Assembly: GCA_014729995.1 (NCBI GenBank) | Contig: WJIZ01000029.1 | Coordinates: 12,779 to 76,778 of the forward strand | Direction of reading: 5' to 3' | From: Candidatus Woesearchaeota archaeon | Lineage (GTDB): Archaea > Nanobdellota > Nanobdellia > Woesearchaeales > WJIZ01 | Length of the DNA stretch: 64,000 nucleotides | Shown here: piece by piece, positions 1 to 64,000 of the stretch | How the letters are laid out: each line of letters starts with the position of its first letter | Position numbering within the stretch: position 1 is the first letter of the stretch | Position numbers and translations under genes: made by a program | Notes under the pieces: generated by a model | The model's input: only the letters and a program-made list of their open reading frames with translations | What the model was told of the DNA's origin: nothing | Database searches by the model: none

Positions 1-1940
1 CTGTTAAATTGGGAGCCTACACACTTGATGGTAAGCATAAAGCACACCACAGGATAGCAAACCACTATCCAAGCAGTAATGAGCCTAGTTTCCCATGGAC
101 TGATACTTCAGAGTGGTACGCTTACTCACTAACTGACGACGGCACACCAATCACAGTTGATGGCGCTTTGGGCGATTGGAGCGGAGCATCAAAATTATTT
201 ACTGAGTGCGACGCAACCCATCAGACCACAGGAGGCAATGTGCCAATAAACAGGTGCTTTGATATGTACGCAACAGTATATGGAGATACGCTTTACATTG
301 GCATTGATTATACAGATGATACAACCGACGATTCGCCAAATACGAACACAGATGGCGCAAAAGTGCTTTTTGCAGTCCCTTATTGGATGCAATATAGTTC
401 GCCATTTAGCATTGGTGAAGAGTCATGCCACAGGATAGAGTTTTACAGTGTGGACGATTTAGGCAATCCTGAGCCAGTTCAGCACCAATGTGTATTCGTA
501 GACAAGACAGGTCCAGGAATAATCAAAAATTACGAAGGGCCTTATTTCGCTGATACCATAAACAACATAAAAGTCGAATGGATAAACAGCAATACAAAAA
601 TCAAAATCAATATAATTGATGACGGAGTTCACAAGTCTGGAATAGCAGAGACAAAATACAGGGTAAAGCAAGTTAACGACGAATACTGTTGGGGAACCAT
701 GGATTGCACAGGAGCAGATGCAAGTGATGTGGGCTGGACAATATTTAATAACCCTCTTTACGGGGAATTCAATATAGGTCAGGAATCATGCCACTTAATC
801 GAAGTTTACAGCGAGGATAATGTAGGCAAGAGCGCTACGCACAAGCAATGTGTATTTGTGGACAACACCTATCCAACTCCGGAAAAGACAGTTGGCAAGC
901 CAAGAAGCAAGTTCATGTGGGATGACTTTGGAGAGTCATTCTATCCTGTCAAGGATAAATGCTGGAGTGCAGATATGTCAGCATGCAACGGAGACATTGA
1001 TTGTGAGATAACAGCATGCCGTGCAGATCCAAACTGTATTGAGTGCTGGAAAACTACTTTGATGACTCCAATCTCGCTCAACTGCATAGACCAGGGGCCT
1101 CACCCAGTCGATAACGAGCACGTATGCTTTCAGGTTGGCCTGGACGGAACAGATGTTACAGACATGTACTGTGGCGAAGAACACTATAATGGTATAATGA
1201 CAAACGACGGCTTCTGCTGTGTAGATCATGAGATAGATCCATTCTATTTTGGGGAAACAACCTACCACAATCTGGCTTATTACTGCGAAGACGCACTTGG
1301 AAACAGCAACAAAGCCATACTGGATGACGAGAAATTCAAGGTAGAGAAGACAGCCTTCAACATAACCATCAACAAAAAGTGGAACGTGATATCAACGCCG
1401 GTGAAGCTGCTTGACGACTCGATGGACCAGGTATTCGCAGATATAAAAGATGACGTAGTAAGTGTCTGGTCATACGATGCTATGGCAGATGAATGGGATT
1501 ACTATATCGCAGACGACAACCCTAAAAATGACTTCCTGACAACTATGGTTCCGGGAGACGGCTACTGGGTATTCGCACTAAACGATACTGTGCTTGTAAT
1601 CGGGGGCGAGCTTATGAGCCCTGCGATGGCACCGCCAAGCAAGCCTATTAAGGGAGATGCATGGAATTTGGTCGGCTATTATGGCGCAGATGATGAGCTG
1701 GGATACTTTGGGCCGGCTGGAAACGGAGACCCTGCAGAGTGTGTTTTCTTTTCACTCTCTGATTCAATGTTCGACATTGGATGGACAGGCCTTGAGACAT
1801 ACTGGGAGCCGCTTAATCCGTACATGTGGGTTTCCTACCAGAAAGCCGACAACCTTGATCCTGGCGCAGGATACTGGATTTTTGCAACAGAAGACGGTGT
1901 TTACGCACCTACCACAGACTGTACAGGTTTGTGGTCTTAA
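1..1940 (+). CDS. Secreted Cys-rich protein, 5' partial (frame open from the window start). Contains an internal duplication: ESCHRIEFYSVDDLGNPEPVQHQCVFVDKTGP and ESCHLIEVYSEDNVGKSATHKQCVFVDNTYP.
   Basis: Long ORF 9..1940 open to the window edge. High Cys content. Internally repeated module seen in the translation. No TM segment at the C-terminus. Confidence 0.6.
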   Translation, partial: VKLGAYTLDGKHKAHHRIANHYPSSNEPSFPWTDTSEWYAYSLTDDGTPITVDGALGDWSGASKLFTECDATHQTTGGNVPINRCFDMYATVYGDTLYIGIDYTDDTTDDSPNTNTDGAKVLFAVPYWMQYSSPFSIGEESCHRIEFYSVDDLGNPEPVQHQCVFVDKTGPGIIKNYEGPYFADTINNIKVEWINSNTKIKINIIDDGVHKSGIAETKYRVKQVNDEYCWGTMDCTGADASDVGWTIFNNPLYGEFNIGQESCHLIEVYSEDNVGKSATHKQCVFVDNTYPTPEKTVGKPRSKFMWDDFGESFYPVKDKCWSADMSACNGDIDCEITACRADPNCIECWKTTLMTPISLNCIDQGPHPVDNEHVCFQVGLDGTDVTDMYCGEEHYNGIMTNDGFCCVDHEIDPFYFGETTYHNLAYYCEDALGNSNKAILDDEKFKVEKTAFNITINKKWNVISTPVKLLDDSMDQVFADIKDDVVSVWSYDAMADEWDYYIADDNPKNDFLTTMVPGDGYWVFALNDTVLVIGGELMSPAMAPPSKPIKGDAWNLVGYYGADDELGYFGPAGNGDPAECVFFSLSDSMFDIGWTGLETYWEPLNPYMWVSYQKADNLDPGAGYWIFATEDGVYAPTTDCTGLWS

Positions 1941-1967
1941 TTTTTTTATGGGGTGAGGAGGTAATAA

Positions 1968-2828
1968 ATGAAACAAATTATGATAGGGATGCTGATAGCT
2001 CTTGTGGCCAGCGCCGCAGCAATTGCTCAGGGCGACTATCCAGGGCATGCATTCTGGGGCGAAGTGCTTGTTAACGGAAATTCAGCCCCCGACAACCTGT
2101 TGATTATAGCAATGATCGACGGCAATAACGTATCCTTCGGATACACCGATTCCGGAGTATACGGCCAAAAGCCAGCCGATAAGTTTTATGTTCCCAATCC
2201 CGGCAGCTCGGGAAAGACCATTGAGTTTTACGTGGGAGGAATCAAGGCTGCTGAACACCCGTTCATCGCAGCCAGCGGTACAGAATTAGACCTTTCAGTA
2301 GACGGTGATCTCTCTATCTGCGGCGACAATACCTGCAGTGCAGGAGAAACCTGCTCAACCTGCCCGGAAGACTGCGGCAGCTGCCCTAATCAGCAGTCGC
2401 CGCCCAGCGGAGGGGGAGGTAGCCCGTCAGGAGGAGGCGGAAGCAGCATCTCATTTACACAATCTGATGAATGCACTCCGGAATGGGAATGCACATCGTG
2501 GCTCGAATGCAATAACGGCGTCCAAAAAAGGGTCTGCACAGACAAGAACGAGTGTGGCGACGATACAGGAAAGCCTGCAGAGACAAGAGACTGCGAAATT
2601 CCGGATGAGATGAAGTCACAGCAGGAAACAGAAACAAAATCCTCGCCTGTGGCAGATGATATAGCTGGCCAGTTAAGGGACAGTGATAGGGAAAACAACG
2701 GCTTATCAGGAATTACCGGCCTTGCAATAGCAAACCTGGGCAAAGGCTCTACATGGATAGGGTTGCTGTTAATAGCAGCCATTGTCGTAGCAGGAATCTT
2801 TGCTTACAACAATTACTGGAAGAAGTGA
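1968..2828 (+). CDS. Cell-surface protein with an N-terminal signal peptide, a Cys-rich module, a Gly/Ser linker and a C-terminal TM anchor.
   Basis: Strong SD (GGTGAGGAGG) upstream of the ATG. MKQIMIGMLIALVASAAAIAQG signal-like N-terminus. SGGGGSPSGGGGSS linker. C-terminal WIGLLLIAAIVVAGIFAY followed by a basic tail. Confidence 0.7.
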   Translation: MKQIMIGMLIALVASAAAIAQGDYPGHAFWGEVLVNGNSAPDNLLIIAMIDGNNVSFGYTDSGVYGQKPADKFYVPNPGSSGKTIEFYVGGIKAAEHPFIAASGTELDLSVDGDLSICGDNTCSAGETCSTCPEDCGSCPNQQSPPSGGGGSPSGGGGSSISFTQSDECTPEWECTSWLECNNGVQKRVCTDKNECGDDTGKPAETRDCEIPDEMKSQQETETKSSPVADDIAGQLRDSDRENNGLSGITGLAIANLGKGSTWIGLLLIAAIVVAGIFAYNNYWKK

Positions 2829-2933
2829 TTATTTTTCTTATCTTTTTTGTTATTACCCTTGTAGCAACTATATTGTTGCATATGTAACAGAACTATATTC
2901 AAAGACCATCTGGCAAAAAGGTACTGCTTGATT

Positions 2934-4268
2934 TCAATTGGCACGTATCACAGAAAGAACCTCATCACGTTTCTCTTCCATCTTCTCCTTTGTCTTTGCT
3001 TCCAAATTTAATCTAAGCAAAGATTCAGTATTAGAAGGCCGAACATTAAACCACCAGTCATCAAAATCAACCCGAATACCGTCCAGCAAAGAGATTTCGC
3101 CTTCTTTATACTTCTCTTTTAGTTCCTCGATCTTCTTCTCCTTGTCTTCAACCTTGGAATTGATCTCCCCTGTAGCATAATATCTTTTCAGAGGCTTGAT
3201 CAGCTCAGACAGATTCTTCCCTTTAGCAGAAAGATAGTTAAGCACCCATATTGCAGCTATCACCCCGGAATCAGTGAAATAATTCTCCCGGAAATAGAAG
3301 TGTCCGCTTAATTCTCCAGCAAATATTCCATTCTCTTCACGCATCATCTGCTTGATAAAGCTATGCCCTACCCTGCTCATCTTGCAGTTTCCGCCGCTAT
3401 GCTCAATAACCTCAGGCACGATCCAGCTGCTCCTTAAGTCATAGAGTATGGCTTCTCCCTTATGCTCCTTTAAAATTTCCTCTGCTATAAGCGCTGTAAT
3501 AAAGTCAGACGCAACTAAATTGCCCCTGTCATCCACAAAAAAGACCCTGTCAGCATCACCGTCAAACGCTATTCCCAAGTCAGCTTTCTCTTTCAACACA
3601 GTCTCCTTCAGCTTATCCACTGCCCCCTCTTTCATAGGATTGGCATCATGGTTAGGAAACTTTCCATCAAGCTCAAAATAAAGCGGGATAACATCAACAC
3701 CAATCCCCCTCTTTATCAGGGAAAAATCCTGGCTGCCCATGCCATTAGCACAGTCAACAACAACTTTCAGCCCTTTTACATCCTTCACAAAGGAAAGAAG
3801 ATGCTTCTTATACGCTTCTTTCACATCTTTTTTCTCTATTTTCCCCTGCCCGGAAACATCCTTGAAATCACTATTGGCAACTTTCTCCTCTATCTCCTTA
3901 ATTCCCGTGTCACCCGAAACAGGAATTGCCTTCTCCCTTGTAAACTTCACACCATTGTACTCTTTGGGGTTATGCGAAGCAGTTATCATGGCGCAGCCGT
4001 CAGCATTGAGAAAATTGCATGCAAAATAGCTCATCGGCGTGCTTGTTAAGCCAAAATCAATTACATCTTTTCCCTGCGAGATAACCCCTTTTGCAAAAGC
4101 CTCAAAAAGCGACCTTGAAGACAGCCTCATATCATAGCCGACAGCAATCTTCTTCCCGGAAATGAAGTCAGCAAAAGCCTTACCTATCTTCTCCATCACT
4201 TTTTCATTTATCTCTTCAGGATACAATCCCCTTATATCATAAGCTTTGAATATGCCCATAATAATCAC
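2934..4268 (-). CDS. Phosphoglucomutase/phosphomannomutase (alpha-D-phosphohexomutase family).
   Basis: KAYDIRG N-terminus. ITASHNP phosphoserine-loop motif. Length of about 440 aa is typical for archaeal PGM/PMM. Confidence 0.85.
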   Translation of the reverse strand: MIIMGIFKAYDIRGLYPEEINEKVMEKIGKAFADFISGKKIAVGYDMRLSSRSLFEAFAKGVISQGKDVIDFGLTSTPMSYFACNFLNADGCAMITASHNPKEYNGVKFTREKAIPVSGDTGIKEIEEKVANSDFKDVSGQGKIEKKDVKEAYKKHLLSFVKDVKGLKVVVDCANGMGSQDFSLIKRGIGVDVIPLYFELDGKFPNHDANPMKEGAVDKLKETVLKEKADLGIAFDGDADRVFFVDDRGNLVASDFITALIAEEILKEHKGEAILYDLRSSWIVPEVIEHSGGNCKMSRVGHSFIKQMMREENGIFAGELSGHFYFRENYFTDSGVIAAIWVLNYLSAKGKNLSELIKPLKRYYATGEINSKVEDKEKKIEELKEKYKEGEISLLDGIRVDFDDWWFNVRPSNTESLLRLNLEAKTKEKMEEKRDEVLSVIRAN

Positions 4269-4270
4269 AG

Positions 4271-6241
4271 CTACTTCTGCAGCTTTTCAATTATTTCCCT
4301 TATGCCTTTGGTCTGCGGGTTATCTGTAATCTGGTTGGCCAGCTTTTTCAGCTTTGGGTGTGCATTGCTTAGCGCTATTTTAAAACCAGGATTTAAAAAC
4401 ATCTCAATATCATTCTCCCCGTCGCCCACAACAATTGTCTTCTCGAAATCAATATTCAGGTAAAGCATTGCAAGCCTTAAGCCCAGGCCCTTGTCCACTC
4501 CCTTTGGGAGCGTCATAAGCTCATCTACATTTTTTACCATACGCAGGTTCTGGGTCAGGCTTCCCAGCATTTTTTCAATGAACGGCCTGTCTGAGTAGCG
4601 GTTGCTGGTAATTATTTCACCTATTGTTGTTCCGGGCAGGTCCAGTTCCCTGATTATTTTTCTGGCCTTTTTCATGTAGCTTGTGTTTATCGAAATTGTC
4701 TTCTTGGTTCTGGGGAAATAAAGCACTGCCCCGTTTTCAGCCACAACACATCTCCATATCTTGAATTTCTTGCAGAGCCTTTTCACGTATTTCAAAATCC
4801 TTCCAGTCGACAGAAATAAGTCGATCTTTAATTTCTTCAGTTCCCTGAATAATTCAGCATCAAAGTCTTTCGGATCAAATTCCATTTTTGCCGGGCCGTC
4901 AGTTATAGTGCGGTCCATATCAGTTATGATTGCCTTAAAATACTCCAAATTCAGGTATTCAATCTTGTGGAATTCATCCTTGTCCTTGATTACGTCATTG
5001 TACAGCGCCTGGTGCTTTTCTATTCCAATTTCCATCCTGAATTTTTCGTTTACAATCTCTAAAGACTTAGAGGCCATTTTATTCCTTAATTGGCTGTTTT
5101 CAAGGATTTGAACTATTTTTTTAGCGGTTTCTTTGTAATCGCCCACATCCACCAAAAAACCGTTTGCCCCGTCCTTCACCTGCAGCGGAATGCCCCCTAC
5201 TTTTGTTCCGACAATTGGGTTATTGCAGGCCATACCCTCTGTAACCGAAAGCCCGAATCCCTCATTTTTCGAGCATAATGCCACTAAGTCAGCTGCATTA
5301 TAGACTTCCGGCAGGATATGGTATTCAATGTTTCCGGTGAAAATGACATTTTTTGACAGCCCGTAATCTGTTATCATCTTCTCGATATTTTCTGTCAAAA
5401 TCTGCCTGTCCTTGGATAATTTGCTGCTCATCGACTTGCCGCCCACAAAAACCAGCTTTGCATCAGGCACTTTCTTCAAAACCAGCGGCATTGCCTTTAC
5501 CAGCTGCTCATGGCCTGATTTAGGGTCGACTCTCTGTACGCACATGATAATCTTTGCCCTGACAGGCAGCTTGTATTTTTTTCTTACTGAGTCTTTATCT
5601 ATCTCCATTTTCCTGAAAAGGTTTGTGTTTGCGATAGGGTGGATTAATACAGCCTTTTTTCTTGGAAACCCTGCCTTAACTGCTGCGTCGATATATTCTT
5701 GTGATGAAAAAATTACCTTATCGTATTCTTTTAAATGCTTTACAAGAAACTCTGACAGGTATTTGGACATGTCTTCAATAAAGGGTATATGCCATGTAAA
5801 AACCAGGGCCATCCCTCTTGGGATGTATTTATAGGAAAACAGGAGCTGGAAATCATGTATGTGCACGATATCTGCAGGATTATTTTCAAGATGCTCCTTT
5901 ATTTCCTCGCCAAAATACTCATTTATCTGGTTGAACTGCTTGTATCCGGTCATGTGCTGTACAGGCCTTTTGAATTCCTTTTTATGATAATGGGATTCAG
6001 TATATACAGCTTCCTTGAATTTGCTATAGCCTGTCAGCACTTTCTTGTCTAAAGGCATCTTTGGGACTCTGTGGACTTTTATTCCCTCGATCTCATCCAC
6101 GCCTTCCTCGCCTGAAGGCCTCAGGTGTATTTCAACAACGTCATTTCCCCTCTTTACCATTTCCCTGGCAAGATTGAGAAGATAGGTCGAAACCCCCCCG
6201 ATATGCGGATAGAAAGACTGGCTCGCGTAATAGATTTTCAT
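4271..6241 (-). CDS. Bifunctional GT4 glycosyltransferase plus HAD-IIB (SPP/Cof-like) sugar-phosphate phosphatase. The architecture resembles sucrose-phosphate synthase/phosphatase.
   Basis: The N-terminal 400 aa carry the GT4 EGFGLSVTEGMA...VGGIP motif. The C-terminal 250 aa carry HAD motif I (ITDMDRTITDG) and motif IV (VVGDGENDIEMF). Confidence 0.75.
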   Translation of the reverse strand: MKIYYASQSFYPHIGGVSTYLLNLAREMVKRGNDVVEIHLRPSGEEGVDEIEGIKVHRVPKMPLDKKVLTGYSKFKEAVYTESHYHKKEFKRPVQHMTGYKQFNQINEYFGEEIKEHLENNPADIVHIHDFQLLFSYKYIPRGMALVFTWHIPFIEDMSKYLSEFLVKHLKEYDKVIFSSQEYIDAAVKAGFPRKKAVLIHPIANTNLFRKMEIDKDSVRKKYKLPVRAKIIMCVQRVDPKSGHEQLVKAMPLVLKKVPDAKLVFVGGKSMSSKLSKDRQILTENIEKMITDYGLSKNVIFTGNIEYHILPEVYNAADLVALCSKNEGFGLSVTEGMACNNPIVGTKVGGIPLQVKDGANGFLVDVGDYKETAKKIVQILENSQLRNKMASKSLEIVNEKFRMEIGIEKHQALYNDVIKDKDEFHKIEYLNLEYFKAIITDMDRTITDGPAKMEFDPKDFDAELFRELKKLKIDLFLSTGRILKYVKRLCKKFKIWRCVVAENGAVLYFPRTKKTISINTSYMKKARKIIRELDLPGTTIGEIITSNRYSDRPFIEKMLGSLTQNLRMVKNVDELMTLPKGVDKGLGLRLAMLYLNIDFEKTIVVGDGENDIEMFLNPGFKIALSNAHPKLKKLANQITDNPQTKGIREIIEKLQK

Positions 6242-6477
6242 TTTTTTGATTTAAAAGCAGCGGGCTTTTATATAGTTTATGTATGTAAACTCTGGACAGT
6301 CTGCTATGGTGCCGCAGGAATAATTGCCCTATCACTTTTTTAGGGCACACATAATACTTTACTTTGGTGAAGTATTATGTATAAACTCAATTCAAAGAAA
6401 AGAGCTTGGATCATTAAACAACATCTTAATTATTCTTGTAAAACTACAAAACCTAAACAAGGGGTGTTTCGCATTAA

Positions 6478-7952
6478 GTGACTCAGCACAACAAGTTTCG
6501 CAATAGTGAAAGGAAGCATATATTGATGATTACAAACCACGGCTGCCATTCTCCAGTCATTGAAGTAACTACCGATACAGGCGGCCAGAACTTCTATGTA
6601 AATGACCTCTCTGAGGCATTTGTAAGGCTCGGCTATAAAATTACAATTCTCAACAGGGGCGGCTATAAACATCCTGTAACAAAAAAACCCTAGAAAGGCA
6701 TAATCTATTATAATGAAGTATGGGGCAAGAAAGGGAACTATTGCAGATTAATATATCTTGAAGATAGAAAAAAGGAGTTTATCCCAAAAGAAAAGCTCAC
6801 TAAAAAAGAGCTCATCCAGGAAAAGGATTGCCTTTTCAAAAAAGCAAAGGAAATAGGCTGGGATATAAATGATATCTATCTTGTTAGCTCTCATTATTGG
6901 GATGCAGGAATTTTGGGTATACTGATCAGAGATCAATTAAATAAAAATCCTTCTCATATATGGACCACTTATTCTTTAGGAACATTTAAGAAAGACATGT
7001 TTAAGAACGCACCGAAAGATAAGATCAAAGCCCTTAATTTTCCAAAAAGAATAGCATTTGAAGAGGAAATAATAGAAAAATGCGACGGCATAGTAGCTAC
7101 CAGCAACAAGATGAGGGATTATTCTATGAAAAATATAACATAAATGGAAAAAAAGCAGGGAACAATCTGCAGATAGACCATAGTGCATCCCTGCTTCTTG
7201 CTTTAAGAAGCCATTATTCAAACAAAAAAATACCCAAAAAGCATCAGCAGCTAATAAAAGATACTGCAAACACTATCTGCAGAATCTGGAAAAAAGACCA
7301 TTTCAGTGAGGTAATCCAGGACTTGTGTGAAGAGCGATTCTCATTCTCAGACCTAAAAGAAAATTTTTCCTATTCCCTGGCAGCCTGCTGTAAAGGATTG
7401 CTGTCAGCAAATAAATTAATCCCAAACAGGAAATGGCTGGATACAGCAAACCAGATGAAAGCCACTTTGCTGGAAAATTCAAAAAATAATTTCATTCGCT
7501 CTTTCGGAAAATTAAAAGACGAGAATATGGATGCTTCATTAATCGCACTGGCCTGGCCTTTTGGCATAGTAAGGCCAAAAAACAGGATAATGGCAAACAC
7601 AGTAAAAAAGATGGAAAACTCCATAGCAAAAGACTATAAGGTACACAGATACGAAAAAGACATGTACGACGGATGGATGCATAAGAAATTGCACAGGAAA
7701 AAAGGCGCAGGCTACTGGCCTCTGCTGAATTTCTGGTTTGCGATATATTATTCAAAAGTCAACAGAAAAAAAGCACTAAGATATTTCAACCAGGTATTAA
7801 CAGATCTCAGCTCAAAATATATCCCAGAGCAGATCTTCGACAACAATATCCAGGTCTCTGTAAAGCCTTTGGCATGGAGCCACGCTATGTTTGTTATAGC
7901 TTCTGCAAAATTAGGATACATAGCTGCAGATTATCATAATCGAAAGACTTAA
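6478..7952 (+). pseudogene. Decayed fusion. The N-domain of an SPS-like GT4 (TDTGGQ) is interrupted by an in-frame TAG at 6691-6693 and ends at 7143. It is then frame-shifted onto the C-terminal ~290 aa of a GH15 glucoamylase/trehalase-like enzyme (ATG 7080..7952).
   Basis: Frame 1 reads straight through the TAG (..GYKHPVTKKP*KGIIYYNEVWG..SHYWDAGILG..HIWTTYSLG..). Other genes in the window terminate normally at TAG. The frame-3 segment ends with the GH15-like motif PLAWSHAMFV but lacks the N-terminal ~300 aa of a GH15 catalytic domain. Confidence 0.6.
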
Positions 7953-7981
7953 AAAATCCAGGCCCAAGATTAAAAAGTTAG

Positions 7982-9199
7982 ATGATTCCTAAATTAAGCA
8001 GCTACCAAAGGATAGTGGGCAAGGAAGTAATAAAAAGAATAAGGAAAAGTGCGGAAAATCTCCATGGAAAGCATGTTGTGCACATAAATTCTACTGCTAT
8101 GGGCGGCGGAGTAGCTGAAATCCTGAACACACTGGTCTTCTTAATGAACGACCTTAATATAGACACCGGATGGAGAATACTCTTAGGAAGCCAGTCATTC
8201 TTTAAGATAACAAAAGGCATCCATAATTCCCTGCAGGGCAAGGAATGGAAGATGAGCAACAACAAGAAAAAAATCTACCTTGATTACTGCCGCAGGAACG
8301 CTATAATAAACCACATCTCTGATCATGACATGATAATTATTCACGATCCTCAGCCGCTGGGCATGGTAGCTTCCTATGACAAGAAAACCAAATGGATATG
8401 GAGGTGCCATATAGATTTATCCCATCCACACCAGCCGACAATGGATTTTTTCAGGCCTTTTATCAGGAAATATGACGCTGTAGTTACTTCTTCCCCGAAA
8501 TACTATGTCAGGAAAGTCAAAAAGCCACAATTTATCATACACCCAAGCATAGACCCGCTGTCTGCAAAGAACACCCGCCTGAGTCATGAAAAGGCAAAGA
8601 AAATTCTTTCAAGTCATGGCATTGACTTAGACAAGCCTGTAGTATCGCAGATATCCAGATTTGACCCATGGAAAGACCCTTTCGGCGTAATAAGGATGTA
8701 CGAGAAAATAAAGAAAAAGGCAGACTGTAAGCTTATCCTGATGGGAAACATGGCCCATGACGATCCCCAGGGACCGAAAATCTACCAGAAAGTTGTCAAT
8801 ATGGCTGAAAAAGTAAAGGGTGTGCAGTTAATAACAGATGCAAGCGACATAGTTGTCAATGCGCTCCAGCAGGAAGCGCACCTTCTTTTCCAGAATTCCA
8901 TAAGGGAAGGCTTTGCTTTGACTGTTTCTGAAGCGCTTTGGAAGCGCACACCTGTAATAGGCAGGCCTGTAGGCGGAATCCCTTACCAGATTATCGACGG
9001 AAAAACAGGTTATCTGATAAGAAGCATCGATGCAGGCGCAAAAAAAGCAGCCAGGCTGCTGAAGAATGATGCTCTAAGGGCAAGGATGGGCGAGGCAGGC
9101 AGGGAGCATGTCAGGAAGAATTTCCTCATAACCAGGCACCTTGAAGATTACATTAATCTTTTTAACCGCTTCTATCCTCCGCCGAGGCTGGATGATTAG
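7982..9199 (+). CDS. treT: Trehalose glycosyltransferring synthase TreT (GT4).
   Basis: Close match to the Thermococcales TreT N-terminus (HVVHINSTAMGGGVAEILNTLV), plus ..HDPQP.., ..WRCHIDLS.., SQISRFDPWK, MAHDDPQG and EGFALTVSEALWK motifs. Confidence 0.85.
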   Translation: MIPKLSSYQRIVGKEVIKRIRKSAENLHGKHVVHINSTAMGGGVAEILNTLVFLMNDLNIDTGWRILLGSQSFFKITKGIHNSLQGKEWKMSNNKKKIYLDYCRRNAIINHISDHDMIIIHDPQPLGMVASYDKKTKWIWRCHIDLSHPHQPTMDFFRPFIRKYDAVVTSSPKYYVRKVKKPQFIIHPSIDPLSAKNTRLSHEKAKKILSSHGIDLDKPVVSQISRFDPWKDPFGVIRMYEKIKKKADCKLILMGNMAHDDPQGPKIYQKVVNMAEKVKGVQLITDASDIVVNALQQEAHLLFQNSIREGFALTVSEALWKRTPVIGRPVGGIPYQIIDGKTGYLIRSIDAGAKKAARLLKNDALRARMGEAGREHVRKNFLITRHLEDYINLFNRFYPPPRLDD

Positions 9200-9553
9200 T
9201 CTCGCCTAATCCACTTTCCAATTTGGCTTGATATGAATTAAATCCAGCTTCATGGGCTTAATGCTTTCATGGGGATACCATTCAATACCAGTATGTTCAA
9301 CAGGCTGCAGATTTTTTTCAAGTTCCTTTTTGCTCAGGCCTTGTTCATCTTTTTCAGATTTTTTCAGCAGTTTTTCAAGCTTTCGAACCGATTCATGATT
9401 CAAGGCTCTCTAAAGCTTTTGAGTTAGCTCCCTTCTCATAAAATTCAAGGGCCAGCCTTTTACTTTCCTCAGCACTTGGAAAATGATAAGCCTCATCCAT
9501 ACTGCAATAAGAATTAAAGCCCATTTAAAAAATTATCTTCGCAGCATGCAAAC

Positions 9554-10468
9554 TTATCTTTTCTTCTTCCTTCCGTATTTCTGCAGGCTGTTAGGTATAT
9601 CATCAATCTTCTCAGCGAATAATTCAGAAACATCAATCTTTGCAGCCTTATTTGGGATGGAATTGCATGTAAAAACTTTAGCGCCGGTTCTTTTTATTTT
9701 ATCCAAAGCATTCTCCACGAATATTCCGTGCACAGCAATGCATGTGATCTTTGCAGCCCCCAGCTTCTTAAGCTTCTTGATGGTCTTTATCAGTGTATTG
9801 CCTGTTGATATCATGTCGTCTATTAAAATAATGTTCCTGCCCTTTGCATTAACATTCTCCTGGAACTTAACATCCACATTCCTTGCAGTATGCCTATCTT
9901 TCAGCAATATGGTCGACTCACAGTCCGCTATCTCCGCTGTCTTTCGCGCCCATTTATACGATTCCCAGTCAGGCCCTACTATCAGCGGCTTTTTTACAGT
10001 TCTGATATATTCTGCAATAATGGGATTCGCGCTCAGCTTATGCGCAGGAACAGAGAATATGTGCCCCAATGTCTTCTCCCTGTGTAAATGGGGATCGAGT
10101 ATATAGATATTATCGATTATCTTCGAAAGAATCTCTCCCAGGACATGCACCGAAACAACTTCCCCATAATCAAACATCTTGTCCTGCCTCATGTAGGGAA
10201 AATAAGGCGCCATCAATGTTACAGAAGAAGCCCCCAGCTCCTTAGCTGTCCTTGCAGCGAACATAACCTCTATCAGGCAGGAATCTATATCATCATAAAA
10301 AGACTGTATTAAAACTACCCTCTTGTTCTTAACCAGATGCGCCTTAAACTTGATATGCAGCTCATTGTCAGGAAACCTCTCAACCAATAGTTCAGCATAT
10401 CTTCTCTTTGCTTTCTTTGCAATCTCTCCTGCAATATGCCTGCCGTGCGAGCAGCCGATTACTATCAT
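9554..10468 (-). CDS. prs: Ribose-phosphate pyrophosphokinase (PRPP synthetase).
   Basis: N-terminal MIVIGCSHGRHIAGEIAK and the PRPP-binding loop GRNIILIDDMISTGNT. Confidence 0.85.
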   Translation of the reverse strand: MIVIGCSHGRHIAGEIAKKAKRRYAELLVERFPDNELHIKFKAHLVKNKRVVLIQSFYDDIDSCLIEVMFAARTAKELGASSVTLMAPYFPYMRQDKMFDYGEVVSVHVLGEILSKIIDNIYILDPHLHREKTLGHIFSVPAHKLSANPIIAEYIRTVKKPLIVGPDWESYKWARKTAEIADCESTILLKDRHTARNVDVKFQENVNAKGRNIILIDDMISTGNTLIKTIKKLKKLGAAKITCIAVHGIFVENALDKIKRTGAKVFTCNSIPNKAAKIDVSELFAEKIDDIPNSLQKYGRKKKR

Positions 10469-10567
10469 GTGTTGATTTTAGAAAAGAGTTATTTAAATTT
10501 ATCTGTTAGAAAAACAGACTATGCTAAAAAAGAAACCTATTTAAATTAAAATAACCTACCAACAAGC

Positions 10568-11050
10568 ATGGATTATAAAAACATCTTCTCTTTTGATATA
10601 AAGTGGAGCTCTAAGACAGTCAGCTTATTCATCTTTCTATTAATCCTACCTAATTTCTTAGGCATGATCAATCTTTCGACAAAAACAGGCTTCAAGATTC
10701 ATTTCTTTCAGTACGCAGTTTTTCTAGCAGCAATCATATATGGACCAAAAGGCGGTCTGTTATCAGGATTCGTCGGCTCAACATACTCCGCTTTTATAAT
10801 GCACAATCCCTACATCGCTGTAGGCAACGCAATATTGGGCTTCTTCACAGGGCTTTTCATAAGATATGGCTCAAAAACAATCTTGGCAGTTCTTTTAGCA
10901 TATATTATACAGCTGCCTTGGCTTATACTAACAGATTATTTTTTAGTGCATCTTCCTATGTCTTTTATAATGCCCTTAATCATGGCATTATTTTTCTCAA
11001 ATATAGTCTGGGCAATCGCAGCTCATTATACAGCCAAGTTAGTAAAATGA
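10568..11050 (+). CDS. Small polytopic membrane protein resembling an ECF-transporter S-component.
   Basis: About 5 TM helices. HFFQYAVFLAAIIYGPKGGLLSG motif typical of ECF substrate-capture subunits. Its stop overlaps the next start as ATGA. Confidence 0.5.
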   Translation: MDYKNIFSFDIKWSSKTVSLFIFLLILPNFLGMINLSTKTGFKIHFFQYAVFLAAIIYGPKGGLLSGFVGSTYSAFIMHNPYIAVGNAILGFFTGLFIRYGSKTILAVLLAYIIQLPWLILTDYFLVHLPMSFIMPLIMALFFSNIVWAIAAHYTAKLVK

Positions 11051-11436
11051 AGCCTGATTTTGAAAAATATTCTTTAGCATTAATCAAAAACAATAAGGTA
11101 GTCTATTCTTCAGACAAACCGGGCTTAAGACCTCTTGTCAACTGTATAGCTAAAAATAAGGAAAAAAAGGATTGCGCTCTTCATGATAAGGTTATAGGAT
11201 TGGCAGCCGCTAAATTAGTCTTTAATTCAGGTATTGCTGAGAAAATTGTAACAAGTATTATTTCAAAGCCTGCTTTTGACTTTCTGAAAGATAAGCTTGT
11301 TGTTGAATATGATGAAATAGTCAAAAACATCCTCAACACAGAAAGAAAAGTTATCTGCCCTATGGAGAAGAAAGCACTGGAACTCGATGAAGCTTCTTTT
11401 TTGAGACATGTGAACAAGATATTTAATCAAGAATAA
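11047..11436 (+). CDS. Conserved hypothetical protein of about 129 aa.
   Basis: ATG at 11047 overlaps the upstream stop. The ORF-track entry 10918.. is a 5' extension inside the previous gene. No family assigned with confidence. Confidence 0.5.
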   Translation: MKPDFEKYSLALIKNNKVVYSSDKPGLRPLVNCIAKNKEKKDCALHDKVIGLAAAKLVFNSGIAEKIVTSIISKPAFDFLKDKLVVEYDEIVKNILNTERKVICPMEKKALELDEASFLRHVNKIFNQE

Positions 11437-11460
11437 ATTATTATTGTTTTATAGAAAAAC

Positions 11461-11556
11461 CAACAACATAGCTGGCTGACGGAGGTTGCCCCCTTCGGGG
11501 TGTCAGCGAGCATTTTTGCTAAGCAAAAATGCGACAGCCCATGTTGTTGTTGTTGG
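11461..11556 (+). ncRNA. Candidate structured RNA element with a three-way junction. An outer stem CAACAACAU/AUGUUGUUG encloses a CUGAC-stem hairpin capped by a cUUCGg tetraloop and a second hairpin GCAUUUUUGC-UAA-GCAAAAAUGC.
   Basis: Perfect and near-perfect complementarity read directly from the sequence. A T-rich tract follows at 11556-11575. Confidence 0.35.
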
Positions 11557-11639
11557 TTTTTCTTTTGAAATTATAATCTTATTATTTCCTCAAATCAAAA
11601 CCTATTTAAACAATCTGCATAATTTAAGCTTAAGCCAAG

Positions 11640-11746
11640 GAAAGTATCGTGAAATTCGGTCGCTGGCCCGCAGCCGTTAAAGCCGGAATACTTGCATATT
11701 ACAAGGGTCGAGGATTGTCCGCAGGATTTCTGCGAACATTTTTAAC
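11640..11746 (+). promoter_or_regulatory. Candidate cobalamin (B12) riboswitch-like leader. It resembles the compact AdoCbl-variant class.
   Basis: AGGAAAGUAUCGUGAAAUUCGGUC resembles the conserved GGGAAAG..CGUGAAAUUCG core of Cbl riboswitches. It is followed by GGCCCGCAGCCG, a degenerate B12 box (consensus CCCGCCACUG). A terminal hairpin CGCAG-GAUUU-CUGCG sits 12 nt before the ATG. The context is an ECF S-component plus DUF4430. Confidence 0.4.
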
Positions 11747-12505
11747 ATGTCTAAAAAGCAAAAGCTTAAGCTAAAAAAGAAGAAGAAAGAACAGAAAGAA
11801 AAGCAGAAGCTCTCAACCGAGCAGAGATTAGCAATAAAAGCTGTGCAAAAGCAGCTTCAATTATTGAAACTAAGGGAGCTTTTATTATTGATAGGCTTCA
11901 CAACAGGCGGAGCATTGTTAAGAATTCCGATGCAAGCTATCCCAAGTGCAGAGCCATTAACATTCTTCGCAATACTATCAGGCTGGCTTTTTGGTAGGAA
12001 AAAGGGAGCAGCTGTAGGAGCTTCTTCATTATATATCTCAAATTTCTTCATGTTCGGCGGACAAGGTCCCTGGAGCATTTTGCAGGCAATAGGCTTTGGC
12101 ATAGCGGGCTGGCTAGGGGGCTTGTTAAGAAAAAAAGCATCATACTTAGAAGTGATGATAATTACAATAATTGCTACATTGGTTTTTGAGGTAATTATGA
12201 ACGCTTTCACCCCACTTATGGTGGGCTCATCTATTTTCATGGCTTTTGCGCTTGCATTGCCTTTCACGCTGATACACCTTGCTTCCAACTTCATTTTCGC
12301 TTTAGTATTACCTTCAACAAAAAAATTTGTCGAAAAGACAGGAGGCTTCAATGAAAAGGATATTTGTGCTAGTATTCTTGATAAGTATAATATTAGCACT
12401 AAGCTTGATTGGATTAAGAAATTTAGAAGAAGACCGAAGCACGGGCAAGGCAACATTGATAATAAGGACGATAGGAAGCACAGCACAGGAACAGGTGGAG
12501 CTTGA
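11747..12505 (+). CDS. Membrane protein resembling an ECF-transporter S-component, with a Lys-rich N-terminal tail. The 3' end overlaps the next gene in another frame.
   Basis: Five to six TM helices (GFTTGGALLRIPMQAIP..., GFGIAGWLGGLL). No ecfA or ecfT in the window. Confidence 0.5.
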   Translation: MSKKQKLKLKKKKKEQKEKQKLSTEQRLAIKAVQKQLQLLKLRELLLLIGFTTGGALLRIPMQAIPSAEPLTFFAILSGWLFGRKKGAAVGASSLYISNFFMFGGQGPWSILQAIGFGIAGWLGGLLRKKASYLEVMIITIIATLVFEVIMNAFTPLMVGSSIFMAFALALPFTLIHLASNFIFALVLPSTKKFVEKTGGFNEKDICASILDKYNISTKLDWIKKFRRRPKHGQGNIDNKDDRKHSTGTGGA

Positions 12506-12710
12506 AGGAAAAAATGTGTTGGAATATCTTCAGGAAAAACACGATGTAAGGATATCCGGAAAGCAGCTTACATGCATAGATGATGTCTGCGCAAAAAAAG
12601 GCTTTTGGTGGAAATTTTTTGTAAACGATAAGCTTATTTTAAGCTCGGCTGATAGGTATTATCCAAAAAATGGGGATATAATCTTATTAGATTATGGTGA
12701 TGAAGAATGA
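12351..12710 (+). CDS. DUF4430 (transcobalamin beta-domain-like) secreted or anchored protein.
   Basis: GGAGG SD 8 nt upstream of ATG 12351. Signal/TM MKRIFVLVFLISIILALSLIG. DUF4430-like C-terminus WWKFFVNDKLILSSADRYYPKNGDIILLDYG. Confidence 0.55.
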   Translation: MKRIFVLVFLISIILALSLIGLRNLEEDRSTGKATLIIRTIGSTAQEQVELEGKNVLEYLQEKHDVRISGKQLTCIDDVCAKKGFWWKFFVNDKLILSSADRYYPKNGDIILLDYGDEE

Positions 12711-14086
12711 AGAAAATCGGACTTTTTTTACTGTTAATATTAATGCCCTTCGCCTACGCACTTAAAACAGGTGTAGTAATCGATGATGGAGCTAAAATCT
12801 ACAAAGGCTGTGTAGATATCAACAGCCAAGACTCTGCTTACGATGTATTGAAAGCTTTCGATAGCCAGAGAGACGAGCTAAAATTGACAATCGATGGCGG
12901 CACCTTAGGCACGCCAGCATTTCTAAGGGCAGTAAATGGTAAAGAAGGCGGCTGTGCAGATAATGATATAAACAACTGTCTAAAATGGAGAGGCTGGAAT
13001 TTTTGGATAGCAGATAATGATAACCACTTCACAGAGCCGCCTGAACTTTCTCCAGGATGGGGGATGGCTATCAGCGATTATAAGGTTGAAGCACAAGATG
13101 TGATAGGCATTAATTTTGCGATTACAGAATATAATGCAGACTTTTCAACAAAATCCAAGCCAGAAAAGCCAGATTACATAAAATATGATGGTCTATGCAA
13201 TAAACTAAAAATTAAGGAAATAGATATTGAAGTAGATGGCGACAATGAACATATAGACGAACAAGGCGGAGAAATAGAAGTAAAATCAGGTTCAGAGATT
13301 GAGATAGAAATTGAGCTTAAAAACTTATATGAAGATATTGAAATAGAAGATGTATATATCAAAGCAGAAATTGAAGATATTGATGCAGGGGAAGACTTAA
13401 CAAAAGATACAGGAGAAGAGTATATCCTTCCTCAAAGAGATGAGACTTTCAGGTTGGGTTTCAACCTGCCCCAGATTCTAGAAGACGATGAGTACGAGCT
13501 TCTTATAAATATATTTGGTGTGGATGAATACAATCTTGAATATTTTGAAGAGCTTAATTATGATATAGAAGTTGATAAAGAATCTCACGAGATAGTATTA
13601 GATGATATAGAATTTAAAAAAGATATCGGCTGCAGGCAAACTGCATTAATTACAATAACTATCGCAAACATTGGAGAGAATGATGAGGAAATCGATATTA
13701 CTGTTTCTGAGTCTGGAAAAATCTATGAAACAGACACTTTTTTTCTGGAAGAAAGCGATAAAACACAGAAATATTACACACTTGATATAAATGAGCCCGG
13801 AAATCATGTCATAAGAATAGAAGCAGAATACAGCGGAAAGGCGATATACGAAAGCATAATAATAGAGAAAGAAAAATGCGATAAAAAAGAACAGAATGCA
13901 GTCAGTTTAGAGCAGACCGATGAAAAGGACCATAAAGAAGAAATCCAATTGGAATTCACAGACACAAGGAACCGGAACACAGCCCAAACAAAAACACGGG
14001 GCAGTATTTTGCCTTATGTTTTATTAGTGCTCTTCTTAATAGGAATAGCCACGGCATTGTTAGTTATAATTACACTATCTCGATAA
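12707..14086 (+). CDS. Surface protein with a signal peptide, a DUF4430-like N-domain, acidic Glu/Ile/Asp repeats and a C-terminal TM anchor.
   Basis: MKKIGLFLLLILMPFAYA. ..WNFWIADNDNHF..GMAISDYKVEAQDVIGINF. EIEIEIELKNLYEDIEIEDVYIKAEIEDIDAGED. C-terminal ILPYVLLVLFLIGIATALLVII. Confidence 0.6.
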   Translation: MKKIGLFLLLILMPFAYALKTGVVIDDGAKIYKGCVDINSQDSAYDVLKAFDSQRDELKLTIDGGTLGTPAFLRAVNGKEGGCADNDINNCLKWRGWNFWIADNDNHFTEPPELSPGWGMAISDYKVEAQDVIGINFAITEYNADFSTKSKPEKPDYIKYDGLCNKLKIKEIDIEVDGDNEHIDEQGGEIEVKSGSEIEIEIELKNLYEDIEIEDVYIKAEIEDIDAGEDLTKDTGEEYILPQRDETFRLGFNLPQILEDDEYELLINIFGVDEYNLEYFEELNYDIEVDKESHEIVLDDIEFKKDIGCRQTALITITIANIGENDEEIDITVSESGKIYETDTFFLEESDKTQKYYTLDINEPGNHVIRIEAEYSGKAIYESIIIEKEKCDKKEQNAVSLEQTDEKDHKEEIQLEFTDTRNRNTAQTKTRGSILPYVLLVLFLIGIATALLVIITLSR

Positions 14087-14135
14087 CCATTCCATAATAA
14101 CAAATTTTATATAATATATCATCTGAAGGCTGGTT

Positions 14136-15122
14136 ATGAGGGTGGTTTTTGCATTAATGTTCTTAGTTCTTTCCAGTTTTTGCTGTGCCCAGAATTTGGA
14201 TATAAGCGTTTATGAGGAGACAGGCCAGGGAAGAAGATTCGGCAATATCAATGCAGAGCCTGGCCAGACAGTGGAATTCTTCATCCATGCGGAGAACCGC
14301 AACCAGGACAGGAGCGACGATTCACAGGACATAGAGGACATCGAGATAAAAGCCACTATAGAAGAAATTGATGAAGGCGAGGATATCGAAGAGGAATATG
14401 ATGATTTTGACCTCAATGCCAAACAGGATGAAAGCCTCTCTTTCAGGCTGAAAATCCCTTTAAGGGTAAGGGATGCCCTTTATGACATTAATATCGAGTA
14501 CGAGTATGAGGAAGATGGCAAAAAATTCTCAGGCAGCACAGATTATTTTCTGGATGTGGACAAGGAAAAGCAAAATCTTTATCTTAAAAAACTCGGATTC
14601 CGGCCGGCAAGCATAAAATGCAATGAAATTTCATACCTTGAGATAGGGCTCATGAACCTTGGCACTTCAGACGCGGGCATTGTAATAACAGCCAGCAATG
14701 ACGAGCTTGATTTCACCCTCAGAAGGGCATCCTTTCTTGAAGCTTACCCTGGGGATGATATATACGAAAACAGGTTCGCCATTAAAGTCCCAAAGCAGGC
14801 CGAAAGCAAGCCCTACAAATTTGAAATCACAGTTAACGACAATAATGGTAATCTTCTGAAAAGGGAAACAGCCGAGCTTGATGTTAGCTGCCTTTCCGAA
14901 AAAACCGAATCTTCAGGGCAGCAGCAACAGCAGCAGAAGCAACAGCAGCCAGAGGAAAAAGAAGAGGATATAATCCCATCAGAACAGCCTAAGCTACAGC
15001 AGCGAGAGGAAATAATAGTGGAAAGCAGCAGCAGCTTTCCGGTTTATTTAATCATCCTGTTTGTCTTAATAGCCATTGCAGCAGTATTGTTGATAATATT
15101 GCTAAATAAAAAGAAACCATAG
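14136..15122 (+). CDS. Paralogous surface protein: signal peptide, acidic repeat module, poly-Gln linker and C-terminal TM anchor.
   Basis: MRVVFALMFLVLSSFCCAQN. IEEIDEGEDIEEEYDDFDLNAKQDESLSFRLKIP parallels a module in the previous gene. QQQQQQKQQQPEEKEE. C-terminal FPVYLIILFVLIAIAAVLLIILL. Confidence 0.6.
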   Translation: MRVVFALMFLVLSSFCCAQNLDISVYEETGQGRRFGNINAEPGQTVEFFIHAENRNQDRSDDSQDIEDIEIKATIEEIDEGEDIEEEYDDFDLNAKQDESLSFRLKIPLRVRDALYDINIEYEYEEDGKKFSGSTDYFLDVDKEKQNLYLKKLGFRPASIKCNEISYLEIGLMNLGTSDAGIVITASNDELDFTLRRASFLEAYPGDDIYENRFAIKVPKQAESKPYKFEITVNDNNGNLLKRETAELDVSCLSEKTESSGQQQQQQKQQQPEEKEEDIIPSEQPKLQQREEIIVESSSSFPVYLIILFVLIAIAAVLLIILLNKKKP

Positions 15123-15149
15123 TAATCATCCGAAACTGCATCACCCAAG

Positions 15150-15270
15150 CTGAAGTATGAAGGTGCAATTTCTTTAACAGCTGATTTCTGGTACAATAAG
15201 AAATGCATAGGCATTTCTTGTGTGCCAGAAAATCTTTGATTTTCTGAGCATGCCAAAAAAGCAGAAGCAT
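15150..15270. repeat. Copy A of a ~120-bp non-coding interspersed repeat. It contains two 9-bp hairpins, AAGAAAUGC-AUAG-GCAUUUCUU and CAGAAAAUC-UUU-GAUUUUCUG.
   Basis: About 94% identical to 55515-55635 in the same orientation. Both copies are intergenic. Confidence 0.7.
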
Positions 15271-15358
15271 CAGGTTATGGATTTTTGTTTCTTGCACTCT
15301 CTTACAGCCTGTTTATGCACAAAGCTCAAAGACCTTTCTGCCTAAGCTAATATAATAT

Positions 15359-15372
15359 CTACTTTAAAGTAG
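15359..15372. promoter_or_regulatory. Perfect 14-bp palindrome CTACTTTAAAGTAG just upstream of the TATA-like box of the TrmB-family gene. Candidate operator.
   Basis: Read directly from the sequence. It has TACT-N4-AGTA geometry, similar to the TACT..AGTA TrmB site. TTTATAAA lies at 15388-15395 and the ATG at 15421. Confidence 0.4.
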
Positions 15373-15420
15373 TTACAAATAGAAAAATTTATAAAGCGCG
15401 ATTTATTTTTCTTTATATAT

Positions 15421-16140
15421 ATGAATATCGATATTATCAGGGAATCTCTGGATTTGAACGCATATGAAGCCAATATTTATGTAGCGCTTTTAGCAAGGTG
15501 TATAGCCTCAGCAGGCCAGCTGTCTGCTATTTCAAATGTCCCCCGGAGCAGGTGCTATGATGTTCTCGAGTCTCTGGAAAAGAAAGGCTTTGTTTTCAAG
15601 AAAATAGGCAGGCCTGTAAAATATATTGCCAGGCACCCCGAGGAAGTTCTTGAGACATTAAAAAAGCACGCAAGGCTTGAGGAAAACAGGCTTTTATCAC
15701 TGTATGATTCTGCCAGGGAAACGGAAATGTTCAGGGAGCTGCGGAATTTATATTCAGAAGGAATAAATTACATAGACAATGAGAAAATTGCACATTCGAT
15801 TTCAGGAAAGCAGAATATCAATCTTTTTTTAAAGGACATGTTTTCCAGGGCGTCAGGCAGGATTACAATACATACAACAAAAAAAGGCCTGAAAAGAAAG
15901 CTCAGGCTGCTTAAAAAATCAGGCCATAAGGCTAAAGCCGTAGTTCACGCGCCCTCCGAAAAGAGAATAGCCCAAAAGAACATAAAATTAAATAAGAAAA
16001 ATACAGGGCTGCGCCTAGTGCATGCAGGTGACGAGCTCATGTTCTTTACATCCCCCGAAGGTATTGCTTCCTCAGAAGAGTCTGCTGTATGGCTGAAAGG
16101 AAGCTTTGCAGCAGATGCGGTCAGGAATTTCATCCGTTAA
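15421..16140 (+). CDS. TrmB-family sugar-responsive transcriptional regulator.
   Basis: N-terminal wHTH LNAYEANIYVALLARCIASAGQLSAISNVPRSRCYDVLESLEKKGFV, typical of TrmB. Confidence 0.7.
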   Translation: MNIDIIRESLDLNAYEANIYVALLARCIASAGQLSAISNVPRSRCYDVLESLEKKGFVFKKIGRPVKYIARHPEEVLETLKKHARLEENRLLSLYDSARETEMFRELRNLYSEGINYIDNEKIAHSISGKQNINLFLKDMFSRASGRITIHTTKKGLKRKLRLLKKSGHKAKAVVHAPSEKRIAQKNIKLNKKNTGLRLVHAGDELMFFTSPEGIASSEESAVWLKGSFAADAVRNFIR

Positions 16141-16177
16141 GAGAAATATTTATATACATCCTTCCTTTAAGTTGCAC

Positions 16178-16421
16178 TATGAAGACGCAAAACATCGAAA
16201 AGACAATCCTTCTTGTTCCTCTCTTTATAGCATTTTTCTGGATGGCTTTTCTTGTCCTTGACACGCAGTCCGCAGATATAGCAATGAAGCTTGCCCCTTC
16301 AAGGCTGGATACCCTGGTAAATGTCCTGTTTTTATTCATTGTTTTATATGCCGTAGTTCTTATATTCCTGTTTATCAGGATGGGCATGCAGCTTAAAAAG
16401 CAGGAAAAGAAGAAAAAATAG
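16178..16421 (+). CDS. Small membrane protein with 2 TM helices and a Lys-rich tail.
   Basis: MKTQNIEKTILLVPLFIAFFWMAFLVL...LFLFIVLYAVVLIFLFI..KKQEKKKK. Confidence 0.4.
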
Positions 16422-16455
16422 GTTGTTTTTTAAATAATCCTTTATTTGTATTTCT

Positions 16456-17310
16456 ATGGTATTTGAAAGCAGGCAGGCATGGGAAGCCTGTATCAACAGC
16501 CTCAGGAATATTAAAAAGCCTGCTGGTAAGGAAGAAATAAGGGAATCTCTGGTAAATTCAATAAAAAGAAACATTCCCAAAGGCAAATTAGGCATCCTTT
16601 TCTCAGGGGGAATAGACTCCACTTTCATCGCATTGGTCTGCAAGCAGCTGGAAAAGGATTTCACATGCTATTGCGTAGGCATAGAGAACAGTGAAGACCT
16701 GGCAGAAGCGCAAAAGGTTGCAGAAAAGCTGAATCTCAAACTAAAAACAAGATTATTCAGCCTGGCAGAAGCAGGGGAAATTATTAAGCAGGCAGCAAAG
16801 ATTATCGGAAAGCCTGATGTTCTGAAAGTCGGAGTTGCATCAGTTGAATACGCAGCAATTGGGCTGGCTAAAAAAGACAATATTAAGTATTTCTTCTCCG
16901 GCCTTGGCTCAGAGGAGATATTTGCGGGCTACCAGCGCCATCTGCAGGCCAGGGATATTAACGAAGAATGCTGGAGAGGGCTCTTAAATATGTATGAGAG
17001 GGATATTGAAAGAGACCTTATGATAGCCGGGCATTTCGGGATAAAGCTTCTGCTGCCTTTCCTTGATAAGGAGGTCATAGCAAATGCTATGAGTCTTCCT
17101 TCAGACCAAAAGATAAGAAATAACCAGAACAAATACATCTTAAGGCACATAGCGCAGGATATGGGCTTAAATGAAGAATTTGCACAAAGAAAGAAAAGGG
17201 CAGCGCAGTACGGCTCTAAGTTTGACAGGGCTATCCTAAGATTAGCAAGAAAACATAAGTTGAAATACAAGAAGGATTATTTGAAGAGTTTGCTAAGGTG
17301 TATGGTGTAG
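16456..17310 (+). CDS. Asparagine-synthetase-type PP-loop ATP pyrophosphatase. It is the synthetase domain only, with no N-terminal glutaminase domain.
   Basis: LGILFSGGIDSTFIA PP-loop. SGLGSEEIFAGYQRH and ..KYILRHIAQDMGL.. resemble the AsnB C-terminal domain. Confidence 0.6.
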   Translation: MVFESRQAWEACINSLRNIKKPAGKEEIRESLVNSIKRNIPKGKLGILFSGGIDSTFIALVCKQLEKDFTCYCVGIENSEDLAEAQKVAEKLNLKLKTRLFSLAEAGEIIKQAAKIIGKPDVLKVGVASVEYAAIGLAKKDNIKYFFSGLGSEEIFAGYQRHLQARDINEECWRGLLNMYERDIERDLMIAGHFGIKLLLPFLDKEVIANAMSLPSDQKIRNNQNKYILRHIAQDMGLNEEFAQRKKRAAQYGSKFDRAILRLARKHKLKYKKDYLKSLLRCMV

Positions 17311-17329
17311 ATACAGCATCATTGATAAG

Positions 17330-18019
17330 ATGAAAATTGCAGCATTAGTCTCAGGAGGCAAAGATTCGCTCTTTGCCGCATACAAAGCAGGAAGAGAGCA
17401 TGAGTTAGTAAGTTTGCTGTCAGTTAAGTCAGAAAACCCCCATTCTTATATGTTCCACACACCCAATATCGATTTGGTCGAATTGCAGGCACATGCCATA
17501 GGAATCCCTTTGGTTGTACGGAAAACAAAGGGAGAAAAAGAAAAAGAGCTCAAAGACCTAAAACAAATAATACAAAAAGCAGGGCAGGAATATAAAATTC
17601 AAGGCATTGTTACAGGCGCATTATTCTCGCAATACCAAAAACAAAGGATAGATAACATCTGCAGGGAATTAAACCTGAAATCACTAGCTCCGCTGTGGCG
17701 CATGGACCCGGAGCAGGAAATGAAGGAACTAATAAAAAATAATTTTAAAATTATATTCTCCAGCATAGCAGCTTACGGATTTGATAGCTCATGGTTGGGA
17801 AGAACAATAACCGGCAAAGACATAGATAGGTTAGTCGAATTAAATAAAAAATACAGGATAAACATTGCCGGCGAAGGCGGAGAGTTTGAATCCCTTGTTC
17901 TTGATTGCCCCCTTTTCACGAAAAAGCTCGTAATAAGAGACTCAAAGATAATTGAAGAAGATAAGCATACTGCCAAAATAAGCATCAGGAAAGCGGAATT
18001 GAAAAAGAAAACCTTTTAA
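17330..18019 (+). CDS. dph6: Diphthine-ammonia ligase (Dph6, DUF71, MJ0570 family).
   Basis: MKIAALVSGGKDS. CRELNLKSLAPLWRMDPEQ. NIAGEGGEFESLVLDCPLFTKK closely parallels eukaryotic and archaeal DPH6. Confidence 0.8.
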   Translation: MKIAALVSGGKDSLFAAYKAGREHELVSLLSVKSENPHSYMFHTPNIDLVELQAHAIGIPLVVRKTKGEKEKELKDLKQIIQKAGQEYKIQGIVTGALFSQYQKQRIDNICRELNLKSLAPLWRMDPEQEMKELIKNNFKIIFSSIAAYGFDSSWLGRTITGKDIDRLVELNKKYRINIAGEGGEFESLVLDCPLFTKKLVIRDSKIIEEDKHTAKISIRKAELKKKTF

Positions 18020-18042
18020 TACTCCATTCTGAATCTTATGCT

Positions 18043-18795
18043 ATGACAGTCTGGTTCAACACTATATTCAGCGTATTGATAGTCAGCCTGATTTCTTTAA
18101 TAGGAATAATAACCTTTGCCCTGAAAGCAAAGAAGATGAACAATATTGCGCTTTTCCTGGTCAGCTTCGCAGCCGGCTCTTTGTTTGGCGGAGCATTCAT
18201 ACACCTACTTCCTGAATCAGCAGAGGAAATGGGATTCGGAATTGAAGTATCGTTATATGCCTTGCTGGGCATAGTAATATTTTTTCTGCTTGAGAATGTC
18301 ATTCACTGGCGCCACTGCCATATCCCTACTTCAGAAGAGCATCCGCATCCATTTGGCTTAATGAACCTTGTGGGCGACGGATTCCATAATCTCATAGACG
18401 GCATGGTTATTGCAGCATCCTACATGGCTTCTGTGCAGCTGGGAATAGCTACAACACTCGCAGTTATATTGCATGAGATACCCCAGGAAATAGGGGATTT
18501 CGGGGTGCTTATCCATGCAGGATATTCAAAAGTCAAGGCGCTTTTCTTTAATTTCTTGTCAGCTTTGACTGCCATTTTAGGAGCAATTATTGTTCTTTTC
18601 CTGGGCTCGGGTTTTGAGAGCTTCACTCTGGCTCTTCTTCCTTTTACAGCAGGAGGCTTCATCTACATAGCAGGCTCGGATCTTATACCCGAACTGAAGA
18701 AAGCCTGCTATCCTCTCTCCAGGGTGGCGCTGCAGTTTTTAGCGCTGATTTTAGGCATAGCTGTTATGCTGCTTCTGGCATTTTTAGAATTCTGA
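18043..18795 (+). CDS. ZIP-family divalent metal (zinc) transporter.
   Basis: Eight TM segments. HHxxP..E motif (FIHLLPESAEE). HEIPQEIGDFGVL metal-binding motif. Confidence 0.75.
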   Translation: MTVWFNTIFSVLIVSLISLIGIITFALKAKKMNNIALFLVSFAAGSLFGGAFIHLLPESAEEMGFGIEVSLYALLGIVIFFLLENVIHWRHCHIPTSEEHPHPFGLMNLVGDGFHNLIDGMVIAASYMASVQLGIATTLAVILHEIPQEIGDFGVLIHAGYSKVKALFFNFLSALTAILGAIIVLFLGSGFESFTLALLPFTAGGFIYIAGSDLIPELKKACYPLSRVALQFLALILGIAVMLLLAFLEF

Positions 18796-18796
18796 T

Positions 18797-19654
18797 TCAA
18801 ATAAAACTCTGCCTGATAATGGTTTTGTAAACTTCTACATTACCTAGGACATATGTCTCCACAGCAACAGCAATAAGCAGTATAATCAATGCAATAGCCA
18901 ATGATATCACTGTGTTTGTTGCAATATTATTGAATTTCTTGGATGCGAGTTTCTCTTTTATCATAGCATTTGAAACTACCCCTCCTGTTGTAGCAGCTAC
19001 AATATACGAAAAAGCCTCAAGAAGCATATGAGGTGAAACTATTCCTATGACTATAAGGAAATAAGTGAAAGGGTTCTGGTTTGCATTAAATGCTGCAGTC
19101 TTTGCCAGGTTTCCGAAAATAGTCCCCCATACAGATGCATTCCATGTTATCAGGAAAATTCCGCCGTCTCCCAAGAGCATTGCAGTGATGAAAATTACTA
19201 TCATTACTATCAAATTATTCTGGAGCAGGCTTCGGAAAAGGCCCCCTTCAAAAGCCACAGCATTGCCCGTCATTACATTTATCTGGTTCTGGAAAATATG
19301 GTTGGATGCCATCTTAGGCAGCAAAAGGGAAAAGTAAGAAAAAGTCAGGAGCATGCCTGAAAACATAAGCATATATATCATGAAAACATACCTATGGTCT
19401 TTCAGAAAAACCATAAAATTAAATTCCTTCTGCTCTGTCTCTATCGATTCTTCCTGTTTCATCAGCTTGTTGATAGTAGGGTAGAACATTATCGATATCA
19501 GGGCCACAGCAACCAATGCAGGGTCTTCAGGGAAGAGAAGGACTGCTAATCCAATGCCGATAACAGAATAGGCTATCCCGAGCAGCAATGCGTATAAGTT
19601 ATTTTTCTCAATCAGCTTAAGTGGATACAGCTGTTCAAGCATTTTCTGCCTCAC
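18797..19654 (-). CDS. Polytopic membrane protein, DUF95/SpoIIM-like.
   Basis: Six TM helices. Overall profile resembles archaeal DUF95 proteins. Confidence 0.4.
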   Translation of the reverse strand: MRQKMLEQLYPLKLIEKNNLYALLLGIAYSVIGIGLAVLLFPEDPALVAVALISIMFYPTINKLMKQEESIETEQKEFNFMVFLKDHRYVFMIYMLMFSGMLLTFSYFSLLLPKMASNHIFQNQINVMTGNAVAFEGGLFRSLLQNNLIVMIVIFITAMLLGDGGIFLITWNASVWGTIFGNLAKTAAFNANQNPFTYFLIVIGIVSPHMLLEAFSYIVAATTGGVVSNAMIKEKLASKKFNNIATNTVISLAIALIILLIAVAVETYVLGNVEVYKTIIRQSFI

Positions 19655-20375
19655 TCATGGCTTTGTTTATAAGCTCTTCACTGTAGCTGTTCTTTTCCAG
19701 CCAGGCCTTTATCTGCTGGTCATTATAGCCCTCTTTCTTACACCCGCTTATATAGCCTTTCAGGTCATTTATTTTTTTCCTGTAATTTAGCTTATCTATC
19801 GATGATTTCCTGTTTTTCTCAAGGATGATTATTAAGGCAACAGTAGCCAGAACCGAGATTAAAACTAGGGCCGCAAGCATATTATCCAACCCTATCTTCT
19901 TGGAGCTTAATTGAAGTTCATCCTTGTTTTTTTCAAATTCAGTGATTAATCCGCTGATTCTTGCTGCTTGCTTCTCATCGCCGGCAACCATTATGAGATT
20001 GTTTTTATTTAGCATAATCATAGCTGTGCCGCGCTTATACCTACCATCCATATGGTCACTCAGCATGAGGTTGGTGCCGGGGGTTCCAAAAAGCAAAATC
20101 CTTCTTGGTGAAACAATGTACTGCTCGGAATAGCTTTTGATGCCCAGGCTGGCAGCAATCTTTTCAGCATGCTTCTTTTCATAGGGTCTCGCATACTTGC
20201 CTGTAACAACCCTGTAAGCATCCGGCTGGTTTTTTACCAGCCTGAGATAATCATATATATTCCCGCCCTCTTTAACAGCATATCCTGTTATGCCCAAATT
20301 AGTATCAAGAAACAGTGCATAAACCATAGCAATAAGTATCATGGACAAAAACAGGATATTAAAGATTTTTCTCAT
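19635..20375 (-). CDS. Hypothetical membrane-anchored protein with two TM helices.
   Basis: N-terminal TM MRKIFNILFLSMILIAMVYALFL and a second TM ALVLISVLATVALIIILE. No family recognised. Confidence 0.4.
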   Translation of the reverse strand: MRKIFNILFLSMILIAMVYALFLDTNLGITGYAVKEGGNIYDYLRLVKNQPDAYRVVTGKYARPYEKKHAEKIAASLGIKSYSEQYIVSPRRILLFGTPGTNLMLSDHMDGRYKRGTAMIMLNKNNLIMVAGDEKQAARISGLITEFEKNKDELQLSSKKIGLDNMLAALVLISVLATVALIIILEKNRKSSIDKLNYRKKINDLKGYISGCKKEGYNDQQIKAWLEKNSYSEELINKAMSEAENA

Positions 20376-20522
20376 GCTGAAAATCCTGATTATATACTAT
20401 ATATAGTTTACGAAATTAACGCCAATTAATACTAAAATTTATAAAGGATTAGGAGATTTCACTTAAAAAAGAGGGGGCTATTTGAAGCATTCTGTATGTT
20501 TTCACCCTGGTTTGTGGTTAAG

Positions 20523-21596
20523 ATGATTATTGGATTGCCAAAAGAAACTAAGTTGGGCGAGTTTAGGGTAGCTCTTATTCCGGAGCATGCCGCTATTTTA
20601 GCCAGGGCAGGCCATACTGTATTAGTAGAGAAAAATGCAGGCAAGGGTTCAAAATTTTCTAACAGGGATTATCAAAGGGCAGGGGCGGAAATCGTAGAGA
20701 ATGTTTACGATTGTGAGATGATTGTAAGGGTAAAAGAGCCTCCTCTCGCTACCATAAAAAAAGGCCAGGTTATAATGGGCTATCTCCACATCGAGAAAGG
20801 CCAGAACATGGCCCTGCTGAAGAAACTTTTGGACCAAAATACATCTAGTTATGCCTATGAAGAAATAAGAAACGAAAAAAAAGAGCGGCTTGTTAACCTG
20901 GGCAAAGAAGCCGGAATTGTAGGCATGTACGAAGGCCTAAGGCTGTGCGGCAGGATAAGGGAAAAATTTGGCCTTGTTAACAGGTTCAGAAAGCTTAAGC
21001 CGATAAAGACATATTTCGATATTGATGAGGTATATGAAGTTTTAAGCAAAGCCGGCCTTCACAACGGCGTTAATATCTACATATTAGGCAAGGGAAGGGT
21101 TTCTTCCGGAGCGCAGGAAGTCCTGAAATATACAGATATAATCCCCAATGTGCTTTACAGGAATGAGACCCCTTACATAAGTAAGTATCTCCCCCATGCC
21201 GATATAATTGTGAATGCAGTTGACTGGTATCCCGATGAGCCGAGAATAATAACCAAGGACATGCTTAAGCTCATGAAGAGAACAGCAGCCATCATTGATA
21301 TCAGCTGTGATGAAAACGGCGCTGTCGAGAGCTGCATTCCCACAACATGGCAAAGGCCCACCTATGTATTCAACGGCATAACTCATTATTGTGTCGATAA
21401 CCTGCCAAGCGCAGTCCCCCGCAATTCTTCGATAAGGTTAAGCAACATGATTATCCGGCATGTTCTTAGAGTTGCAAATAACACCGGCTACTCAAACGGC
21501 CTAATGACAAGGAACGGCATATTTGAATACGCCAGGAACAAGGGCAGGCTGGAAGAGTTTGAGCAGCAGGCAACAGCCATGGAAGAGTTCGCTTAA
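20523..21596 (+). CDS. AlaDH/PNT-family NAD(P) dehydrogenase, alanine dehydrogenase-like.
   Basis: MIIGLPKETK..E.RVAL.P N-terminus. Rossmann motif ILGKGRVSSGAQEV. ATG 20523 is preferred over the track start 20496. Confidence 0.7.
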   Translation: MIIGLPKETKLGEFRVALIPEHAAILARAGHTVLVEKNAGKGSKFSNRDYQRAGAEIVENVYDCEMIVRVKEPPLATIKKGQVIMGYLHIEKGQNMALLKKLLDQNTSSYAYEEIRNEKKERLVNLGKEAGIVGMYEGLRLCGRIREKFGLVNRFRKLKPIKTYFDIDEVYEVLSKAGLHNGVNIYILGKGRVSSGAQEVLKYTDIIPNVLYRNETPYISKYLPHADIIVNAVDWYPDEPRIITKDMLKLMKRTAAIIDISCDENGAVESCIPTTWQRPTYVFNGITHYCVDNLPSAVPRNSSIRLSNMIIRHVLRVANNTGYSNGLMTRNGIFEYARNKGRLEEFEQQATAMEEFA

Positions 21597-21637
21597 TTCT
21601 AAGAAATTTTTTATATTAGTTCATCATAAGATGCCGT

Positions 21638-22339
21638 ATGGCCAAAAAAACTGCTAAGAATACAGAAGCAGCCATGCGTACATTAATTATTGATAATGGC
21701 AGCCAGTATCTGAAGAAGATAGAAGAACATGTTAATACTGCTGCTTCAGAAAAAAATATTGATAAGCATGAAGTAGTCAGGCTGAGCCCTTCTGAAGTTC
21801 AGGATATGTATAATAAAGATAAGCAATTCTTAAATCGATTTAATTATGTAATTTCATCTGGTTCATCAAAATACAGCAAAGCAGACACAGAATTCCATAA
21901 TGATCTGAAAGAAAAATTGTCAGATTCTGATTCCACTTTTTTGGGCGTATGCCATGGAGCCCAGCAATATGCTACATCCCATGGAGCAGAACTTAAGAAA
22001 GGAGAATACATGCACCAAGGAAAAAGAGAATCAAGAGTTGTGAAATATCATGATTCTTTGAAAGGCATTCATAATGAAGGAAAAATTAGCCAATATGGCC
22101 ATCATAAATGGTTTGTTCCCAATAACAATAAGGCAAGCAATCTCGAGATAATCGCAGAGGGCGAGACAAAATCAGGAGAAAAATTTGTCGAGATGTACAA
22201 AGTAAAGGGAAAAGAGCATTATGGGGTGCAGTTCCATCCTGAAAAGGGAGATGGAAAAGTGATCAAGAATCTGTTTGAGCAGGCCTATCGAAGAAATATG
22301 AAAGATAATTCAGTAAAAGAATACAAGAATGCTGCTTAA
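21638..22339 (+). CDS. Class-I glutamine amidotransferase, GMP-synthase subunit-A-like.
   Basis: LIIDNGSQY. Catalytic GVCHGAQ (Cys) and HYGVQFHPE (His/Glu) motifs. Confidence 0.6.
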   Translation: MAKKTAKNTEAAMRTLIIDNGSQYLKKIEEHVNTAASEKNIDKHEVVRLSPSEVQDMYNKDKQFLNRFNYVISSGSSKYSKADTEFHNDLKEKLSDSDSTFLGVCHGAQQYATSHGAELKKGEYMHQGKRESRVVKYHDSLKGIHNEGKISQYGHHKWFVPNNNKASNLEIIAEGETKSGEKFVEMYKVKGKEHYGVQFHPEKGDGKVIKNLFEQAYRRNMKDNSVKEYKNAA

Positions 22340-23001
22340 TTATCTCCGGAGTACTCTGAAGCAAGCCTGAAATAATTCTCAAAGAATTTCTGCGTACCGT
22401 CCTCTATGTTAAATTGGGCGCTGTATATAGGGGCTGCGGAATCTATCCCGCTTACCAAGACAGTATCCATGAATGCTAACAATTGGATTACCCTCTTTTG
22501 CCCTGGCCTCCTTTTTTGTTTTTTTTCAGGCAGTACTGCATAAGTATTAGACAGCTGAAAAGCCAGTTTGTCAATGCCTTCAAAAACAGGGTATGGTAAA
22601 CTGGAAACAGTTATCTCATGAGCAGATTGGTACTTTTCTTTTTCAGAATCAGGAACTCTGTCTATTGCCCAATTATATGCATTATTTATTGCCATATGGC
22701 CGGCGTTTATGCCTAAGATTGGTATGTTCTCATTAGCTGCATTCTGGATTAAGTTATATAGATTCAGAACATGGGGATCTATCTCAGCTCTGGTTTGAGG
22801 CAACCCCACTTTTGCTGTTCCAGGGGATAAAACCAAAGCATCATAATCCATAAGTTCTGCTGGATTGATATGTTTGTAATCGTGAACACCCTTAATCGAA
22901 TTCCATTCATCGGATAAGGTCTTGCCTAGTGAAGAGAGAAAGTTATTAAGGTATTCGCCATCTGGGGTTAGCCCAAGTGTTATTATGCCCAGCTTTTTCA
23001 T
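22336..23001 (-). CDS. GATase1-fold protein with degenerate catalytic residues. Probable pseudo-enzyme.
   Basis: ILGINAGHMAI replaces the G-x-C-x-G motif (Cys to Asn). AQFNIE replaces the FHPE motif (His to Asn). Convergent with the canonical GATase and overlaps it by 4 nt. Confidence 0.45.
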   Translation of the reverse strand: MKKLGIITLGLTPDGEYLNNFLSSLGKTLSDEWNSIKGVHDYKHINPAELMDYDALVLSPGTAKVGLPQTRAEIDPHVLNLYNLIQNAANENIPILGINAGHMAINNAYNWAIDRVPDSEKEKYQSAHEITVSSLPYPVFEGIDKLAFQLSNTYAVLPEKKQKRRPGQKRVIQLLAFMDTVLVSGIDSAAPIYSAQFNIEDGTQKFFENYFRLASEYSGDN

Positions 23002-23065
23002 AGCAGAACACCATGTACAATACTATTTAAATCTTTTGATTTTTAACTACTTATAAGAAACAACA

Positions 23066-23536
23066 CTATAGCTCTTTGCTCAACTTGACAGTATAATCCT
23101 TAAATCCAAACTTTCTATATAATTGCAGTGCTTTTTTATTATCCACGTGAATCTCCAAAGAAACATGCTTTGTCTTATTGTTCTTAAGCCAATCTAAAGC
23201 AGTTTCAATAAGCTTTCCACCCAGCCCTTTTTTTCTGTATTCTTTCAAAATATATAGATTGCTGATATACCCTTTCCTGCTATATTTTGATATAGGTAAT
23301 GGCTTAAAATATTGTGCAAGTATCATGCCGACTATCTTCTTGCCTTTGACAACTATAAATAATCCGCGGTTGATATACTTTATGTCTTTCTTAAGGTAAT
23401 TGAAATAATCTTCTTTATTGTCCTCAATAAGCCTGATCGCGCCACTGTACCGGAATTCCTCTTTTTTTGAAAGCAATTTAATTTTCTTCAGGCCTTCAAA
23501 ATCTTCCATAGCTGCCCTTCGAATTTTAATTTCCAT
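23066..23536 (-). CDS. GNAT-family N-acetyltransferase.
   Basis: ..GKGLGGKLIETALDWLK...LEIHVDNKKALQLYRKFGFKD acetyl-CoA-binding motifs. Confidence 0.75.
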   Translation of the reverse strand: MEIKIRRAAMEDFEGLKKIKLLSKKEEFRYSGAIRLIEDNKEDYFNYLKKDIKYINRGLFIVVKGKKIVGMILAQYFKPLPISKYSRKGYISNLYILKEYRKKGLGGKLIETALDWLKNNKTKHVSLEIHVDNKKALQLYRKFGFKDYTVKLSKEL

Positions 23537-24662
23537 ATTCTCTTATTATCTCTTTTATTAAAAATCTGCTGAGGTTGAACCTTCTCGCTCTTGGAAATCC
23601 GGGAAATGTATTGATCTCTATAAACATAGCGCTTTTCCTGTCTGCGCAAAGCATCATATCTACCCCCCCAAAGCCCAGCCCAAGCGATTTGATTGCCTTA
23701 ACCGCAGCTTTCTTAGCCGCTTCCAGCTGCCTTTTCGGAAGCAGCCTTATGAAGCTTGTCTTTTCGCCTTTTGCGCCCTGCGAAATATTGGTTGTCACAG
23801 CCTCTGCATCATTGCTCCTGCCATAGCTGTACAAGACACTATCCCTGAAAACATACATTCTCAGGTCAAATTTTCTCCCCCTGATAAGCAGCGGATTGAT
23901 TGCTTCCTCTATTATTATGTCTTTCCTGAGAAGCCGGCTGAGAAATTTTTTATTTGCGGTAATATCTATAAAAGACCAGCCGTAATCAGAATGCTTGTTC
24001 ACTATCCTGCCGTTCCTAAACCTGAAATTGGTCATCCACCTTCCTTTTTCCAGGTATGTTATGCCCTTGCCCATGCTTCCAAACCTCACTTTTATGAAAA
24101 GCTTGTATCCTTTGTCTAGGAGCCCTATTACGCCCCCAACTTTATTATTGTGGAATCTTTTCGGCACAAGAATTCCCGATCTGGAAACTATCTCTTTTGT
24201 CAGTTCCTTATCCCTGTCAGTGGCTAAGCTTTCAGGGGGATTTATATAAGAGATTTTCTTGTCTTTGTAGAAAGAATCCAGGGATTTTTTTACATCCTTC
24301 CAGAATGACCTGAATTTCTCATAAAATGCCTTATTGCCGTATATGCCCTTATATTGCTTAGGCTCTATATGCTTATCCCAGTATTCAAATGGAAAGAAAA
24401 GAAAGACTATCAACTCTTGGGTGTTTAATTTAGGCAAATCTCCCCCAAGCAATTTCCAATAATCGGTTTTCTTTAACGAAATTCCAGAATTATAAAAAAA
24501 TCTCCTGCTCTTGCAGAATTTCCTGAATGTGTCAAAGTCTTTCCAGTCCCCGACCGCAAGCAAAGTTTTTGTTTCCACCATTTTCTTTATCAGGGAATTC
24601 CTTATAAAAGTTTGGTTTAAAATGGGGTTTTCATAATCTTTATAAAGCTCTCTTAAAAACAT
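23526..24662 (-). CDS. ATP-grasp ligase, RimK/YheC-YheD-like. It overlaps the GNAT gene by 11 nt.
   Basis: KVRFGSMGKGI, FDLRMYVF and EINTFPGF ATP-grasp motifs. The ATG at 24662 is preferred, because the track start 24875 would overlap rnfC. Confidence 0.6.
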   Translation of the reverse strand: MFLRELYKDYENPILNQTFIRNSLIKKMVETKTLLAVGDWKDFDTFRKFCKSRRFFYNSGISLKKTDYWKLLGGDLPKLNTQELIVFLFFPFEYWDKHIEPKQYKGIYGNKAFYEKFRSFWKDVKKSLDSFYKDKKISYINPPESLATDRDKELTKEIVSRSGILVPKRFHNNKVGGVIGLLDKGYKLFIKVRFGSMGKGITYLEKGRWMTNFRFRNGRIVNKHSDYGWSFIDITANKKFLSRLLRKDIIIEEAINPLLIRGRKFDLRMYVFRDSVLYSYGRSNDAEAVTTNISQGAKGEKTSFIRLLPKRQLEAAKKAAVKAIKSLGLGFGGVDMMLCADRKSAMFIEINTFPGFPRARRFNLSRFLIKEIIREYGN

Positions 24663-24668
24663 AATTGT

Positions 24669-26210
24669 ATGGCTTTCAAAGGAGGCATTCACCCGAAATA
24701 CAATAAGATAACTGCAGGAAGCAAGATAGAAAAAGCAGGCCTTCCCGGGAAAATAGTCCTGCCGATGAGCCAGCATGTGGGAAAGCCCTGCGAGCCAATA
24801 GTGAATATAGGAGACTATGTCAGGACAGGCCAGAAAATTGCTGAAAGCGACGCATTCGTCTCCGCCCCTATACATTCTTCTGTTTCAGGCACAGTAAAGT
24901 CTGTCGAAGCCCTCCCCCATCCAATAACAGGAAATCCTGTAAAATCAGTAACTATAGAATCAGACGGCAAGGATGATAAGGTGGAGATGAGGGAAAGGCA
25001 GTACGAAAACCTTTCGAATGAAGAGCTGAAAGAAATAATCAGGGAAGCGGGAATTGTCGGTCTTGGCGGAGCAGCTTTTCCTGCGCACGTAAAGTTAAGC
25101 CCGCCTAAGGACAAGAATATAGACTGCCTGCTAATAAACGGGGCAGAATGTGAGCCCTTTCTGACTACAGACCACAGGCTGATGGTAGAAAGAGCAGACC
25201 AATTATTGGAAGGCATCAGGATTATAAGGAAAATACTCGAAACAAAAGATGTTTTCATAGGCATAGAGAAAAATAAGTCCGACGCTGTCAAATTGTTGTC
25301 CGAAAAATGCAAAGGCCAGAATATCAGGGTAAAGGCTTTGCATGCCAAGTATCCGCAGGGCAGCGAAAAAAAGCTTATTTATGCCGTAAACAGAAGAAAA
25401 GTCCCTGCAGGCGGTCTTCCCATGGATATTGGCTGCGTTGTCCAGAATGTTGGCACTTGTTTGGCTGTTTTTGAAGCTGTTGCGCTCTCCAAGTCGCTCT
25501 ATGAAAGGGTCATCACAGTAACAGGCAGGGTAAACAGGCCTAAAAATATTTTAGTTAGGATAGGCTCATCAGTAAAGGAAGCCATAGAAGAGGCTGATAA
25601 CTATAAAGGCCAGCCAAAAAAGATCATCATGGGCGGACCGATGATGGGATTTGCGCTTCCCACAGATGAGCTGCCGGTAATTAAGGGCACGTCAGGAATA
25701 ATTGTCTTCAATAAGGTTGATATGGATGAGAAAAGGCAGGAAATAGAATGCATAAGGTGCGGTAAATGCGTCCAGAAATGCCCCATGCATCTTCATCCCT
25801 CATTACTGGCGAGATACGCACAAAAAGGAAAATTCGGATTGGCAGAAAAGACATTCGCCATGGACTGTTACGAGTGCGGCTGCTGTGCTTTCATCTGTCC
25901 TTCCCATATCCCCTTAGTCCACTGGATAAGGTATGCTAAGTCAGAGATATTGAGGAAAAGAGTGGAAAGGAAGAAAAAAGAAAAAAAGTCAAAAGAGGCA
26001 AAAGGCAGTGAGCATGCAGAAAAAGGGAGAAAAACAGGGGAAAGTTCAGAAAAGAAAGAAAGTGAAGAAGAAAAGAAGGAAGAAAAACAAGCCAGCAACG
26101 TCCCTGAATCAGGAAAGGAGAAAATAGGTGCCGAAGAGAGCAATGAAAAGCCGCAAGCGGCTGAAGAATACAAAAAAGAAGATAATCCAGAAGAAGACAA
26201 AAAAGAATAA
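24669..26210 (+). CDS. rnfC: Rnf electron-transport complex subunit C, with a ~90-aa Lys/Glu-rich C-terminal tail.
   Basis: GGIHP N-terminus. GLGGAAFPAHVK. INGAECEPFLTTD. Two 4Fe-4S CxxCxxC motifs. Confidence 0.9.
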   Translation: MAFKGGIHPKYNKITAGSKIEKAGLPGKIVLPMSQHVGKPCEPIVNIGDYVRTGQKIAESDAFVSAPIHSSVSGTVKSVEALPHPITGNPVKSVTIESDGKDDKVEMRERQYENLSNEELKEIIREAGIVGLGGAAFPAHVKLSPPKDKNIDCLLINGAECEPFLTTDHRLMVERADQLLEGIRIIRKILETKDVFIGIEKNKSDAVKLLSEKCKGQNIRVKALHAKYPQGSEKKLIYAVNRRKVPAGGLPMDIGCVVQNVGTCLAVFEAVALSKSLYERVITVTGRVNRPKNILVRIGSSVKEAIEEADNYKGQPKKIIMGGPMMGFALPTDELPVIKGTSGIIVFNKVDMDEKRQEIECIRCGKCVQKCPMHLHPSLLARYAQKGKFGLAEKTFAMDCYECGCCAFICPSHIPLVHWIRYAKSEILRKRVERKKKEKKSKEAKGSEHAEKGRKTGESSEKKESEEEKKEEKQASNVPESGKEKIGAEESNEKPQAAEEYKKEDNPEEDKKE

Positions 26211-26211
26211 G

Positions 26212-27183
26212 ATGCCGGAAAAAAAATTTATTGTGGAAAGTTCGCCCCATATATTTTCTTCTAATTATAAATACAAAGTAATGTGGCTTGTTGTGCTGGC
26301 TTTGCTGCCTGCCGCAATTATGGGGGTCATTAACTTTGGTGCGCGTGCCCTCCTCGTTATCATAGTAGCCTTATCAGTCTCCATACTTACTGATGCACTT
26401 TTCGAAAAGCTGAAAGGAAAGCAGATGGTTGTTGAGCAGGGAGCCGCGGTTGTTACCGGCCTGCTGCTCGGAATGATTCTTCCCCCTGCAGTTCCGCTGT
26501 GGGTTCCTGCATTAGGCAGCTTTACCGCGATAGCGCTGGCAAAGCACGCTTTTGGCGGTGCGGGCATGACCATCTTCAATCCTGCGTTGGTAGGAAGGGC
26601 ATTCCTTGTTGCGAGCTTCCCTGCAATAATGACGAGATACACATGGCCAGACGGCATCACATCAGCATCCCCATTGGGCATGCTGAAGGCTGAAGGCTAC
26701 ACACATGCTCTTTCCTTTTTCGGGAGCAGGTTAGCAGCTTACAAGGCAATGTTTTTCGGGAACATAGCAGGCAGCATAGGTGAAACTTCTGCTTTGGCTC
26801 TGCTTATCGGAGGCTTGTTTCTTGTACTGGTGAAAGTTATTGACTGGAAGATTCCAGCTGTCTATATTGGCACTGTATTTGTCCTGACATGGCTGTTTGG
26901 CCAAGATCCCATTTATCATATTTTAGGAGGCGGCCTTTTCATCGGGGCATTCTTCATGGCAACAGCTTATGAAGGCATGCCCATAACCCCTAACGGAAGA
27001 GTCTATTTTGCCTTGGGCCTGGGCATATTGACAGTCGTGATAAGGTTATGGGGCGGCTATCCCGAGGGCGTAAATTACTCCATACTGCTGATGAATGCAG
27101 CCTCTCCCCTGATTGAAAGATTGACAATAAGAAAGCCTTTTGGCTATACGAAAAAGAAAAAAAATGCTGAATCAAATGCTTAA
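26212..27183 (+). CDS. rnfD: Rnf subunit D.
   Basis: VESSPH near the N-terminus. Polytopic membrane protein. ATG at 26212 lies directly after the rnfC stop. Confidence 0.85.
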   Translation: MPEKKFIVESSPHIFSSNYKYKVMWLVVLALLPAAIMGVINFGARALLVIIVALSVSILTDALFEKLKGKQMVVEQGAAVVTGLLLGMILPPAVPLWVPALGSFTAIALAKHAFGGAGMTIFNPALVGRAFLVASFPAIMTRYTWPDGITSASPLGMLKAEGYTHALSFFGSRLAAYKAMFFGNIAGSIGETSALALLIGGLFLVLVKVIDWKIPAVYIGTVFVLTWLFGQDPIYHILGGGLFIGAFFMATAYEGMPITPNGRVYFALGLGILTVVIRLWGGYPEGVNYSILLMNAASPLIERLTIRKPFGYTKKKKNAESNA

Positions 27184-27760
27184 ATCAACACTTGTATTGT
27201 CTTTAGTGTGCTTAATAGCCGCGGCTTTGCTCGGCACAGCCTATATTTTTACAGAGCCTGGAATAGAAGAGCAGAAAGAAGCCGCGCTAAAGGAAAGCCT
27301 GGGCCAGGTTCATACAACAGCAGATGATTTTGAAGCAAAAGACGGCTATTTTGTAGCATTAAAAAACAGCAAAATAATAGGTTATGCGGCTGTTGCAGAG
27401 GCACAGGGCTACGGCGGCACTATAAAAATTCTTGCAGGCATAGACACGGAAAAGAAGCTGACAGGAATAAGGATAATGGAGCATGAGGAAACACCCGGCA
27501 TGGGGGCAAGTGCCCTAAAACCCGAATTTTATTCCCAGTTTAGCGGTCTGCCAGCAGATAAAATAGCCTTAAGAAGAAATGGCGGAAAGATCGATGCAAT
27601 TACTGGCGCCACTATAACAAGCTCTGCTGTTATAGATGCAGTAAAGCAGGCTCTCGAGTCAGAGCTAAGCAGCTTAAAATTCAATAATTCTATTGAAGAA
27701 GCTGATTCTGTAACTTACGCTGTTCCGGGCAATAAATCAGGAGAGATAAAAAATGGCTGA
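27164..27760 (+). CDS. rnfG: Rnf subunit G (FMN-binding).
   Basis: N-terminal TM. GYGGTIKILAGID...ETPGMGA. ITGATITSSAV FMN-attachment motif. Confidence 0.85.
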   Translation: MLNQMLKSTLVLSLVCLIAAALLGTAYIFTEPGIEEQKEAALKESLGQVHTTADDFEAKDGYFVALKNSKIIGYAAVAEAQGYGGTIKILAGIDTEKKLTGIRIMEHEETPGMGASALKPEFYSQFSGLPADKIALRRNGGKIDAITGATITSSAVIDAVKQALESELSSLKFNNSIEEADSVTYAVPGNKSGEIKNG

Positions 27761-28550
27761 AGATGATGAAGAAGAGGTAGAAGAAGAGCCTGAGCTGCTT
27801 CCGAAAGCATTCAAGCAGAAAGTTAAGGCTGTTTGGGCTGTTTTTATGAGTTACTTCAATGAATTCAGCAAGGGAATAACTAAGATAAACCCTATCTTTG
27901 TCATGGCTCTCGGCTTATGCCCGACATTGGCTGTCACTACCAGCCTGGACAATGCTGTCGGCATGGGATTTGCCACCACATTTGTCCTGCTCAGCTCAGC
28001 TGTATTTGTTTCCTCTATAAGAAAAACAGTCCCTTCCAATGTAAGGATTCCTGTTTTCATTGTTATAATTGCTACATTCGTAACCATAGCACAGCTTTTC
28101 ATCAGGGCATTTTCAGCCGAACTGAACAGGGCATTGGGAATATTCCTTCCTTTGATAGTTGTCAACTGTGTAATCCTTGGAAGGGCAGAAAGCTTTTCAT
28201 CAAGAAACAGCATATTAAGGAGCATGCTTGATGCTCTTGGTATAGGAGCAGGCTTTTCGCTGGCTTTATTATTGATAAGCAGCATAAGGGAGCTGCTTGG
28301 CACAGGGGAGCTTTATCTTTTCGGGAACAATCTTCTGAATTTAAGCTGGCTTTTTAATCCGATGCTCGCATTCATATTAGCTCCCGGTGCTTTGCTTACA
28401 ATGGGATTATTGCTCGCTTTCTTCAACTGGCTTGGCAACATTGATTTTAAGAAGCAGTCAGCGCATGTTGAAGAGCACAATGGCGATAATGCAGCCGAAA
28501 AGGCAGAAGGGGAAAGCGAAGAAGAAAAAAAGGAGGAAAAGAAAGGATAA
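27753..28550 (+). CDS. rnfE: Rnf subunit E, with acidic N-terminal and C-terminal tails.
   Basis: ALGLCPTLAVTTSLDNAVGMG and LPLIVVNCVILGRAE, typical of RnfE/NqrD. Confidence 0.85.
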   Translation: MAEDDEEEVEEEPELLPKAFKQKVKAVWAVFMSYFNEFSKGITKINPIFVMALGLCPTLAVTTSLDNAVGMGFATTFVLLSSAVFVSSIRKTVPSNVRIPVFIVIIATFVTIAQLFIRAFSAELNRALGIFLPLIVVNCVILGRAESFSSRNSILRSMLDALGIGAGFSLALLLISSIRELLGTGELYLFGNNLLNLSWLFNPMLAFILAPGALLTMGLLLAFFNWLGNIDFKKQSAHVEEHNGDNAAEKAEGESEEEKKEEKKG

Positions 28551-28563
28551 TTAAATATTCAAA

Positions 28564-29142
28564 ATGGAAAACCTGATAGCAATCCTGATAAGCATGATTT
28601 TCGTAAATAATTTCATACTCACCAAATTCCTCGGCTTATGCCCTTTTTTCGGTGTATCAAAAAAGACCGGAAATGCTGTCGGCATGGGATTTGCAGTAAT
28701 CTTTGTGATGGGAATAGCTTCCGCAACAAGCTGGCTTCTTTATACCTTTGTGCTCGCTCCCCTAAGCCTTGAGTTTCTCCAGATAATAACTTTCATACTT
28801 ATAATAGCTTTCCTTGTACAGCTTGTTGAAATATTCATAAAAAAGTATTCGGATTCCCTGCATAAGGCTTTGGGAATATACCTTCCCCTGATCACCACCA
28901 ATTGTGCTGTATTGGGTGTGGCTTTCCTTAATATACAGGAAGGATATTCATTTTTAGGCAGCCTAGCCGGCGGATTAGGCGCAGGCATAGGCTTTATGCT
29001 GGCTCTGCTGCTGATGTCTGGCATAAGGGAAAGGGTTGAGCTGACGGATGTCCCAAATCCTTTCAGGGGATTGCCGATTGCATTTATAATCGCTTCCCTC
29101 ATGTCGCTGGCATTTTTGGGATTTTCAGGTATGTTACAATGA
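28564..29142 (+). CDS. rnfA: Rnf subunit A.
   Basis: FLGLCPFFGVSKKTGNAVGMG and LPLITTNCAVLG, typical of RnfA/NqrE. Confidence 0.85.
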   Translation: MENLIAILISMIFVNNFILTKFLGLCPFFGVSKKTGNAVGMGFAVIFVMGIASATSWLLYTFVLAPLSLEFLQIITFILIIAFLVQLVEIFIKKYSDSLHKALGIYLPLITTNCAVLGVAFLNIQEGYSFLGSLAGGLGAGIGFMLALLLMSGIRERVELTDVPNPFRGLPIAFIIASLMSLAFLGFSGMLQ

Positions 29143-29993
29143 TGGTATTGCTGTATTCAATAATTGTACTCGGGCTGATGGGGACTGCTGCAGGCCTTAT
29201 CTTAGCTTATGCTTCAAAGAGGTTTGCAGCCTGGCAGGATCCAAATGTAAATCAGATAGAGGAAGTTCTTCCAGGCGTTAACTGCGGGGCATGCGGCTAT
29301 GCCGGCTGCCACGCTTATGCACAGGCTGTTGCATCAGGAAAAGCGCCCATAGACCTGTGCAGGCCCGGCGCGAATAAAGTGGCTGCGCAAATCGGGGAAA
29401 TAATGGGCCAGGAAGCAGGAGAAAAAGAGCCAAAGGTAGCAAAGAGGAAATGTAACGGAGGAAATAAAGAAGCGAAAAAGAAGTTTGATTATGGCAGCAT
29501 ACAGACCTGCAAGGCAGCCTCTTTGGTAAATAACGGCTACAAGCAGTGCTCCTACTCCTGCCTGGGCTTTGGAGATTGCGCTTTAGTCTGCCCTGTGGGT
29601 GCAATAAACATGGATGAAAACAACCTCCCACAGATTGACATGGAAAAATGCATAGCATGTGAAAAATGCGTGATTGAATGCCCTCGCAGCATATTAGAGA
29701 TGGTTCCTAAAAAGGCGCGCGTTCATGTCAGGTGCAGGTCAAAAGATTCAGCAAAAAATGTCGTAAAAGCATGCTCAGTGGGCTGCATTGCCTGCAGGAA
29801 ATGCGAAAAAGAATGCCCTTTTGATGCCATACATGTTATTGATAATTTAGCTGTGATTGATTATTCTAAATGCACCAGCTGCGGCAAGTGCGTTAAAGTA
29901 TGCCCCCACAGCATAATTGAGCAGGAGCCTTTGCCTAAAAAGCCCGGAAAAAAGAAGAAAGAAGGCGAAGAAAAGAACGAAGAAGCAGACTGA
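29139..29993 (+). CDS. rnfB: Rnf subunit B (ferredoxin-like).
   Basis: N-terminal TM. LPGVNCGACGYAGCHAYAQAV. Several CxxCxxCxxxCP 4Fe-4S motifs. Confidence 0.85.
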   Translation: MMVLLYSIIVLGLMGTAAGLILAYASKRFAAWQDPNVNQIEEVLPGVNCGACGYAGCHAYAQAVASGKAPIDLCRPGANKVAAQIGEIMGQEAGEKEPKVAKRKCNGGNKEAKKKFDYGSIQTCKAASLVNNGYKQCSYSCLGFGDCALVCPVGAINMDENNLPQIDMEKCIACEKCVIECPRSILEMVPKKARVHVRCRSKDSAKNVVKACSVGCIACRKCEKECPFDAIHVIDNLAVIDYSKCTSCGKCVKVCPHSIIEQEPLPKKPGKKKKEGEEKNEEAD

Positions 29994-30109
29994 TTCTTAT
30001 GTAACTACCGTAAAGTAATATATATAAAAAATCGAAATATTTATATATAATTAATTTCAAAAATATACTCAATCCTATAATAATGTGGATTTATATATTT
30101 TATTTGCAA

Positions 30110-33100
30110 ATGAAAAAGAAGGTGGGCCTTATGAATTCTAGAATAATTTTTTTAGTAGTTTCAATGCTGTTTGCCGCAGGGATTGTTTCAGCTGTCAACT
30201 GCTGGCAGTATGATGATTCGCAGTCAGACTGTGAAGCTGCAGAAGACTGCCAATGGGAGCAGGATGACTGGGGAGGCTGGTGCCAGGAAAAAGGTTGCTG
30301 GCAATTATGGGATCAAACAGACTGTACTAATTCTACTGATGATCTAAATTGTTTATGGAGATCTTCAACTTCTTCTTCTGGTTGGTGTGAACAAACTTCT
30401 TGTTATTCATGGGAAGGAACCAATGCCGCAACATGTGTTAATAATTCTGCAAATAAAAATTGTCAATGGCAAAATCAATGTTTTGGATACAATCAAAATG
30501 TAAACTGTCCTTCTCTTGGAATTGATGAATGTAGTAACGTAACTGGTTGTACTTGGGGTATGTGTGAAGAAGTAGGCTGTTGGAAATATGATTATACCGA
30601 TCAAGACACATGTCAAGCACAAACAGGTTCTATGGGTAATTCTTGTCGATGGGATAATAATGGAGAATATTGTTATGAACTAGGTTGTTGGGATTATGAT
30701 AATACTAATTATACTGCTTGTGTAAACAATGCTAATGGTTTAGCTTGTCAATGGAATGCTGCTTATCAAAGATGTGAAGAAATTCAATGTTGGAAGTTTG
30801 ATTATACTAATTCATCTGTATGTACAACAGATGCTCTAAATAATTATAACCTAACCTGTACTTGGGATGGACAATATTGTATGAATTCTCAATGTTCTAA
30901 TTTGAATACTCAATCTAATTGTGATACTACACAAGGATGTTCTTGGAAAACACAAACTGGAGGAGGATGGTGTGAAGAAGCACAATGTTGGATCTTCGAC
31001 CAATGGAACGGTGGAACAGAACAACAATGTAATGGTACAAATATAGAACCAGGTAATGATGCATATTCTTTTAATCTAAGTTGTGAATGGGATAATGGTG
31101 CTTGCTACCCTAATGTAGATGAAAACTGTTCTACATTCACAACAGAATCTGGATGTATGGATACATATTATTGTTGGTGGCAATGTTCTGACTGGGACAA
31201 TCAATCAACTTGTACATGTAATGATCCTAAAGATTTAGGAGAAACATATGATGATAACTTCTTCCAAAAATGGAATCCTGGATGTTATATATTCGATATA
31301 AATTATGATTTATGTAATGCTACTTATGCAGGAACAAATGCAAGCTACTGCGAGAATGACACTTCTCTTAATATTCCCTATGACTGCTCATGGCAAAATG
31401 GCACAGGCCAGGAAGAATGCCTTGCTGTTTCGGCATGCCACGATGTTATTGGCTGCCAATTTTCGGCACAGCTTGGCACAGGTCTTTGCGATCCCGAGCC
31501 TGGACATGCATTTCAAAGCCATATAGAGAATGAGGGGCTCAACTGCACAATGATAAACAACACGCAGTTATGCAATAATATACCTGCATTATCTACCTGC
31601 TGTGAATGGAAAGAAGGAACATGCAAGGAAAAGCTTGGCAAAGAATGCTGGGAAAACATGGATAAAAAGATGGAAGATGATTTTGATGGAATTAAATCAT
31701 GTGCAGATGCAAGTATCTTTGCAAACCCAGAAAAAAAATGTAATGAGATGGGAGGTTATCCTTTATTTATGCCTTGTAAATGGAATTCTTCTATAAGTAA
31801 ATGTGAATTTAAATCAACTCAGATATTTGGAGATGCAAGCCAGACTTTATCCCTTATAGAAAATCAGAAAAATTGTGAAGCTGCTGGTGGAAAATGGGTT
31901 CAGGAATGGTACTGCGAGGGAAACAGAAGTGTTCCAGCAGGAAGATGTGAACAGAAAGCAGACGAAGAAAATAATTGTGACGTTGCATGTTTCGCTTGTG
32001 AATTCAAATTCGATGGTACAAACTTTACTAATATAACTAATGCAAAAGCTACATGTTATGGATCAGATTTAGGTTATTGTGAATTTACTGCAGATTCAAC
32101 AGCAAAAAACGGACTAGGAACTTGCAGAGCAAAAGAAGAATTCAAGGCAGGTATTGCTTCTGATTGTACTTCTGATTGTGGAAGTTGTACTTATATGGGT
32201 AATCCTAACGCTGCTTCAAACTTTGATGGTAACAAACAATATTCAAATTGTAATTCTCCAAGTTGTTATTGTGGACAAGCATATGAATTTGGAGATGTAA
32301 AATGTAAATGGGTAAATGATAATACTAGTAATCAAGGAGGATATTGTGTAGATTCAACAACAAAAACCTGCCAGGATAGCTGTGACAGGTGTTATTCAAA
32401 ATCTGACTGTAATAATGATGGAAGAATGGCTTTCAATGCAATAGGAAGTTGTGAATGGGTAACAGAATCTGGAGAAATATCTACCAGTGCTACAGAAGGT
32501 ATCTGCAGAAAGAAAGGAAGCGGAGAAATCTGTTGGGATGGAATTGATAATGATGCAGACGACCTAATTGATTGTGCTGATAATAATTGTTATTCAGATA
32601 GTTTCTGTGGTTTTGTTTCAGGAGACTGTCCTAGTATTACAACCGCAGCAGTATGTAATGCAACTCAATTAGATAATGGATTAAATTGTACTTGGAAATC
32701 TGATGCATGGGGTAGCTTCTGTGACTTCCCAGGATCAGATTGTTATGAAAGAGATGGAACAAACCAAACCTATTGTGAAGCAGCAAGCGGATGTCAATGG
32801 GGTTCTGACTCTATGGGAGGTTCAGGATGGTGTGAACAAGATTGGGATTCCGCAAACGATTGTTGGAGCATGATAACTGAAGCTACTTGTACTGGTGGTT
32901 GTGTATGGACTAATGATACTTGGTGTACTCAAAATCCTACAGATCAATGGTGTCAAGACTTTGGAGGATGGTGTGATCCTGCAGCATTCGCTCCTAAGAA
33001 CTGCTGGAACAGAGATGATACTAATCAATCATGGTGTGAAAATTTAACTGGTTGTTTCTACACAAACTCAACAGGAATGTGTATGGAACAGGGATGTTGG

Positions 33101-36100
33101 AATTATGATTCTAACGTAACTGCATGTAATCAACAAGATAATTGTCAATGGAAACAGGACGATTGGCAACAATGTGAAGTAGACTGGAGTGTAAATTGCT
33201 GGTTATATGACGATAATGAAACACAATGTGATACTGCACCAGAATGTACTTGGTTTGATCAAGGCAGCAATTGGGCATATTGTGGCAACAAATTTGATGT
33301 TTGCTGGAATTACGGTAGTGATTCTAGTTCATGTGATTCTGATTCTAATTGTTACTGGACTGATTGGAATAGTTGTGAAGCTATATGTAGAGATGAAAAT
33401 ACTTATGGTACTGAATCAAGCTGTAACGCTGTAGATGGATGTCATTGGAAATCAGGATGGTGTGAAGATACTAGCATGGGTGGAAGCAGTAGTGGAGTAG
33501 ATTGTGGAAGTAAAGATGAAAGCACTTGTATTGCTGCAACCGAGTGTAAATGGAAAAATCCTGGATGGTGTGATCCTATAGGTTTCTCTGGAGGATCAGC
33601 AGCAAATTCAGCAGGAAGTGGTAATAATGTAGGTTCTGAATGTTGGAAATATGATGGAGAAGAAGCATTATGTACTGACGCTTCTACTATAAACATTAGT
33701 TGTTCATGGATGGACGAACCTTGGCCACATTGTGAACCTGACTGGGGTTCTTCTAATTGCTGGGATCGTAATGAAACTACTTGTAATGAAAGTTGCTGGT
33801 GGAGTGAAGAAGGATGGTGTACTAATGCTAATGAACAATGTAAAATGAATTCTTCTTTATCAGAAAATTCAACTTTATGTGATGCCAATAGTGCTTGTAA
33901 TTGGGCTACATTTAATGAGGGATGTAGAGAAGATTGGAACTCATTAGATAGTTGTTATCAAATTTGGGATCAAGATGATTGTACAAATGCAACAAATAAT
34001 CAGACATGTAAATGGGAAACTTATTATGATCAATTTGATGGTCAAGAAAGAACGGGATGTAGACCTAAATTCGAAGCTTGTCGTGATTTCAGTTTAAGTT
34101 CTTCAGAATGTAATGCTTTAGACGGTTGTTTCTGGAATGAATTTATGGGTATGTGTGACGCTGTTTGTTTCAATATGTCTTTAACAGAACAACAATGTGG
34201 TGCAATCGCTGGTTGTACTTTTGGAGGAGGAAGCTGTGAACCTTCACTATTTACAAAGCAAACTGCAGGAGAATGTACTGGTGCTGGAGGTAAATGGTTA
34301 AACGGATGGTGTAATCCTCCTGGACAAGGAAAAATGTTTGCAGGTATGGATATGGGTCCACCAGTACCAATAGTTACAGAAAATTGTAATTCTAATGGAG
34401 AAGTGGCTTATGCAGATATTTGTGGTGTTGGAATTAAAGATACAGGTAATAGTTTTATTTTTGGTTCACAAACTGCCGATTTTAGTAATGTAGGAGTATG
34501 TAATGGTCAGAATGTTATAACCTTTGGATCAAGTAACTTTGGTATGGGAAGTGCAAACCAAGGTCAGGGAACAAGCCCTGTAAAATACTATGTATATCTT
34601 GATACAGATGGATCAACAACAGGAGGATGTTCGCCAGTAAATAATAAATCAATGAAAGGTTATGAATTCTTCCTTAAGCTTGAATCAACATATAACAGTA
34701 CTCTAGAAAAATCAACAGAAACATTTACTGCAAAGAGATGCAGTTTATCTGGATCTACTTGGAAGATTGCAGATATCAGCCTAAGTACATGGAAACAACA
34801 AATGTGTTCCATGGCAGGAGGGCCTTTAATAGCTGTAACAAAAACAGATCTAGAAAAATTCCCTGAATTATATGATTCAGAAAAAGACGTAAGAGTTTAT
34901 GTGGCAATGGCTGACAGCAGTCGTAATGCAACAGTACCTTATGATGAAGCAGGACCTGGTTGGTATACACCAGGAGCTGTTGATTTCAGTTTAGAAAGTC
35001 TATTCGGAATGGGATCTGATACAGCTAAGAATGAAGATATCATGAAGAAAGGTTATGTTGAACATGAAGACTGTTATTTAACAGGTGATGAAGATAAGGA
35101 TGGAAATGCAGATTGTGATGATTGGGACTGTCAGTATGCTTCTGGTTGTGAAAGTTCAGGAGTTAATGCAGACAACTATACAGATACTTCAATGCCAAAA
35201 ATTACAGGAATTAAGATTGAAGAATACACAGATTCTGCACTAATCATGTACTCAACAAATAAACCAACAAATGGAACACTAGCATTCTATCATAACGATT
35301 CAACATGCGCAACAACTAACGCAACAATCTATGATAAAGGAGTAACCACAACTTCCATGAGAAATCATAAACTATGGCATGATGGACACATCTACAACGA
35401 TGGTGGAGTTAGTAGTTTAGATTATGCTTTAAACAGTAGTACAGATTACTATTACAAATTGAAAGTTTGTGATTCAGGAGGAAAATGTTCTGTAAGTAAA
35501 TGTTCAAGTTTCAAAACAGCTGGAACAAGATGTGCTTATTGTAACTTCGTTACATTGATTAACTCTCCATCAGGATGGACTGTTTGGTATGATCTTAATG
35601 CAAATGGAATATACGAACACGAACAAGGTAATGTTTGTGGTCCAAAAGCTGGAATGAAAACAAACTATACTGAAGGAAGAAAGGCTAACATTAAGATGAC
35701 AGAAGATGATAGTGTTGTTGTTATGGAATTCCTGAATGTAACTTTAACAAAAACAGGACTTACATCTAAAACAAGAAAAATCTCAGAATCTGGATCATTG
35801 ATCCATGATACAACTGAAGATTATGTTGGTATGCCTTCCGCAACAAGGGATAAGATTATCAATAACCTGCATCCTGAACTCTGCAGGATAACCATTCCGA
35901 CAACAGGAGGAGATTGCTCTAAGCTTTATCATTGTGATGACAATGGCGACAATTGCGTGGACAGGACAAGCGAGGAAGGGGCTGATTTGGTTTCTTCTAC
36001 CTCAACAAGCTGTACGTGGACTATACCGTATTGTGAGTTCTCAACATGGGATGCAGATGGAAATCCGTCAGGAGGCACAACAACAACTACTTCATCTTCA

Positions 36101-36685
36101 GGCGGAGGCTCCGGAGGCGGAGGAGGGGCAGGCGTAAGCGTATCAACAGAGAAATTTGAGCATGGCAAGATATACCTGAAAGGCGAAGAAGGAAAAAAGG
36201 TAAGATACATGCTTTATGGGAATTCGCATACAGTAACTATACAGGGCATAAGAGCAGAAGAAGTTGATGTTCTTGTAAAGTCAGTCCTGATACAGGACAC
36301 CATAAAGCTTGGAGAGACAAAATATTATGATGTCACAGAAGACGGCAAGAGCGATATAGGAATCAGAGTGCACAGCATAGCCCTTAATGCAAGCTATGCT
36401 GAGCTGATTATTTCCCTGCTCAGCTATGAGCCGGAGCCGCAGCCAGAAGAGCAGCCAGAGCCGCAGCCCCAACAGCCTATTGAAGAGGAGCCGCCCGTAA
36501 CAGGCCATGTAGCAGAAGAGCCCGAAGAAGGGGAAGAAGAGCCTCAAGGGGGCACCTGGCTCGTAATATCCTTGATTGCAGCAATCGTGGTTATAGCGGC
36601 TGTAGCTGTAATAGCTGTTAAGAGGAAATCCATCCAGGCTCAACAGCATCATGAAAAGCAGCCAAGTCAAGAGAAACAGCATTAA
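30110..36685 (+). CDS. Giant surface protein of about 2190 aa. It has a signal peptide, more than 40 tandem ~33-aa Cys-rich CW-x-(Y/W/F)D modules, many N-x-S/T sequons, a Gly/Ser linker, a Pro/Glu-rich stalk and a C-terminal TM anchor.
   Basis: MKKKVGLMNSRIIFLVVSMLFAAGIVSA. Alternative starts at 30083 and 30131, the latter with a GGTGGG SD. Repeats such as GCWKYDYTDQDTCQAQTGSMGNSCRWDNNGEYCYELGCW. C-terminal WLVISLIAAIVVIAAVAVIAVKRK. Confidence 0.75.
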   Translation: MKKKVGLMNSRIIFLVVSMLFAAGIVSAVNCWQYDDSQSDCEAAEDCQWEQDDWGGWCQEKGCWQLWDQTDCTNSTDDLNCLWRSSTSSSGWCEQTSCYSWEGTNAATCVNNSANKNCQWQNQCFGYNQNVNCPSLGIDECSNVTGCTWGMCEEVGCWKYDYTDQDTCQAQTGSMGNSCRWDNNGEYCYELGCWDYDNTNYTACVNNANGLACQWNAAYQRCEEIQCWKFDYTNSSVCTTDALNNYNLTCTWDGQYCMNSQCSNLNTQSNCDTTQGCSWKTQTGGGWCEEAQCWIFDQWNGGTEQQCNGTNIEPGNDAYSFNLSCEWDNGACYPNVDENCSTFTTESGCMDTYYCWWQCSDWDNQSTCTCNDPKDLGETYDDNFFQKWNPGCYIFDINYDLCNATYAGTNASYCENDTSLNIPYDCSWQNGTGQEECLAVSACHDVIGCQFSAQLGTGLCDPEPGHAFQSHIENEGLNCTMINNTQLCNNIPALSTCCEWKEGTCKEKLGKECWENMDKKMEDDFDGIKSCADASIFANPEKKCNEMGGYPLFMPCKWNSSISKCEFKSTQIFGDASQTLSLIENQKNCEAAGGKWVQEWYCEGNRSVPAGRCEQKADEENNCDVACFACEFKFDGTNFTNITNAKATCYGSDLGYCEFTADSTAKNGLGTCRAKEEFKAGIASDCTSDCGSCTYMGNPNAASNFDGNKQYSNCNSPSCYCGQAYEFGDVKCKWVNDNTSNQGGYCVDSTTKTCQDSCDRCYSKSDCNNDGRMAFNAIGSCEWVTESGEISTSATEGICRKKGSGEICWDGIDNDADDLIDCADNNCYSDSFCGFVSGDCPSITTAAVCNATQLDNGLNCTWKSDAWGSFCDFPGSDCYERDGTNQTYCEAASGCQWGSDSMGGSGWCEQDWDSANDCWSMITEATCTGGCVWTNDTWCTQNPTDQWCQDFGGWCDPAAFAPKNCWNRDDTNQSWCENLTGCFYTNSTGMCMEQGCWNYDSNVTACNQQDNCQWKQDDWQQCEVDWSVNCWLYDDNETQCDTAPECTWFDQGSNWAYCGNKFDVCWNYGSDSSSCDSDSNCYWTDWNSCEAICRDENTYGTESSCNAVDGCHWKSGWCEDTSMGGSSSGVDCGSKDESTCIAATECKWKNPGWCDPIGFSGGSAANSAGSGNNVGSECWKYDGEEALCTDASTINISCSWMDEPWPHCEPDWGSSNCWDRNETTCNESCWWSEEGWCTNANEQCKMNSSLSENSTLCDANSACNWATFNEGCREDWNSLDSCYQIWDQDDCTNATNNQTCKWETYYDQFDGQERTGCRPKFEACRDFSLSSSECNALDGCFWNEFMGMCDAVCFNMSLTEQQCGAIAGCTFGGGSCEPSLFTKQTAGECTGAGGKWLNGWCNPPGQGKMFAGMDMGPPVPIVTENCNSNGEVAYADICGVGIKDTGNSFIFGSQTADFSNVGVCNGQNVITFGSSNFGMGSANQGQGTSPVKYYVYLDTDGSTTGGCSPVNNKSMKGYEFFLKLESTYNSTLEKSTETFTAKRCSLSGSTWKIADISLSTWKQQMCSMAGGPLIAVTKTDLEKFPELYDSEKDVRVYVAMADSSRNATVPYDEAGPGWYTPGAVDFSLESLFGMGSDTAKNEDIMKKGYVEHEDCYLTGDEDKDGNADCDDWDCQYASGCESSGVNADNYTDTSMPKITGIKIEEYTDSALIMYSTNKPTNGTLAFYHNDSTCATTNATIYDKGVTTTSMRNHKLWHDGHIYNDGGVSSLDYALNSSTDYYYKLKVCDSGGKCSVSKCSSFKTAGTRCAYCNFVTLINSPSGWTVWYDLNANGIYEHEQGNVCGPKAGMKTNYTEGRKANIKMTEDDSVVVMEFLNVTLTKTGLTSKTRKISESGSLIHDTTEDYVGMPSATRDKIINNLHPELCRITIPTTGGDCSKLYHCDDNGDNCVDRTSEEGADLVSSTSTSCTWTIPYCEFSTWDADGNPSGGTTTTTSSSGGGSGGGGGAGVSVSTEKFEHGKIYLKGEEGKKVRYMLYGNSHTVTIQGIRAEEVDVLVKSVLIQDTIKLGETKYYDVTEDGKSDIGIRVHSIALNASYAELIISLLSYEPEPQPEEQPEPQPQQPIEEEPPVTGHVAEEPEEGEEEPQGGTWLVISLIAAIVVIAAVAVIAVKRKSIQAQQHHEKQPSQEKQH

Positions 36686-37025
36686 TTTTTATTTGTTGTA
36701 ACTTTATTTTTTTGTAAATTTGGGTTTTTATTTTTTTAAATAATATTCTTTTTTTCTTGTCAAATCTTTCTATCGCATACCTTAACATTGTTCTAGGCAT
36801 TCTCTTATAGTGTTTTTTCAGGAATTCTTCTTCCAGGCTATTGCATTTTTTCCGACTTCCCTTAGCATCCAACCCCCCCTTATGTATAAGGTCATGCTCA
36901 TCATTTACCAGCATTTTGGAGATTTTTAAAGTTTCTTTTGCTTCGCCATTCCTTATGAATGCATATGTTGCCAGTATTGCTATTCTTCTTTCCCACATAT
37001 TTCCGGATTTGCCTGCTTTTCTCAT
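36618..37025 (-). pseudogene. C-terminal fragment of an AlkD-like (HEAT-repeat) DNA-alkylation repair enzyme. Likely a gene remnant. Its 3' end overlaps the end of the giant gene by 68 nt.
   Basis: WERRIAILATYAFIRNGE...LIHKGGLDAKG resembles the C-terminal third of DNA alkylation repair proteins. At 135 aa it is well short of the ~230 aa expected. Confidence 0.35.
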
Positions 37026-38372
37026 TCAAACCAGCCAGCTGATTAATAAGCTTGCAATCCCCAAAAAAGAGAAAAACCCCACTATATCTATTGATGCTGT
37101 AATAAAAACGCTTGATGCAACCGCGGGGTCTATCTTCAATACTTTCAGCAGCACAGGCACGGATGTGGCAATAAACCCCGCTAATGTCAGGCTGATTGTC
37201 ATGGCTGTAAATATAACAAAGCCCAGCACAGCATTGCCCTGCCAGAGATAAGCCACTATTCCCATTATCGCTCCCAAAATCATCCCGTTAACAATTCCTA
37301 TGGAAATCTCCTTAAACAGTATCTTCCTGTAATTATCAGTGCTTAGCTGGTTTAGTGCAAAGCCCCTCACTATTAGTGTAAGCGTCTGTGTTCCGGAATT
37401 GCCGCCTAATCCTGCAATAATCGGCATAAAAGCAGCAAGTATAACAACAGCCTGCAATGTATCCGTAAAAGACGAAACAACAAGTGCAGCCAGGAAAGCA
37501 GTGCCAAGATTCAGCATAAGCCACGGCAGCCTCCTTTTAACTGATTTTGTAAAAGGGTCAAATATGTTTTCATCAGGATGCACTCCCGCTATCTTATACA
37601 TGTCTTCTGTAGCTTCTTCTTCCATGACATCGAGAACATCATCGATGGTTACCCTTCCCAGGAGTTTATTCCTGCTGTCCACCACAGGCAGTGCAAGTAT
37701 GTCCTCATTCTTGAATATCTCAGCTACTTTTTCCTTATCCATCTGTGGCCTTAATTTCACCAGATCCCTATTCATTATCTGGCTGAGCTTTTTCCTTTGG
37801 TTAAATGAGATAAGGTCTCTTATTGTTACCACTCCCTTCAGCCTGTCCTGGCTGTCAACAACATAGATATAGTTGGCTGCTTCAATGTATTTTACTTTCT
37901 TCTTTGCAGTATCCAAAGCTTCCTTTACTGTAATGCCGCTTTTCAATGCAATAAGCTCGGACTGCATGAGCCCGCCTGCAGTATCTTCGCCATACCTTAT
38001 CAGAGGCTCTAATGCATCTTTTTTCTTTCTGGGAAGGTGCTCCATTATCCTCTTTGCTTTTTGCTCAGGCACCTCTCCCAGGATATCCGCAGAATCATCA
38101 GACTCCGCTTTCTCGATCAAAGATACTATATACTTGTCTTTCAGGCTTTTCAGTATATATTTCCTGGAATGTTGGCTCACTTCCAATAAGACATCAGAGC
38201 TTATCTTTGTGGGAAGCAGCAAGTAGAATTTGAGTTTTTGCGCCTCATCAAGCTGGTCAATTATTATCGCCAGCATAGGAATATCGTATTTGCTGATGTG
38301 CTTCCTCAGTTTATTCCTTTCGGTATCTTCCCCCAGCAAATCCCTTATCTTGTCTATATCCGCCCTTTGCAT
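37026..38372 (-). CDS. mgtE: MgtE magnesium transporter.
   Basis: MgtE N-domain, tandem CBS domains (IYVVDSQDRLKGVVTIRDL, ALPVVDSRNKLLGRVTIDDV) and the C-terminal TM domain. Confidence 0.85.
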   Translation of the reverse strand: MQRADIDKIRDLLGEDTERNKLRKHISKYDIPMLAIIIDQLDEAQKLKFYLLLPTKISSDVLLEVSQHSRKYILKSLKDKYIVSLIEKAESDDSADILGEVPEQKAKRIMEHLPRKKKDALEPLIRYGEDTAGGLMQSELIALKSGITVKEALDTAKKKVKYIEAANYIYVVDSQDRLKGVVTIRDLISFNQRKKLSQIMNRDLVKLRPQMDKEKVAEIFKNEDILALPVVDSRNKLLGRVTIDDVLDVMEEEATEDMYKIAGVHPDENIFDPFTKSVKRRLPWLMLNLGTAFLAALVVSSFTDTLQAVVILAAFMPIIAGLGGNSGTQTLTLIVRGFALNQLSTDNYRKILFKEISIGIVNGMILGAIMGIVAYLWQGNAVLGFVIFTAMTISLTLAGFIATSVPVLLKVLKIDPAVASSVFITASIDIVGFFSFLGIASLLISWLV

Positions 38373-38474
38373 AAATCTGGCCTTCCTTGGATATTAATAA
38401 ATGTTGCTTTTTTGTGCGCATTGAGAGCAAGTTTTTCATTAATTATTTAAAGAGCTGGGAAAATAATCCATTTT

Positions 38475-39785
38475 ATGAAAATAGTAATTGCAGGATTGGG
38501 AACAGCAGCTTTTGCAGCTTTACTGGCAGTCAAAAAAAATTCAAGCAATGCGGAAATAACAATAATAGACAAGAAAAAATTCGACCTGCAGCACAGCTGC
38601 GGCCTGCCTTATGCCCTGGAAAAAAAAGTAGGCTTGGAAAGGCTGGAGCACTCAATTAATTCAGAAGGCATGAATGTGAAAATCCTTCATGAATGTGAAG
38701 CTCTTAATATAAACAAAAAAGATAAAAAACTGGAATATAGGTCCCTTAAAGACGGTTCGAAATCATCAGCCGAATATGATAAGCTGCTGCTGGCCGCAGG
38801 CTCTGAGCCCTTCTTCCCGGCAGTCCCGGGATTAATGGAAAACAGCACAGCTATAAGCACAACAGGCGACATAAGGGCGCTAGAAGAATGCCTGGCTAAG
38901 GCCCGGAAGGCAGTCATCATAGGAGCAGGCGCTGTCGGTCTGGAAACAGCTTATGCATTGAAAAAGCGCGGCTTAAGTGTCGCGATAGTTGAAGCGCTTT
39001 CATGCTTGTTCCCGAGAGCCATCGATTCAGATATATCATCCCAGCTTGAGGAATACATTAAAGCACAAGGAATAGGTGTTTTTTTGAATTCTAAAGTAGA
39101 TAAAGTAGAAAAAGGAAAGGTGCTGCTGCAGAAAGGTCAGATCAACACAGACATCATAATAGCAGCTGCAGGAGTAAGGCCCGGCATTAAGCTTGTCCAG
39201 GATGCAGGGTTAAAGCTCTCTAAATTCGGCATTGCAGTTGATAAGCACATGAGGACATCAGCAAAAGATATCTATGCAGCAGGCGATTGCACCGAAGCGA
39301 CAAACATAATCACAAAAAAGAAATTCGAGTCGCAGTTAGCTACAACCGCATACAGGCAGGGCACAATCGCCGGTGAAAACATAACAGGAAAGAGATCCGA
39401 ATACGATGGCAGCATATCCTGCTTCGCTTCCGTTATCGGTGAAAAAGAAATAGCTTCTGTTGGTTTGAATTCGCATTATGCGGAAGAAGCGGGATTTAAG
39501 CTTGTCACAGGCAAGAGCATCGCAGCAGACAGGCCCGAATGGTTCGGAAAGCAGGAAAAAGTGATGGTCAAGATTCTTGCAGACAAGAAAACAAGAAAGA
39601 TAATCGGTTGCCAGGCTATTGGAAAGAACGCTTCTAAAAGAATCGACATTGTTTCTACATCAATAAGGGCAGGTATGACACTGCAGCAATTAGGAAATGT
39701 AGAATTCAGCTACTGCCCAGCTGTTTCACAGCCTTACGATGTTTTGCACCAGGCTGTTGATTTTGCCTTGAGGAAAATTAAGTAA
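38475..39785 (+). CDS. Class-I pyridine-nucleotide-disulfide oxidoreductase, NADH oxidase/CoA-disulfide reductase family.
   Basis: MKIVIAGLGTAAFAA FAD motif. Redox-active Cys in HSCGLPY. Second Rossmann motif VIIGAGAVGLE. Confidence 0.75.
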   Translation: MKIVIAGLGTAAFAALLAVKKNSSNAEITIIDKKKFDLQHSCGLPYALEKKVGLERLEHSINSEGMNVKILHECEALNINKKDKKLEYRSLKDGSKSSAEYDKLLLAAGSEPFFPAVPGLMENSTAISTTGDIRALEECLAKARKAVIIGAGAVGLETAYALKKRGLSVAIVEALSCLFPRAIDSDISSQLEEYIKAQGIGVFLNSKVDKVEKGKVLLQKGQINTDIIIAAAGVRPGIKLVQDAGLKLSKFGIAVDKHMRTSAKDIYAAGDCTEATNIITKKKFESQLATTAYRQGTIAGENITGKRSEYDGSISCFASVIGEKEIASVGLNSHYAEEAGFKLVTGKSIAADRPEWFGKQEKVMVKILADKKTRKIIGCQAIGKNASKRIDIVSTSIRAGMTLQQLGNVEFSYCPAVSQPYDVLHQAVDFALRKIK

Positions 39786-39818
39786 ACCTTATAACCTGTC
39801 CCTTTTTCCCTCCTTATT

Positions 39819-40661
39819 ATGCAAATCACAGGAAAGCCGCCATGGCTCAAAGTGCCGATTCCATCAGGCGAAAACTATAGCAGCCTGATCAGGCTTATTC
39901 GGGAAAACAATATCCATACTATCTGCCAGGAAGCCCGCTGTCCGAATATAGCAGAATGCTTCTCTAAAAAAACAGCTACTTTCCTGATATTAGGCGATAC
40001 ATGTACGAGAAGCTGCCGTTACTGCAATGTTAAAACAGGAAAGCCGGGAAAATTAGATGGAAAAGAGCCCAAAAAAGTGGCTAATGCAGTAAAGATGCTC
40101 GGATTGAAGTATATTGTATTGACTTCTCCCGCAAGAGATGATTTAAAAGACGGCGGCGCAAGAACTTTTATAGAAACAATGAAGCAGATAAAGAAAATGG
40201 ATACTAAAATCAAGATAGAATTATTAACTCCTGGTTTTAGGGAGCAAATAAGGAACATCCTTAAATATGGGCCCGATGTATTCGGCCATAACATAGAGAC
40301 AGTGAAAAGGTTGTTCCCTGAAATGAGGCCGCAGGCTGATTATCTAAAGTCGATCCTTTTTCTGAAGCAAATCAAGGAATTCAACCCGTCTCAAACAACT
40401 AAATCAGGCCTGATGGTCGGCTTAGGAGAAACAGAAGAAGAAGTTATCGAAACCTTAAAAGACCTGAAAAAAGCAAAAGTTGATATTGTAACTATAGGTC
40501 AATACCTGCAGCCAAGAAAGGATTTGGCAGGAGTAAAAAAATATTACACTCCGGAAGATTTCAAAAGATTTGAAGAGATTGGGGAAAGGCTCGGGTTTAA
40601 GGGAGTATTTTCCGCTCCTTTAGTAAGAAGCAGCTACCATGCTGAAGAATTGATAAAATGA
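39819..40661 (+). CDS. lipA: Lipoyl synthase.
   Basis: CQEARCPNIAECF auxiliary cluster. Radical-SAM CTRSCRYC. Confidence 0.85.
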   Translation: MQITGKPPWLKVPIPSGENYSSLIRLIRENNIHTICQEARCPNIAECFSKKTATFLILGDTCTRSCRYCNVKTGKPGKLDGKEPKKVANAVKMLGLKYIVLTSPARDDLKDGGARTFIETMKQIKKMDTKIKIELLTPGFREQIRNILKYGPDVFGHNIETVKRLFPEMRPQADYLKSILFLKQIKEFNPSQTTKSGLMVGLGETEEEVIETLKDLKKAKVDIVTIGQYLQPRKDLAGVKKYYTPEDFKRFEEIGERLGFKGVFSAPLVRSSYHAEELIK

Positions 40662-41512
40662 AATTCCGCTTAATCGACACGGGTTTTAATGATGCCTTCC
40701 AGAATATGGCAGTAGATGAAGCGCTCCTAAGCTCAGAACTTCCTGTCCTGAGATTCTACAGGTGGAAGCCCGCAGCTCTTTCCATAGGCTATTTCCAGCA
40801 CATAGGACAGATTAACAAACAATTCTGCAGGAATAACAGCATAGACATTGTCCGCCGCATAACAGGGGGGAATGCTGTACTGCATAATAATGAGCTGACC
40901 TATTCATTTATAATAGACGAAAAAGAAATGCCAAAGGGGGTCACCGAGAGCTATAAGAAAATAGCCCAGGGGCTTCTCAACGGGTTAAGAAATCTAGGCC
41001 TGGATGCAGCGATGAACAAGGATATTGCCCATGGAGAAAAAAGCATGTTATGCTTCAGCGAACCAAGCTGGTATGAGATAGTGGTCAATAAGAAGAAGAT
41101 AATAGGCAGCGCGCAAAAAAGAATAAAGGGCAAGTTACTGCAGCACGGTGCCATTCTGGTTGATATAGATATTAAGAAATATGCAAATTGCTTTAATAAT
41201 TGCAGCGGGGAAATAATAAAAAAACTCCATGGCAGGATGGCCTGTATTAGGCAAGAATTAGAAAAATTTGGGTTGGCAAGTCTCAGCAGGGATTGCCGCC
41301 CCCAGGGTGCCGGGCAGGGATTAAGAAGTAATCCATCCAAGCCGATGCATGCAAAATTTTTTTATGAATCCTTAAAAAAATTCTTAGTGGGGGGATTCGA
41401 AAAGACAGGAATTGAGTTTGAAAGAAGTGAACTGAGTGAAACTGAACAGGAATTAGCGCAAAGGTTAAATAATGAAAAATATTCATCTGGCAAATGGAAC
41501 TTTATGAGGTAA
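40658..41512 (+). CDS. Lipoate-protein ligase or octanoyltransferase (LplA/LipM family).
   Basis: RRITGGNAVLHNNELTYSFI. GSAQKRIKGKLLQHGAIL. The start overlaps the lipA stop. Confidence 0.7.
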   Translation: MKFRLIDTGFNDAFQNMAVDEALLSSELPVLRFYRWKPAALSIGYFQHIGQINKQFCRNNSIDIVRRITGGNAVLHNNELTYSFIIDEKEMPKGVTESYKKIAQGLLNGLRNLGLDAAMNKDIAHGEKSMLCFSEPSWYEIVVNKKKIIGSAQKRIKGKLLQHGAILVDIDIKKYANCFNNCSGEIIKKLHGRMACIRQELEKFGLASLSRDCRPQGAGQGLRSNPSKPMHAKFFYESLKKFLVGGFEKTGIEFERSELSETEQELAQRLNNEKYSSGKWNFMR

Positions 41513-41513
41513 A

Positions 41514-41912
41514 ATGACTAAAGTAATGGCATTCGGCTCCTTCGACCATCTCCATCCCGGACATTTTTATTTCCTGCTGGAGGCAAAAAAATATGGAGAC
41601 AGGCTGATAGTTGTTTTGGGAAGGAAAGAAACAATAAAAGAGCTAAAAGGAAAAGAGCCGAAATACACAGAAAAAGAGCGAAAGCAGCATTTGGAGATAA
41701 CCGGAATTCCTGATAAAATTCTATTGGGAAATAAAAATGATAAATATAAAATAATAGAAAAAATAAGGCCAGACATCATCTGCCTTGGTTATGATCAGAA
41801 TTCCTTCACAAAAGGCCTGGAAAGGGAGCTGAAAAAAAGAAAATTAAAACCAAAAATAATAAGGCTGAAGCCCTACAAAGAGCACATATTCAAAAGCTCT
41901 AAGCTGAAATAG
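41514..41912 (+). CDS. ribL: Archaeal FAD synthase RibL (CTP:FMN nucleotidyltransferase).
   Basis: GSFDHLHPGH (H-x-G-H). VVLGRKETIKELKGKEP. PDIICLGYDQ. Close to M. jannaschii RibL. Confidence 0.7.
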   Translation: MTKVMAFGSFDHLHPGHFYFLLEAKKYGDRLIVVLGRKETIKELKGKEPKYTEKERKQHLEITGIPDKILLGNKNDKYKIIEKIRPDIICLGYDQNSFTKGLERELKKRKLKPKIIRLKPYKEHIFKSSKLK

Positions 41913-41941
41913 GCGTTTCTCTGCATAACCCTTTTAAATAC

Positions 41942-42382
41942 ATGCATCTTATTAATGCCATGGCAGAAGAATGGTTTTTAGCAGTCCCGGCATTGGTTTT
42001 ATTTGTTATAGCTTTCATAATAGCATTATTTGTTTTATGGTTATGGGCTTTGGTAGACTGCATAGCATCTAAATTAAGGCCCGAAGAAAAGCTTTTATGG
42101 ATAATAGTAATCATATTTTTCAATGTCTTAGGCGCTGTCTTATACCTAATTTTAGCAAAAAGGGTGCATAATAACATGGCAGAATCAAAACAATTCAAGG
42201 GCAAAAAACTTTACAGGAGCAGGAAGAACAGGATGATCGCTGGTGTATGCGGCGGATTAGGGGAATACGCGGATATTGACCCTACTTTAGTAAGGCTTCT
42301 TTGGGTCATAGCGACAATCTTCACCGGGGGAGCAGGCATATTGGCTTATATCATCGCCTGGATAATCATTCCTGAGAAATAG
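41942..42382 (+). CDS. PspC-domain membrane protein with a PLDc_N-like N-terminal TM hairpin.
   Basis: KLYRSRKNRMIAGVCGGLGEYADIDPTLVRLLWVIATIF is a PspC signature. Confidence 0.7.
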   Translation: MHLINAMAEEWFLAVPALVLFVIAFIIALFVLWLWALVDCIASKLRPEEKLLWIIVIIFFNVLGAVLYLILAKRVHNNMAESKQFKGKKLYRSRKNRMIAGVCGGLGEYADIDPTLVRLLWVIATIFTGGAGILAYIIAWIIIPEK

Positions 42383-42678
42383 TTGTATAAAATGAAAAAA
42401 AGAGACGCAGGCTGGTTCGGCTTATTCGGCCTTTTGGGGTTGATGGGAATCTTTACAGATAATCCCGGATTATTCGGCTTTTTCGGATTCTTTGTGTTCT
42501 TTGCTTTTTTCGGGCTAAAGGATTGATACTAATACAATATAATGAAATGTATTGCTAACCTTTATACTTAGGCCTCTCCCTCTTCAGCATCCAGTCAGTC
42601 AATACTCTTGTTTCATATTCATTTGGGGTATGTATCGCTTCATGAACATCGACCATCAAAGCTGTATCGCCAAACAAG

Positions 42679-43362
42679 TCAACCGCGGCGCGCCATTTTT
42701 CCGCTCCCAAGATAAGTAAAGCCCAAAACACCGCCCATAAGCGATTTAGGCAGAATCTCAAGCGCTTTATCAAGCCGGTTAGTGAAGTCCTGCCTGGCAA
42801 GCTCTAACTTATCTTTATATGCAGTATCATACCTTACTTTATAGCCCTTCCGGGACTTATCATATAAGAACAGGATGGAATAATTTTCTTTATCCTCCAA
42901 TGGCTTCTCCAATTTTAAACCAGCTTCTTCTCCACCTCTCCTCATGCCTATTTCCACAGATTCACTATCCCTCTTTGAATACCTTATCTCAATAGCATCA
43001 TATTTCCCTAATCCTGAAACAGGCATGAACAATTCATAGCTCGCTTCTGGGGTTTCCGGTTCCTCAAGGCTCGCCCTTTTCTCGATGCTTTCAAGAGGCA
43101 CGGCCCTCTTTCTGCTATGCAAGCGCCCCTTCTTCCCTGCAATAAGCTTAGAAGTGATTCTTTCAAGCTCAGACTTTTCTCTTAATTCTTTTTCACCATT
43201 ATTATTCCTTCTCTCAATAAAGACATATGGAATAATCTTATCTGCAGAAGTTTCTAACAGCAATTCCAGCCTTTTCATGGGCATAGATAATCTCCCATAA
43301 TATATAAAATCACCCTTTAAAAAGCTATCCCGCAACCTTTTTAAAGCTATTTGTAATTCCAT
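42679..43362 (-). CDS. Hypothetical protein of 227 aa, rich in charged residues.
   Basis: ORF only. No recognisable motif. Confidence 0.35.
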   Translation of the reverse strand: MELQIALKRLRDSFLKGDFIYYGRLSMPMKRLELLLETSADKIIPYVFIERRNNNGEKELREKSELERITSKLIAGKKGRLHSRKRAVPLESIEKRASLEEPETPEASYELFMPVSGLGKYDAIEIRYSKRDSESVEIGMRRGGEEAGLKLEKPLEDKENYSILFLYDKSRKGYKVRYDTAYKDKLELARQDFTNRLDKALEILPKSLMGGVLGFTYLGSGKMARRG

Positions 43363-43368
43363 TCATGT

Positions 43369-44103
43369 ATGAAAAAGCTCTATTATCAGTTTTTAGAGGA
43401 GATAAAAAATTTCTTCAGGCGCAATCACAAGACTAAGGCAGTAGTCGGCCTCTCAGGGGGCATAGATTCAGCATTGTGCCTGAAGCTTTGCTGCGACGCC
43501 TTAAACAGCAAGAATGTTACAGCCCTGATAATGCCTGAAAAGGGCCTTACAAAAGACAAAAATACAGAAGATGCAAAAAAGCTCGCAAAAAAGCTCAAAG
43601 TGAAGAATTTCGTTATAGAAATTAACCCTTTTCTGGATGTCTTCAACCAGCTTCCCTGGAAACAGAGCAAGGTAGCTCTGATGAACACAAAAGCAAGGAT
43701 AAGGGCAATCATTCTTTATAATTATTCCAACAGCAATAATTCTCTGGTTGTGGGCACGTCCAATAAATCAGAGCTTCTGCTCGGCTATGGGACAAAATAC
43801 GGCGATTTGGCAGCAGATGTTTTCTTAATAGGGGATTTGCTTAAGTCAGATGTGCTTTCATTATCCCGCTATCTGAAATTGCCGGAAAAAATAATCAGGA
43901 AAAAGCCTTCTGCTGAGCTGACCGTGGGACAGACTGATGAAGCCGATTTGGGTGCAACCTACCATAAGCTTGATTCTATACTGAAAAAATACATCAAGGA
44001 CGAAAAGCTTAATAAGAAAAACAATTTAGTTAAGAAAACCCTGCAAAGGGTTGACAAGAACAGGCACAAGCGCGATGTCCCGCCTGTAATAGAAATAAAA
44101 TGA
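43369..44103 (+). CDS. nadE: NH3-dependent NAD+ synthetase.
   Basis: AVVGLSGGIDSALC PP-loop. Overall NadE layout. Confidence 0.85.
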   Translation: MKKLYYQFLEEIKNFFRRNHKTKAVVGLSGGIDSALCLKLCCDALNSKNVTALIMPEKGLTKDKNTEDAKKLAKKLKVKNFVIEINPFLDVFNQLPWKQSKVALMNTKARIRAIILYNYSNSNNSLVVGTSNKSELLLGYGTKYGDLAADVFLIGDLLKSDVLSLSRYLKLPEKIIRKKPSAELTVGQTDEADLGATYHKLDSILKKYIKDEKLNKKNNLVKKTLQRVDKNRHKRDVPPVIEIK

Positions 44104-44600
44104 TTTCATTGTTCATCGGAAGGTTCCAGCCTTTTCATAAAGGCCACCTTCATGATATAAAAGAGGCATTAAAATTCTCAGATAATGTCATAATAGCAGT
44201 GGGCAGCTCCCAGGAATCTGGCACTAATGAAAACCCCTTCTCTTATGATGAAAGAAAAGAGATGATCGAAAAGGTTATCAAAAAAGAAAGAATTCCAAAT
44301 ACAGAGGTCTATCCTGTTCCCGACATAAACGACGATGCCATGTGGGCAGATCATGTGATATCCATTACAGGAGACGCAGATATTATCTACACAGGCAACA
44401 AATGGGTTAAAAAGCTTTTTAGGCAAAAAGGCTTTGAAGTAAGGGATGTCTCATTTCTCCCAGAAGTGAATGCCACAGAGATCAGGAAGAGGATGCATCA
44501 TGGCAAAGACTGGGAATCATTAGTTCCCGCTGAAGTCGCAGATATCATACATAAGGTTGGGGGAGTTAACAGGGTAAAGAGGATTAATGGGAAGTTATAG
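44100..44600 (+). CDS. nadM: Archaeal nicotinamide-nucleotide adenylyltransferase (NadM-type).
   Basis: FIGRFQPFHKGH. ATG-TGA overlap with nadE. Confidence 0.85.
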   Translation: MISLFIGRFQPFHKGHLHDIKEALKFSDNVIIAVGSSQESGTNENPFSYDERKEMIEKVIKKERIPNTEVYPVPDINDDAMWADHVISITGDADIIYTGNKWVKKLFRQKGFEVRDVSFLPEVNATEIRKRMHHGKDWESLVPAEVADIIHKVGGVNRVKRINGKL

Positions 44601-44619
44601 CTGGCTTCAATAACTTAAA

Positions 44620-45024
44620 ATGAAAAAACGCATCATAAAACTGTTGTATTCTTTAATTGCTGTATTTATCCTTTTATTTGCCTATTTTTTAATCCCTTTG
44701 GAGGATATTTTTAAAAGTAATCTTTTTGCGCTGCTTGCGGTTCTGGGGCTATTATTCCTTCTATTAGGAATATTGCTGATTATATTTAGCAGAAAAGAAA
44801 AGGGAAAACCAAGGACATTCCTCATCCTGACTGGAATCTCAGCCATATCTCCGTTTATCTTTTCAATTCTGCATAATTTTTTCTATGCCTTAGCAGAGAT
44901 TTTTGGAAATCTCGCTTTTCTCTTCGAGGCGCTGCATGTGCTCTCTTTTCTAATATCGCTGATAGTGGCCCCTATTTTATTTATCATTGGGGCAATAGGA
45001 AGCATAATCTTACTGAAAAAATAG
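44620..45024 (+). CDS. Small membrane protein with four TM helices.
   Basis: Hydrophobic ORF. No recognisable family. Confidence 0.4.
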   Translation: MKKRIIKLLYSLIAVFILLFAYFLIPLEDIFKSNLFALLAVLGLLFLLLGILLIIFSRKEKGKPRTFLILTGISAISPFIFSILHNFFYALAEIFGNLAFLFEALHVLSFLISLIVAPILFIIGAIGSIILLKK

Positions 45025-45030
45025 GTTTCG

Positions 45031-45530
45031 ATGAAAACAAGCATATTAAAGGAGATATAACGAGGGTAAAAGCAGACGCGATTGTTAATGCAGCCAACTC
45101 TTCTTTAATGGGTGGCGGCGGGGTGGATGGTGCCATCCACAGGGCAGCCGACCCCCGATTATTAGAGGGGTGCAAAAAGCTAAGAAAAAATCTGCCAGAT
45201 GGTTTGCCCGCAGGAGAAGCGGTGATAACAAAGGCATATTCTCTGCCTGCAAAATATGTTATCCACACCGTAGGCCCGGTCTACAACAAAGATGATATCT
45301 CTTTCTTAAAAAAATGCTACTTGAACAGCCTGGAACTTGCTGAAAAAAATAACTGCGAATCAATCAGCTTTCCTGCAATAAGCACAGGCATTTACGGGGT
45401 CCCGGTTGGGATATCAGCAGGAATTGCAAAAGAAGTTATTGGAAAATTTGGCTCACTAGCAATCAAGGAAGTTACACTGGTATTGTTTAAACAATCCGAT
45501 TATCAGATTTATAAAAAAGCTTTCACTTGA
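45031..45530 (+). CDS. Macro-domain (ADP-ribose-binding/processing) protein. There is an apparent 1-nt deletion in an A-run directly after the ATG.
   Basis: Frame 3 encodes [36 protein letters not shown] with no in-frame start before the M inside this motif. The ATG at 45031 is in frame 1. Adding one A to AAAA at 45034-45037 gives [11 protein letters not shown]... Confidence 0.6.
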
Positions 45531-46638
45531 AGAATCTTTTCTTCTTTCCGGATTTCTCGAATTCCTTCAAAAGGTCTTTCTGCTTCTTATTTAGTTTATC
45601 AGGAACTTTGATTGTTATCTCGACCATCTCGTCTCCCTGGCCGTAGCCGTGCAGGAAAGGAATTCCCCTTCCTTTCATCCTGAATATTGTTCCGGGCTGT
45701 GTGCCTGCAGGAATCCGCAGTTTGGCTTTTCCATCCAGCGTAGGCACCTCTACTTCGCCTCCCAATGCAGCAGTGGCAAAAGGAACCCTTAAATTAACAT
45801 GCAGGTTATCCCCATCCCTGTCGAAAACCGGATGATCTTTGACATGGACAATAAGATAAAGGTCTCCTGTGCCTGCCCCTGCTTCGCCTGCTTCCCCCTC
45901 TCCTGTTATTCGCAAGTTTGTGCCCTCTTCAGCTCCTGCGGGTATCTTAACCTCAATCTTTCTGGTGTTCTTTACAAGGCCCGTGCCGTCGCATTTGCCG
46001 CATTCTTTCTCAATAATTTTTCCGCTGCCCCTGCATCTCCTGCATGCAGATGTTGTTGCAAACATTCCAAAGGGAGTTCTCTGCGTTTTCCTGCTTGCTC
46101 CCGTACCATGGCATTCAGGGCATTCTTTGATATCAGAATCTGATTCAGCCCCAGTACCATGGCATTCAGGGCATTTCTCTATCCTTGGTATATTCAGGGC
46201 CCTTTTTGTTCCTGATGCAGCTTCTTCCAAAGTAATTTCTATATCTGCCCTTATATCCGCCCCTCTCCTTCTGCTGCCTCTGCCTCTTCTTGAAGAAAAC
46301 CCGCCGCCGGAAAAAAATTGGTCAAAAATATCCCCGAAATCAAAGCTTGCAAAATCTCCGAAACCAAAGCTGCCGAAATCAAATCCTTCGAAGCCAGCAC
46401 CGCCGCCAGCTTTCTTAAATGACTCCGCATCCCCGAACTGGTCGTATTGGCTTCTTTTTTGGTCGTCTCCAAGTACAGCTGCAGCCTCGTTTATTTCCTT
46501 GAACTTTTGCTCAGCCTCGGGATTATCTTTGTTAATGTCAGGATGGTATTTTTTAGCCAGCTTTTTATACGCTTTCCTTATATCCTCCTTTGTAGCGCTC
46601 TTGTCCACACCTAATATATCATAATAGTCTCTCGCCAT
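45523..46638 (-). CDS. dnaJ: Chaperone DnaJ.
   Basis: J-domain [14 protein letters not shown]. Gly/Phe region. Four CxxCxGxG zinc-finger repeats. Confidence 0.9.
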
Positions 46639-46639
46639 G

Positions 46640-47227
46640 CTACATCAATCCTATCCTGTCTTTTATCCCCTTTACCGCATTAATCGACAATTCAAAAAAT
46701 TCACCCAGTTCCATGCCCGTATTTTCAATCTCTTTTATCAGCTCCCTGTTGCAGTTTGCAGCAAAAGCCCTGTCCTTGAATTTCTTTTTAAGGCCCTTTA
46801 CTTTCATATCGCTGATTTTTCTTCCTCTCATCAGCGCATAGGCATAAATCAATCCGGTTAATGTTTCTGCTGCGATTAAAGCATGCTCAGTTTTCTTTGT
46901 TCTTTTCCTGTCCTTTAAGGCAGGAATCTCCTCATAGCCATATCCGTGGCTCTGGACAGTTTCAATAAATTCATTGTCAAAGCCCTTTTCTTTTAGAATA
47001 TCAGCCGCCTTTGTACAATGCTCCTTCCAGTTATCCCTGGTTAATGCCCAGTCAACATCATGCAGCAGGCCCAGCATACCCCAATATTCGGCATCTTCAC
47101 CAAATCTTTCAGCCAAATCTTTCATGATAGCTTCTGTTTCAAGATAATGGTTCATGTCAGACTCTTTCTGGTCCATGCTTTTCAATAGGTCAAGTGCCTC
47201 TTCCCTGCTTATTGGTAATTCAGCCAT
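46640..47227 (-). CDS. HD-domain phosphohydrolase.
   Basis: H...HD motif (LLHDVDW) and additional His residues typical of the HD superfamily. Confidence 0.6.
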
Positions 47228-47903
47228 TCATTATCACATCCATTAATTTTCCCGTATCTTTCAGGTCATGAAGCAAAAAATCCGGTTTTTTCTTTTTCAG
47301 TTCACCATAGCCGCATACGCCTGTAGCAACAGCAATTACCCTAACGCCGGCATCCTTGGCTGCTTCAATGTCATGTACAGTATCCCCTATGATAAACACG
47401 TCTCTTTTATTAATCTTTCCCAGCTTATTTTCAGCCTGCTTTACAGCAGATTCCACCAGTTCAGACCTTATGTCAGAAGAATGCCCAAACCCCCCAAGAA
47501 TAAAGTATTGCCTTATCTTGAGGTGCTTAAGCTTTGTATATGCAATAGCTTCTATATTGCCTGTTACCAGCCCAAGAATAACATTATCCTTATTATCCAG
47601 CTTTTCAAGTGTCTCTTTTACGCCATCAAGCAGGAATGAATGCTCAAGATTCTCTTTCTGAAACTCTTTTATCATGATCTGAATTATCTCAGCTACTTTC
47701 TTTGGGTCTTTCTCGAGATTGTTTTTCTCAATCAGTTCATTTATGATCTGCAAGTCTGTATAGCCGTTAAATGCCCATTCAGAATAATCTACTTCAATGT
47801 TATATGTTTTTTTGAAAGCCTTTGCGAATGCTTTCTTGTGCGAATCTCCCACATCCATCAAAGTGTGGTCCACATCGAAAAGTACTAATTTTTTACTTGA
47901 CAT
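47220..47903 (-). CDS. HAD-superfamily hydrolase, phosphoglycolate-phosphatase-like.
   Basis: Motif I LVLFDVDHTLMD. Motif IV IGDTVHDIEAAKDAG. Confidence 0.7.
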   Translation of the reverse strand: MSSKKLVLFDVDHTLMDVGDSHKKAFAKAFKKTYNIEVDYSEWAFNGYTDLQIINELIEKNNLEKDPKKVAEIIQIMIKEFQKENLEHSFLLDGVKETLEKLDNKDNVILGLVTGNIEAIAYTKLKHLKIRQYFILGGFGHSSDIRSELVESAVKQAENKLGKINKRDVFIIGDTVHDIEAAKDAGVRVIAVATGVCGYGELKKKKPDFLLHDLKDTGKLMDVIMNG

Positions 47904-48123
47904 CTTCTATTTCTTTATGTTAATATCTCTTTGCATGCTCATTCATTTTCTTTTATCTGGTAATACTATTCCCTTTTAAAGACAGGAAATCCTGTATCTC
48001 TTTTTTTTGGATTTTGTGAATTTTTTCAAATTCAGGTAAATTTCTGTTATTACAGGTATTTCACATATTCAAACCTAAAATAAATGAGATTAATAAGAAA
48101 AAAAGAAAGAATCTTTTCATTCT

Positions 48124-50055
48124 TTATTTCTTTTTCTCCTCATCATCCACTTTGTAGTCAGCGTCAACAACCTTGTCGCCTTTCTTTTTCTTGCCGTCTC
48201 CTGCTCCCTGTTGGGGGCCTGCACCAGCTCCTGATTTTCCGGCCTGCGCCTGCTGCTGCTTGGCCTGCTCTTCCGCAACTTTCCTGTAAATTTCTTCGCT
48301 CACTTTCTGGAATTTTTTCGTAAGGGAGTCCTTTGCCTTCTTTATAGCTTCATAGTTCTTGTCTTTGTCTTTAAGCAGCTCTTTTAGCCCTTCTATGTCT
48401 TTCTGTATGGGCTCTATCTGCTTCTTGTCAACTTTATCGCCCATCTCCTTCAGTGTTTTCTCATACTGGAATACAAGGCTTTCAGCCTCATTTAATGTCT
48501 CTACCTTTTCTTTTCTTTTCTTGTCTTCTTCTGCATGCGCTTCTGCATCCTTTTTCATCTTCTCAATCTCTTCCTCTGAAAGCTTTTGCGTAGCAGTAAT
48601 TCTTATGCTCTGCTCTTTTCCCGTTCCTAAATCCTTGGCAGAAACATGCACTATGCCGTTTGCGTCAATGTCAAAAGTAACCTCTATCTGTGGCACTCCT
48701 CTCGGAGCAGGGGGTATGCCCACTAAGTCAAACCTCCCTAATGACTTGTTGTCAGCAGCCATTGGGCGCTCGCCTTGAAGCACGTGAATTGTAACAGCCG
48801 GCTGGTTGTCCGAGGCAGTCGAAAAAATCTGGCTCTTCTTTGTGGGAATTGTCGTATTCTTGTCGATCAGCTTAGTCATCACTCCCCCCAGTGTTTCAAT
48901 TCCCAGTGTCAATGGTGTTACATCCAGCAATAAGATATCTTTAACTTCCCCTGCCAACACTCCGGCCTGTATTGCTGCGCCTTGTGCAACGCATTCCATG
49001 GGGTCTACACCCCTCTCGGCCTTCTTTCCTATAAAGTCCTCAACAAACTTCCTTACTACAGGCATCCTGGTCGGGCCGCCAACTAAGATTATCTTGTCTA
49101 TGCCGTCCTTGGATAATTTAGCGTCGCTTATGGCCTGCTCCATGGGCTTCTTTGTCTTCTCTATTATGGGCAGCACCAATTCCTCCAGCTTTGCCCTTGT
49201 TATCTTCATAGTAAGATGCTTGGGCCCGTCGCTGCCTGAAGTGATAAAAGGAAGGTTGATATCAGTCTCAACAGTTGTGCTCAGTTCTATCTTTGCCTTT
49301 TCAGCGCCTTCTTTTAAACGCTGCATTGCTGTGGCGTCCTTGCTTAAGTCAATCCCTTCCTTGGCCTTGAAGTCCTTTGTTATGTAGTCAGTCAATGCTT
49401 CATCCATGTCTGTTCCGCCGAGCTGCGTATCTCCTGAAGTAGACTTGACTTCAAAAACACCCTCGCCGAACTCCATTATAGTTACATCCAGCGTTCCGCC
49501 CCCAAAATCATATACAAGGATTTTGTGCTCTTTCTCTGACTTGTCAATGCCGTAAGCCATTGAGGCCGCAGTAGGCTCATTGACAATCCTCACGACATCC
49601 AGGCCTGCGATTGTTCCTGCATCCTTGGTTGCCTGCCTCTGGTTGTCGTCAAAATAAGCTGGAACAGTAATGACAGCCTTTCTTACTTCCTCCCCGATAA
49701 ATTCCTCTGTGTCCCTTTTAATCTTCTGCAGTATAAAAGCAGAGATCTGCTGCGGCGTATATTCCTTTCCGTTAATGTTGTACTTGTGGTCGGTGCCCAT
49801 CTTTCTCTTGGCAGCAGTGATTGTCCTTTCGGGGTTGTTTACTGCCTGCCTTCTTGCAGGCTCGCCTACAAGCATCTGGCCGTCTTTTGTAAAAGCCACG
49901 ATGCTCGGAAAAGCCTTGCCGTATAATGTAGTGCCCTCAGCAGACGGCACTATAGTGGGCTTTCCTGCCTGCAGTACAGCTGCAGCGCTGTTGCTTGTTC
50001 CCAAATCTATTCCAATGATCTTCTCTTTTTTTGTTTGTTTTTTTCCTTCGGTCAT
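48124..50055 (-). CDS. dnaK: Chaperone DnaK (Hsp70), with a Lys/Gly-rich C-terminal tail.
   Basis: [19 protein letters not shown]. Full Hsp70 layout. ATG 50055 (MTEGKK) is preferred over 50082. Confidence 0.9.
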
Positions 50056-50085
50056 CCTATCATCACCTTTTGGTTTTATCAAGTA

Positions 50086-50439
50086 TCAGCCAAAATAGCT
50101 TGGCGCTGTTTTTGTAACATTGCTCCTCTTTTCTTTCTCTTTTTGTTTCTTTTTCTCTATCTTTTTCATAGCGTTGGTTTTCTCTATCTTTCCAAACTCT
50201 TTTTCATATTTCTCTATCATCTCAGACAGCAGTTCATGCACCCTTTTTGCATGGTAAGGCTCTATCATCACAACATTGTGGGCCATATGCAGGGTAGGCG
50301 CTTCGTTGCTCCTAGGGTCGATTCTCGGTGTCACGCACCTAAAATCCATTATAAATTGTGTTGGGCTGAAATTTATACTTGCCTCATGGGCAAAAAAACC
50401 CTGCCCTTCATTTATGCTTAAATTGATTTTCTTCTCCAT
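50086..50439 (-). CDS. Conserved hypothetical protein of 117 aa, with a Lys-rich tail.
   Basis: ORF with the SD-like GGAGGATGAAAG upstream. Its translation-initiation region is duplicated upstream. Confidence 0.45.
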   Translation of the reverse strand: MEKKINLSINEGQGFFAHEASINFSPTQFIMDFRCVTPRIDPRSNEAPTLHMAHNVVMIEPYHAKRVHELLSEMIEKYEKEFGKIEKTNAMKKIEKKKQKEKEKRSNVTKTAPSYFG

Positions 50440-50464
50440 CTTTCATCCTCCGACTCGGGAGACT

Positions 50465-50524
50465 TCATGTCTCCCCATACCCTTTCCCGAGGCTTTCGAA
50501 AAGGCTCTTGATTTTCTTCTCCAT
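50465..50524 (-). other. A 19-codon upstream ORF (MEKKIKSLFESLGKGYGET). It was created by a 28-bp duplication of the downstream gene's initiation region. Its stop lies in the loop of a 7-bp hairpin GGGAGAC-UUCAU-GUCUCCC.
   Basis: Direct repeat 50423-50450 versus 50508-50535. Palindrome at 50457-50475. Confidence 0.4.
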
Positions 50525-50527
50525 CTT

Positions 50528-50857
50528 TCATCCTCTTTTGGCCTTTCTTCTCAATTCTTCCGCTCTTTCTTCCTTCAGAACAGGCTTTGGCTTTTGTTTT
50601 ACGTTCTCGTAAGAAACAACTTTGACAGTCTCAAAGAATTTTGCCAGCTTGTTCAGTCTGAAATTGTCCCCGTTCCTGACAGAGCCTATTGCCTCGTGAA
50701 GATTGAAATCAGTAGTTATAAGCTCTACTTCGGAAGAATGGCACATTATCAAAGTATCCAGCTTTTCATCATCCTTAATCATGTACTTAAGGATGGTCTC
50801 TGAATTAAGGAACATCCTCTGCTTTTGCTTGTTTCCATTTGTTATTTTTATCTTCAT
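50528..50857 (-). CDS. Hypothetical protein of 109 aa.
   Basis: ORF only. Confidence 0.4.
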   Translation of the reverse strand: MKIKITNGNKQKQRMFLNSETILKYMIKDDEKLDTLIMCHSSEVELITTDFNLHEAIGSVRNGDNFRLNKLAKFFETVKVVSYENVKQKPKPVLKEERAEELRRKAKRG

Positions 50858-50866
50858 CTTAACCTC

Positions 50867-51379
50867 TTAATGCAGTATTTCATAGCCCAGTATCTTTTTC
50901 AGCTTCTTCTTGTCCGGAACAATGTCCTCTAATTTTCCTCCCGGTATTATCTTTCCTCCCGATTTTATGTAAGATGCATACTGCCTTATGCTTTCAGCAT
51001 CATCCTTATCCAGTATATAATTGAGCAAAAACCACGCGCTCAGCTCCTCCCCGTTATCAGAGCAGTTGCCGACCCTGCACTGCAATGGCTTCACTTTGTT
51101 TATCCTGCAACCTTCCCCGTCGAAAAAGATGCATTCTCCGTAATTTTTGCCCGACTTGAGCCTCGGCCTGAGCAGTTTCCTGTTAAATTGCTCTTTTTCT
51201 TCAAGATATTCCTTTTCCAGCCTTTCTCCGCTTATATGCAAAAAATCCGCTATTTTTTCCTTATCATCTCCTGCTAAAAAGCCTGAGCCGTATCTGCAGC
51301 AGTTGTTTTTCCTGCTGCATTTTTTGCCCAGCTCAAGTATTTTTCTGCGAGGTGTAGCTGCAGTAATTCTTTCTTTCAT
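50867..51379 (-). CDS. YkgJ/UPF0153-type Cys-rich (CxxCxxCC) putative Fe-S or zinc-binding protein.
   Basis: CSRKNNCCRYG...CIFFDGEGCRINKVKPLQC. Confidence 0.55.
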   Translation of the reverse strand: MKERITAATPRRKILELGKKCSRKNNCCRYGSGFLAGDDKEKIADFLHISGERLEKEYLEEKEQFNRKLLRPRLKSGKNYGECIFFDGEGCRINKVKPLQCRVGNCSDNGEELSAWFLLNYILDKDDAESIRQYASYIKSGGKIIPGGKLEDIVPDKKKLKKILGYEILH

Positions 51380-51921
51380 TATGCCTTTTTCAAAACCTTG
51401 ACTTTTGCATATCTCAGCACTTTATCCTTGAACATATAGCCTCTCTGAAGCTCTTCCTTGATCATCTCATCTTCTTCTTCCTTGTCTGTTTTTTCAGTCA
51501 TTAATATTTCATGCTTATAGGGGTCGAATTTCTCGCCTTCAGTTTTGATAGGCCGCATCCCTTCTTTCTCAAGTATATCATATATCTGGCTGTAAATCAT
51601 CTCCATTCCCTTGACGAATTGCTTATAGTCTTGGGTGTTCCTCAGGGCCAGCATGAAATTATCCAATATTGGAAGCATATTTTCGACTACCTTTGCAGAA
51701 GCATAATTCCTGAATTCTTGGTTTTCCCTTTCGCACCTCTTCCTGTAATTGTCAACTTCTGCCTGCAGCCTTTGCAGCGTATCCGTGAGCTCTTCAACTT
51801 TCCTGTTCAGCTCCCTTATCTTCTTGTTCTTCTCTGAAATTATCTGCTCTTCTTTTTTTTGCCTTTTTTTTGCCTTGTCAGCACCATCCTTGGAATTTTC
51901 CGTTCTTTTTTTCTCTGCCAT
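51379..51921 (-). CDS. grpE: Nucleotide exchange factor GrpE.
   Basis: Coiled-coil N-terminus. YRKR..RE. NMLPILDNF. Typical GrpE C-terminus. Confidence 0.85.
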   Translation of the reverse strand: MAEKKRTENSKDGADKAKKRQKKEEQIISEKNKKIRELNRKVEELTDTLQRLQAEVDNYRKRCERENQEFRNYASAKVVENMLPILDNFMLALRNTQDYKQFVKGMEMIYSQIYDILEKEGMRPIKTEGEKFDPYKHEILMTEKTDKEEEDEMIKEELQRGYMFKDKVLRYAKVKVLKKA

Positions 51922-51948
51922 TTTTTCACCTTAAAAAAAAATAAAAAA

Positions 51949-52428
51949 TTAATCAATATCTACTCTCTTCTTTTTGTGCTCAATCTCCTTTCTTTTTGGA
52001 ACTTCTATCTTCAGCACACCGTTCCTGTAGCTTGCCCTGGCATTCTCTGCATCCACTTCCGCAGGCAACGGTATTCTCCTGTAGAATCTGCTCATTCTGC
52101 TAGAATAGGTGTATGTTCCTTTCTTCTCTTCTTTCTTTTCGTCCTTTTTCTCAACCTTTATTTCAATGCTGTCGTCTGTCACATTAAGGTCAATGTCATC
52201 TTTATTTGCCCCGGGCAGTTCTATATTCGCTATCACGTTCTTCTCTGTCTCTTTTACATCTGCCATCGGAGCCCTGAATCCCTTGTTCCACTTTGTCAAT
52301 CCTTTTTCTTCATTTCCATATCCAAGCAGATTGCTGCTTCCTTTAAACATCCTGTTAAACAGGCTGTCCATCTCTTCATGCATTCTTGCTATTTCATCGA
52401 AAGGGTCCCACATTTGAACCACCTCCAT
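51949..52428 (-). CDS. Small heat-shock protein (Hsp20/alpha-crystallin).
   Basis: Alpha-crystallin domain (..DVKETEKNVIANIELPG...GVLKIEVPKRK). Confidence 0.85.
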   Translation of the reverse strand: MEVVQMWDPFDEIARMHEEMDSLFNRMFKGSSNLLGYGNEEKGLTKWNKGFRAPMADVKETEKNVIANIELPGANKDDIDLNVTDDSIEIKVEKKDEKKEEKKGTYTYSSRMSRFYRRIPLPAEVDAENARASYRNGVLKIEVPKRKEIEHKKKRVDID

Positions 52429-52472
52429 GGTTTTCTTTGGGTATATTTTCTTATTTATAAATTTTTCCCTTT

Positions 52473-52493
52473 TTGTTGATTTTAAATCAACAA
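52473..52493. promoter_or_regulatory. Perfect 10-bp-arm palindrome TTGTTGATTT-t-AAATCAACAA in the hsp20 divergent promoter region. Candidate operator.
   Basis: Read from the sequence. It lies between the divergent hsp20 and the wHTH regulator gene. Confidence 0.4.
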
Positions 52494-52580
52494 TATTATA
52501 TTATAATGAACAATTACTATTTAAATCTTTCTCGAAAAATTTAAATAGAAGCAGTGTTTAGTTAAAATTATATTTTTGGT

Positions 52581-52994
52581 GTGATTATGAGATTTATAAG
52601 CCAGAAGATAACTATAATAAAGGTAAGAAAGCCTGTAGAAAGAACAATTAACCAGCAGCTGCAGTGGCTGGGCAGCTCTCTCGGGTTATTCAATTTGAGG
52701 GATAAGAATAAATCATGCTTCAGGATATTTATTGAATTATTAAGGGCAACAAAAGCAGGCAGGCAGCTAACCTCAGACCAGATAGCAGCAAACCTTTCTC
52801 TTAGCAGGGGGACAGTTATACATCATATCAACACATTGACAAACGCAGGCCTTATAATCCACGAGGGCAACAAGTATATTTTAAGGGTCAACGATCTTTC
52901 TGAGCTGATAGGTGAGCTTGAAAAAGACATAGACAGGACGCTTTCTGACTTAAAAGAAGCCGCCCAGAATATAGACTCAAGGCTTAATAAGTGA
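52581..52994 (+). CDS. Winged-helix transcriptional regulator, a candidate heat-shock regulator (Phr-like).
   Basis: HTH-like segment LTSDQIAANLSLSRGTVIHHINTLTNAGLI. Divergent from the hsp20-grpE-dnaK cluster. Confidence 0.5.
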   Translation: MIMRFISQKITIIKVRKPVERTINQQLQWLGSSLGLFNLRDKNKSCFRIFIELLRATKAGRQLTSDQIAANLSLSRGTVIHHINTLTNAGLIIHEGNKYILRVNDLSELIGELEKDIDRTLSDLKEAAQNIDSRLNK

Positions 52995-53125
52995 TCTGGA
53001 TGCGGACAATAAATATCTATAAAAAAAGAATTCAGCCTGTATAGCGGGACAACAAATTATAGCATGCTTTTTTTGCTGCCTAATCAATAAAAAACTATAA
53101 ATACTAGCAGGTTAATATCTAATTC

Positions 53126-54496
53126 ATGAAGAGAGAAGCATTGCTATTGGCTTTTTTGATGCTCGTGCCATTTTCATTTTCTGAGATAAATATACTGGGA
53201 ATAAAACAGGCATATAATATAGGTGAAGATATCCTGCCCAGGGTAAATATCTCTTTGGAAGAGGAAACAGAGGGATTCCGTACTGCAAAAATAGAATGCA
53301 GCTCTTTTTCAAGGTCATATTATGTAGAGCAGGGAATTCTTTCAGAAAGCTTTTTACCCTCCTTAAAGACATTCTCAGAAATGCTTGGCAGATGCACGCT
53401 TATCGTTCAGCTGGAAAAGCAGGACAGCTCTATTCTAGGGGAAAAGCGTTCCGATGCATTTGAGGTAACCGAAAAGCTTATTCCTGGCCTGGACATTGGA
53501 GTAAAAGCATTAAACCCATCAGATACACTAAACATCGAAGGAAGCTTATATAATGCAAGGCAAGAGCCTGTCAAGGGCATGCTCAGCGCAAGGCTGTCCG
53601 ATAATGATTACAATTATGTGATCGATGACGAAAAATTCAGCTTCGGCCTTGAGATTCCTTCAGATATAGAATCAGGGGAAAATAAGCTCCTGCTCACCTT
53701 TGAAGACAATAAAGGTAATTACGCAGATGAGCTTGTTTTGCTCGAAATAATGCCAAAGCCCACTTCCATGGAGGCAGCTCTTGATGATGATCTTTACCTT
53801 CCTTATGAGGAAATCAATGCACAAATTTTCCTTCTGGATCAGGCAGGAGCTTCCCTGGATAGGGAAATAGCGATATCGATAACAAAGGATAAGGAAAGTA
53901 TTTATTCAGCAAACCATTCTGTAGGCATTTTTAAGTATCCTCTGGACAATATACTCGAGCCGGGGGAATATGCTTTCTCAGTGTCGTATGGAGGCATAAG
54001 CGCAGAAGAAAAATTCAGCATAGCTGCTTTGCAGCAGATAGACAACAGGCTCGAAGACCAAAAAGCAGTCATCACCAATACAGGAAATGTTGATTATGAG
54101 AACAGGACTTCCATAATAATTGTCAGGAAAGACGGTGAAATAGTGGTTGAGAAGAAAGTTTCCCTTAAGCCGGATGAATCCTACAAGATAGACCTCTCCA
54201 AAGAGATGCCTGAGGGCAATTACTCTGTTGTGCTTCCTAAAGGCGAAAAGATAGACAATGTGCATGTAGAAGATAACAGAAATATATTCAAGAAAGCATC
54301 TTCTGGATTAAGCTCTATAGCGGGCAATTTCGTCAGGGTAACAAAAAAAAGCAATGCAGGGCTTAGCATCCTGATTTTTTTCCTTGTGGTCATAGTAGGT
54401 CTCGCTGTCCTGCAGTATTACGGTCTTCCTGTTCTCCCGGCTGTCAAAGACGGCGCCATGTCAATATATAAGAAAATCAAAATCAGGAAACAATAA
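53126..54496 (+). CDS. Secreted surface protein with a signal peptide and a C-terminal TM anchor.
   Basis: MKREALLLAFLMLVPFSFSE. C-terminal GLSILIFFLVVIVGLAVLQYYGL. Confidence 0.6.
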   Translation: MKREALLLAFLMLVPFSFSEINILGIKQAYNIGEDILPRVNISLEEETEGFRTAKIECSSFSRSYYVEQGILSESFLPSLKTFSEMLGRCTLIVQLEKQDSSILGEKRSDAFEVTEKLIPGLDIGVKALNPSDTLNIEGSLYNARQEPVKGMLSARLSDNDYNYVIDDEKFSFGLEIPSDIESGENKLLLTFEDNKGNYADELVLLEIMPKPTSMEAALDDDLYLPYEEINAQIFLLDQAGASLDREIAISITKDKESIYSANHSVGIFKYPLDNILEPGEYAFSVSYGGISAEEKFSIAALQQIDNRLEDQKAVITNTGNVDYENRTSIIIVRKDGEIVVEKKVSLKPDESYKIDLSKEMPEGNYSVVLPKGEKIDNVHVEDNRNIFKKASSGLSSIAGNFVRVTKKSNAGLSILIFFLVVIVGLAVLQYYGLPVLPAVKDGAMSIYKKIKIRKQ

Positions 54497-54499
54497 GAA

Positions 54500-54649
54500 T
54501 CAGTCTTTGCGCTCTTTCTCTACCTGCTCAAGTATGTCCTGTGCAGAGCTTGCTTTTCCCATGGTGTTCTCCCCCCCGCAATAGGGGCATCTCCCGGGAA
54601 CTTTCTCTTTTTCCATTGCATAATGGCATTTTTTGCACTCGAACTTCAT
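54500..54649 (-). CDS. Small zinc-ribbon protein (CxxC...CxxC), rubredoxin-like.
   Basis: MKFECKKCHYAMEKEKVPGRCPYCGG. The internal ATG is preferred over the track start. Confidence 0.45.
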   Translation of the reverse strand: MKFECKKCHYAMEKEKVPGRCPYCGGENTMGKASSAQDILEQVEKERKD

Positions 54650-54747
54650 TATTATATGTTTATAGTGTAACTTGTATATAAAATTTATTGTATTAAGCCG
54701 GCGCAATATTCCCTGTTGATTCTGCAAATTCAAACTTAAAAATTGGC

Positions 54748-55506
54748 TTATCTTGCACTCTTCTGGTAGGAATTAATAGCATCCATCAGCTCGGATTTGT
54801 CAAAGTCAAGCCACGGCTTATTAGAGAAATAAATCGCCGAATTCAGCGAATCCCACAAAAGCAGGCCTGTCTTAAGTTTTTTTCTTCCGTTCACGATGAT
54901 TATTTCGGGCGGGATAAAATAAGATGAGTATGTGTTGCTCTTGATCATGTCTTTGTCTATTGTTTCGGGCCCTATTTTTTCTGTCTTGACTTTTCTTGCT
55001 ATAAGCCTGCACGCATCAACTATCTCATCCTGCCCGTTGTAATTTATGCAAAGATTGGCATAAAAGCCGTCATTGTCCTTTGTAGCTGCTATCAGCTCTT
55101 TAATGGGCTCGACAACCTTATGCGGGAGGTTATACCATTTGCCTAATACGCTTATTTTTATCTTTTCCCTTATTATGCTTTCCGCAGCCAAGCCGCGTAT
55201 GAATTTCGCAATCTCTTCCAGGTAATCTTCATCCCTGTTCCTGTCATCAAGCAGGTAAAAAGTGGTTATGGGTATATTAAGCTTCAGCTGGTGCTTTATT
55301 GCATCCAGTATCTTTAAAAGACCATTTTCATAGCTGTTCTCGCTCTTTCTTTTTTCATCTATCCCCCCTAAAGTGATTGCTATGTGTTTTGGTATTTTTA
55401 TCTTTATCTCATAGCTTTTCTCTTTCCCGAATCTCAGCTTGTCCAGCATTGTAAGTTGCCTATTGCTTAAATCATAGAAATCAGCAGAAATCGCATCACT
55501 CCACAT
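54748..55506 (-). CDS. cis-Prenyltransferase (undecaprenyl-diphosphate synthase family), with a divergent N-terminus.
   Basis: C-terminal LLWDSLNSAIYFSNKPWLDFDKSELMDAINSYQKSAR and NYNGQDEI match UppS motifs. Confidence 0.6.
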   Translation of the reverse strand: MWSDAISADFYDLSNRQLTMLDKLRFGKEKSYEIKIKIPKHIAITLGGIDEKRKSENSYENGLLKILDAIKHQLKLNIPITTFYLLDDRNRDEDYLEEIAKFIRGLAAESIIREKIKISVLGKWYNLPHKVVEPIKELIAATKDNDGFYANLCINYNGQDEIVDACRLIARKVKTEKIGPETIDKDMIKSNTYSSYFIPPEIIIVNGRKKLKTGLLLWDSLNSAIYFSNKPWLDFDKSELMDAINSYQKSAR

Positions 55507-55514
55507 TAAAATGT

Positions 55515-55635
55515 GGAGTATGAAGATGCAATTTCTTTAACAGGCTGATTTCTGGGACAATAAGAAATGCTTAGGCATTTCTTGTGTGCCAGAAAATCTT
55601 TGATTTCCTGAGCATGCCAAAAAAGCAAAAGCACT
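55515..55635. repeat. Copy B of the ~120-bp interspersed repeat. It abuts the uppS start, which sits in a CCACAT-TAAA-ATGTGG hairpin.
   Basis: About 94% identical to 15150-15270. Hairpin 1 is conserved. Hairpin 2 carries one disruptive substitution. Confidence 0.7.
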
Positions 55636-55776
55636 CATCCGACAACTAAACTTCAGGCTGTGCCCGAAGGCTTACAAATTTACAATTTGAGAGAGTTGTG
55701 GGTATTCTGCTTTTTTGAGTATAACACCTGTATTAATATGGCAATATTTATAAATATTCGCTAGTAATGCCATATA

Positions 55777-56643
55777 ATGATTGCATTAACTATAAAGCAT
55801 TCTATTGCTTTCTTCTACCTGCTGGCAGGTTCTGTATCTGATATAAAGACAAGGGAGGTAGCGGACTGGGCGAACTATGGCCTAATCTCTCTCGCAATAG
55901 CAGCCAACCTTATTTTTTCAATTTATTTCAGGGACTGGGATTATATCCTGAACAGCTTGTTAGGATTCGGTATTTTTTTCGTCCTGGCTGTAATGTTCTT
56001 CTATTCAGGGCAGTGGGGAGGCGGGGATTCAAAGATGCTCATGGGCATAGGCGCCCTGTACGGCTTCGGATTGAAATGGCAGGATAATGAGTTTATGGTT
56101 TCTTTTTTGTTAAACACGCTTATTGCAGGCGCAGGCTATGGAATCATATGGAGCATTGCAGCAGCTTTCAGGAATAAGAAGAAATTTATCAGGGAATTTA
56201 AGAAGATAGTAAAAAATGATAAGGTAAGAAAAATCAGGATACTCGGCGTTGTATTCCTGGCATTAACTGCTTTGTTGTTATTTGCTTTCATGTCGTTCCT
56301 CAGCTTAGCGCTGTTTTCTCTGGCTGTGATGGGCTTTCTTTCAATATACTTATGGCTGCTGATAAAGGCAGTCGAGAACAGCAGCATGTATAAGCTCGTG
56401 AAGCCGGCAGAGCTTACCGAGGGCGACTGGATTGCCAAAGAAGTGAAATATAATGGAAAAGTCATAACAGGCCCCCAAGACCTTGGCATAGATAAGAAAA
56501 AGATAGGCAGGCTAAAAAGGCTCTATAGACAGAAAAAGATTAAAAAAATACTGATAAAGGAAGGCATTCCTTTTGTGCCCAGCTTTCTTGTTGGCTGGGT
56601 GATGACTTTGCTTATTGGTAATATAATAGGGATTATAATATAA
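55777..56643 (+). CDS. A24-family prepilin/preflagellin peptidase (PibD/FlaK-like).
   Basis: Catalytic Asp motifs SDIKTREV..D and GGGDSKMLMGIGA. Polytopic membrane protein. Confidence 0.75.
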   Translation: MIALTIKHSIAFFYLLAGSVSDIKTREVADWANYGLISLAIAANLIFSIYFRDWDYILNSLLGFGIFFVLAVMFFYSGQWGGGDSKMLMGIGALYGFGLKWQDNEFMVSFLLNTLIAGAGYGIIWSIAAAFRNKKKFIREFKKIVKNDKVRKIRILGVVFLALTALLLFAFMSFLSLALFSLAVMGFLSIYLWLLIKAVENSSMYKLVKPAELTEGDWIAKEVKYNGKVITGPQDLGIDKKKIGRLKRLYRQKKIKKILIKEGIPFVPSFLVGWVMTLLIGNIIGIII

Positions 56644-56726
56644 ACATACCTGTTAAAGGCATATAATTTTTTTTAGTTTTTAGCCGATTTAAAGAAGCAT
56701 ATTGCTACATTTTCTTCAGGCATTAT

Positions 56727-57257
56727 CTAAGCTATCCTCCTGTTCACGCTTCTCCAAAGGTAATTATCCCCGTCTCCGGAGACTTTTTCTCTTTTCTCTT
56801 CCCTCTTTTCATCCTTCTTTTCTGCATTTGCACTGATGCCCAGATGTTCGGTCTGCTCCTTTATCCTCAGTTCAACAGTCGACATCTCCTCTTCTGAAAG
56901 CTGCTTTGGCTTCCACTGCATGCTGATGTTATCTCCTTCTTTCCTGGGGATGACATTTATTATGAAATGCGGAACACCTTGCCCAGCGCTAACGCCATTA
57001 GTCACAAACACATTAGTTCCCTGTACATTAAGACTTTCGAACAAGGCAGTGGATATCTTGTTAGAAATGGAAAATAATTTGCCTGCTAAGCTGTCTGGCA
57101 CCTGCTCAAATATTGGAAAATGTTTTTTCGGGACAACAAAAGTATGGCCGGCAGCCGCGCCGTTATAGTCAAGGAAAGCAAGCACATCGTCGTCTTCATA
57201 AACCTTCTTGCTCGGCACTTTTTCGTCTATTATATCGCAGATTAAGCAATCAGCCAT
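56727..57257 (-). CDS. HIT-like protein with a degenerate histidine triad and a Lys/Glu-rich tail.
   Basis: N-terminal CLICDII. Triad region GQGVPHFIINVIPR, where only the first His is retained. Confidence 0.6.
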   Translation of the reverse strand: MADCLICDIIDEKVPSKKVYEDDDVLAFLDYNGAAAGHTFVVPKKHFPIFEQVPDSLAGKLFSISNKISTALFESLNVQGTNVFVTNGVSAGQGVPHFIINVIPRKEGDNISMQWKPKQLSEEEMSTVELRIKEQTEHLGISANAEKKDEKREEKREKVSGDGDNYLWRSVNRRIA

Positions 57258-58014
57258 TTAAAACCCTCGATATCGCGTCTAAATCTATATCGCTTCCAGA
57301 ATCCTCATTTTCCTTTTTTTCCTCCTCAGGCTCTCTACCCCCTTTGGATTCGCTTTCTTGCTCCTCTTCCTTGCCTTCTTGCTCCTCTTCACTTTTCTTT
57401 GGCTCTTCTGCTTCCTCTTTGGACTCCTTCTCCTCAGCATCTACAACTTTCCTGGCTTTGCTCTGCTTGATTATCTCTTCCGCTCTCTGCTCTTCTTCCT
57501 TTATTCCCATCAGCTGGTTAAGCCTTTTCCTTACAGCCTGGTTTACCTTGTCAAGGTCATCCTCATTATGCTGTGTCGAGGGCAGCTTAAAATTTACCCC
57601 GTCTCCCTCCTTTCTTGGTATGATATGTATCATGAAATGCTGTGCTTTCTGCCCTGCAGCAGGCCCGTTAGCTACGATAATATTCGTGCCCCTGGCATCG
57701 AGCGATTTCAGTAATGCGTTGCTCAGCTGCTTGGCAATGATGAAGATATGCTTTAGCTCATTCTCAGGAAGCTGGGGCATTATTGTGTAATGCTCTTTAG
57801 GCATAAGAAGCACATGCCCAGGGTTGCCCGGGTTGATGTCAAGCACAGCTATCACTCTGTCATCCTCATAAACTTTCCTCGACTGAACTTTCCCTGACAC
57901 GATATGGCAGAATATGCACTGTTTTTTCTGGAATTCCCTCAGCTCCTCAGGGGACATGTTCTCCAGCTTTTTCCTTAACTCTTCCTGCTGCTCGGGTGTT
58001 AGCTGCTGCGGCAT
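57250..58014 (-). CDS. HIT-like protein paralog (triad H-x-M-x-H) with a long acidic/Lys tail.
   Basis: CIFCHIV. GQKAQHFMIHIIPR, with the central nucleophile His replaced by Met. Overlaps the previous gene by 8 nt. Confidence 0.6.
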   Translation of the reverse strand: MPQQLTPEQQEELRKKLENMSPEELREFQKKQCIFCHIVSGKVQSRKVYEDDRVIAVLDINPGNPGHVLLMPKEHYTIMPQLPENELKHIFIIAKQLSNALLKSLDARGTNIIVANGPAAGQKAQHFMIHIIPRKEGDGVNFKLPSTQHNEDDLDKVNQAVRKRLNQLMGIKEEEQRAEEIIKQSKARKVVDAEEKESKEEAEEPKKSEEEQEGKEEEQESESKGGREPEEEKKENEDSGSDIDLDAISRVLNG

Positions 58015-58221
58015 ATATTAACGCTCAGCCGGCGATTTATTTAAAGGTTTTCAAAAGAAAGACCTGTCCGCCTTAGCAAATACAGGAAAAACTTCTCAGG
58101 TATTCTGCAAACAGATTCAGTTAAAAGGCCCGGTGCCGCCTCGCTTCTATATATGCAACAAAGGGCTGTTAAGTGTCGCGCCGGCTGCTGCCAAAACCTT
58201 TATATACATTCCAGTTAAAGA

Positions 58222-58491
58222 ATGATTATGCAACGCTCAACTAAGGTCTACTTGGAAATAGAAAAATCAAAGATAAAGCGCGAAAAGGCCCGCCTTGTTC
58301 TTGAAAAAAGCATCTTTTTGTATTTCCTCTTCATGCTTATTGCTGTCCTGGGATTTATTTACAATTACATAGGCTCCTTCACCCTGAACGCCCTGATATT
58401 ATTGGGCATAATAATTCTGATCATAGGAACTATCCCTTACCTTGTAATTGTGCACAAGGAAGAAAAAAAGATAGAGGGTTTTATGAAATGA
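58222..58491 (+). CDS. Small membrane protein with two TM helices.
   Basis: Hydrophobic ORF downstream of the peptidase. Confidence 0.35.
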   Translation: MIMQRSTKVYLEIEKSKIKREKARLVLEKSIFLYFLFMLIAVLGFIYNYIGSFTLNALILLGIIILIIGTIPYLVIVHKEEKKIEGFMK

Positions 58492-58919
58492 GAACCAAAG
58501 CCATGGCACCGCTGATAAGCACATTGTTGTTATTGGTATTTGCTGTAGCACTCGGGGCTTTTGTGATGTCATGGGGCCATTCACAAAGAAACACCCATAT
58601 TTGTGATTCAGCTTCTTTCTCGGTCACTGAGCTGGATTCAAGCATGAAAATATGTTTTGACAGGGGCAGCATCAATATGGTAGTCGAGAACAACGGCTAT
58701 TCTGAGATAAGCGAAATCGAGGCTGTCTTTCTCATTGCGGGAGATATTGTAACCAAAAAATCCGGGTATTCCATCTCTCCTGGAGAATACAGCCACATCA
58801 CTCTTGATTCGGGGATAAGTGATAATTCAAAAATTTTAAAAATAAGGCTCATACCATTTATTGAGGGAGAGAAATGCATTGATAAGCGTGTGGAAATAGA
58901 GCATATCGGTGAATGTTGA
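58488..58919 (+). CDS. Archaeal type-IV-pilin-like protein (class III signal peptide, Pilin_N type).
   Basis: MRTKAMAPLISTLLLLVFAVALGAFVM resembles the K-A/G-(V/M)-S/A-P-(V/L)-I pilin N-terminus. ATGA overlap with the upstream gene. Confidence 0.5.
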   Translation: MRTKAMAPLISTLLLLVFAVALGAFVMSWGHSQRNTHICDSASFSVTELDSSMKICFDRGSINMVVENNGYSEISEIEAVFLIAGDIVTKKSGYSISPGEYSHITLDSGISDNSKILKIRLIPFIEGEKCIDKRVEIEHIGEC

Positions 58920-59180
58920 ATGGCAGAAAAAGAAAAAAAAGGCTACTGGAAGCTTCTGCTGTTAATTCCCTTAATAATAAGCATATCCTTCCTGTTCTAT
59001 CTTAAATACTCCTGGCAGATTGAGGTTGCGCCGGGAATTAAGCTCTCTCCCATAGAAAACAAGCCTTTATTCGTGGGCATCATAATCTTTACAATAGGCT
59101 ACTTATTTTTTTTGGGCATGCTCTTCTCTGATGATATAATTAACTTCTTCAACAGCAGGTGGCGCATAAATAAGAGGTAA
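58920..59180 (+). CDS. Small membrane protein.
   Basis: Two TM helices. ORF only. Confidence 0.35.
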   Translation: MAEKEKKGYWKLLLLIPLIISISFLFYLKYSWQIEVAPGIKLSPIENKPLFVGIIIFTIGYLFFLGMLFSDDIINFFNSRWRINKR

Positions 59181-59181
59181 C

Positions 59182-59478
59182 CTATTTTCTTCTCCTTAAG
59201 TCTCTCCTGAGGAGCCTTATCTCAGTATGGTGCTCTTGTATCAGAATCTTGAGCTCCTCCTTGGCGTTCTCGCCTACAGCCGTCAGTATTATAACTATCA
59301 GTATCAGTATCCATAACAGCAGTGAAACAGTCGATTGGTACGAGAACGGCCCGTATTCAAGTATCACCGAATGCACAAAATAATAGCCCACGCCCGCAGC
59401 CACAATTCCCAGAAAAAGAAGTATGTTCTCAAAAAGGTTCGGCCTCCTGCTGTTCACTTTATCAAATATCATAACCAT
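59182..59478 (-). CDS. Small membrane protein.
   Basis: Two TM helices and a basic C-terminus. ORF only. Confidence 0.35.
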   Translation of the reverse strand: MVMIFDKVNSRRPNLFENILLFLGIVAAGVGYYFVHSVILEYGPFSYQSTVSLLLWILILIVIILTAVGENAKEELKILIQEHHTEIRLLRRDLRRRK

Positions 59479-59559
59479 AGCTTTGCCATGGATTATATAT
59501 AAATGTTTGTTATGACTAAAAAAGAGAAAATTTATAAAAAGCCCCTATTTTTGTCTGTT

Positions 59560-62500
59560 ATGGGGGGCAGAAAGTTAATTTTTTTATTATTGGTAATGGC
59601 TCTTGTTTCTAATGTTATCTCTGAAGACTCAAATATAACCAATCTCGGGCAAAATAGTGCTCTCGAGTCAACGAAATCAATTCAGTCGATTCCTTGTCCC
59701 ATAACAAATATTGCTCTATTGGTGAGTTCAGTAGCTTGTAATAATCAGAAAATAGATATAAAATTAATAGTTTATTATGATGTTCCACAGGATTTTGATG
59801 CAATAGTAGAATATGAGATATGGGAAGATGACATACGTTTAGATGATTTTATAGATTCATTTAAAACATGGGAGAGTTTCAAGGACGGAGGTACAGAAAT
59901 TTTTCATATTTTCAAAGACATTGATGTAAGTTCTTATGAAAATGGTGACCCAGAAATTTATGCCAATATTATAATAACAGACCCCTTTATTGGCATGGAA
60001 ATCTGTACTTATACTACTAATACAAAGAATATAGATGTGGAAAACTGTGATTGCTGGTCTGGTCTGTGTTGCGATACTGCAAATTTTCCTTATTCTTATT
60101 ATGAATCTAATGATTATCATATTTGTAGTGATCCCTCCGATATAGAATACAGGTGTGAAAGTTCCAATCCAGGAGACGATGTAGAATATCGCACACAGAA
60201 ACAATATTGTGGAGGAGGCACTGCACAGTGTAATGGCCCTACTTCTTGGAGGATATGGAAAACCTACCAAGATTGTACTATTCACGAATACTGCTCAAAC
60301 AACCAATGCGTAGATTGCGGATACCACACTAACTACCATTGTTTAGGAGACGATGTTTATTGGTATGATGATTGCAGTTACAGAGAAGATCTTAAGGAAG
60401 ATTGCGGTTCAGATGCATGTACTTCTTGGAGTCCATACTGTTATAATAATGATGCATGGAAAAAAAGAACATGTTATGATAGGTATTGCAGAGAAGGAGC
60501 TTCTTTAGGCAGCTGCCAGGAAGATTCTTCAATAGAAACTGCAAAAGTCAAAGACTGTGGCAATAACGAAGAGTGCATGGGGGGAGTTTGTAAGATAATA
60601 AGTTGTTATTCTGATGCAGATTGCGGAAATGATGGTTATATAGGCTCTAAGTATTGTTTGTACGGGGATGTACACCAAGATTATCGAACATATACTTGTT
60701 CAAATCCCGGCCATGGGGATTCATCCTGTTATCATTTTAATCAACCTTATGAAATTGAAGTGTGTACTTATGGCTGCCAAAACGGAGCATGTATTTATCC
60801 ATCCTGCAATTCAGATGCAGACTGCAATCCAGATGGCTGCTACAGCTATGAGCATAGAGATTATTACTGTTATCATCCAGGGCAGGTAGATTCAGCATGC
60901 AGGTATCTCTCAGACGGTACAGATAGAGATAATGATAATTATGACAGCGAATGTGGCGATTGTAATGACTTGAATCAGAATATAAATCCGGGCGCAAGTG
61001 AATTATGCAATGATTTAGATGATGATTGTAATGGAGCAACCGATGAGGGCTTTAATAATGAAAACTGTAGGTACATATGCCGGGCAAACGGGTATCATTG
61101 GTCCAATAACGGCGCTAACCTGAATTGCTGCGGAAATAACCCTAATGAAGCCTCACCTTATGAGGCTGCAGAATCAAGCTGCAGCGATAACCATGATAAT
61201 GACTGTGACGGCAAAACTGACATGCAGGATTCCGATTGTTTTGCCTGTAATGACGGAGATAAGAAGCCTTGCCCTATGCAGCAGGGAGTATGCCAGGGGT
61301 CTTATCAAACATGCACGAATAACATGTGGCCGGGCTGCACATTCCTTAATTACGGCCAGTATTATGAATCTACAGAAATCAGCTGCGATGCACGGGATAA
61401 TGACTGTGACGCCAATATAGATGAGTTCTGCCAATGTGTTGTTCCTTACGGAGGGATGCAGATTTTAAGTGATATTAAATTTTGTACTGGGAATTATAAG
61501 ATGGATGGCCCTATATTTATTAATAAAAGCAGCCTAAACATTGACTGCAGAGACACAAATTTAATAAGGAATTATACCCAGAGTCATAAGGCAACCGATA
61601 GCGGCATTTATCTTTACAAGCAGGATAATATCTTTATAGGAAACTGCAATCTTTATGATTATAGATGGCCCTTTCATGCCTATGATGCAGACAACATCAA
61701 GATAATAAACAACTCTTTCTATGGAAGCAGTAAAAAAAAGGGAGTATTTATAAAAGGAAACAATATCAGGGTGAAAAATAATTATTTTTCTTCGGGCTAC
61801 CCTTCCTTGGAATTTAGGGTCGTAGATTATTCATCAATAGAAGACAATAGCTTTGAAAATACTGGCTTGGCTGTTGCTTTTACTGTGGTGCATCATATTA
61901 ATCAATCTGGAAATATTATTACTAATGCCACCATGGGCATCATAATGTCATACACATACGACTTGACAGCCAGCCAAAATGTAATAACAAATTCCACCAG
62001 TGCCGTAATTGCACTTAATCCGTTATTTAATCTGAGATTTCTGAATAACACTATCAGCCAAAGTAACAATGCAATTTATCTGAATCCTAACCCATCAAAT
62101 GAACTGGAGTTTAAATATAACAATCTACATAATAATTCTGTTGGTGTTTTGTTTAAAAGGGGTAATAACCTATCTTTTAAGTATAATAATCTAAAAAATT
62201 ATATAAATTTTGAAAACAGAAAAAATAAGGAGATAAACCTAAGCCACAATTACTGGGGCTCAGGTGATGAATCTTCAATAGCGCAGAATATAATTGACAA
62301 AGATGACAATGCTTCGTATGGAAAGGCACATTTCAGGCCCTATTACTGCAAGCCATATCCAACAGCCGCAATTTCTCCATGCCCCTCATACCTGAATATA
62401 ACCTTATATCCCGGCTGGAACCTATTTTGCCTGCAAAACAAATCTAACTTAAGCTATTCAAGCCTATTCTCTTTTGATAACTCGAAGAAAGAATACATCT

Positions 62501-64000
62501 CTGAGCCCTTATTCGAAGCCAAAAAAGCCTATTGGCTTGAATCAAAAAGCAGCCAGGCATTGAAGATGAAAAAAACAGGAGGCGGCATTCTTGAATTTAA
62601 TTTAACACAAGGATGGAATCTTTTGCCGTATTTAGCAGGCCAAGAAATGGCTATTTCGGGCTCACTCGGTAATGTCCAGGGCCAATATAGGACAATTTTT
62701 AACTATAACGCATCTGCCCGGAATTGGGAAACATACACTAATGCCAGCCCATTCAATACATTCAGATCCTTTAGGCCTGGAAAAAGCTATTGGATTTACC
62801 TCCCCTACAACCAGACATGGCTCTTTAATTCGTCTTCCGGAATATTCACAAATCCTGATCCATTCATTCCAAAGTGCCAGCCCCGGGAAAGAAGAGACTG
62901 CGGGACAGATATGGGGGAATGCCGCTATGGAACACAGTCATGCATGAATGGAAAATGGGGCCCTTGCTTGAATCGAATAATGCCTGTAGCGGAAATATGT
63001 GACGGGCTGGACAACGACTGCGACGGAATTTCTGACAATAACCTTCACCCTCCCAGTGCGGATAAGCAGCAGGGCGTTTGTTCGGGAAGCAAAAAAGAAT
63101 GCAGCGGCATAAACGGATGGATAGAGCCTGATTATTCTAAAATCAGCAGCTATGAGCATTCTGAATCAAGCTGCGATGGCAGAGACAACGACTGCGACGC
63201 ACTGACAGACGAATCACTCTCTGCTCCGGCCTGCAGTAAGCAGGCAGGCATATGCTATGGAAGCAAAAAGACATGCGGCGGAAGTTCCGGCTGGATAGAC
63301 TGCACTGCAGCTGGCTATGGTACAGATTATCAGTCTGCTGAAACCAAATGCGACCAATTGGACAACGACTGCGACACTATAACAGACGAGAACTGCAATT
63401 GCTATAACGGAGAGACAAGGAATTGCGGCACTGATATTGGTGAATGCCGATATGGCACAGAAACATGCGACATAAACGGAAATTGGGGGAGTTGTATAGG
63501 CGCTAAAGGCCCTGCACCAGATGCCTGCCCTCATGATGGATTTGATAACAATTGCAATGGCGTGGTAGATGAAAAATACTGCAGTGATAATTATTGCTAT
63601 GACTGGAGTTATGCGCCCCCCGATCCTTATGGGGAATTTATCGATACGATTGATTATGGACCATACTGCGCCGATAAAAGACAATGGCGGATTAAGGATG
63701 TTGATAATGATGGATACACCGAGTATTATATGCTGAAAGGAGAAACTCTGAGAATATGGGGATATTGCATCGCAAATACTCTTATAGATCCTACAAGAAA
63801 GGTGGCAGCTTTCAGTGATTTTGCAGCAACACAGAACATAGAATGTTACGATGGGTATTGCGATAGCAGTAAAGAATATTTTTTATGGGAAGATCATCAA
63901 ACCGCCGCCAAAAACTCAATCAGTTTTCCAGGATATCTTTGCGAAGTATGTGATAACTATGGTAATTGTATGAGTTTTGGATGGAAAGCACATCATTTGT
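59560..64000 (+). CDS. Giant secreted protein, 3' partial (at least 1480 aa, no stop before the window end). It has a signal peptide, an N-terminal Cys-rich region, seven or more MopE-like C-D-G-x-D-N-D-C-D-x-x-x-D-E repeats, a central right-handed parallel beta-helix (PbH1/NosD-like) region and a second block of MopE-like repeats.
   Basis: Frame 1 was translated by hand from 59560 (MGGRKLIFLLLVMALVSNVIS/EDS) to 64000 with no stop codon. Alternative ATG at 59503. A TTATATATAA TATA-like box lies at 59491-59500. The supplied ORF track does not list this ORF because it has no stop codon. Confidence 0.8.
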   Translation, partial: MGGRKLIFLLLVMALVSNVISEDSNITNLGQNSALESTKSIQSIPCPITNIALLVSSVACNNQKIDIKLIVYYDVPQDFDAIVEYEIWEDDIRLDDFIDSFKTWESFKDGGTEIFHIFKDIDVSSYENGDPEIYANIIITDPFIGMEICTYTTNTKNIDVENCDCWSGLCCDTANFPYSYYESNDYHICSDPSDIEYRCESSNPGDDVEYRTQKQYCGGGTAQCNGPTSWRIWKTYQDCTIHEYCSNNQCVDCGYHTNYHCLGDDVYWYDDCSYREDLKEDCGSDACTSWSPYCYNNDAWKKRTCYDRYCREGASLGSCQEDSSIETAKVKDCGNNEECMGGVCKIISCYSDADCGNDGYIGSKYCLYGDVHQDYRTYTCSNPGHGDSSCYHFNQPYEIEVCTYGCQNGACIYPSCNSDADCNPDGCYSYEHRDYYCYHPGQVDSACRYLSDGTDRDNDNYDSECGDCNDLNQNINPGASELCNDLDDDCNGATDEGFNNENCRYICRANGYHWSNNGANLNCCGNNPNEASPYEAAESSCSDNHDNDCDGKTDMQDSDCFACNDGDKKPCPMQQGVCQGSYQTCTNNMWPGCTFLNYGQYYESTEISCDARDNDCDANIDEFCQCVVPYGGMQILSDIKFCTGNYKMDGPIFINKSSLNIDCRDTNLIRNYTQSHKATDSGIYLYKQDNIFIGNCNLYDYRWPFHAYDADNIKIINNSFYGSSKKKGVFIKGNNIRVKNNYFSSGYPSLEFRVVDYSSIEDNSFENTGLAVAFTVVHHINQSGNIITNATMGIIMSYTYDLTASQNVITNSTSAVIALNPLFNLRFLNNTISQSNNAIYLNPNPSNELEFKYNNLHNNSVGVLFKRGNNLSFKYNNLKNYINFENRKNKEINLSHNYWGSGDESSIAQNIIDKDDNASYGKAHFRPYYCKPYPTAAISPCPSYLNITLYPGWNLFCLQNKSNLSYSSLFSFDNSKKEYISEPLFEAKKAYWLESKSSQALKMKKTGGGILEFNLTQGWNLLPYLAGQEMAISGSLGNVQGQYRTIFNYNASARNWETYTNASPFNTFRSFRPGKSYWIYLPYNQTWLFNSSSGIFTNPDPFIPKCQPRERRDCGTDMGECRYGTQSCMNGKWGPCLNRIMPVAEICDGLDNDCDGISDNNLHPPSADKQQGVCSGSKKECSGINGWIEPDYSKISSYEHSESSCDGRDNDCDALTDESLSAPACSKQAGICYGSKKTCGGSSGWIDCTAAGYGTDYQSAETKCDQLDNDCDTITDENCNCYNGETRNCGTDIGECRYGTETCDINGNWGSCIGAKGPAPDACPHDGFDNNCNGVVDEKYCSDNYCYDWSYAPPDPYGEFIDTIDYGPYCADKRQWRIKDVDNDGYTEYYMLKGETLRIWGYCIANTLIDPTRKVAAFSDFAATQNIECYDGYCDSSKEYFLWEDHQTAAKNSISFPGYLCEVCDNYGNCMSFGWKAHHL

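Follow-up and report, generated by a model that had tools for sequence, protein, structure and literature searches.

An intact Rnf operon of the Clostridia/Acetobacterium type in a Woesearchaeota archaeon

Introduction

An rnfCDGEAB cluster with an A. woodii-like gene order was described in 2021 in four subgroup-J Woesearchaeota MAGs, and phylogenies of these genes point to bacterial donors (PMC8421398). The same genomes also have a V-type ATP synthase, PFOR and an [FeFe] hydrogenase (PMC8421398). In 2024, in situ transcription of a complete Rnf operon was shown for a Woesearchaeota MAG (PMC11606122). The electron and Na+ path through the complex is known from A. woodii structures (PMC11889175). 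The presence of Rnf in Woesearchaeota, its gene order and its bacterial origin are thus already published. Because of these reports, and because its six genes are already annotated in GenBank (MBD3164281-86), there is little new in the operon described here as such. We consider it, with a probability of roughly 85% for identity, origin and general mechanism together, to be a functional Clostridia/Acetobacterium-type Rnf, an ion-translocating ferredoxin:NAD+ oxidoreductase, acquired from bacteria by a member of the Woesearchaeota (DPANN).

Results and Discussion

The rnf operon and its closest relatives

We found a complete and intact rnfC-D-G-E-A-B operon at positions 24669-29993 on the forward strand of the window, the 64-kb stretch of DNA analysed here. 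The six ORFs contain no internal stops or frameshifts. The first gene, rnfC (24669..26210), encodes the NAD+-reducing output subunit of 513 aa and is followed by rnfD (26212..27183; 323 aa), whose product is a membrane subunit with covalently bound FMN and with riboflavin. The FMN-binding subunit encoded by rnfG (27164..27760) is extracellular and is anchored in the membrane by its N-terminus; the gene start was set by comparison with the related locus L003, the ORF itself opening at a TTG at 27140. Two six-helix membrane subunits are encoded by rnfE (27753..28550; 265 aa) and rnfA (28564..29142; 192 aa), and the ferredoxin-accepting input subunit by rnfB (29139..29993; 284 aa). The first-pass annotation had listed all six subunits, and indeed each product passes the NCBIfam cut-off of its Rnf subfamily. 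The genes are tightly packed, as had also been noted, but starts overlap at only three of the five junctions, namely rnfD/rnfG (20 nt), rnfG/rnfE (8 nt) and rnfA/rnfB (4 nt, ATGA), while gaps of 1 nt and 13 nt separate rnfC/rnfD and rnfE/rnfA, respectively. The octamer TTTATAAA (24639..24646, forward strand) is a putative archaeal TATA element of the operon. It lies 22 nt 5' of the rnfC ATG, and the spacing is 22 nt in L001 and 24 nt in L003. With so short a distance, the mRNA is predicted to have a very short leader or none. The genes would then be expressed as a single leaderless rnfCDGEAB transcript, with translational coupling of the internal genes.

The best PDB match of all six subunits is the complex of either C. 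tetanomorphum (7ZC6) or A. woodii (9ERI). RnfC matches 7zc6_C with E = 6e-133, RnfD matches 7zc6_D (E = 9e-81) and 9eri_D (E = 4e-79), RnfA aligns with 9eri_A ungapped (E = 5e-66), and residues 3-261 of RnfB match both 7zc6_B and 9eri_B (E ~1e-64). The nearest named homologues outside DPANN belong to Firmicutes (52-53% identity). In contrast, all six NCBIfam equivalog models for Methanosarcina ('rnfX_Methano') score below their cut-offs. These comparisons assign the operon to the Clostridia/Acetobacterium type and not to the Methanosarcina type. The C-D-G-E-A-B order had at first been called archaeal, a description that we withdraw: this order is also that of A. woodii (PMC8421398), and the sequences agree with the Clostridia type and not with the Methanosarcina models. 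The operon also has no cytochrome c partner; as had been noted, there is no multiheme cytochrome gene, in that no CxxCH-rich ORF exists anywhere within the window. A neighbouring ORF of 2200 aa is rich in cysteine, with 174 Cys residues and zero CxxCH motifs.

Electron route and direction

From the structures of the A. woodii and C. tetanomorphum complexes we infer, by homology, the following route. Reduced ferredoxin would donate electrons to the polyferredoxin of RnfB, which would pass them to a [2Fe-2S] cluster that RnfA and RnfE hold within the membrane. Reduction of this cluster would pull a cation, probably Na+, into a membrane site. The electrons would then move to the covalent FMN of the extracellular RnfG, on to the covalent FMN and the riboflavin of RnfD, and finally to RnfC, whose two [4Fe-4S] clusters and FMN would relay them to NAD+. 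If the cell is fermentative, the ion gradient built up in this way would drive an A/V-type ATP synthase.

We lean towards this forward, energy-conserving direction. No ATP synthase, PFOR, hydrogenase or ferredoxin genes were found within the 64-kb window, and no ferredoxin-reducing enzyme or NADH sink was seen in it, so we judge direction and bioenergetic role from other genomes. The earlier picture of a metabolically reduced genome with Rnf as its core bioenergetic device draws no support from the window, which encodes many biosynthetic enzymes, among them NAD synthase, lipoyl synthase, PRPP synthetase and trehalose synthase. Reconstructions of Rnf-bearing Woesearchaeota include PFOR, glycolysis and an [FeFe] hydrogenase (PMC8421398). 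Such a metabolism is a fermentation that yields reduced ferredoxin, and it speaks for the forward direction. Alternatively, the complex might work mainly in reverse, using the ion gradient and NADH to reduce ferredoxin for biosynthesis or H2 production, where ATP hydrolysis at the ATP synthase, or else a pyrophosphatase, would supply the gradient. Rnf is reversible, and several bacteria use it in this direction (PMC12174285, PMC11889175). The window is silent on ferredoxin sources and sinks, and NAD-linked and biosynthetic enzymes are encoded near rnf in the window and in its relatives. However, the sequence fits both directions alike, and given the published reconstructions we regard a mainly reversed complex as unlikely.

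Charged tails on three subunits

The operon is unusual only in that three of its subunits have charged tails, which evolve fast. RnfC has a C-terminal Lys/Glu-rich extension (residues 431-513; 25959..26207, forward strand), in which 24 Glu and 21 Lys residues are found among 83; a tail of about 90 aa had been reported. AlphaFold2 predicts a helix at residues 416-456 that runs into this tail, whereas residues 459-513 (the last ~55) have pLDDT < 50 and are predicted to be disordered. The DNA encoding the tail is purine-rich, with imperfect short repeats. The rnfC-rnfD junction (stop, 1 nt, ATG) has the same geometry in the window and in L001, which has no tail. The acidic/Lys tails described earlier for RnfE and RnfB are also present, on RnfE at both ends and on RnfB at the C-terminus. 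The N-terminal extension of RnfE comprises 31 residues, with an acidic segment at residues 2-23, and opens with the acidic run MAEDDEEEVEEEPELLPK. It is shared with L003 (MAEDEEGPEIPELLPKKFKQ), including a PELLPKxFKQ motif. The C-terminal E/K tail of RnfE extends from about residue 228 to residue 265, with its charged segment at residues 243-265, and 9eri_E aligns to residues 32-227 only. The K/E tail of RnfB covers its last 25 residues (260-284; nt 29916-29990, forward strand), and RnfA is tail-free at both ends.

These tails appear to be sporadic and not conserved in sequence. RnfC tails of at least 50 aa are found in 4 of 19 members of the window's clade, 1 of 54 members of a second DPANN clade and 0 of 46 members of the Firmicutes clade. 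L001, the closest relative (RnfD ~80% identical over the best tblastn segment), has an RnfC without a tail, the tail sequences of the window, P0002 and P0006 cannot be aligned, and L005 and L006 bear tails on RnfD, RnfE or the extracellular RnfG. Thus, the tail-bearing subunit, the tail length and the tail sequence all differ between relatives. The tails had been described as a proteome-wide trait, which overstates their distribution. By our criterion (K/E/D at 12 or more of 20 residues of a terminal segment), such a segment occurs in only about 7 of the 55 window proteins; these include three Rnf subunits and DnaK. DnaK does have a tail, as claimed, but the ORF at 10568 does not. A charged C-terminus is normal for the DnaK family.

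Most likely, the tails are lineage-specific, quickly evolving low-complexity additions, produced by slippage in purine-rich DNA and serving no specific function that is conserved. It is improbable that they are functional modules rather than products of neutral low-complexity growth, although several observations would suit such a role. The tails of RnfC, RnfE and RnfB in the window would all lie on the cytoplasmic face, since the four termini concerned are predicted to be cytoplasmic by homology to A. woodii (PMC11889175). AlphaFold2 carries the last RnfC helix to residue 456, and the proximal, helical part of the tail could clamp RnfB, as A. vinelandii RnfC does with its long C-terminal helix; other conceivable roles are tethering of partner enzymes and solubility of the cytoplasmic face. 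The acidic extension and the motif that RnfE shares with L003 could also be cited for this. Nevertheless, the likeness to A. vinelandii RnfC beyond the Fe-S motif is compositional only, there is no RnfH gene within the rnf cluster, and the tail-less RnfC of L001, the unalignable tails and their shifting between subunits in L005 and L006 argue against such a role.

Cofactor ligands, flavin sites and the ion path

All the metal ligands are intact. RnfC has two [4Fe-4S] motifs (C361-C371 and C400-C410), and RnfB has 24 Cys residues with three CxxCxxCxxxC motifs and a CGACGYAGC motif. The [2Fe-2S] ligands are kept in RnfA (C26 and C114) and RnfE (C56 and C139). In A. woodii numbering, RnfA is identical to its counterpart at L22, C25, K32, E88, P107, L108, T110, T111, N112, C113, R154 and E158, while the surface residues D64, T73 and E126 of A. 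woodii RnfA are changed to A, I and G. The gating Leu residues, the ion pair between RnfE R67/E115 and RnfA E88, and RnfD N123 are also kept (same numbering). Among the Na+ versus H+ signatures proposed as a check, the residues lining the A. woodii Na+ path, to which these RnfA positions belong, are conserved, but the same residues are conserved across Rnf and Nqr generally (PMC11889175). We slightly favour Na+ as the coupling ion.

The covalent-FMN motif of RnfG (TGAT) is kept, with 'AITGATITS' identical in the 7zc6_G alignment. The FMN-attachment motif of RnfD is TSAS, with Ser153 where Thr is usual. ApbE target motifs are known to accept Ser as the flavinylated residue. RnfD also has Ala252 at the position of the riboflavin-binding Asp (A. 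woodii D249) and Glu254 two residues downstream. Among 120 homologues, D252 and E254 never occur together (0 of 95 sequences with the Asp have the Glu, and 22 of 22 with the Glu lack the Asp), although these sequences share kinship and the tally does not represent many independent events. Ser153 and the displaced riboflavin carboxylate are clade-specific changes. No gene for the flavin transferase ApbE, the enzyme required for FMN attachment to RnfD and RnfG, was found within the 64-kb window. In four relatives this gene lies next to rnfC in divergent orientation, whereas L003, like the window, does not have it beside rnfC; the gene may be located elsewhere in the genome.

The missing ApbE neighbour, together with the T to S change at the FMN site and the D to A change at the riboflavin site of RnfD, could be taken to mean that the operon is a decaying or inactive relic. 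We consider this very improbable. None of the six ORFs is truncated, no metal ligand is missing, the translational-coupling junctions are kept and the putative promoter box is conserved. The RnfD changes are common to many relatives and are paired with the compensating Glu, and their strict complementarity favours compensation over decay.

Archaeal context and origin

RnfC, RnfD and RnfB are 100% identical to MBD3164281, MBD3164282 and MBD3164286 of 'Candidatus Woesearchaeota archaeon' (77,078-bp contig). In agreement with the archaeal host proposed at first, the contig carries genes for diphthamide synthase, TrmB and an archaeal prepilin peptidase as well as this GenBank label. Five related loci (L001 and L003-L006) have the same gene order as the window and are flanked by genes for Dph2, a Taw1-like wyosine synthase and CDP-archaeol synthase. 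Upstream of rnf, the window and L003 share Zip and two further genes. Both GC and GC3 of the rnf genes are inside the range of the other window genes.

About 70 of the best 120 RnfC clusters fall into two clades with Woesearchaeota or Nanoarchaeota labels. The earlier remark that Rnf has a limited distribution among archaea is valid in general, but Rnf is common in the Woesearchaeota lineage. In a neighbour-joining tree, the window belongs to a Woesearchaeota-labelled clade adjoining a Firmicutes clade. This adjacency is in line with horizontal acquisition, raised earlier as a question for phylogeny; the tree alone does not prove the direction of transfer, as it is a midpoint-rooted tree of the best 120 matches without support values. 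The operon was most likely acquired from bacteria, probably from a Firmicutes-like donor, early in a Woesearchaeal lineage, and would then have been inherited vertically and adapted to the host. The archaeal neighbours, the host-like base composition and the conserved TATA-like box are consistent with this adaptation.

It is hardly credible that the contig is a mis-binned or chimeric Firmicutes fragment and its archaeal context an artefact. Outside DPANN the subunits are indeed most similar to Firmicutes enzymes, and the contig also encodes DnaK, DnaJ and GrpE and carries a bacterial-type AdoCbl riboswitch. However, the three archaeal markers are on the same contig, the base composition is uniform, the upstream genes are shared with L003, and the independent assemblies L001 and L003-L006 place the operon among genes for Dph2, wyosine synthesis and CDP-archaeol synthase.

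Subunit identity

Homology of RnfD, RnfE, RnfA and RnfG to NqrB, NqrD, NqrE and NqrC, with sub-threshold Nqr matches, might suggest a Na+-NQR (NADH:quinone oxidoreductase), but this identity is refuted by the domain content of the cluster, which has the RnfB polyferredoxin in place of NqrF and an RnfC with an FMN/NADH domain and two [4Fe-4S] motifs that are missing from NqrA (PMC12174285). All Nqr models also stay far short of their cut-offs and are outscored by the corresponding Rnf models, as expected from the original assignment to Rnf. Each subunit matches its own Rnf profile nearly end to end. RnfC scores 550.6 bits against TIGR01945 (cut-off 246; profile positions 3-434 of 435), RnfD 284 bits against TIGR01946 (cut-off 207), RnfG 117.6 bits against TIGR01947 (cut-off 102), RnfE 243.7 bits against TIGR01948 (cut-off 213), RnfA 265 bits against TIGR01943 (cut-off 229) and RnfB 279 bits against NF005503 (cut-off 252). 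A Pfam FMN_bind domain is found in RnfG. RnfB contains PF04060 and Fer4 domains and consists of an N-terminal membrane helix, the 'FeS' [4Fe-4S] domain and the polyferredoxin domain, followed by the K/E tail. The Pfam domains of RnfC are the RnfC_N barrel, the FMN/NADH-binding Complex1_51K and SLBB; its core is predicted with high confidence by AlphaFold2, and the mean pLDDT of the whole protein is 84.

The six-gene rnf operon

We found six consecutive rnf open reading frames on the plus strand at 24669-29993, precisely where the first-pass annotation had placed them, and the matches reach E-values as low as 1e-165. The genes lie next to one another on a single strand, lack internal stop codons and pass the NCBIfam cut-offs of TIGR01945, TIGR01946, TIGR01947, TIGR01948, TIGR01943 and NF005503 with near full-length profile coverage. 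The packing is as tight as had been proposed; the claimed overlap of starts holds for rnfD/rnfG (20 nt), rnfG/rnfE (8 nt) and rnfA/rnfB (4 nt), but rnfC/rnfD and rnfE/rnfA are separated by gaps of 1 nt and 13 nt. The 20-nt overlap assumes that rnfG starts at ATG 27164, the best match to the starts in related loci. Six frames that pass subfamily cut-offs, free of stops and joined by tight junctions, confirm the operon far beyond chance.

The Pfam domains are RnfC_N, Complex1_51K, SLBB and 4Fe-4S dicluster in RnfC, NQR2_RnfD_RnfE in RnfD, FMN_bind in RnfG, one Rnf-Nqr domain each in RnfE and RnfA, and FeS (PF04060, residues 44-76) with several Fer4 domains in RnfB. RnfB consists of an N-terminal membrane helix, the small [4Fe-4S] FeS domain and a C-terminal polyferredoxin, and its residues 3-261 align to 7zc6_B and 9eri_B. 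RnfC, RnfD and RnfB are 100% identical to GenBank MBD3164281.1, MBD3164282.1 and MBD3164286.1, which bear the annotations RsxC, RnfD and RnfB under 'Candidatus Woesearchaeota archaeon'; thus, the rnf genes had already been deposited and correctly named. A TTTATAAA box lies at 24639-24646, 22 nt upstream of the rnfC ATG. The same octamer is found 22 nt upstream of rnfC in the closest relative (L001) and 24 nt upstream in another related locus (L003), a geometry that would be expected of an archaeal TATA box driving a leaderless mRNA.

Affinity and origin

Among solved structures, the best matches of all six subunits come from the Rnf complexes of Clostridium tetanomorphum (PDB 7ZC6) and Acetobacterium woodii (PDB 9ERI; series 9ERI-9ERL), with E-values of 1e-20 to 1e-133, while Azotobacter Rnf1 and Vibrio Na+-NQR are well behind as structural matches. 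The top homologue matches (54-100% identity) carry Woesearchaeota or Nanoarchaeota labels, and the nearest named non-DPANN homologues of RnfC are from Firmicutes (Thermosediminibacter, Thermoanaerobacterium and Gottschalkia; 52-53% identity). A rough neighbor-joining tree built from the 120 top RnfC hits, with midpoint rooting and no support values, contains a clade with the window sequence, whose named members are all Woesearchaeota, a second large clade of Woesearchaeota/Nanoarchaeota and one of Firmicutes. The order C-D-G-E-A-B had been called archaeal. However, A. woodii has the identical order (PMC8421398), and together with the Clostridia-type sequence affinity this means that the order is not an archaeal signature.

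Huang et al. 2021 (Nat Commun; PMC8421398) describe rnfCDGEAB in Woesearchaeota subgroup J, with the order of A. woodii and an inferred bacterial origin, and give PRJNA746083 as the deposit of the MAGs. The phylum label, the six genes and their order are all the same in the window, and the window RnfC and RnfD group with sequences labelled Woesearchaeota or Nanoarchaeota. The features of the Woesearchaeal (DPANN) Rnf clade are all found here: nearest relatives from Woesearchaeota and Nanoarchaeota, the order rnfCDGEAB and archaeal flanks. Synteny and archaeal flanks extend to the related loci L001 and L003-L006. The operon is one more member of this published kind, already annotated as such. 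It differs from the C. tetanomorphum and A. woodii systems in its archaeal host and in its putative archaeal-type promoter.

The GC and GC3 values of the rnf genes (GC3 0.37-0.48) lie inside the scatter of the remaining window genes (0.44 ± 0.06), and we found no signal of recent transfer in them. Such host-like composition, as well as synteny that persists among relatives with no more than 55-80% identity, speaks for an old rather than a recent acquisition from bacteria.

A mis-binned bacterial fragment is very unlikely, because the same contig encodes the archaeal markers TrmB (15421-16140), diphthamide synthase (17330-18019) and an archaeal-type prepilin peptidase (55777-56643), and because the relatives show archaeal synteny. 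In three loci from independent assemblies (L004-L006), reached through RnfC homologues, the six-gene operon lies among genes for Dph2, for a Taw1-like radical-SAM enzyme of wyosine synthesis and for CDP-archaeol synthase. A Zip transporter gene and two more genes upstream of rnf are common to the window and L003.

In the syntenic L003 this Zip block abuts rnfC directly, and a block of about 4.2 kb present in the window (20412-24668) is absent. Encoded in it are an AlaDH/PNT-family protein that scores under the alaDH cut-off, two proteins resembling class-I glutamine amidotransferases, a GNAT acetyltransferase and an ATP-grasp ligase of RimK/YheCD/TTL-like type. The gene for this ligase is oriented divergently to rnfC, with a likely start (MVETK) at ATG 24581-24579 on the minus strand, and the 87-bp intergenic region contains two TATA-like boxes. 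At the operon's opposite end, a conserved ORF of 187-206 aa is found directly downstream of rnfB in L005 (15242-15862) and L006 (15160-15723), with 47% identity between the loci, no recorded Pfam hit and a 4-nt overlap with rnfB in L005. No homologue of this ORF was found in the window, and it could belong to the Rnf cluster as an accessory gene specific to the lineage.

Comparison with Nqr and Methanosarcina-type Rnf

The membrane core is homologous to that of Vibrio cholerae Na+-NQR (PDB 7XK3 and others), with RnfD, RnfE, RnfA and RnfG corresponding to NqrB, NqrD, NqrE and NqrC. Nevertheless, the assignment to Rnf rather than Nqr stands. Every Nqr model in NCBIfam remains below its cut-off, NqrF is lacking, RnfC bears cofactors (NqrA is cofactor-free) and RnfB is a polyferredoxin.

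The Rnf of Methanosarcina acetivorans, the characterised archaeal example, likewise has six homologous subunits in an archaeal host, and its complex includes a multihaem cytochrome c (PMC12174285). A Methanosarcina-type Rnf is ruled out here, since none of the NCBIfam rnfX_Methano equivalog cut-offs is reached (rnfC 293 vs 650, rnfD 187 vs 400, rnfG 133 vs 230, rnfE 245 vs 350, rnfA 224 vs 300, rnfB 272 vs 445) and, as the first-pass annotation had noticed, a multihaem cytochrome is missing. No flanking ORF contains multiple CxxCH motifs; in the window, CxxCH occurs only in DnaJ (zinc-finger region) and in one HIT-domain protein. In contrast to M. acetivorans, the electron acceptor is presumably NAD+ rather than methanophenazine.

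Cofactor ligands and ion path

Residue roles were taken from A. woodii Rnf (PMC11889175) and mapped via HMMER alignments. Compared with 7ZC6 and 9ERI, the [2Fe-2S], gating, ion-pair and flavin-motif positions are conserved, apart from two changes in RnfD. The ligands of the intramembrane [2Fe-2S] cluster are kept as RnfA C26/C114 and RnfE C56/C139 (A. woodii RnfA C25/C113 and RnfE C25/C108). Also conserved, in A. woodii numbering, are the gating leucines, RnfA K32, R154 and E158, the RnfE R67/E115-RnfA E88 ion pair, RnfA P107, T110, T111 and N112, and RnfD N123, F245 and M246. RnfC has the [4Fe-4S] motifs CIRCGKCVQKC at residue 361 and CYECGCCAFIC at residue 400, a Complex1_51K FMN/NADH domain and a GLGGAAFP segment identical or near-identical to that of 7zc6_C. 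The Fe-S motifs of RnfB are retained, and the covalent-FMN motif of RnfG (TGAT) is the same as in 7zc6_G.

The Na+-path residues conserved here occur generally in Rnf and Nqr and do not discriminate between ions (PMC11889175), and three surface residues of A. woodii differ in the window Rnf. By analogy with both of the closest characterised relatives, those of C. tetanomorphum and A. woodii, which use Na+, this ion is mildly favoured as the coupling ion.

A variant flavin site in RnfD

The two changes in RnfD concern its flavins. The FMN-attachment motif is TSAS, with Ser153, the predicted attachment site, at the position of A. woodii Thr156; Ser occupies this position in 13 of 120 homologues aligned with MAFFT. 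The riboflavin-binding Asp (A. woodii D249) is replaced by Ala252, followed by Glu254. In the same alignment, none of the 95 sequences with Asp252 has Glu254, and all 22 sequences with Glu254 lack Asp252. Within the clade, the riboflavin-site motif is either ATDY(G/A)G or AT(A/G)YEG. On account of this mutual exclusion, which is seen among kin sequences and might go back to one or a few events, we read the two-residue shift of the carboxylate as probable compensation rather than decay. This relocation may interest structural biologists working on Rnf and Nqr.

Charged tails

The K/E-rich tails described in the first-pass annotation are real. RnfC extends 83 residues past the end of homology (residue 430) to 7ZC6 and 9ERI, and this tail includes 24 Glu and 21 Lys. 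RnfE is extended at its N-terminus by 31 residues, which begin with an acidic run, and at its C-terminus by an E/K tail of about 38 residues (only residues 32-227 align to 9eri_E), and RnfB ends in a K/E tail of 25 residues (about 23 aa beyond 7ZC6/9ERI). In an AlphaFold2 model of RnfC built on a 41-sequence alignment, the core is of high confidence, the last helix runs to residue 456 and pLDDT falls below 50 at residues 459-513; accordingly, the last 55 residues are predicted to be disordered.

The tails vary between relatives. The RnfC of L001 is 438 aa long and lacks a tail, although its RnfD is about 80% identical to that of the window. Two further RnfC homologues (P0002 and P0006) have tails of unrelated sequence. 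In L005 the tails are instead on RnfD, RnfG and RnfE, in L006 a tail is on the extracellular RnfG, and K/E tails of up to 127 residues are found on some DPANN RnfD homologues. Among RnfC sequences, tails of at least 50 residues are present in 4/19 from the window clade, against 1/54 from the second DPANN clade and 0/46 from the Firmicutes clade. The tails are not conserved features of the Rnf enzyme. They had further been called a proteome-wide trait, which is overstated: only about 7 of the 55 window proteins have a K/E/D-rich terminal segment, including the three Rnf subunits and DnaK. The pattern is best described as a habit, in this lineage, of growing charged low-complexity termini with fast turnover, most probably without specific function. 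The occurrence of such tails on differing subunits in differing relatives is of possible interest for structural work on Rnf and Nqr. A literature search on disordered or low-complexity tails in DPANN proteins returned nothing specific.

A different reading would take the tails and the RnfD flavin-site changes as adaptive features of a distinct archaeal Rnf subtype, with the tails acting as a scaffold. If so, the cytoplasm-facing K/E extensions would form this scaffold, the RnfC helix would clamp RnfB as in A. vinelandii, the disordered parts would tether ferredoxin-producing partners, and the Ser-linked FMN and shifted RnfD carboxylate would retune flavin potentials for a low-energy fermentative DPANN life. 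The only known parallel that we found is the RnfC of Azotobacter vinelandii Rnf1 (8AHX), which has an elongated and similarly charged C-terminal helix at the same position. In both proteins the second [4Fe-4S] motif and the shared CPSHIPLVH segment are immediately followed by the charged extension; past the motif, however, the likeness is compositional only (A/K/E-rich in A. vinelandii, K/E/S-rich in the window). The A. vinelandii helix, itself unexplained, contacts RnfH (PMC12174285), and the window rnf cluster contains no RnfH-like ORF. We regard the adaptive reading as very improbable and prefer a functional Rnf with fast-evolving, low-complexity additions.

Thermophily or halophily would be a poor fit as the cause of the tails, given that by a rough estimate the window proteins are charge-balanced (pooled composition K 9.0%, E 7.1%, D 5.6%, R 3.8%). 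A connection of the K/E tails with the ATP-grasp protein encoded next to rnfC (23526 to about 24581, minus strand), such as their glutamylation by it, was also considered and rejected. The adjacency is not conserved, the upstream neighbor of rnfC being the Zip block in L003 and ApbE in four other relatives, and the link is further weakened by the protein falling below every curated cut-off. Annotation artefacts are ruled out by the rnfC/rnfD junction, in which the rnfC stop, one nucleotide and the rnfD ATG have the same geometry in the window and in the tail-less L001. The identical geometry indicates that the RnfC tail was inserted in frame, upstream of a coupling junction that has been preserved. 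The DNA encoding this tail is purine-rich with imperfect short repeats.

Outside the Rnf subunits, two HIT-domain genes lie in tandem and overlap (56727-57257 and 57250-58014, both on the minus strand). The second HIT protein contains a 63-residue E/K-rich stretch (residues 185-247 of 254), the only non-Rnf extension of comparable length in the window.

Flavin transferase and bioenergetic role

ApbE, the flavin transferase that would flavinylate RnfD and RnfG, is encoded on the minus strand in four Woesearchaeal relatives: L001 (6550-7521), L004 (7245-8309), L005 (7652-8632) and L006 (8898-9860). Its gene is found upstream of rnfC and on the opposite strand, as the immediate neighbor in L006 and at a distance of up to about 1-2 kb in the other three. 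L004-L006 have a recurring arrangement of Dph2 ... ApbE - rnfCDGEAB ... Taw1-like. A tblastn search with the ApbE of L001 found no homologue in the 64-kb window (best E = 8); the window and L003 have lost the ApbE-rnfC adjacency.

The first-pass annotation proposed Rnf as the core bioenergetic device of a metabolically reduced genome. The portion of the genome in the window does not look obviously reduced. Among its products are NAD synthase, NMN adenylyltransferase-like enzymes and lipoyl synthase, as well as lipoate ligase, PRPP synthetase, trehalose synthase and phosphoglucomutase. Genes for ATP synthase, PFOR, hydrogenase and ferredoxin are all missing from the window. The claim of a core device depends on published reconstructions of related genomes and on in-situ expression in another MAG. 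PMC8421398 lists PFOR, glycolysis, [FeFe] hydrogenase and a V-type ATP synthase for related Woesearchaeota, and Huang et al. propose that ferredoxin oxidation builds an ion gradient that drives an A/V-type ATP synthase. Expression of Rnf in the Lake Dziani Dzaha Woesearchaeota MAG.221 was shown in 2024 (PMC11606122).

The main value of our analysis is negative, as an apparent respiratory complex in a reduced archaeon turns out to be a known, horizontally acquired and already annotated Rnf operon. It lends support to published work in which some Woesearchaeota are seen as not wholly dependent on a host and as able to make an ion gradient from ferredoxin generated by fermentation. The RnfD Ser/relocated-carboxylate variant and the sporadic charged tails, which go unmentioned in the consulted passages of the published Woesearchaeota Rnf accounts (PMC8421398 and PMC11606122), are minor additions.

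Two cofactor-maintenance clusters are found downstream of the operon. One (38475-41512) encodes a CoA-disulfide-reductase/NADH-oxidase-like flavoprotein that stays below cut-offs, together with lipoyl synthase and lipoate-protein ligase, and the other (43369-44600) encodes NAD synthase followed by a cytidylyltransferase-like protein. These clusters point to lipoylated enzymes and to salvage of NAD in a DPANN genome supposed to be reduced.

Other features of the window

We found a match to the AdoCbl-II (cobalamin) riboswitch aptamer at 11620-11701 on the plus strand, with an Rfam score of 42.3 bits (gathering score 36.5) and covering model positions 1-81 of 81. A bacterial-type riboswitch is unusual in a DPANN archaeon, and a literature search linking cobalamin riboswitches with DPANN found no paper. 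The aptamer lies 45 nt upstream of a gene for a DUF6580 membrane protein with a K-rich N-terminus, and the downstream ORFs are located at 11747-12505, 12707-14086 and 14136-15122. No family match was obtained for one of the two ORFs after the DUF6580 gene; the other shows only weak similarity, well short of the cut-off, to a putative S-layer protein model.

Directly downstream of rnfB, a giant gene (30083-36685, plus strand) encodes a protein of 2200 aa with 174 Cys, 87 Trp and no CxxCH, which has a signal-like N-terminus and a C-terminal membrane anchor. A second giant frame with a signal-like start begins at about 59503 on the plus strand and runs past the right end of the window, beyond 64000 (more than 1499 aa). 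These two giant secreted proteins are probably cell-surface or adhesion proteins.
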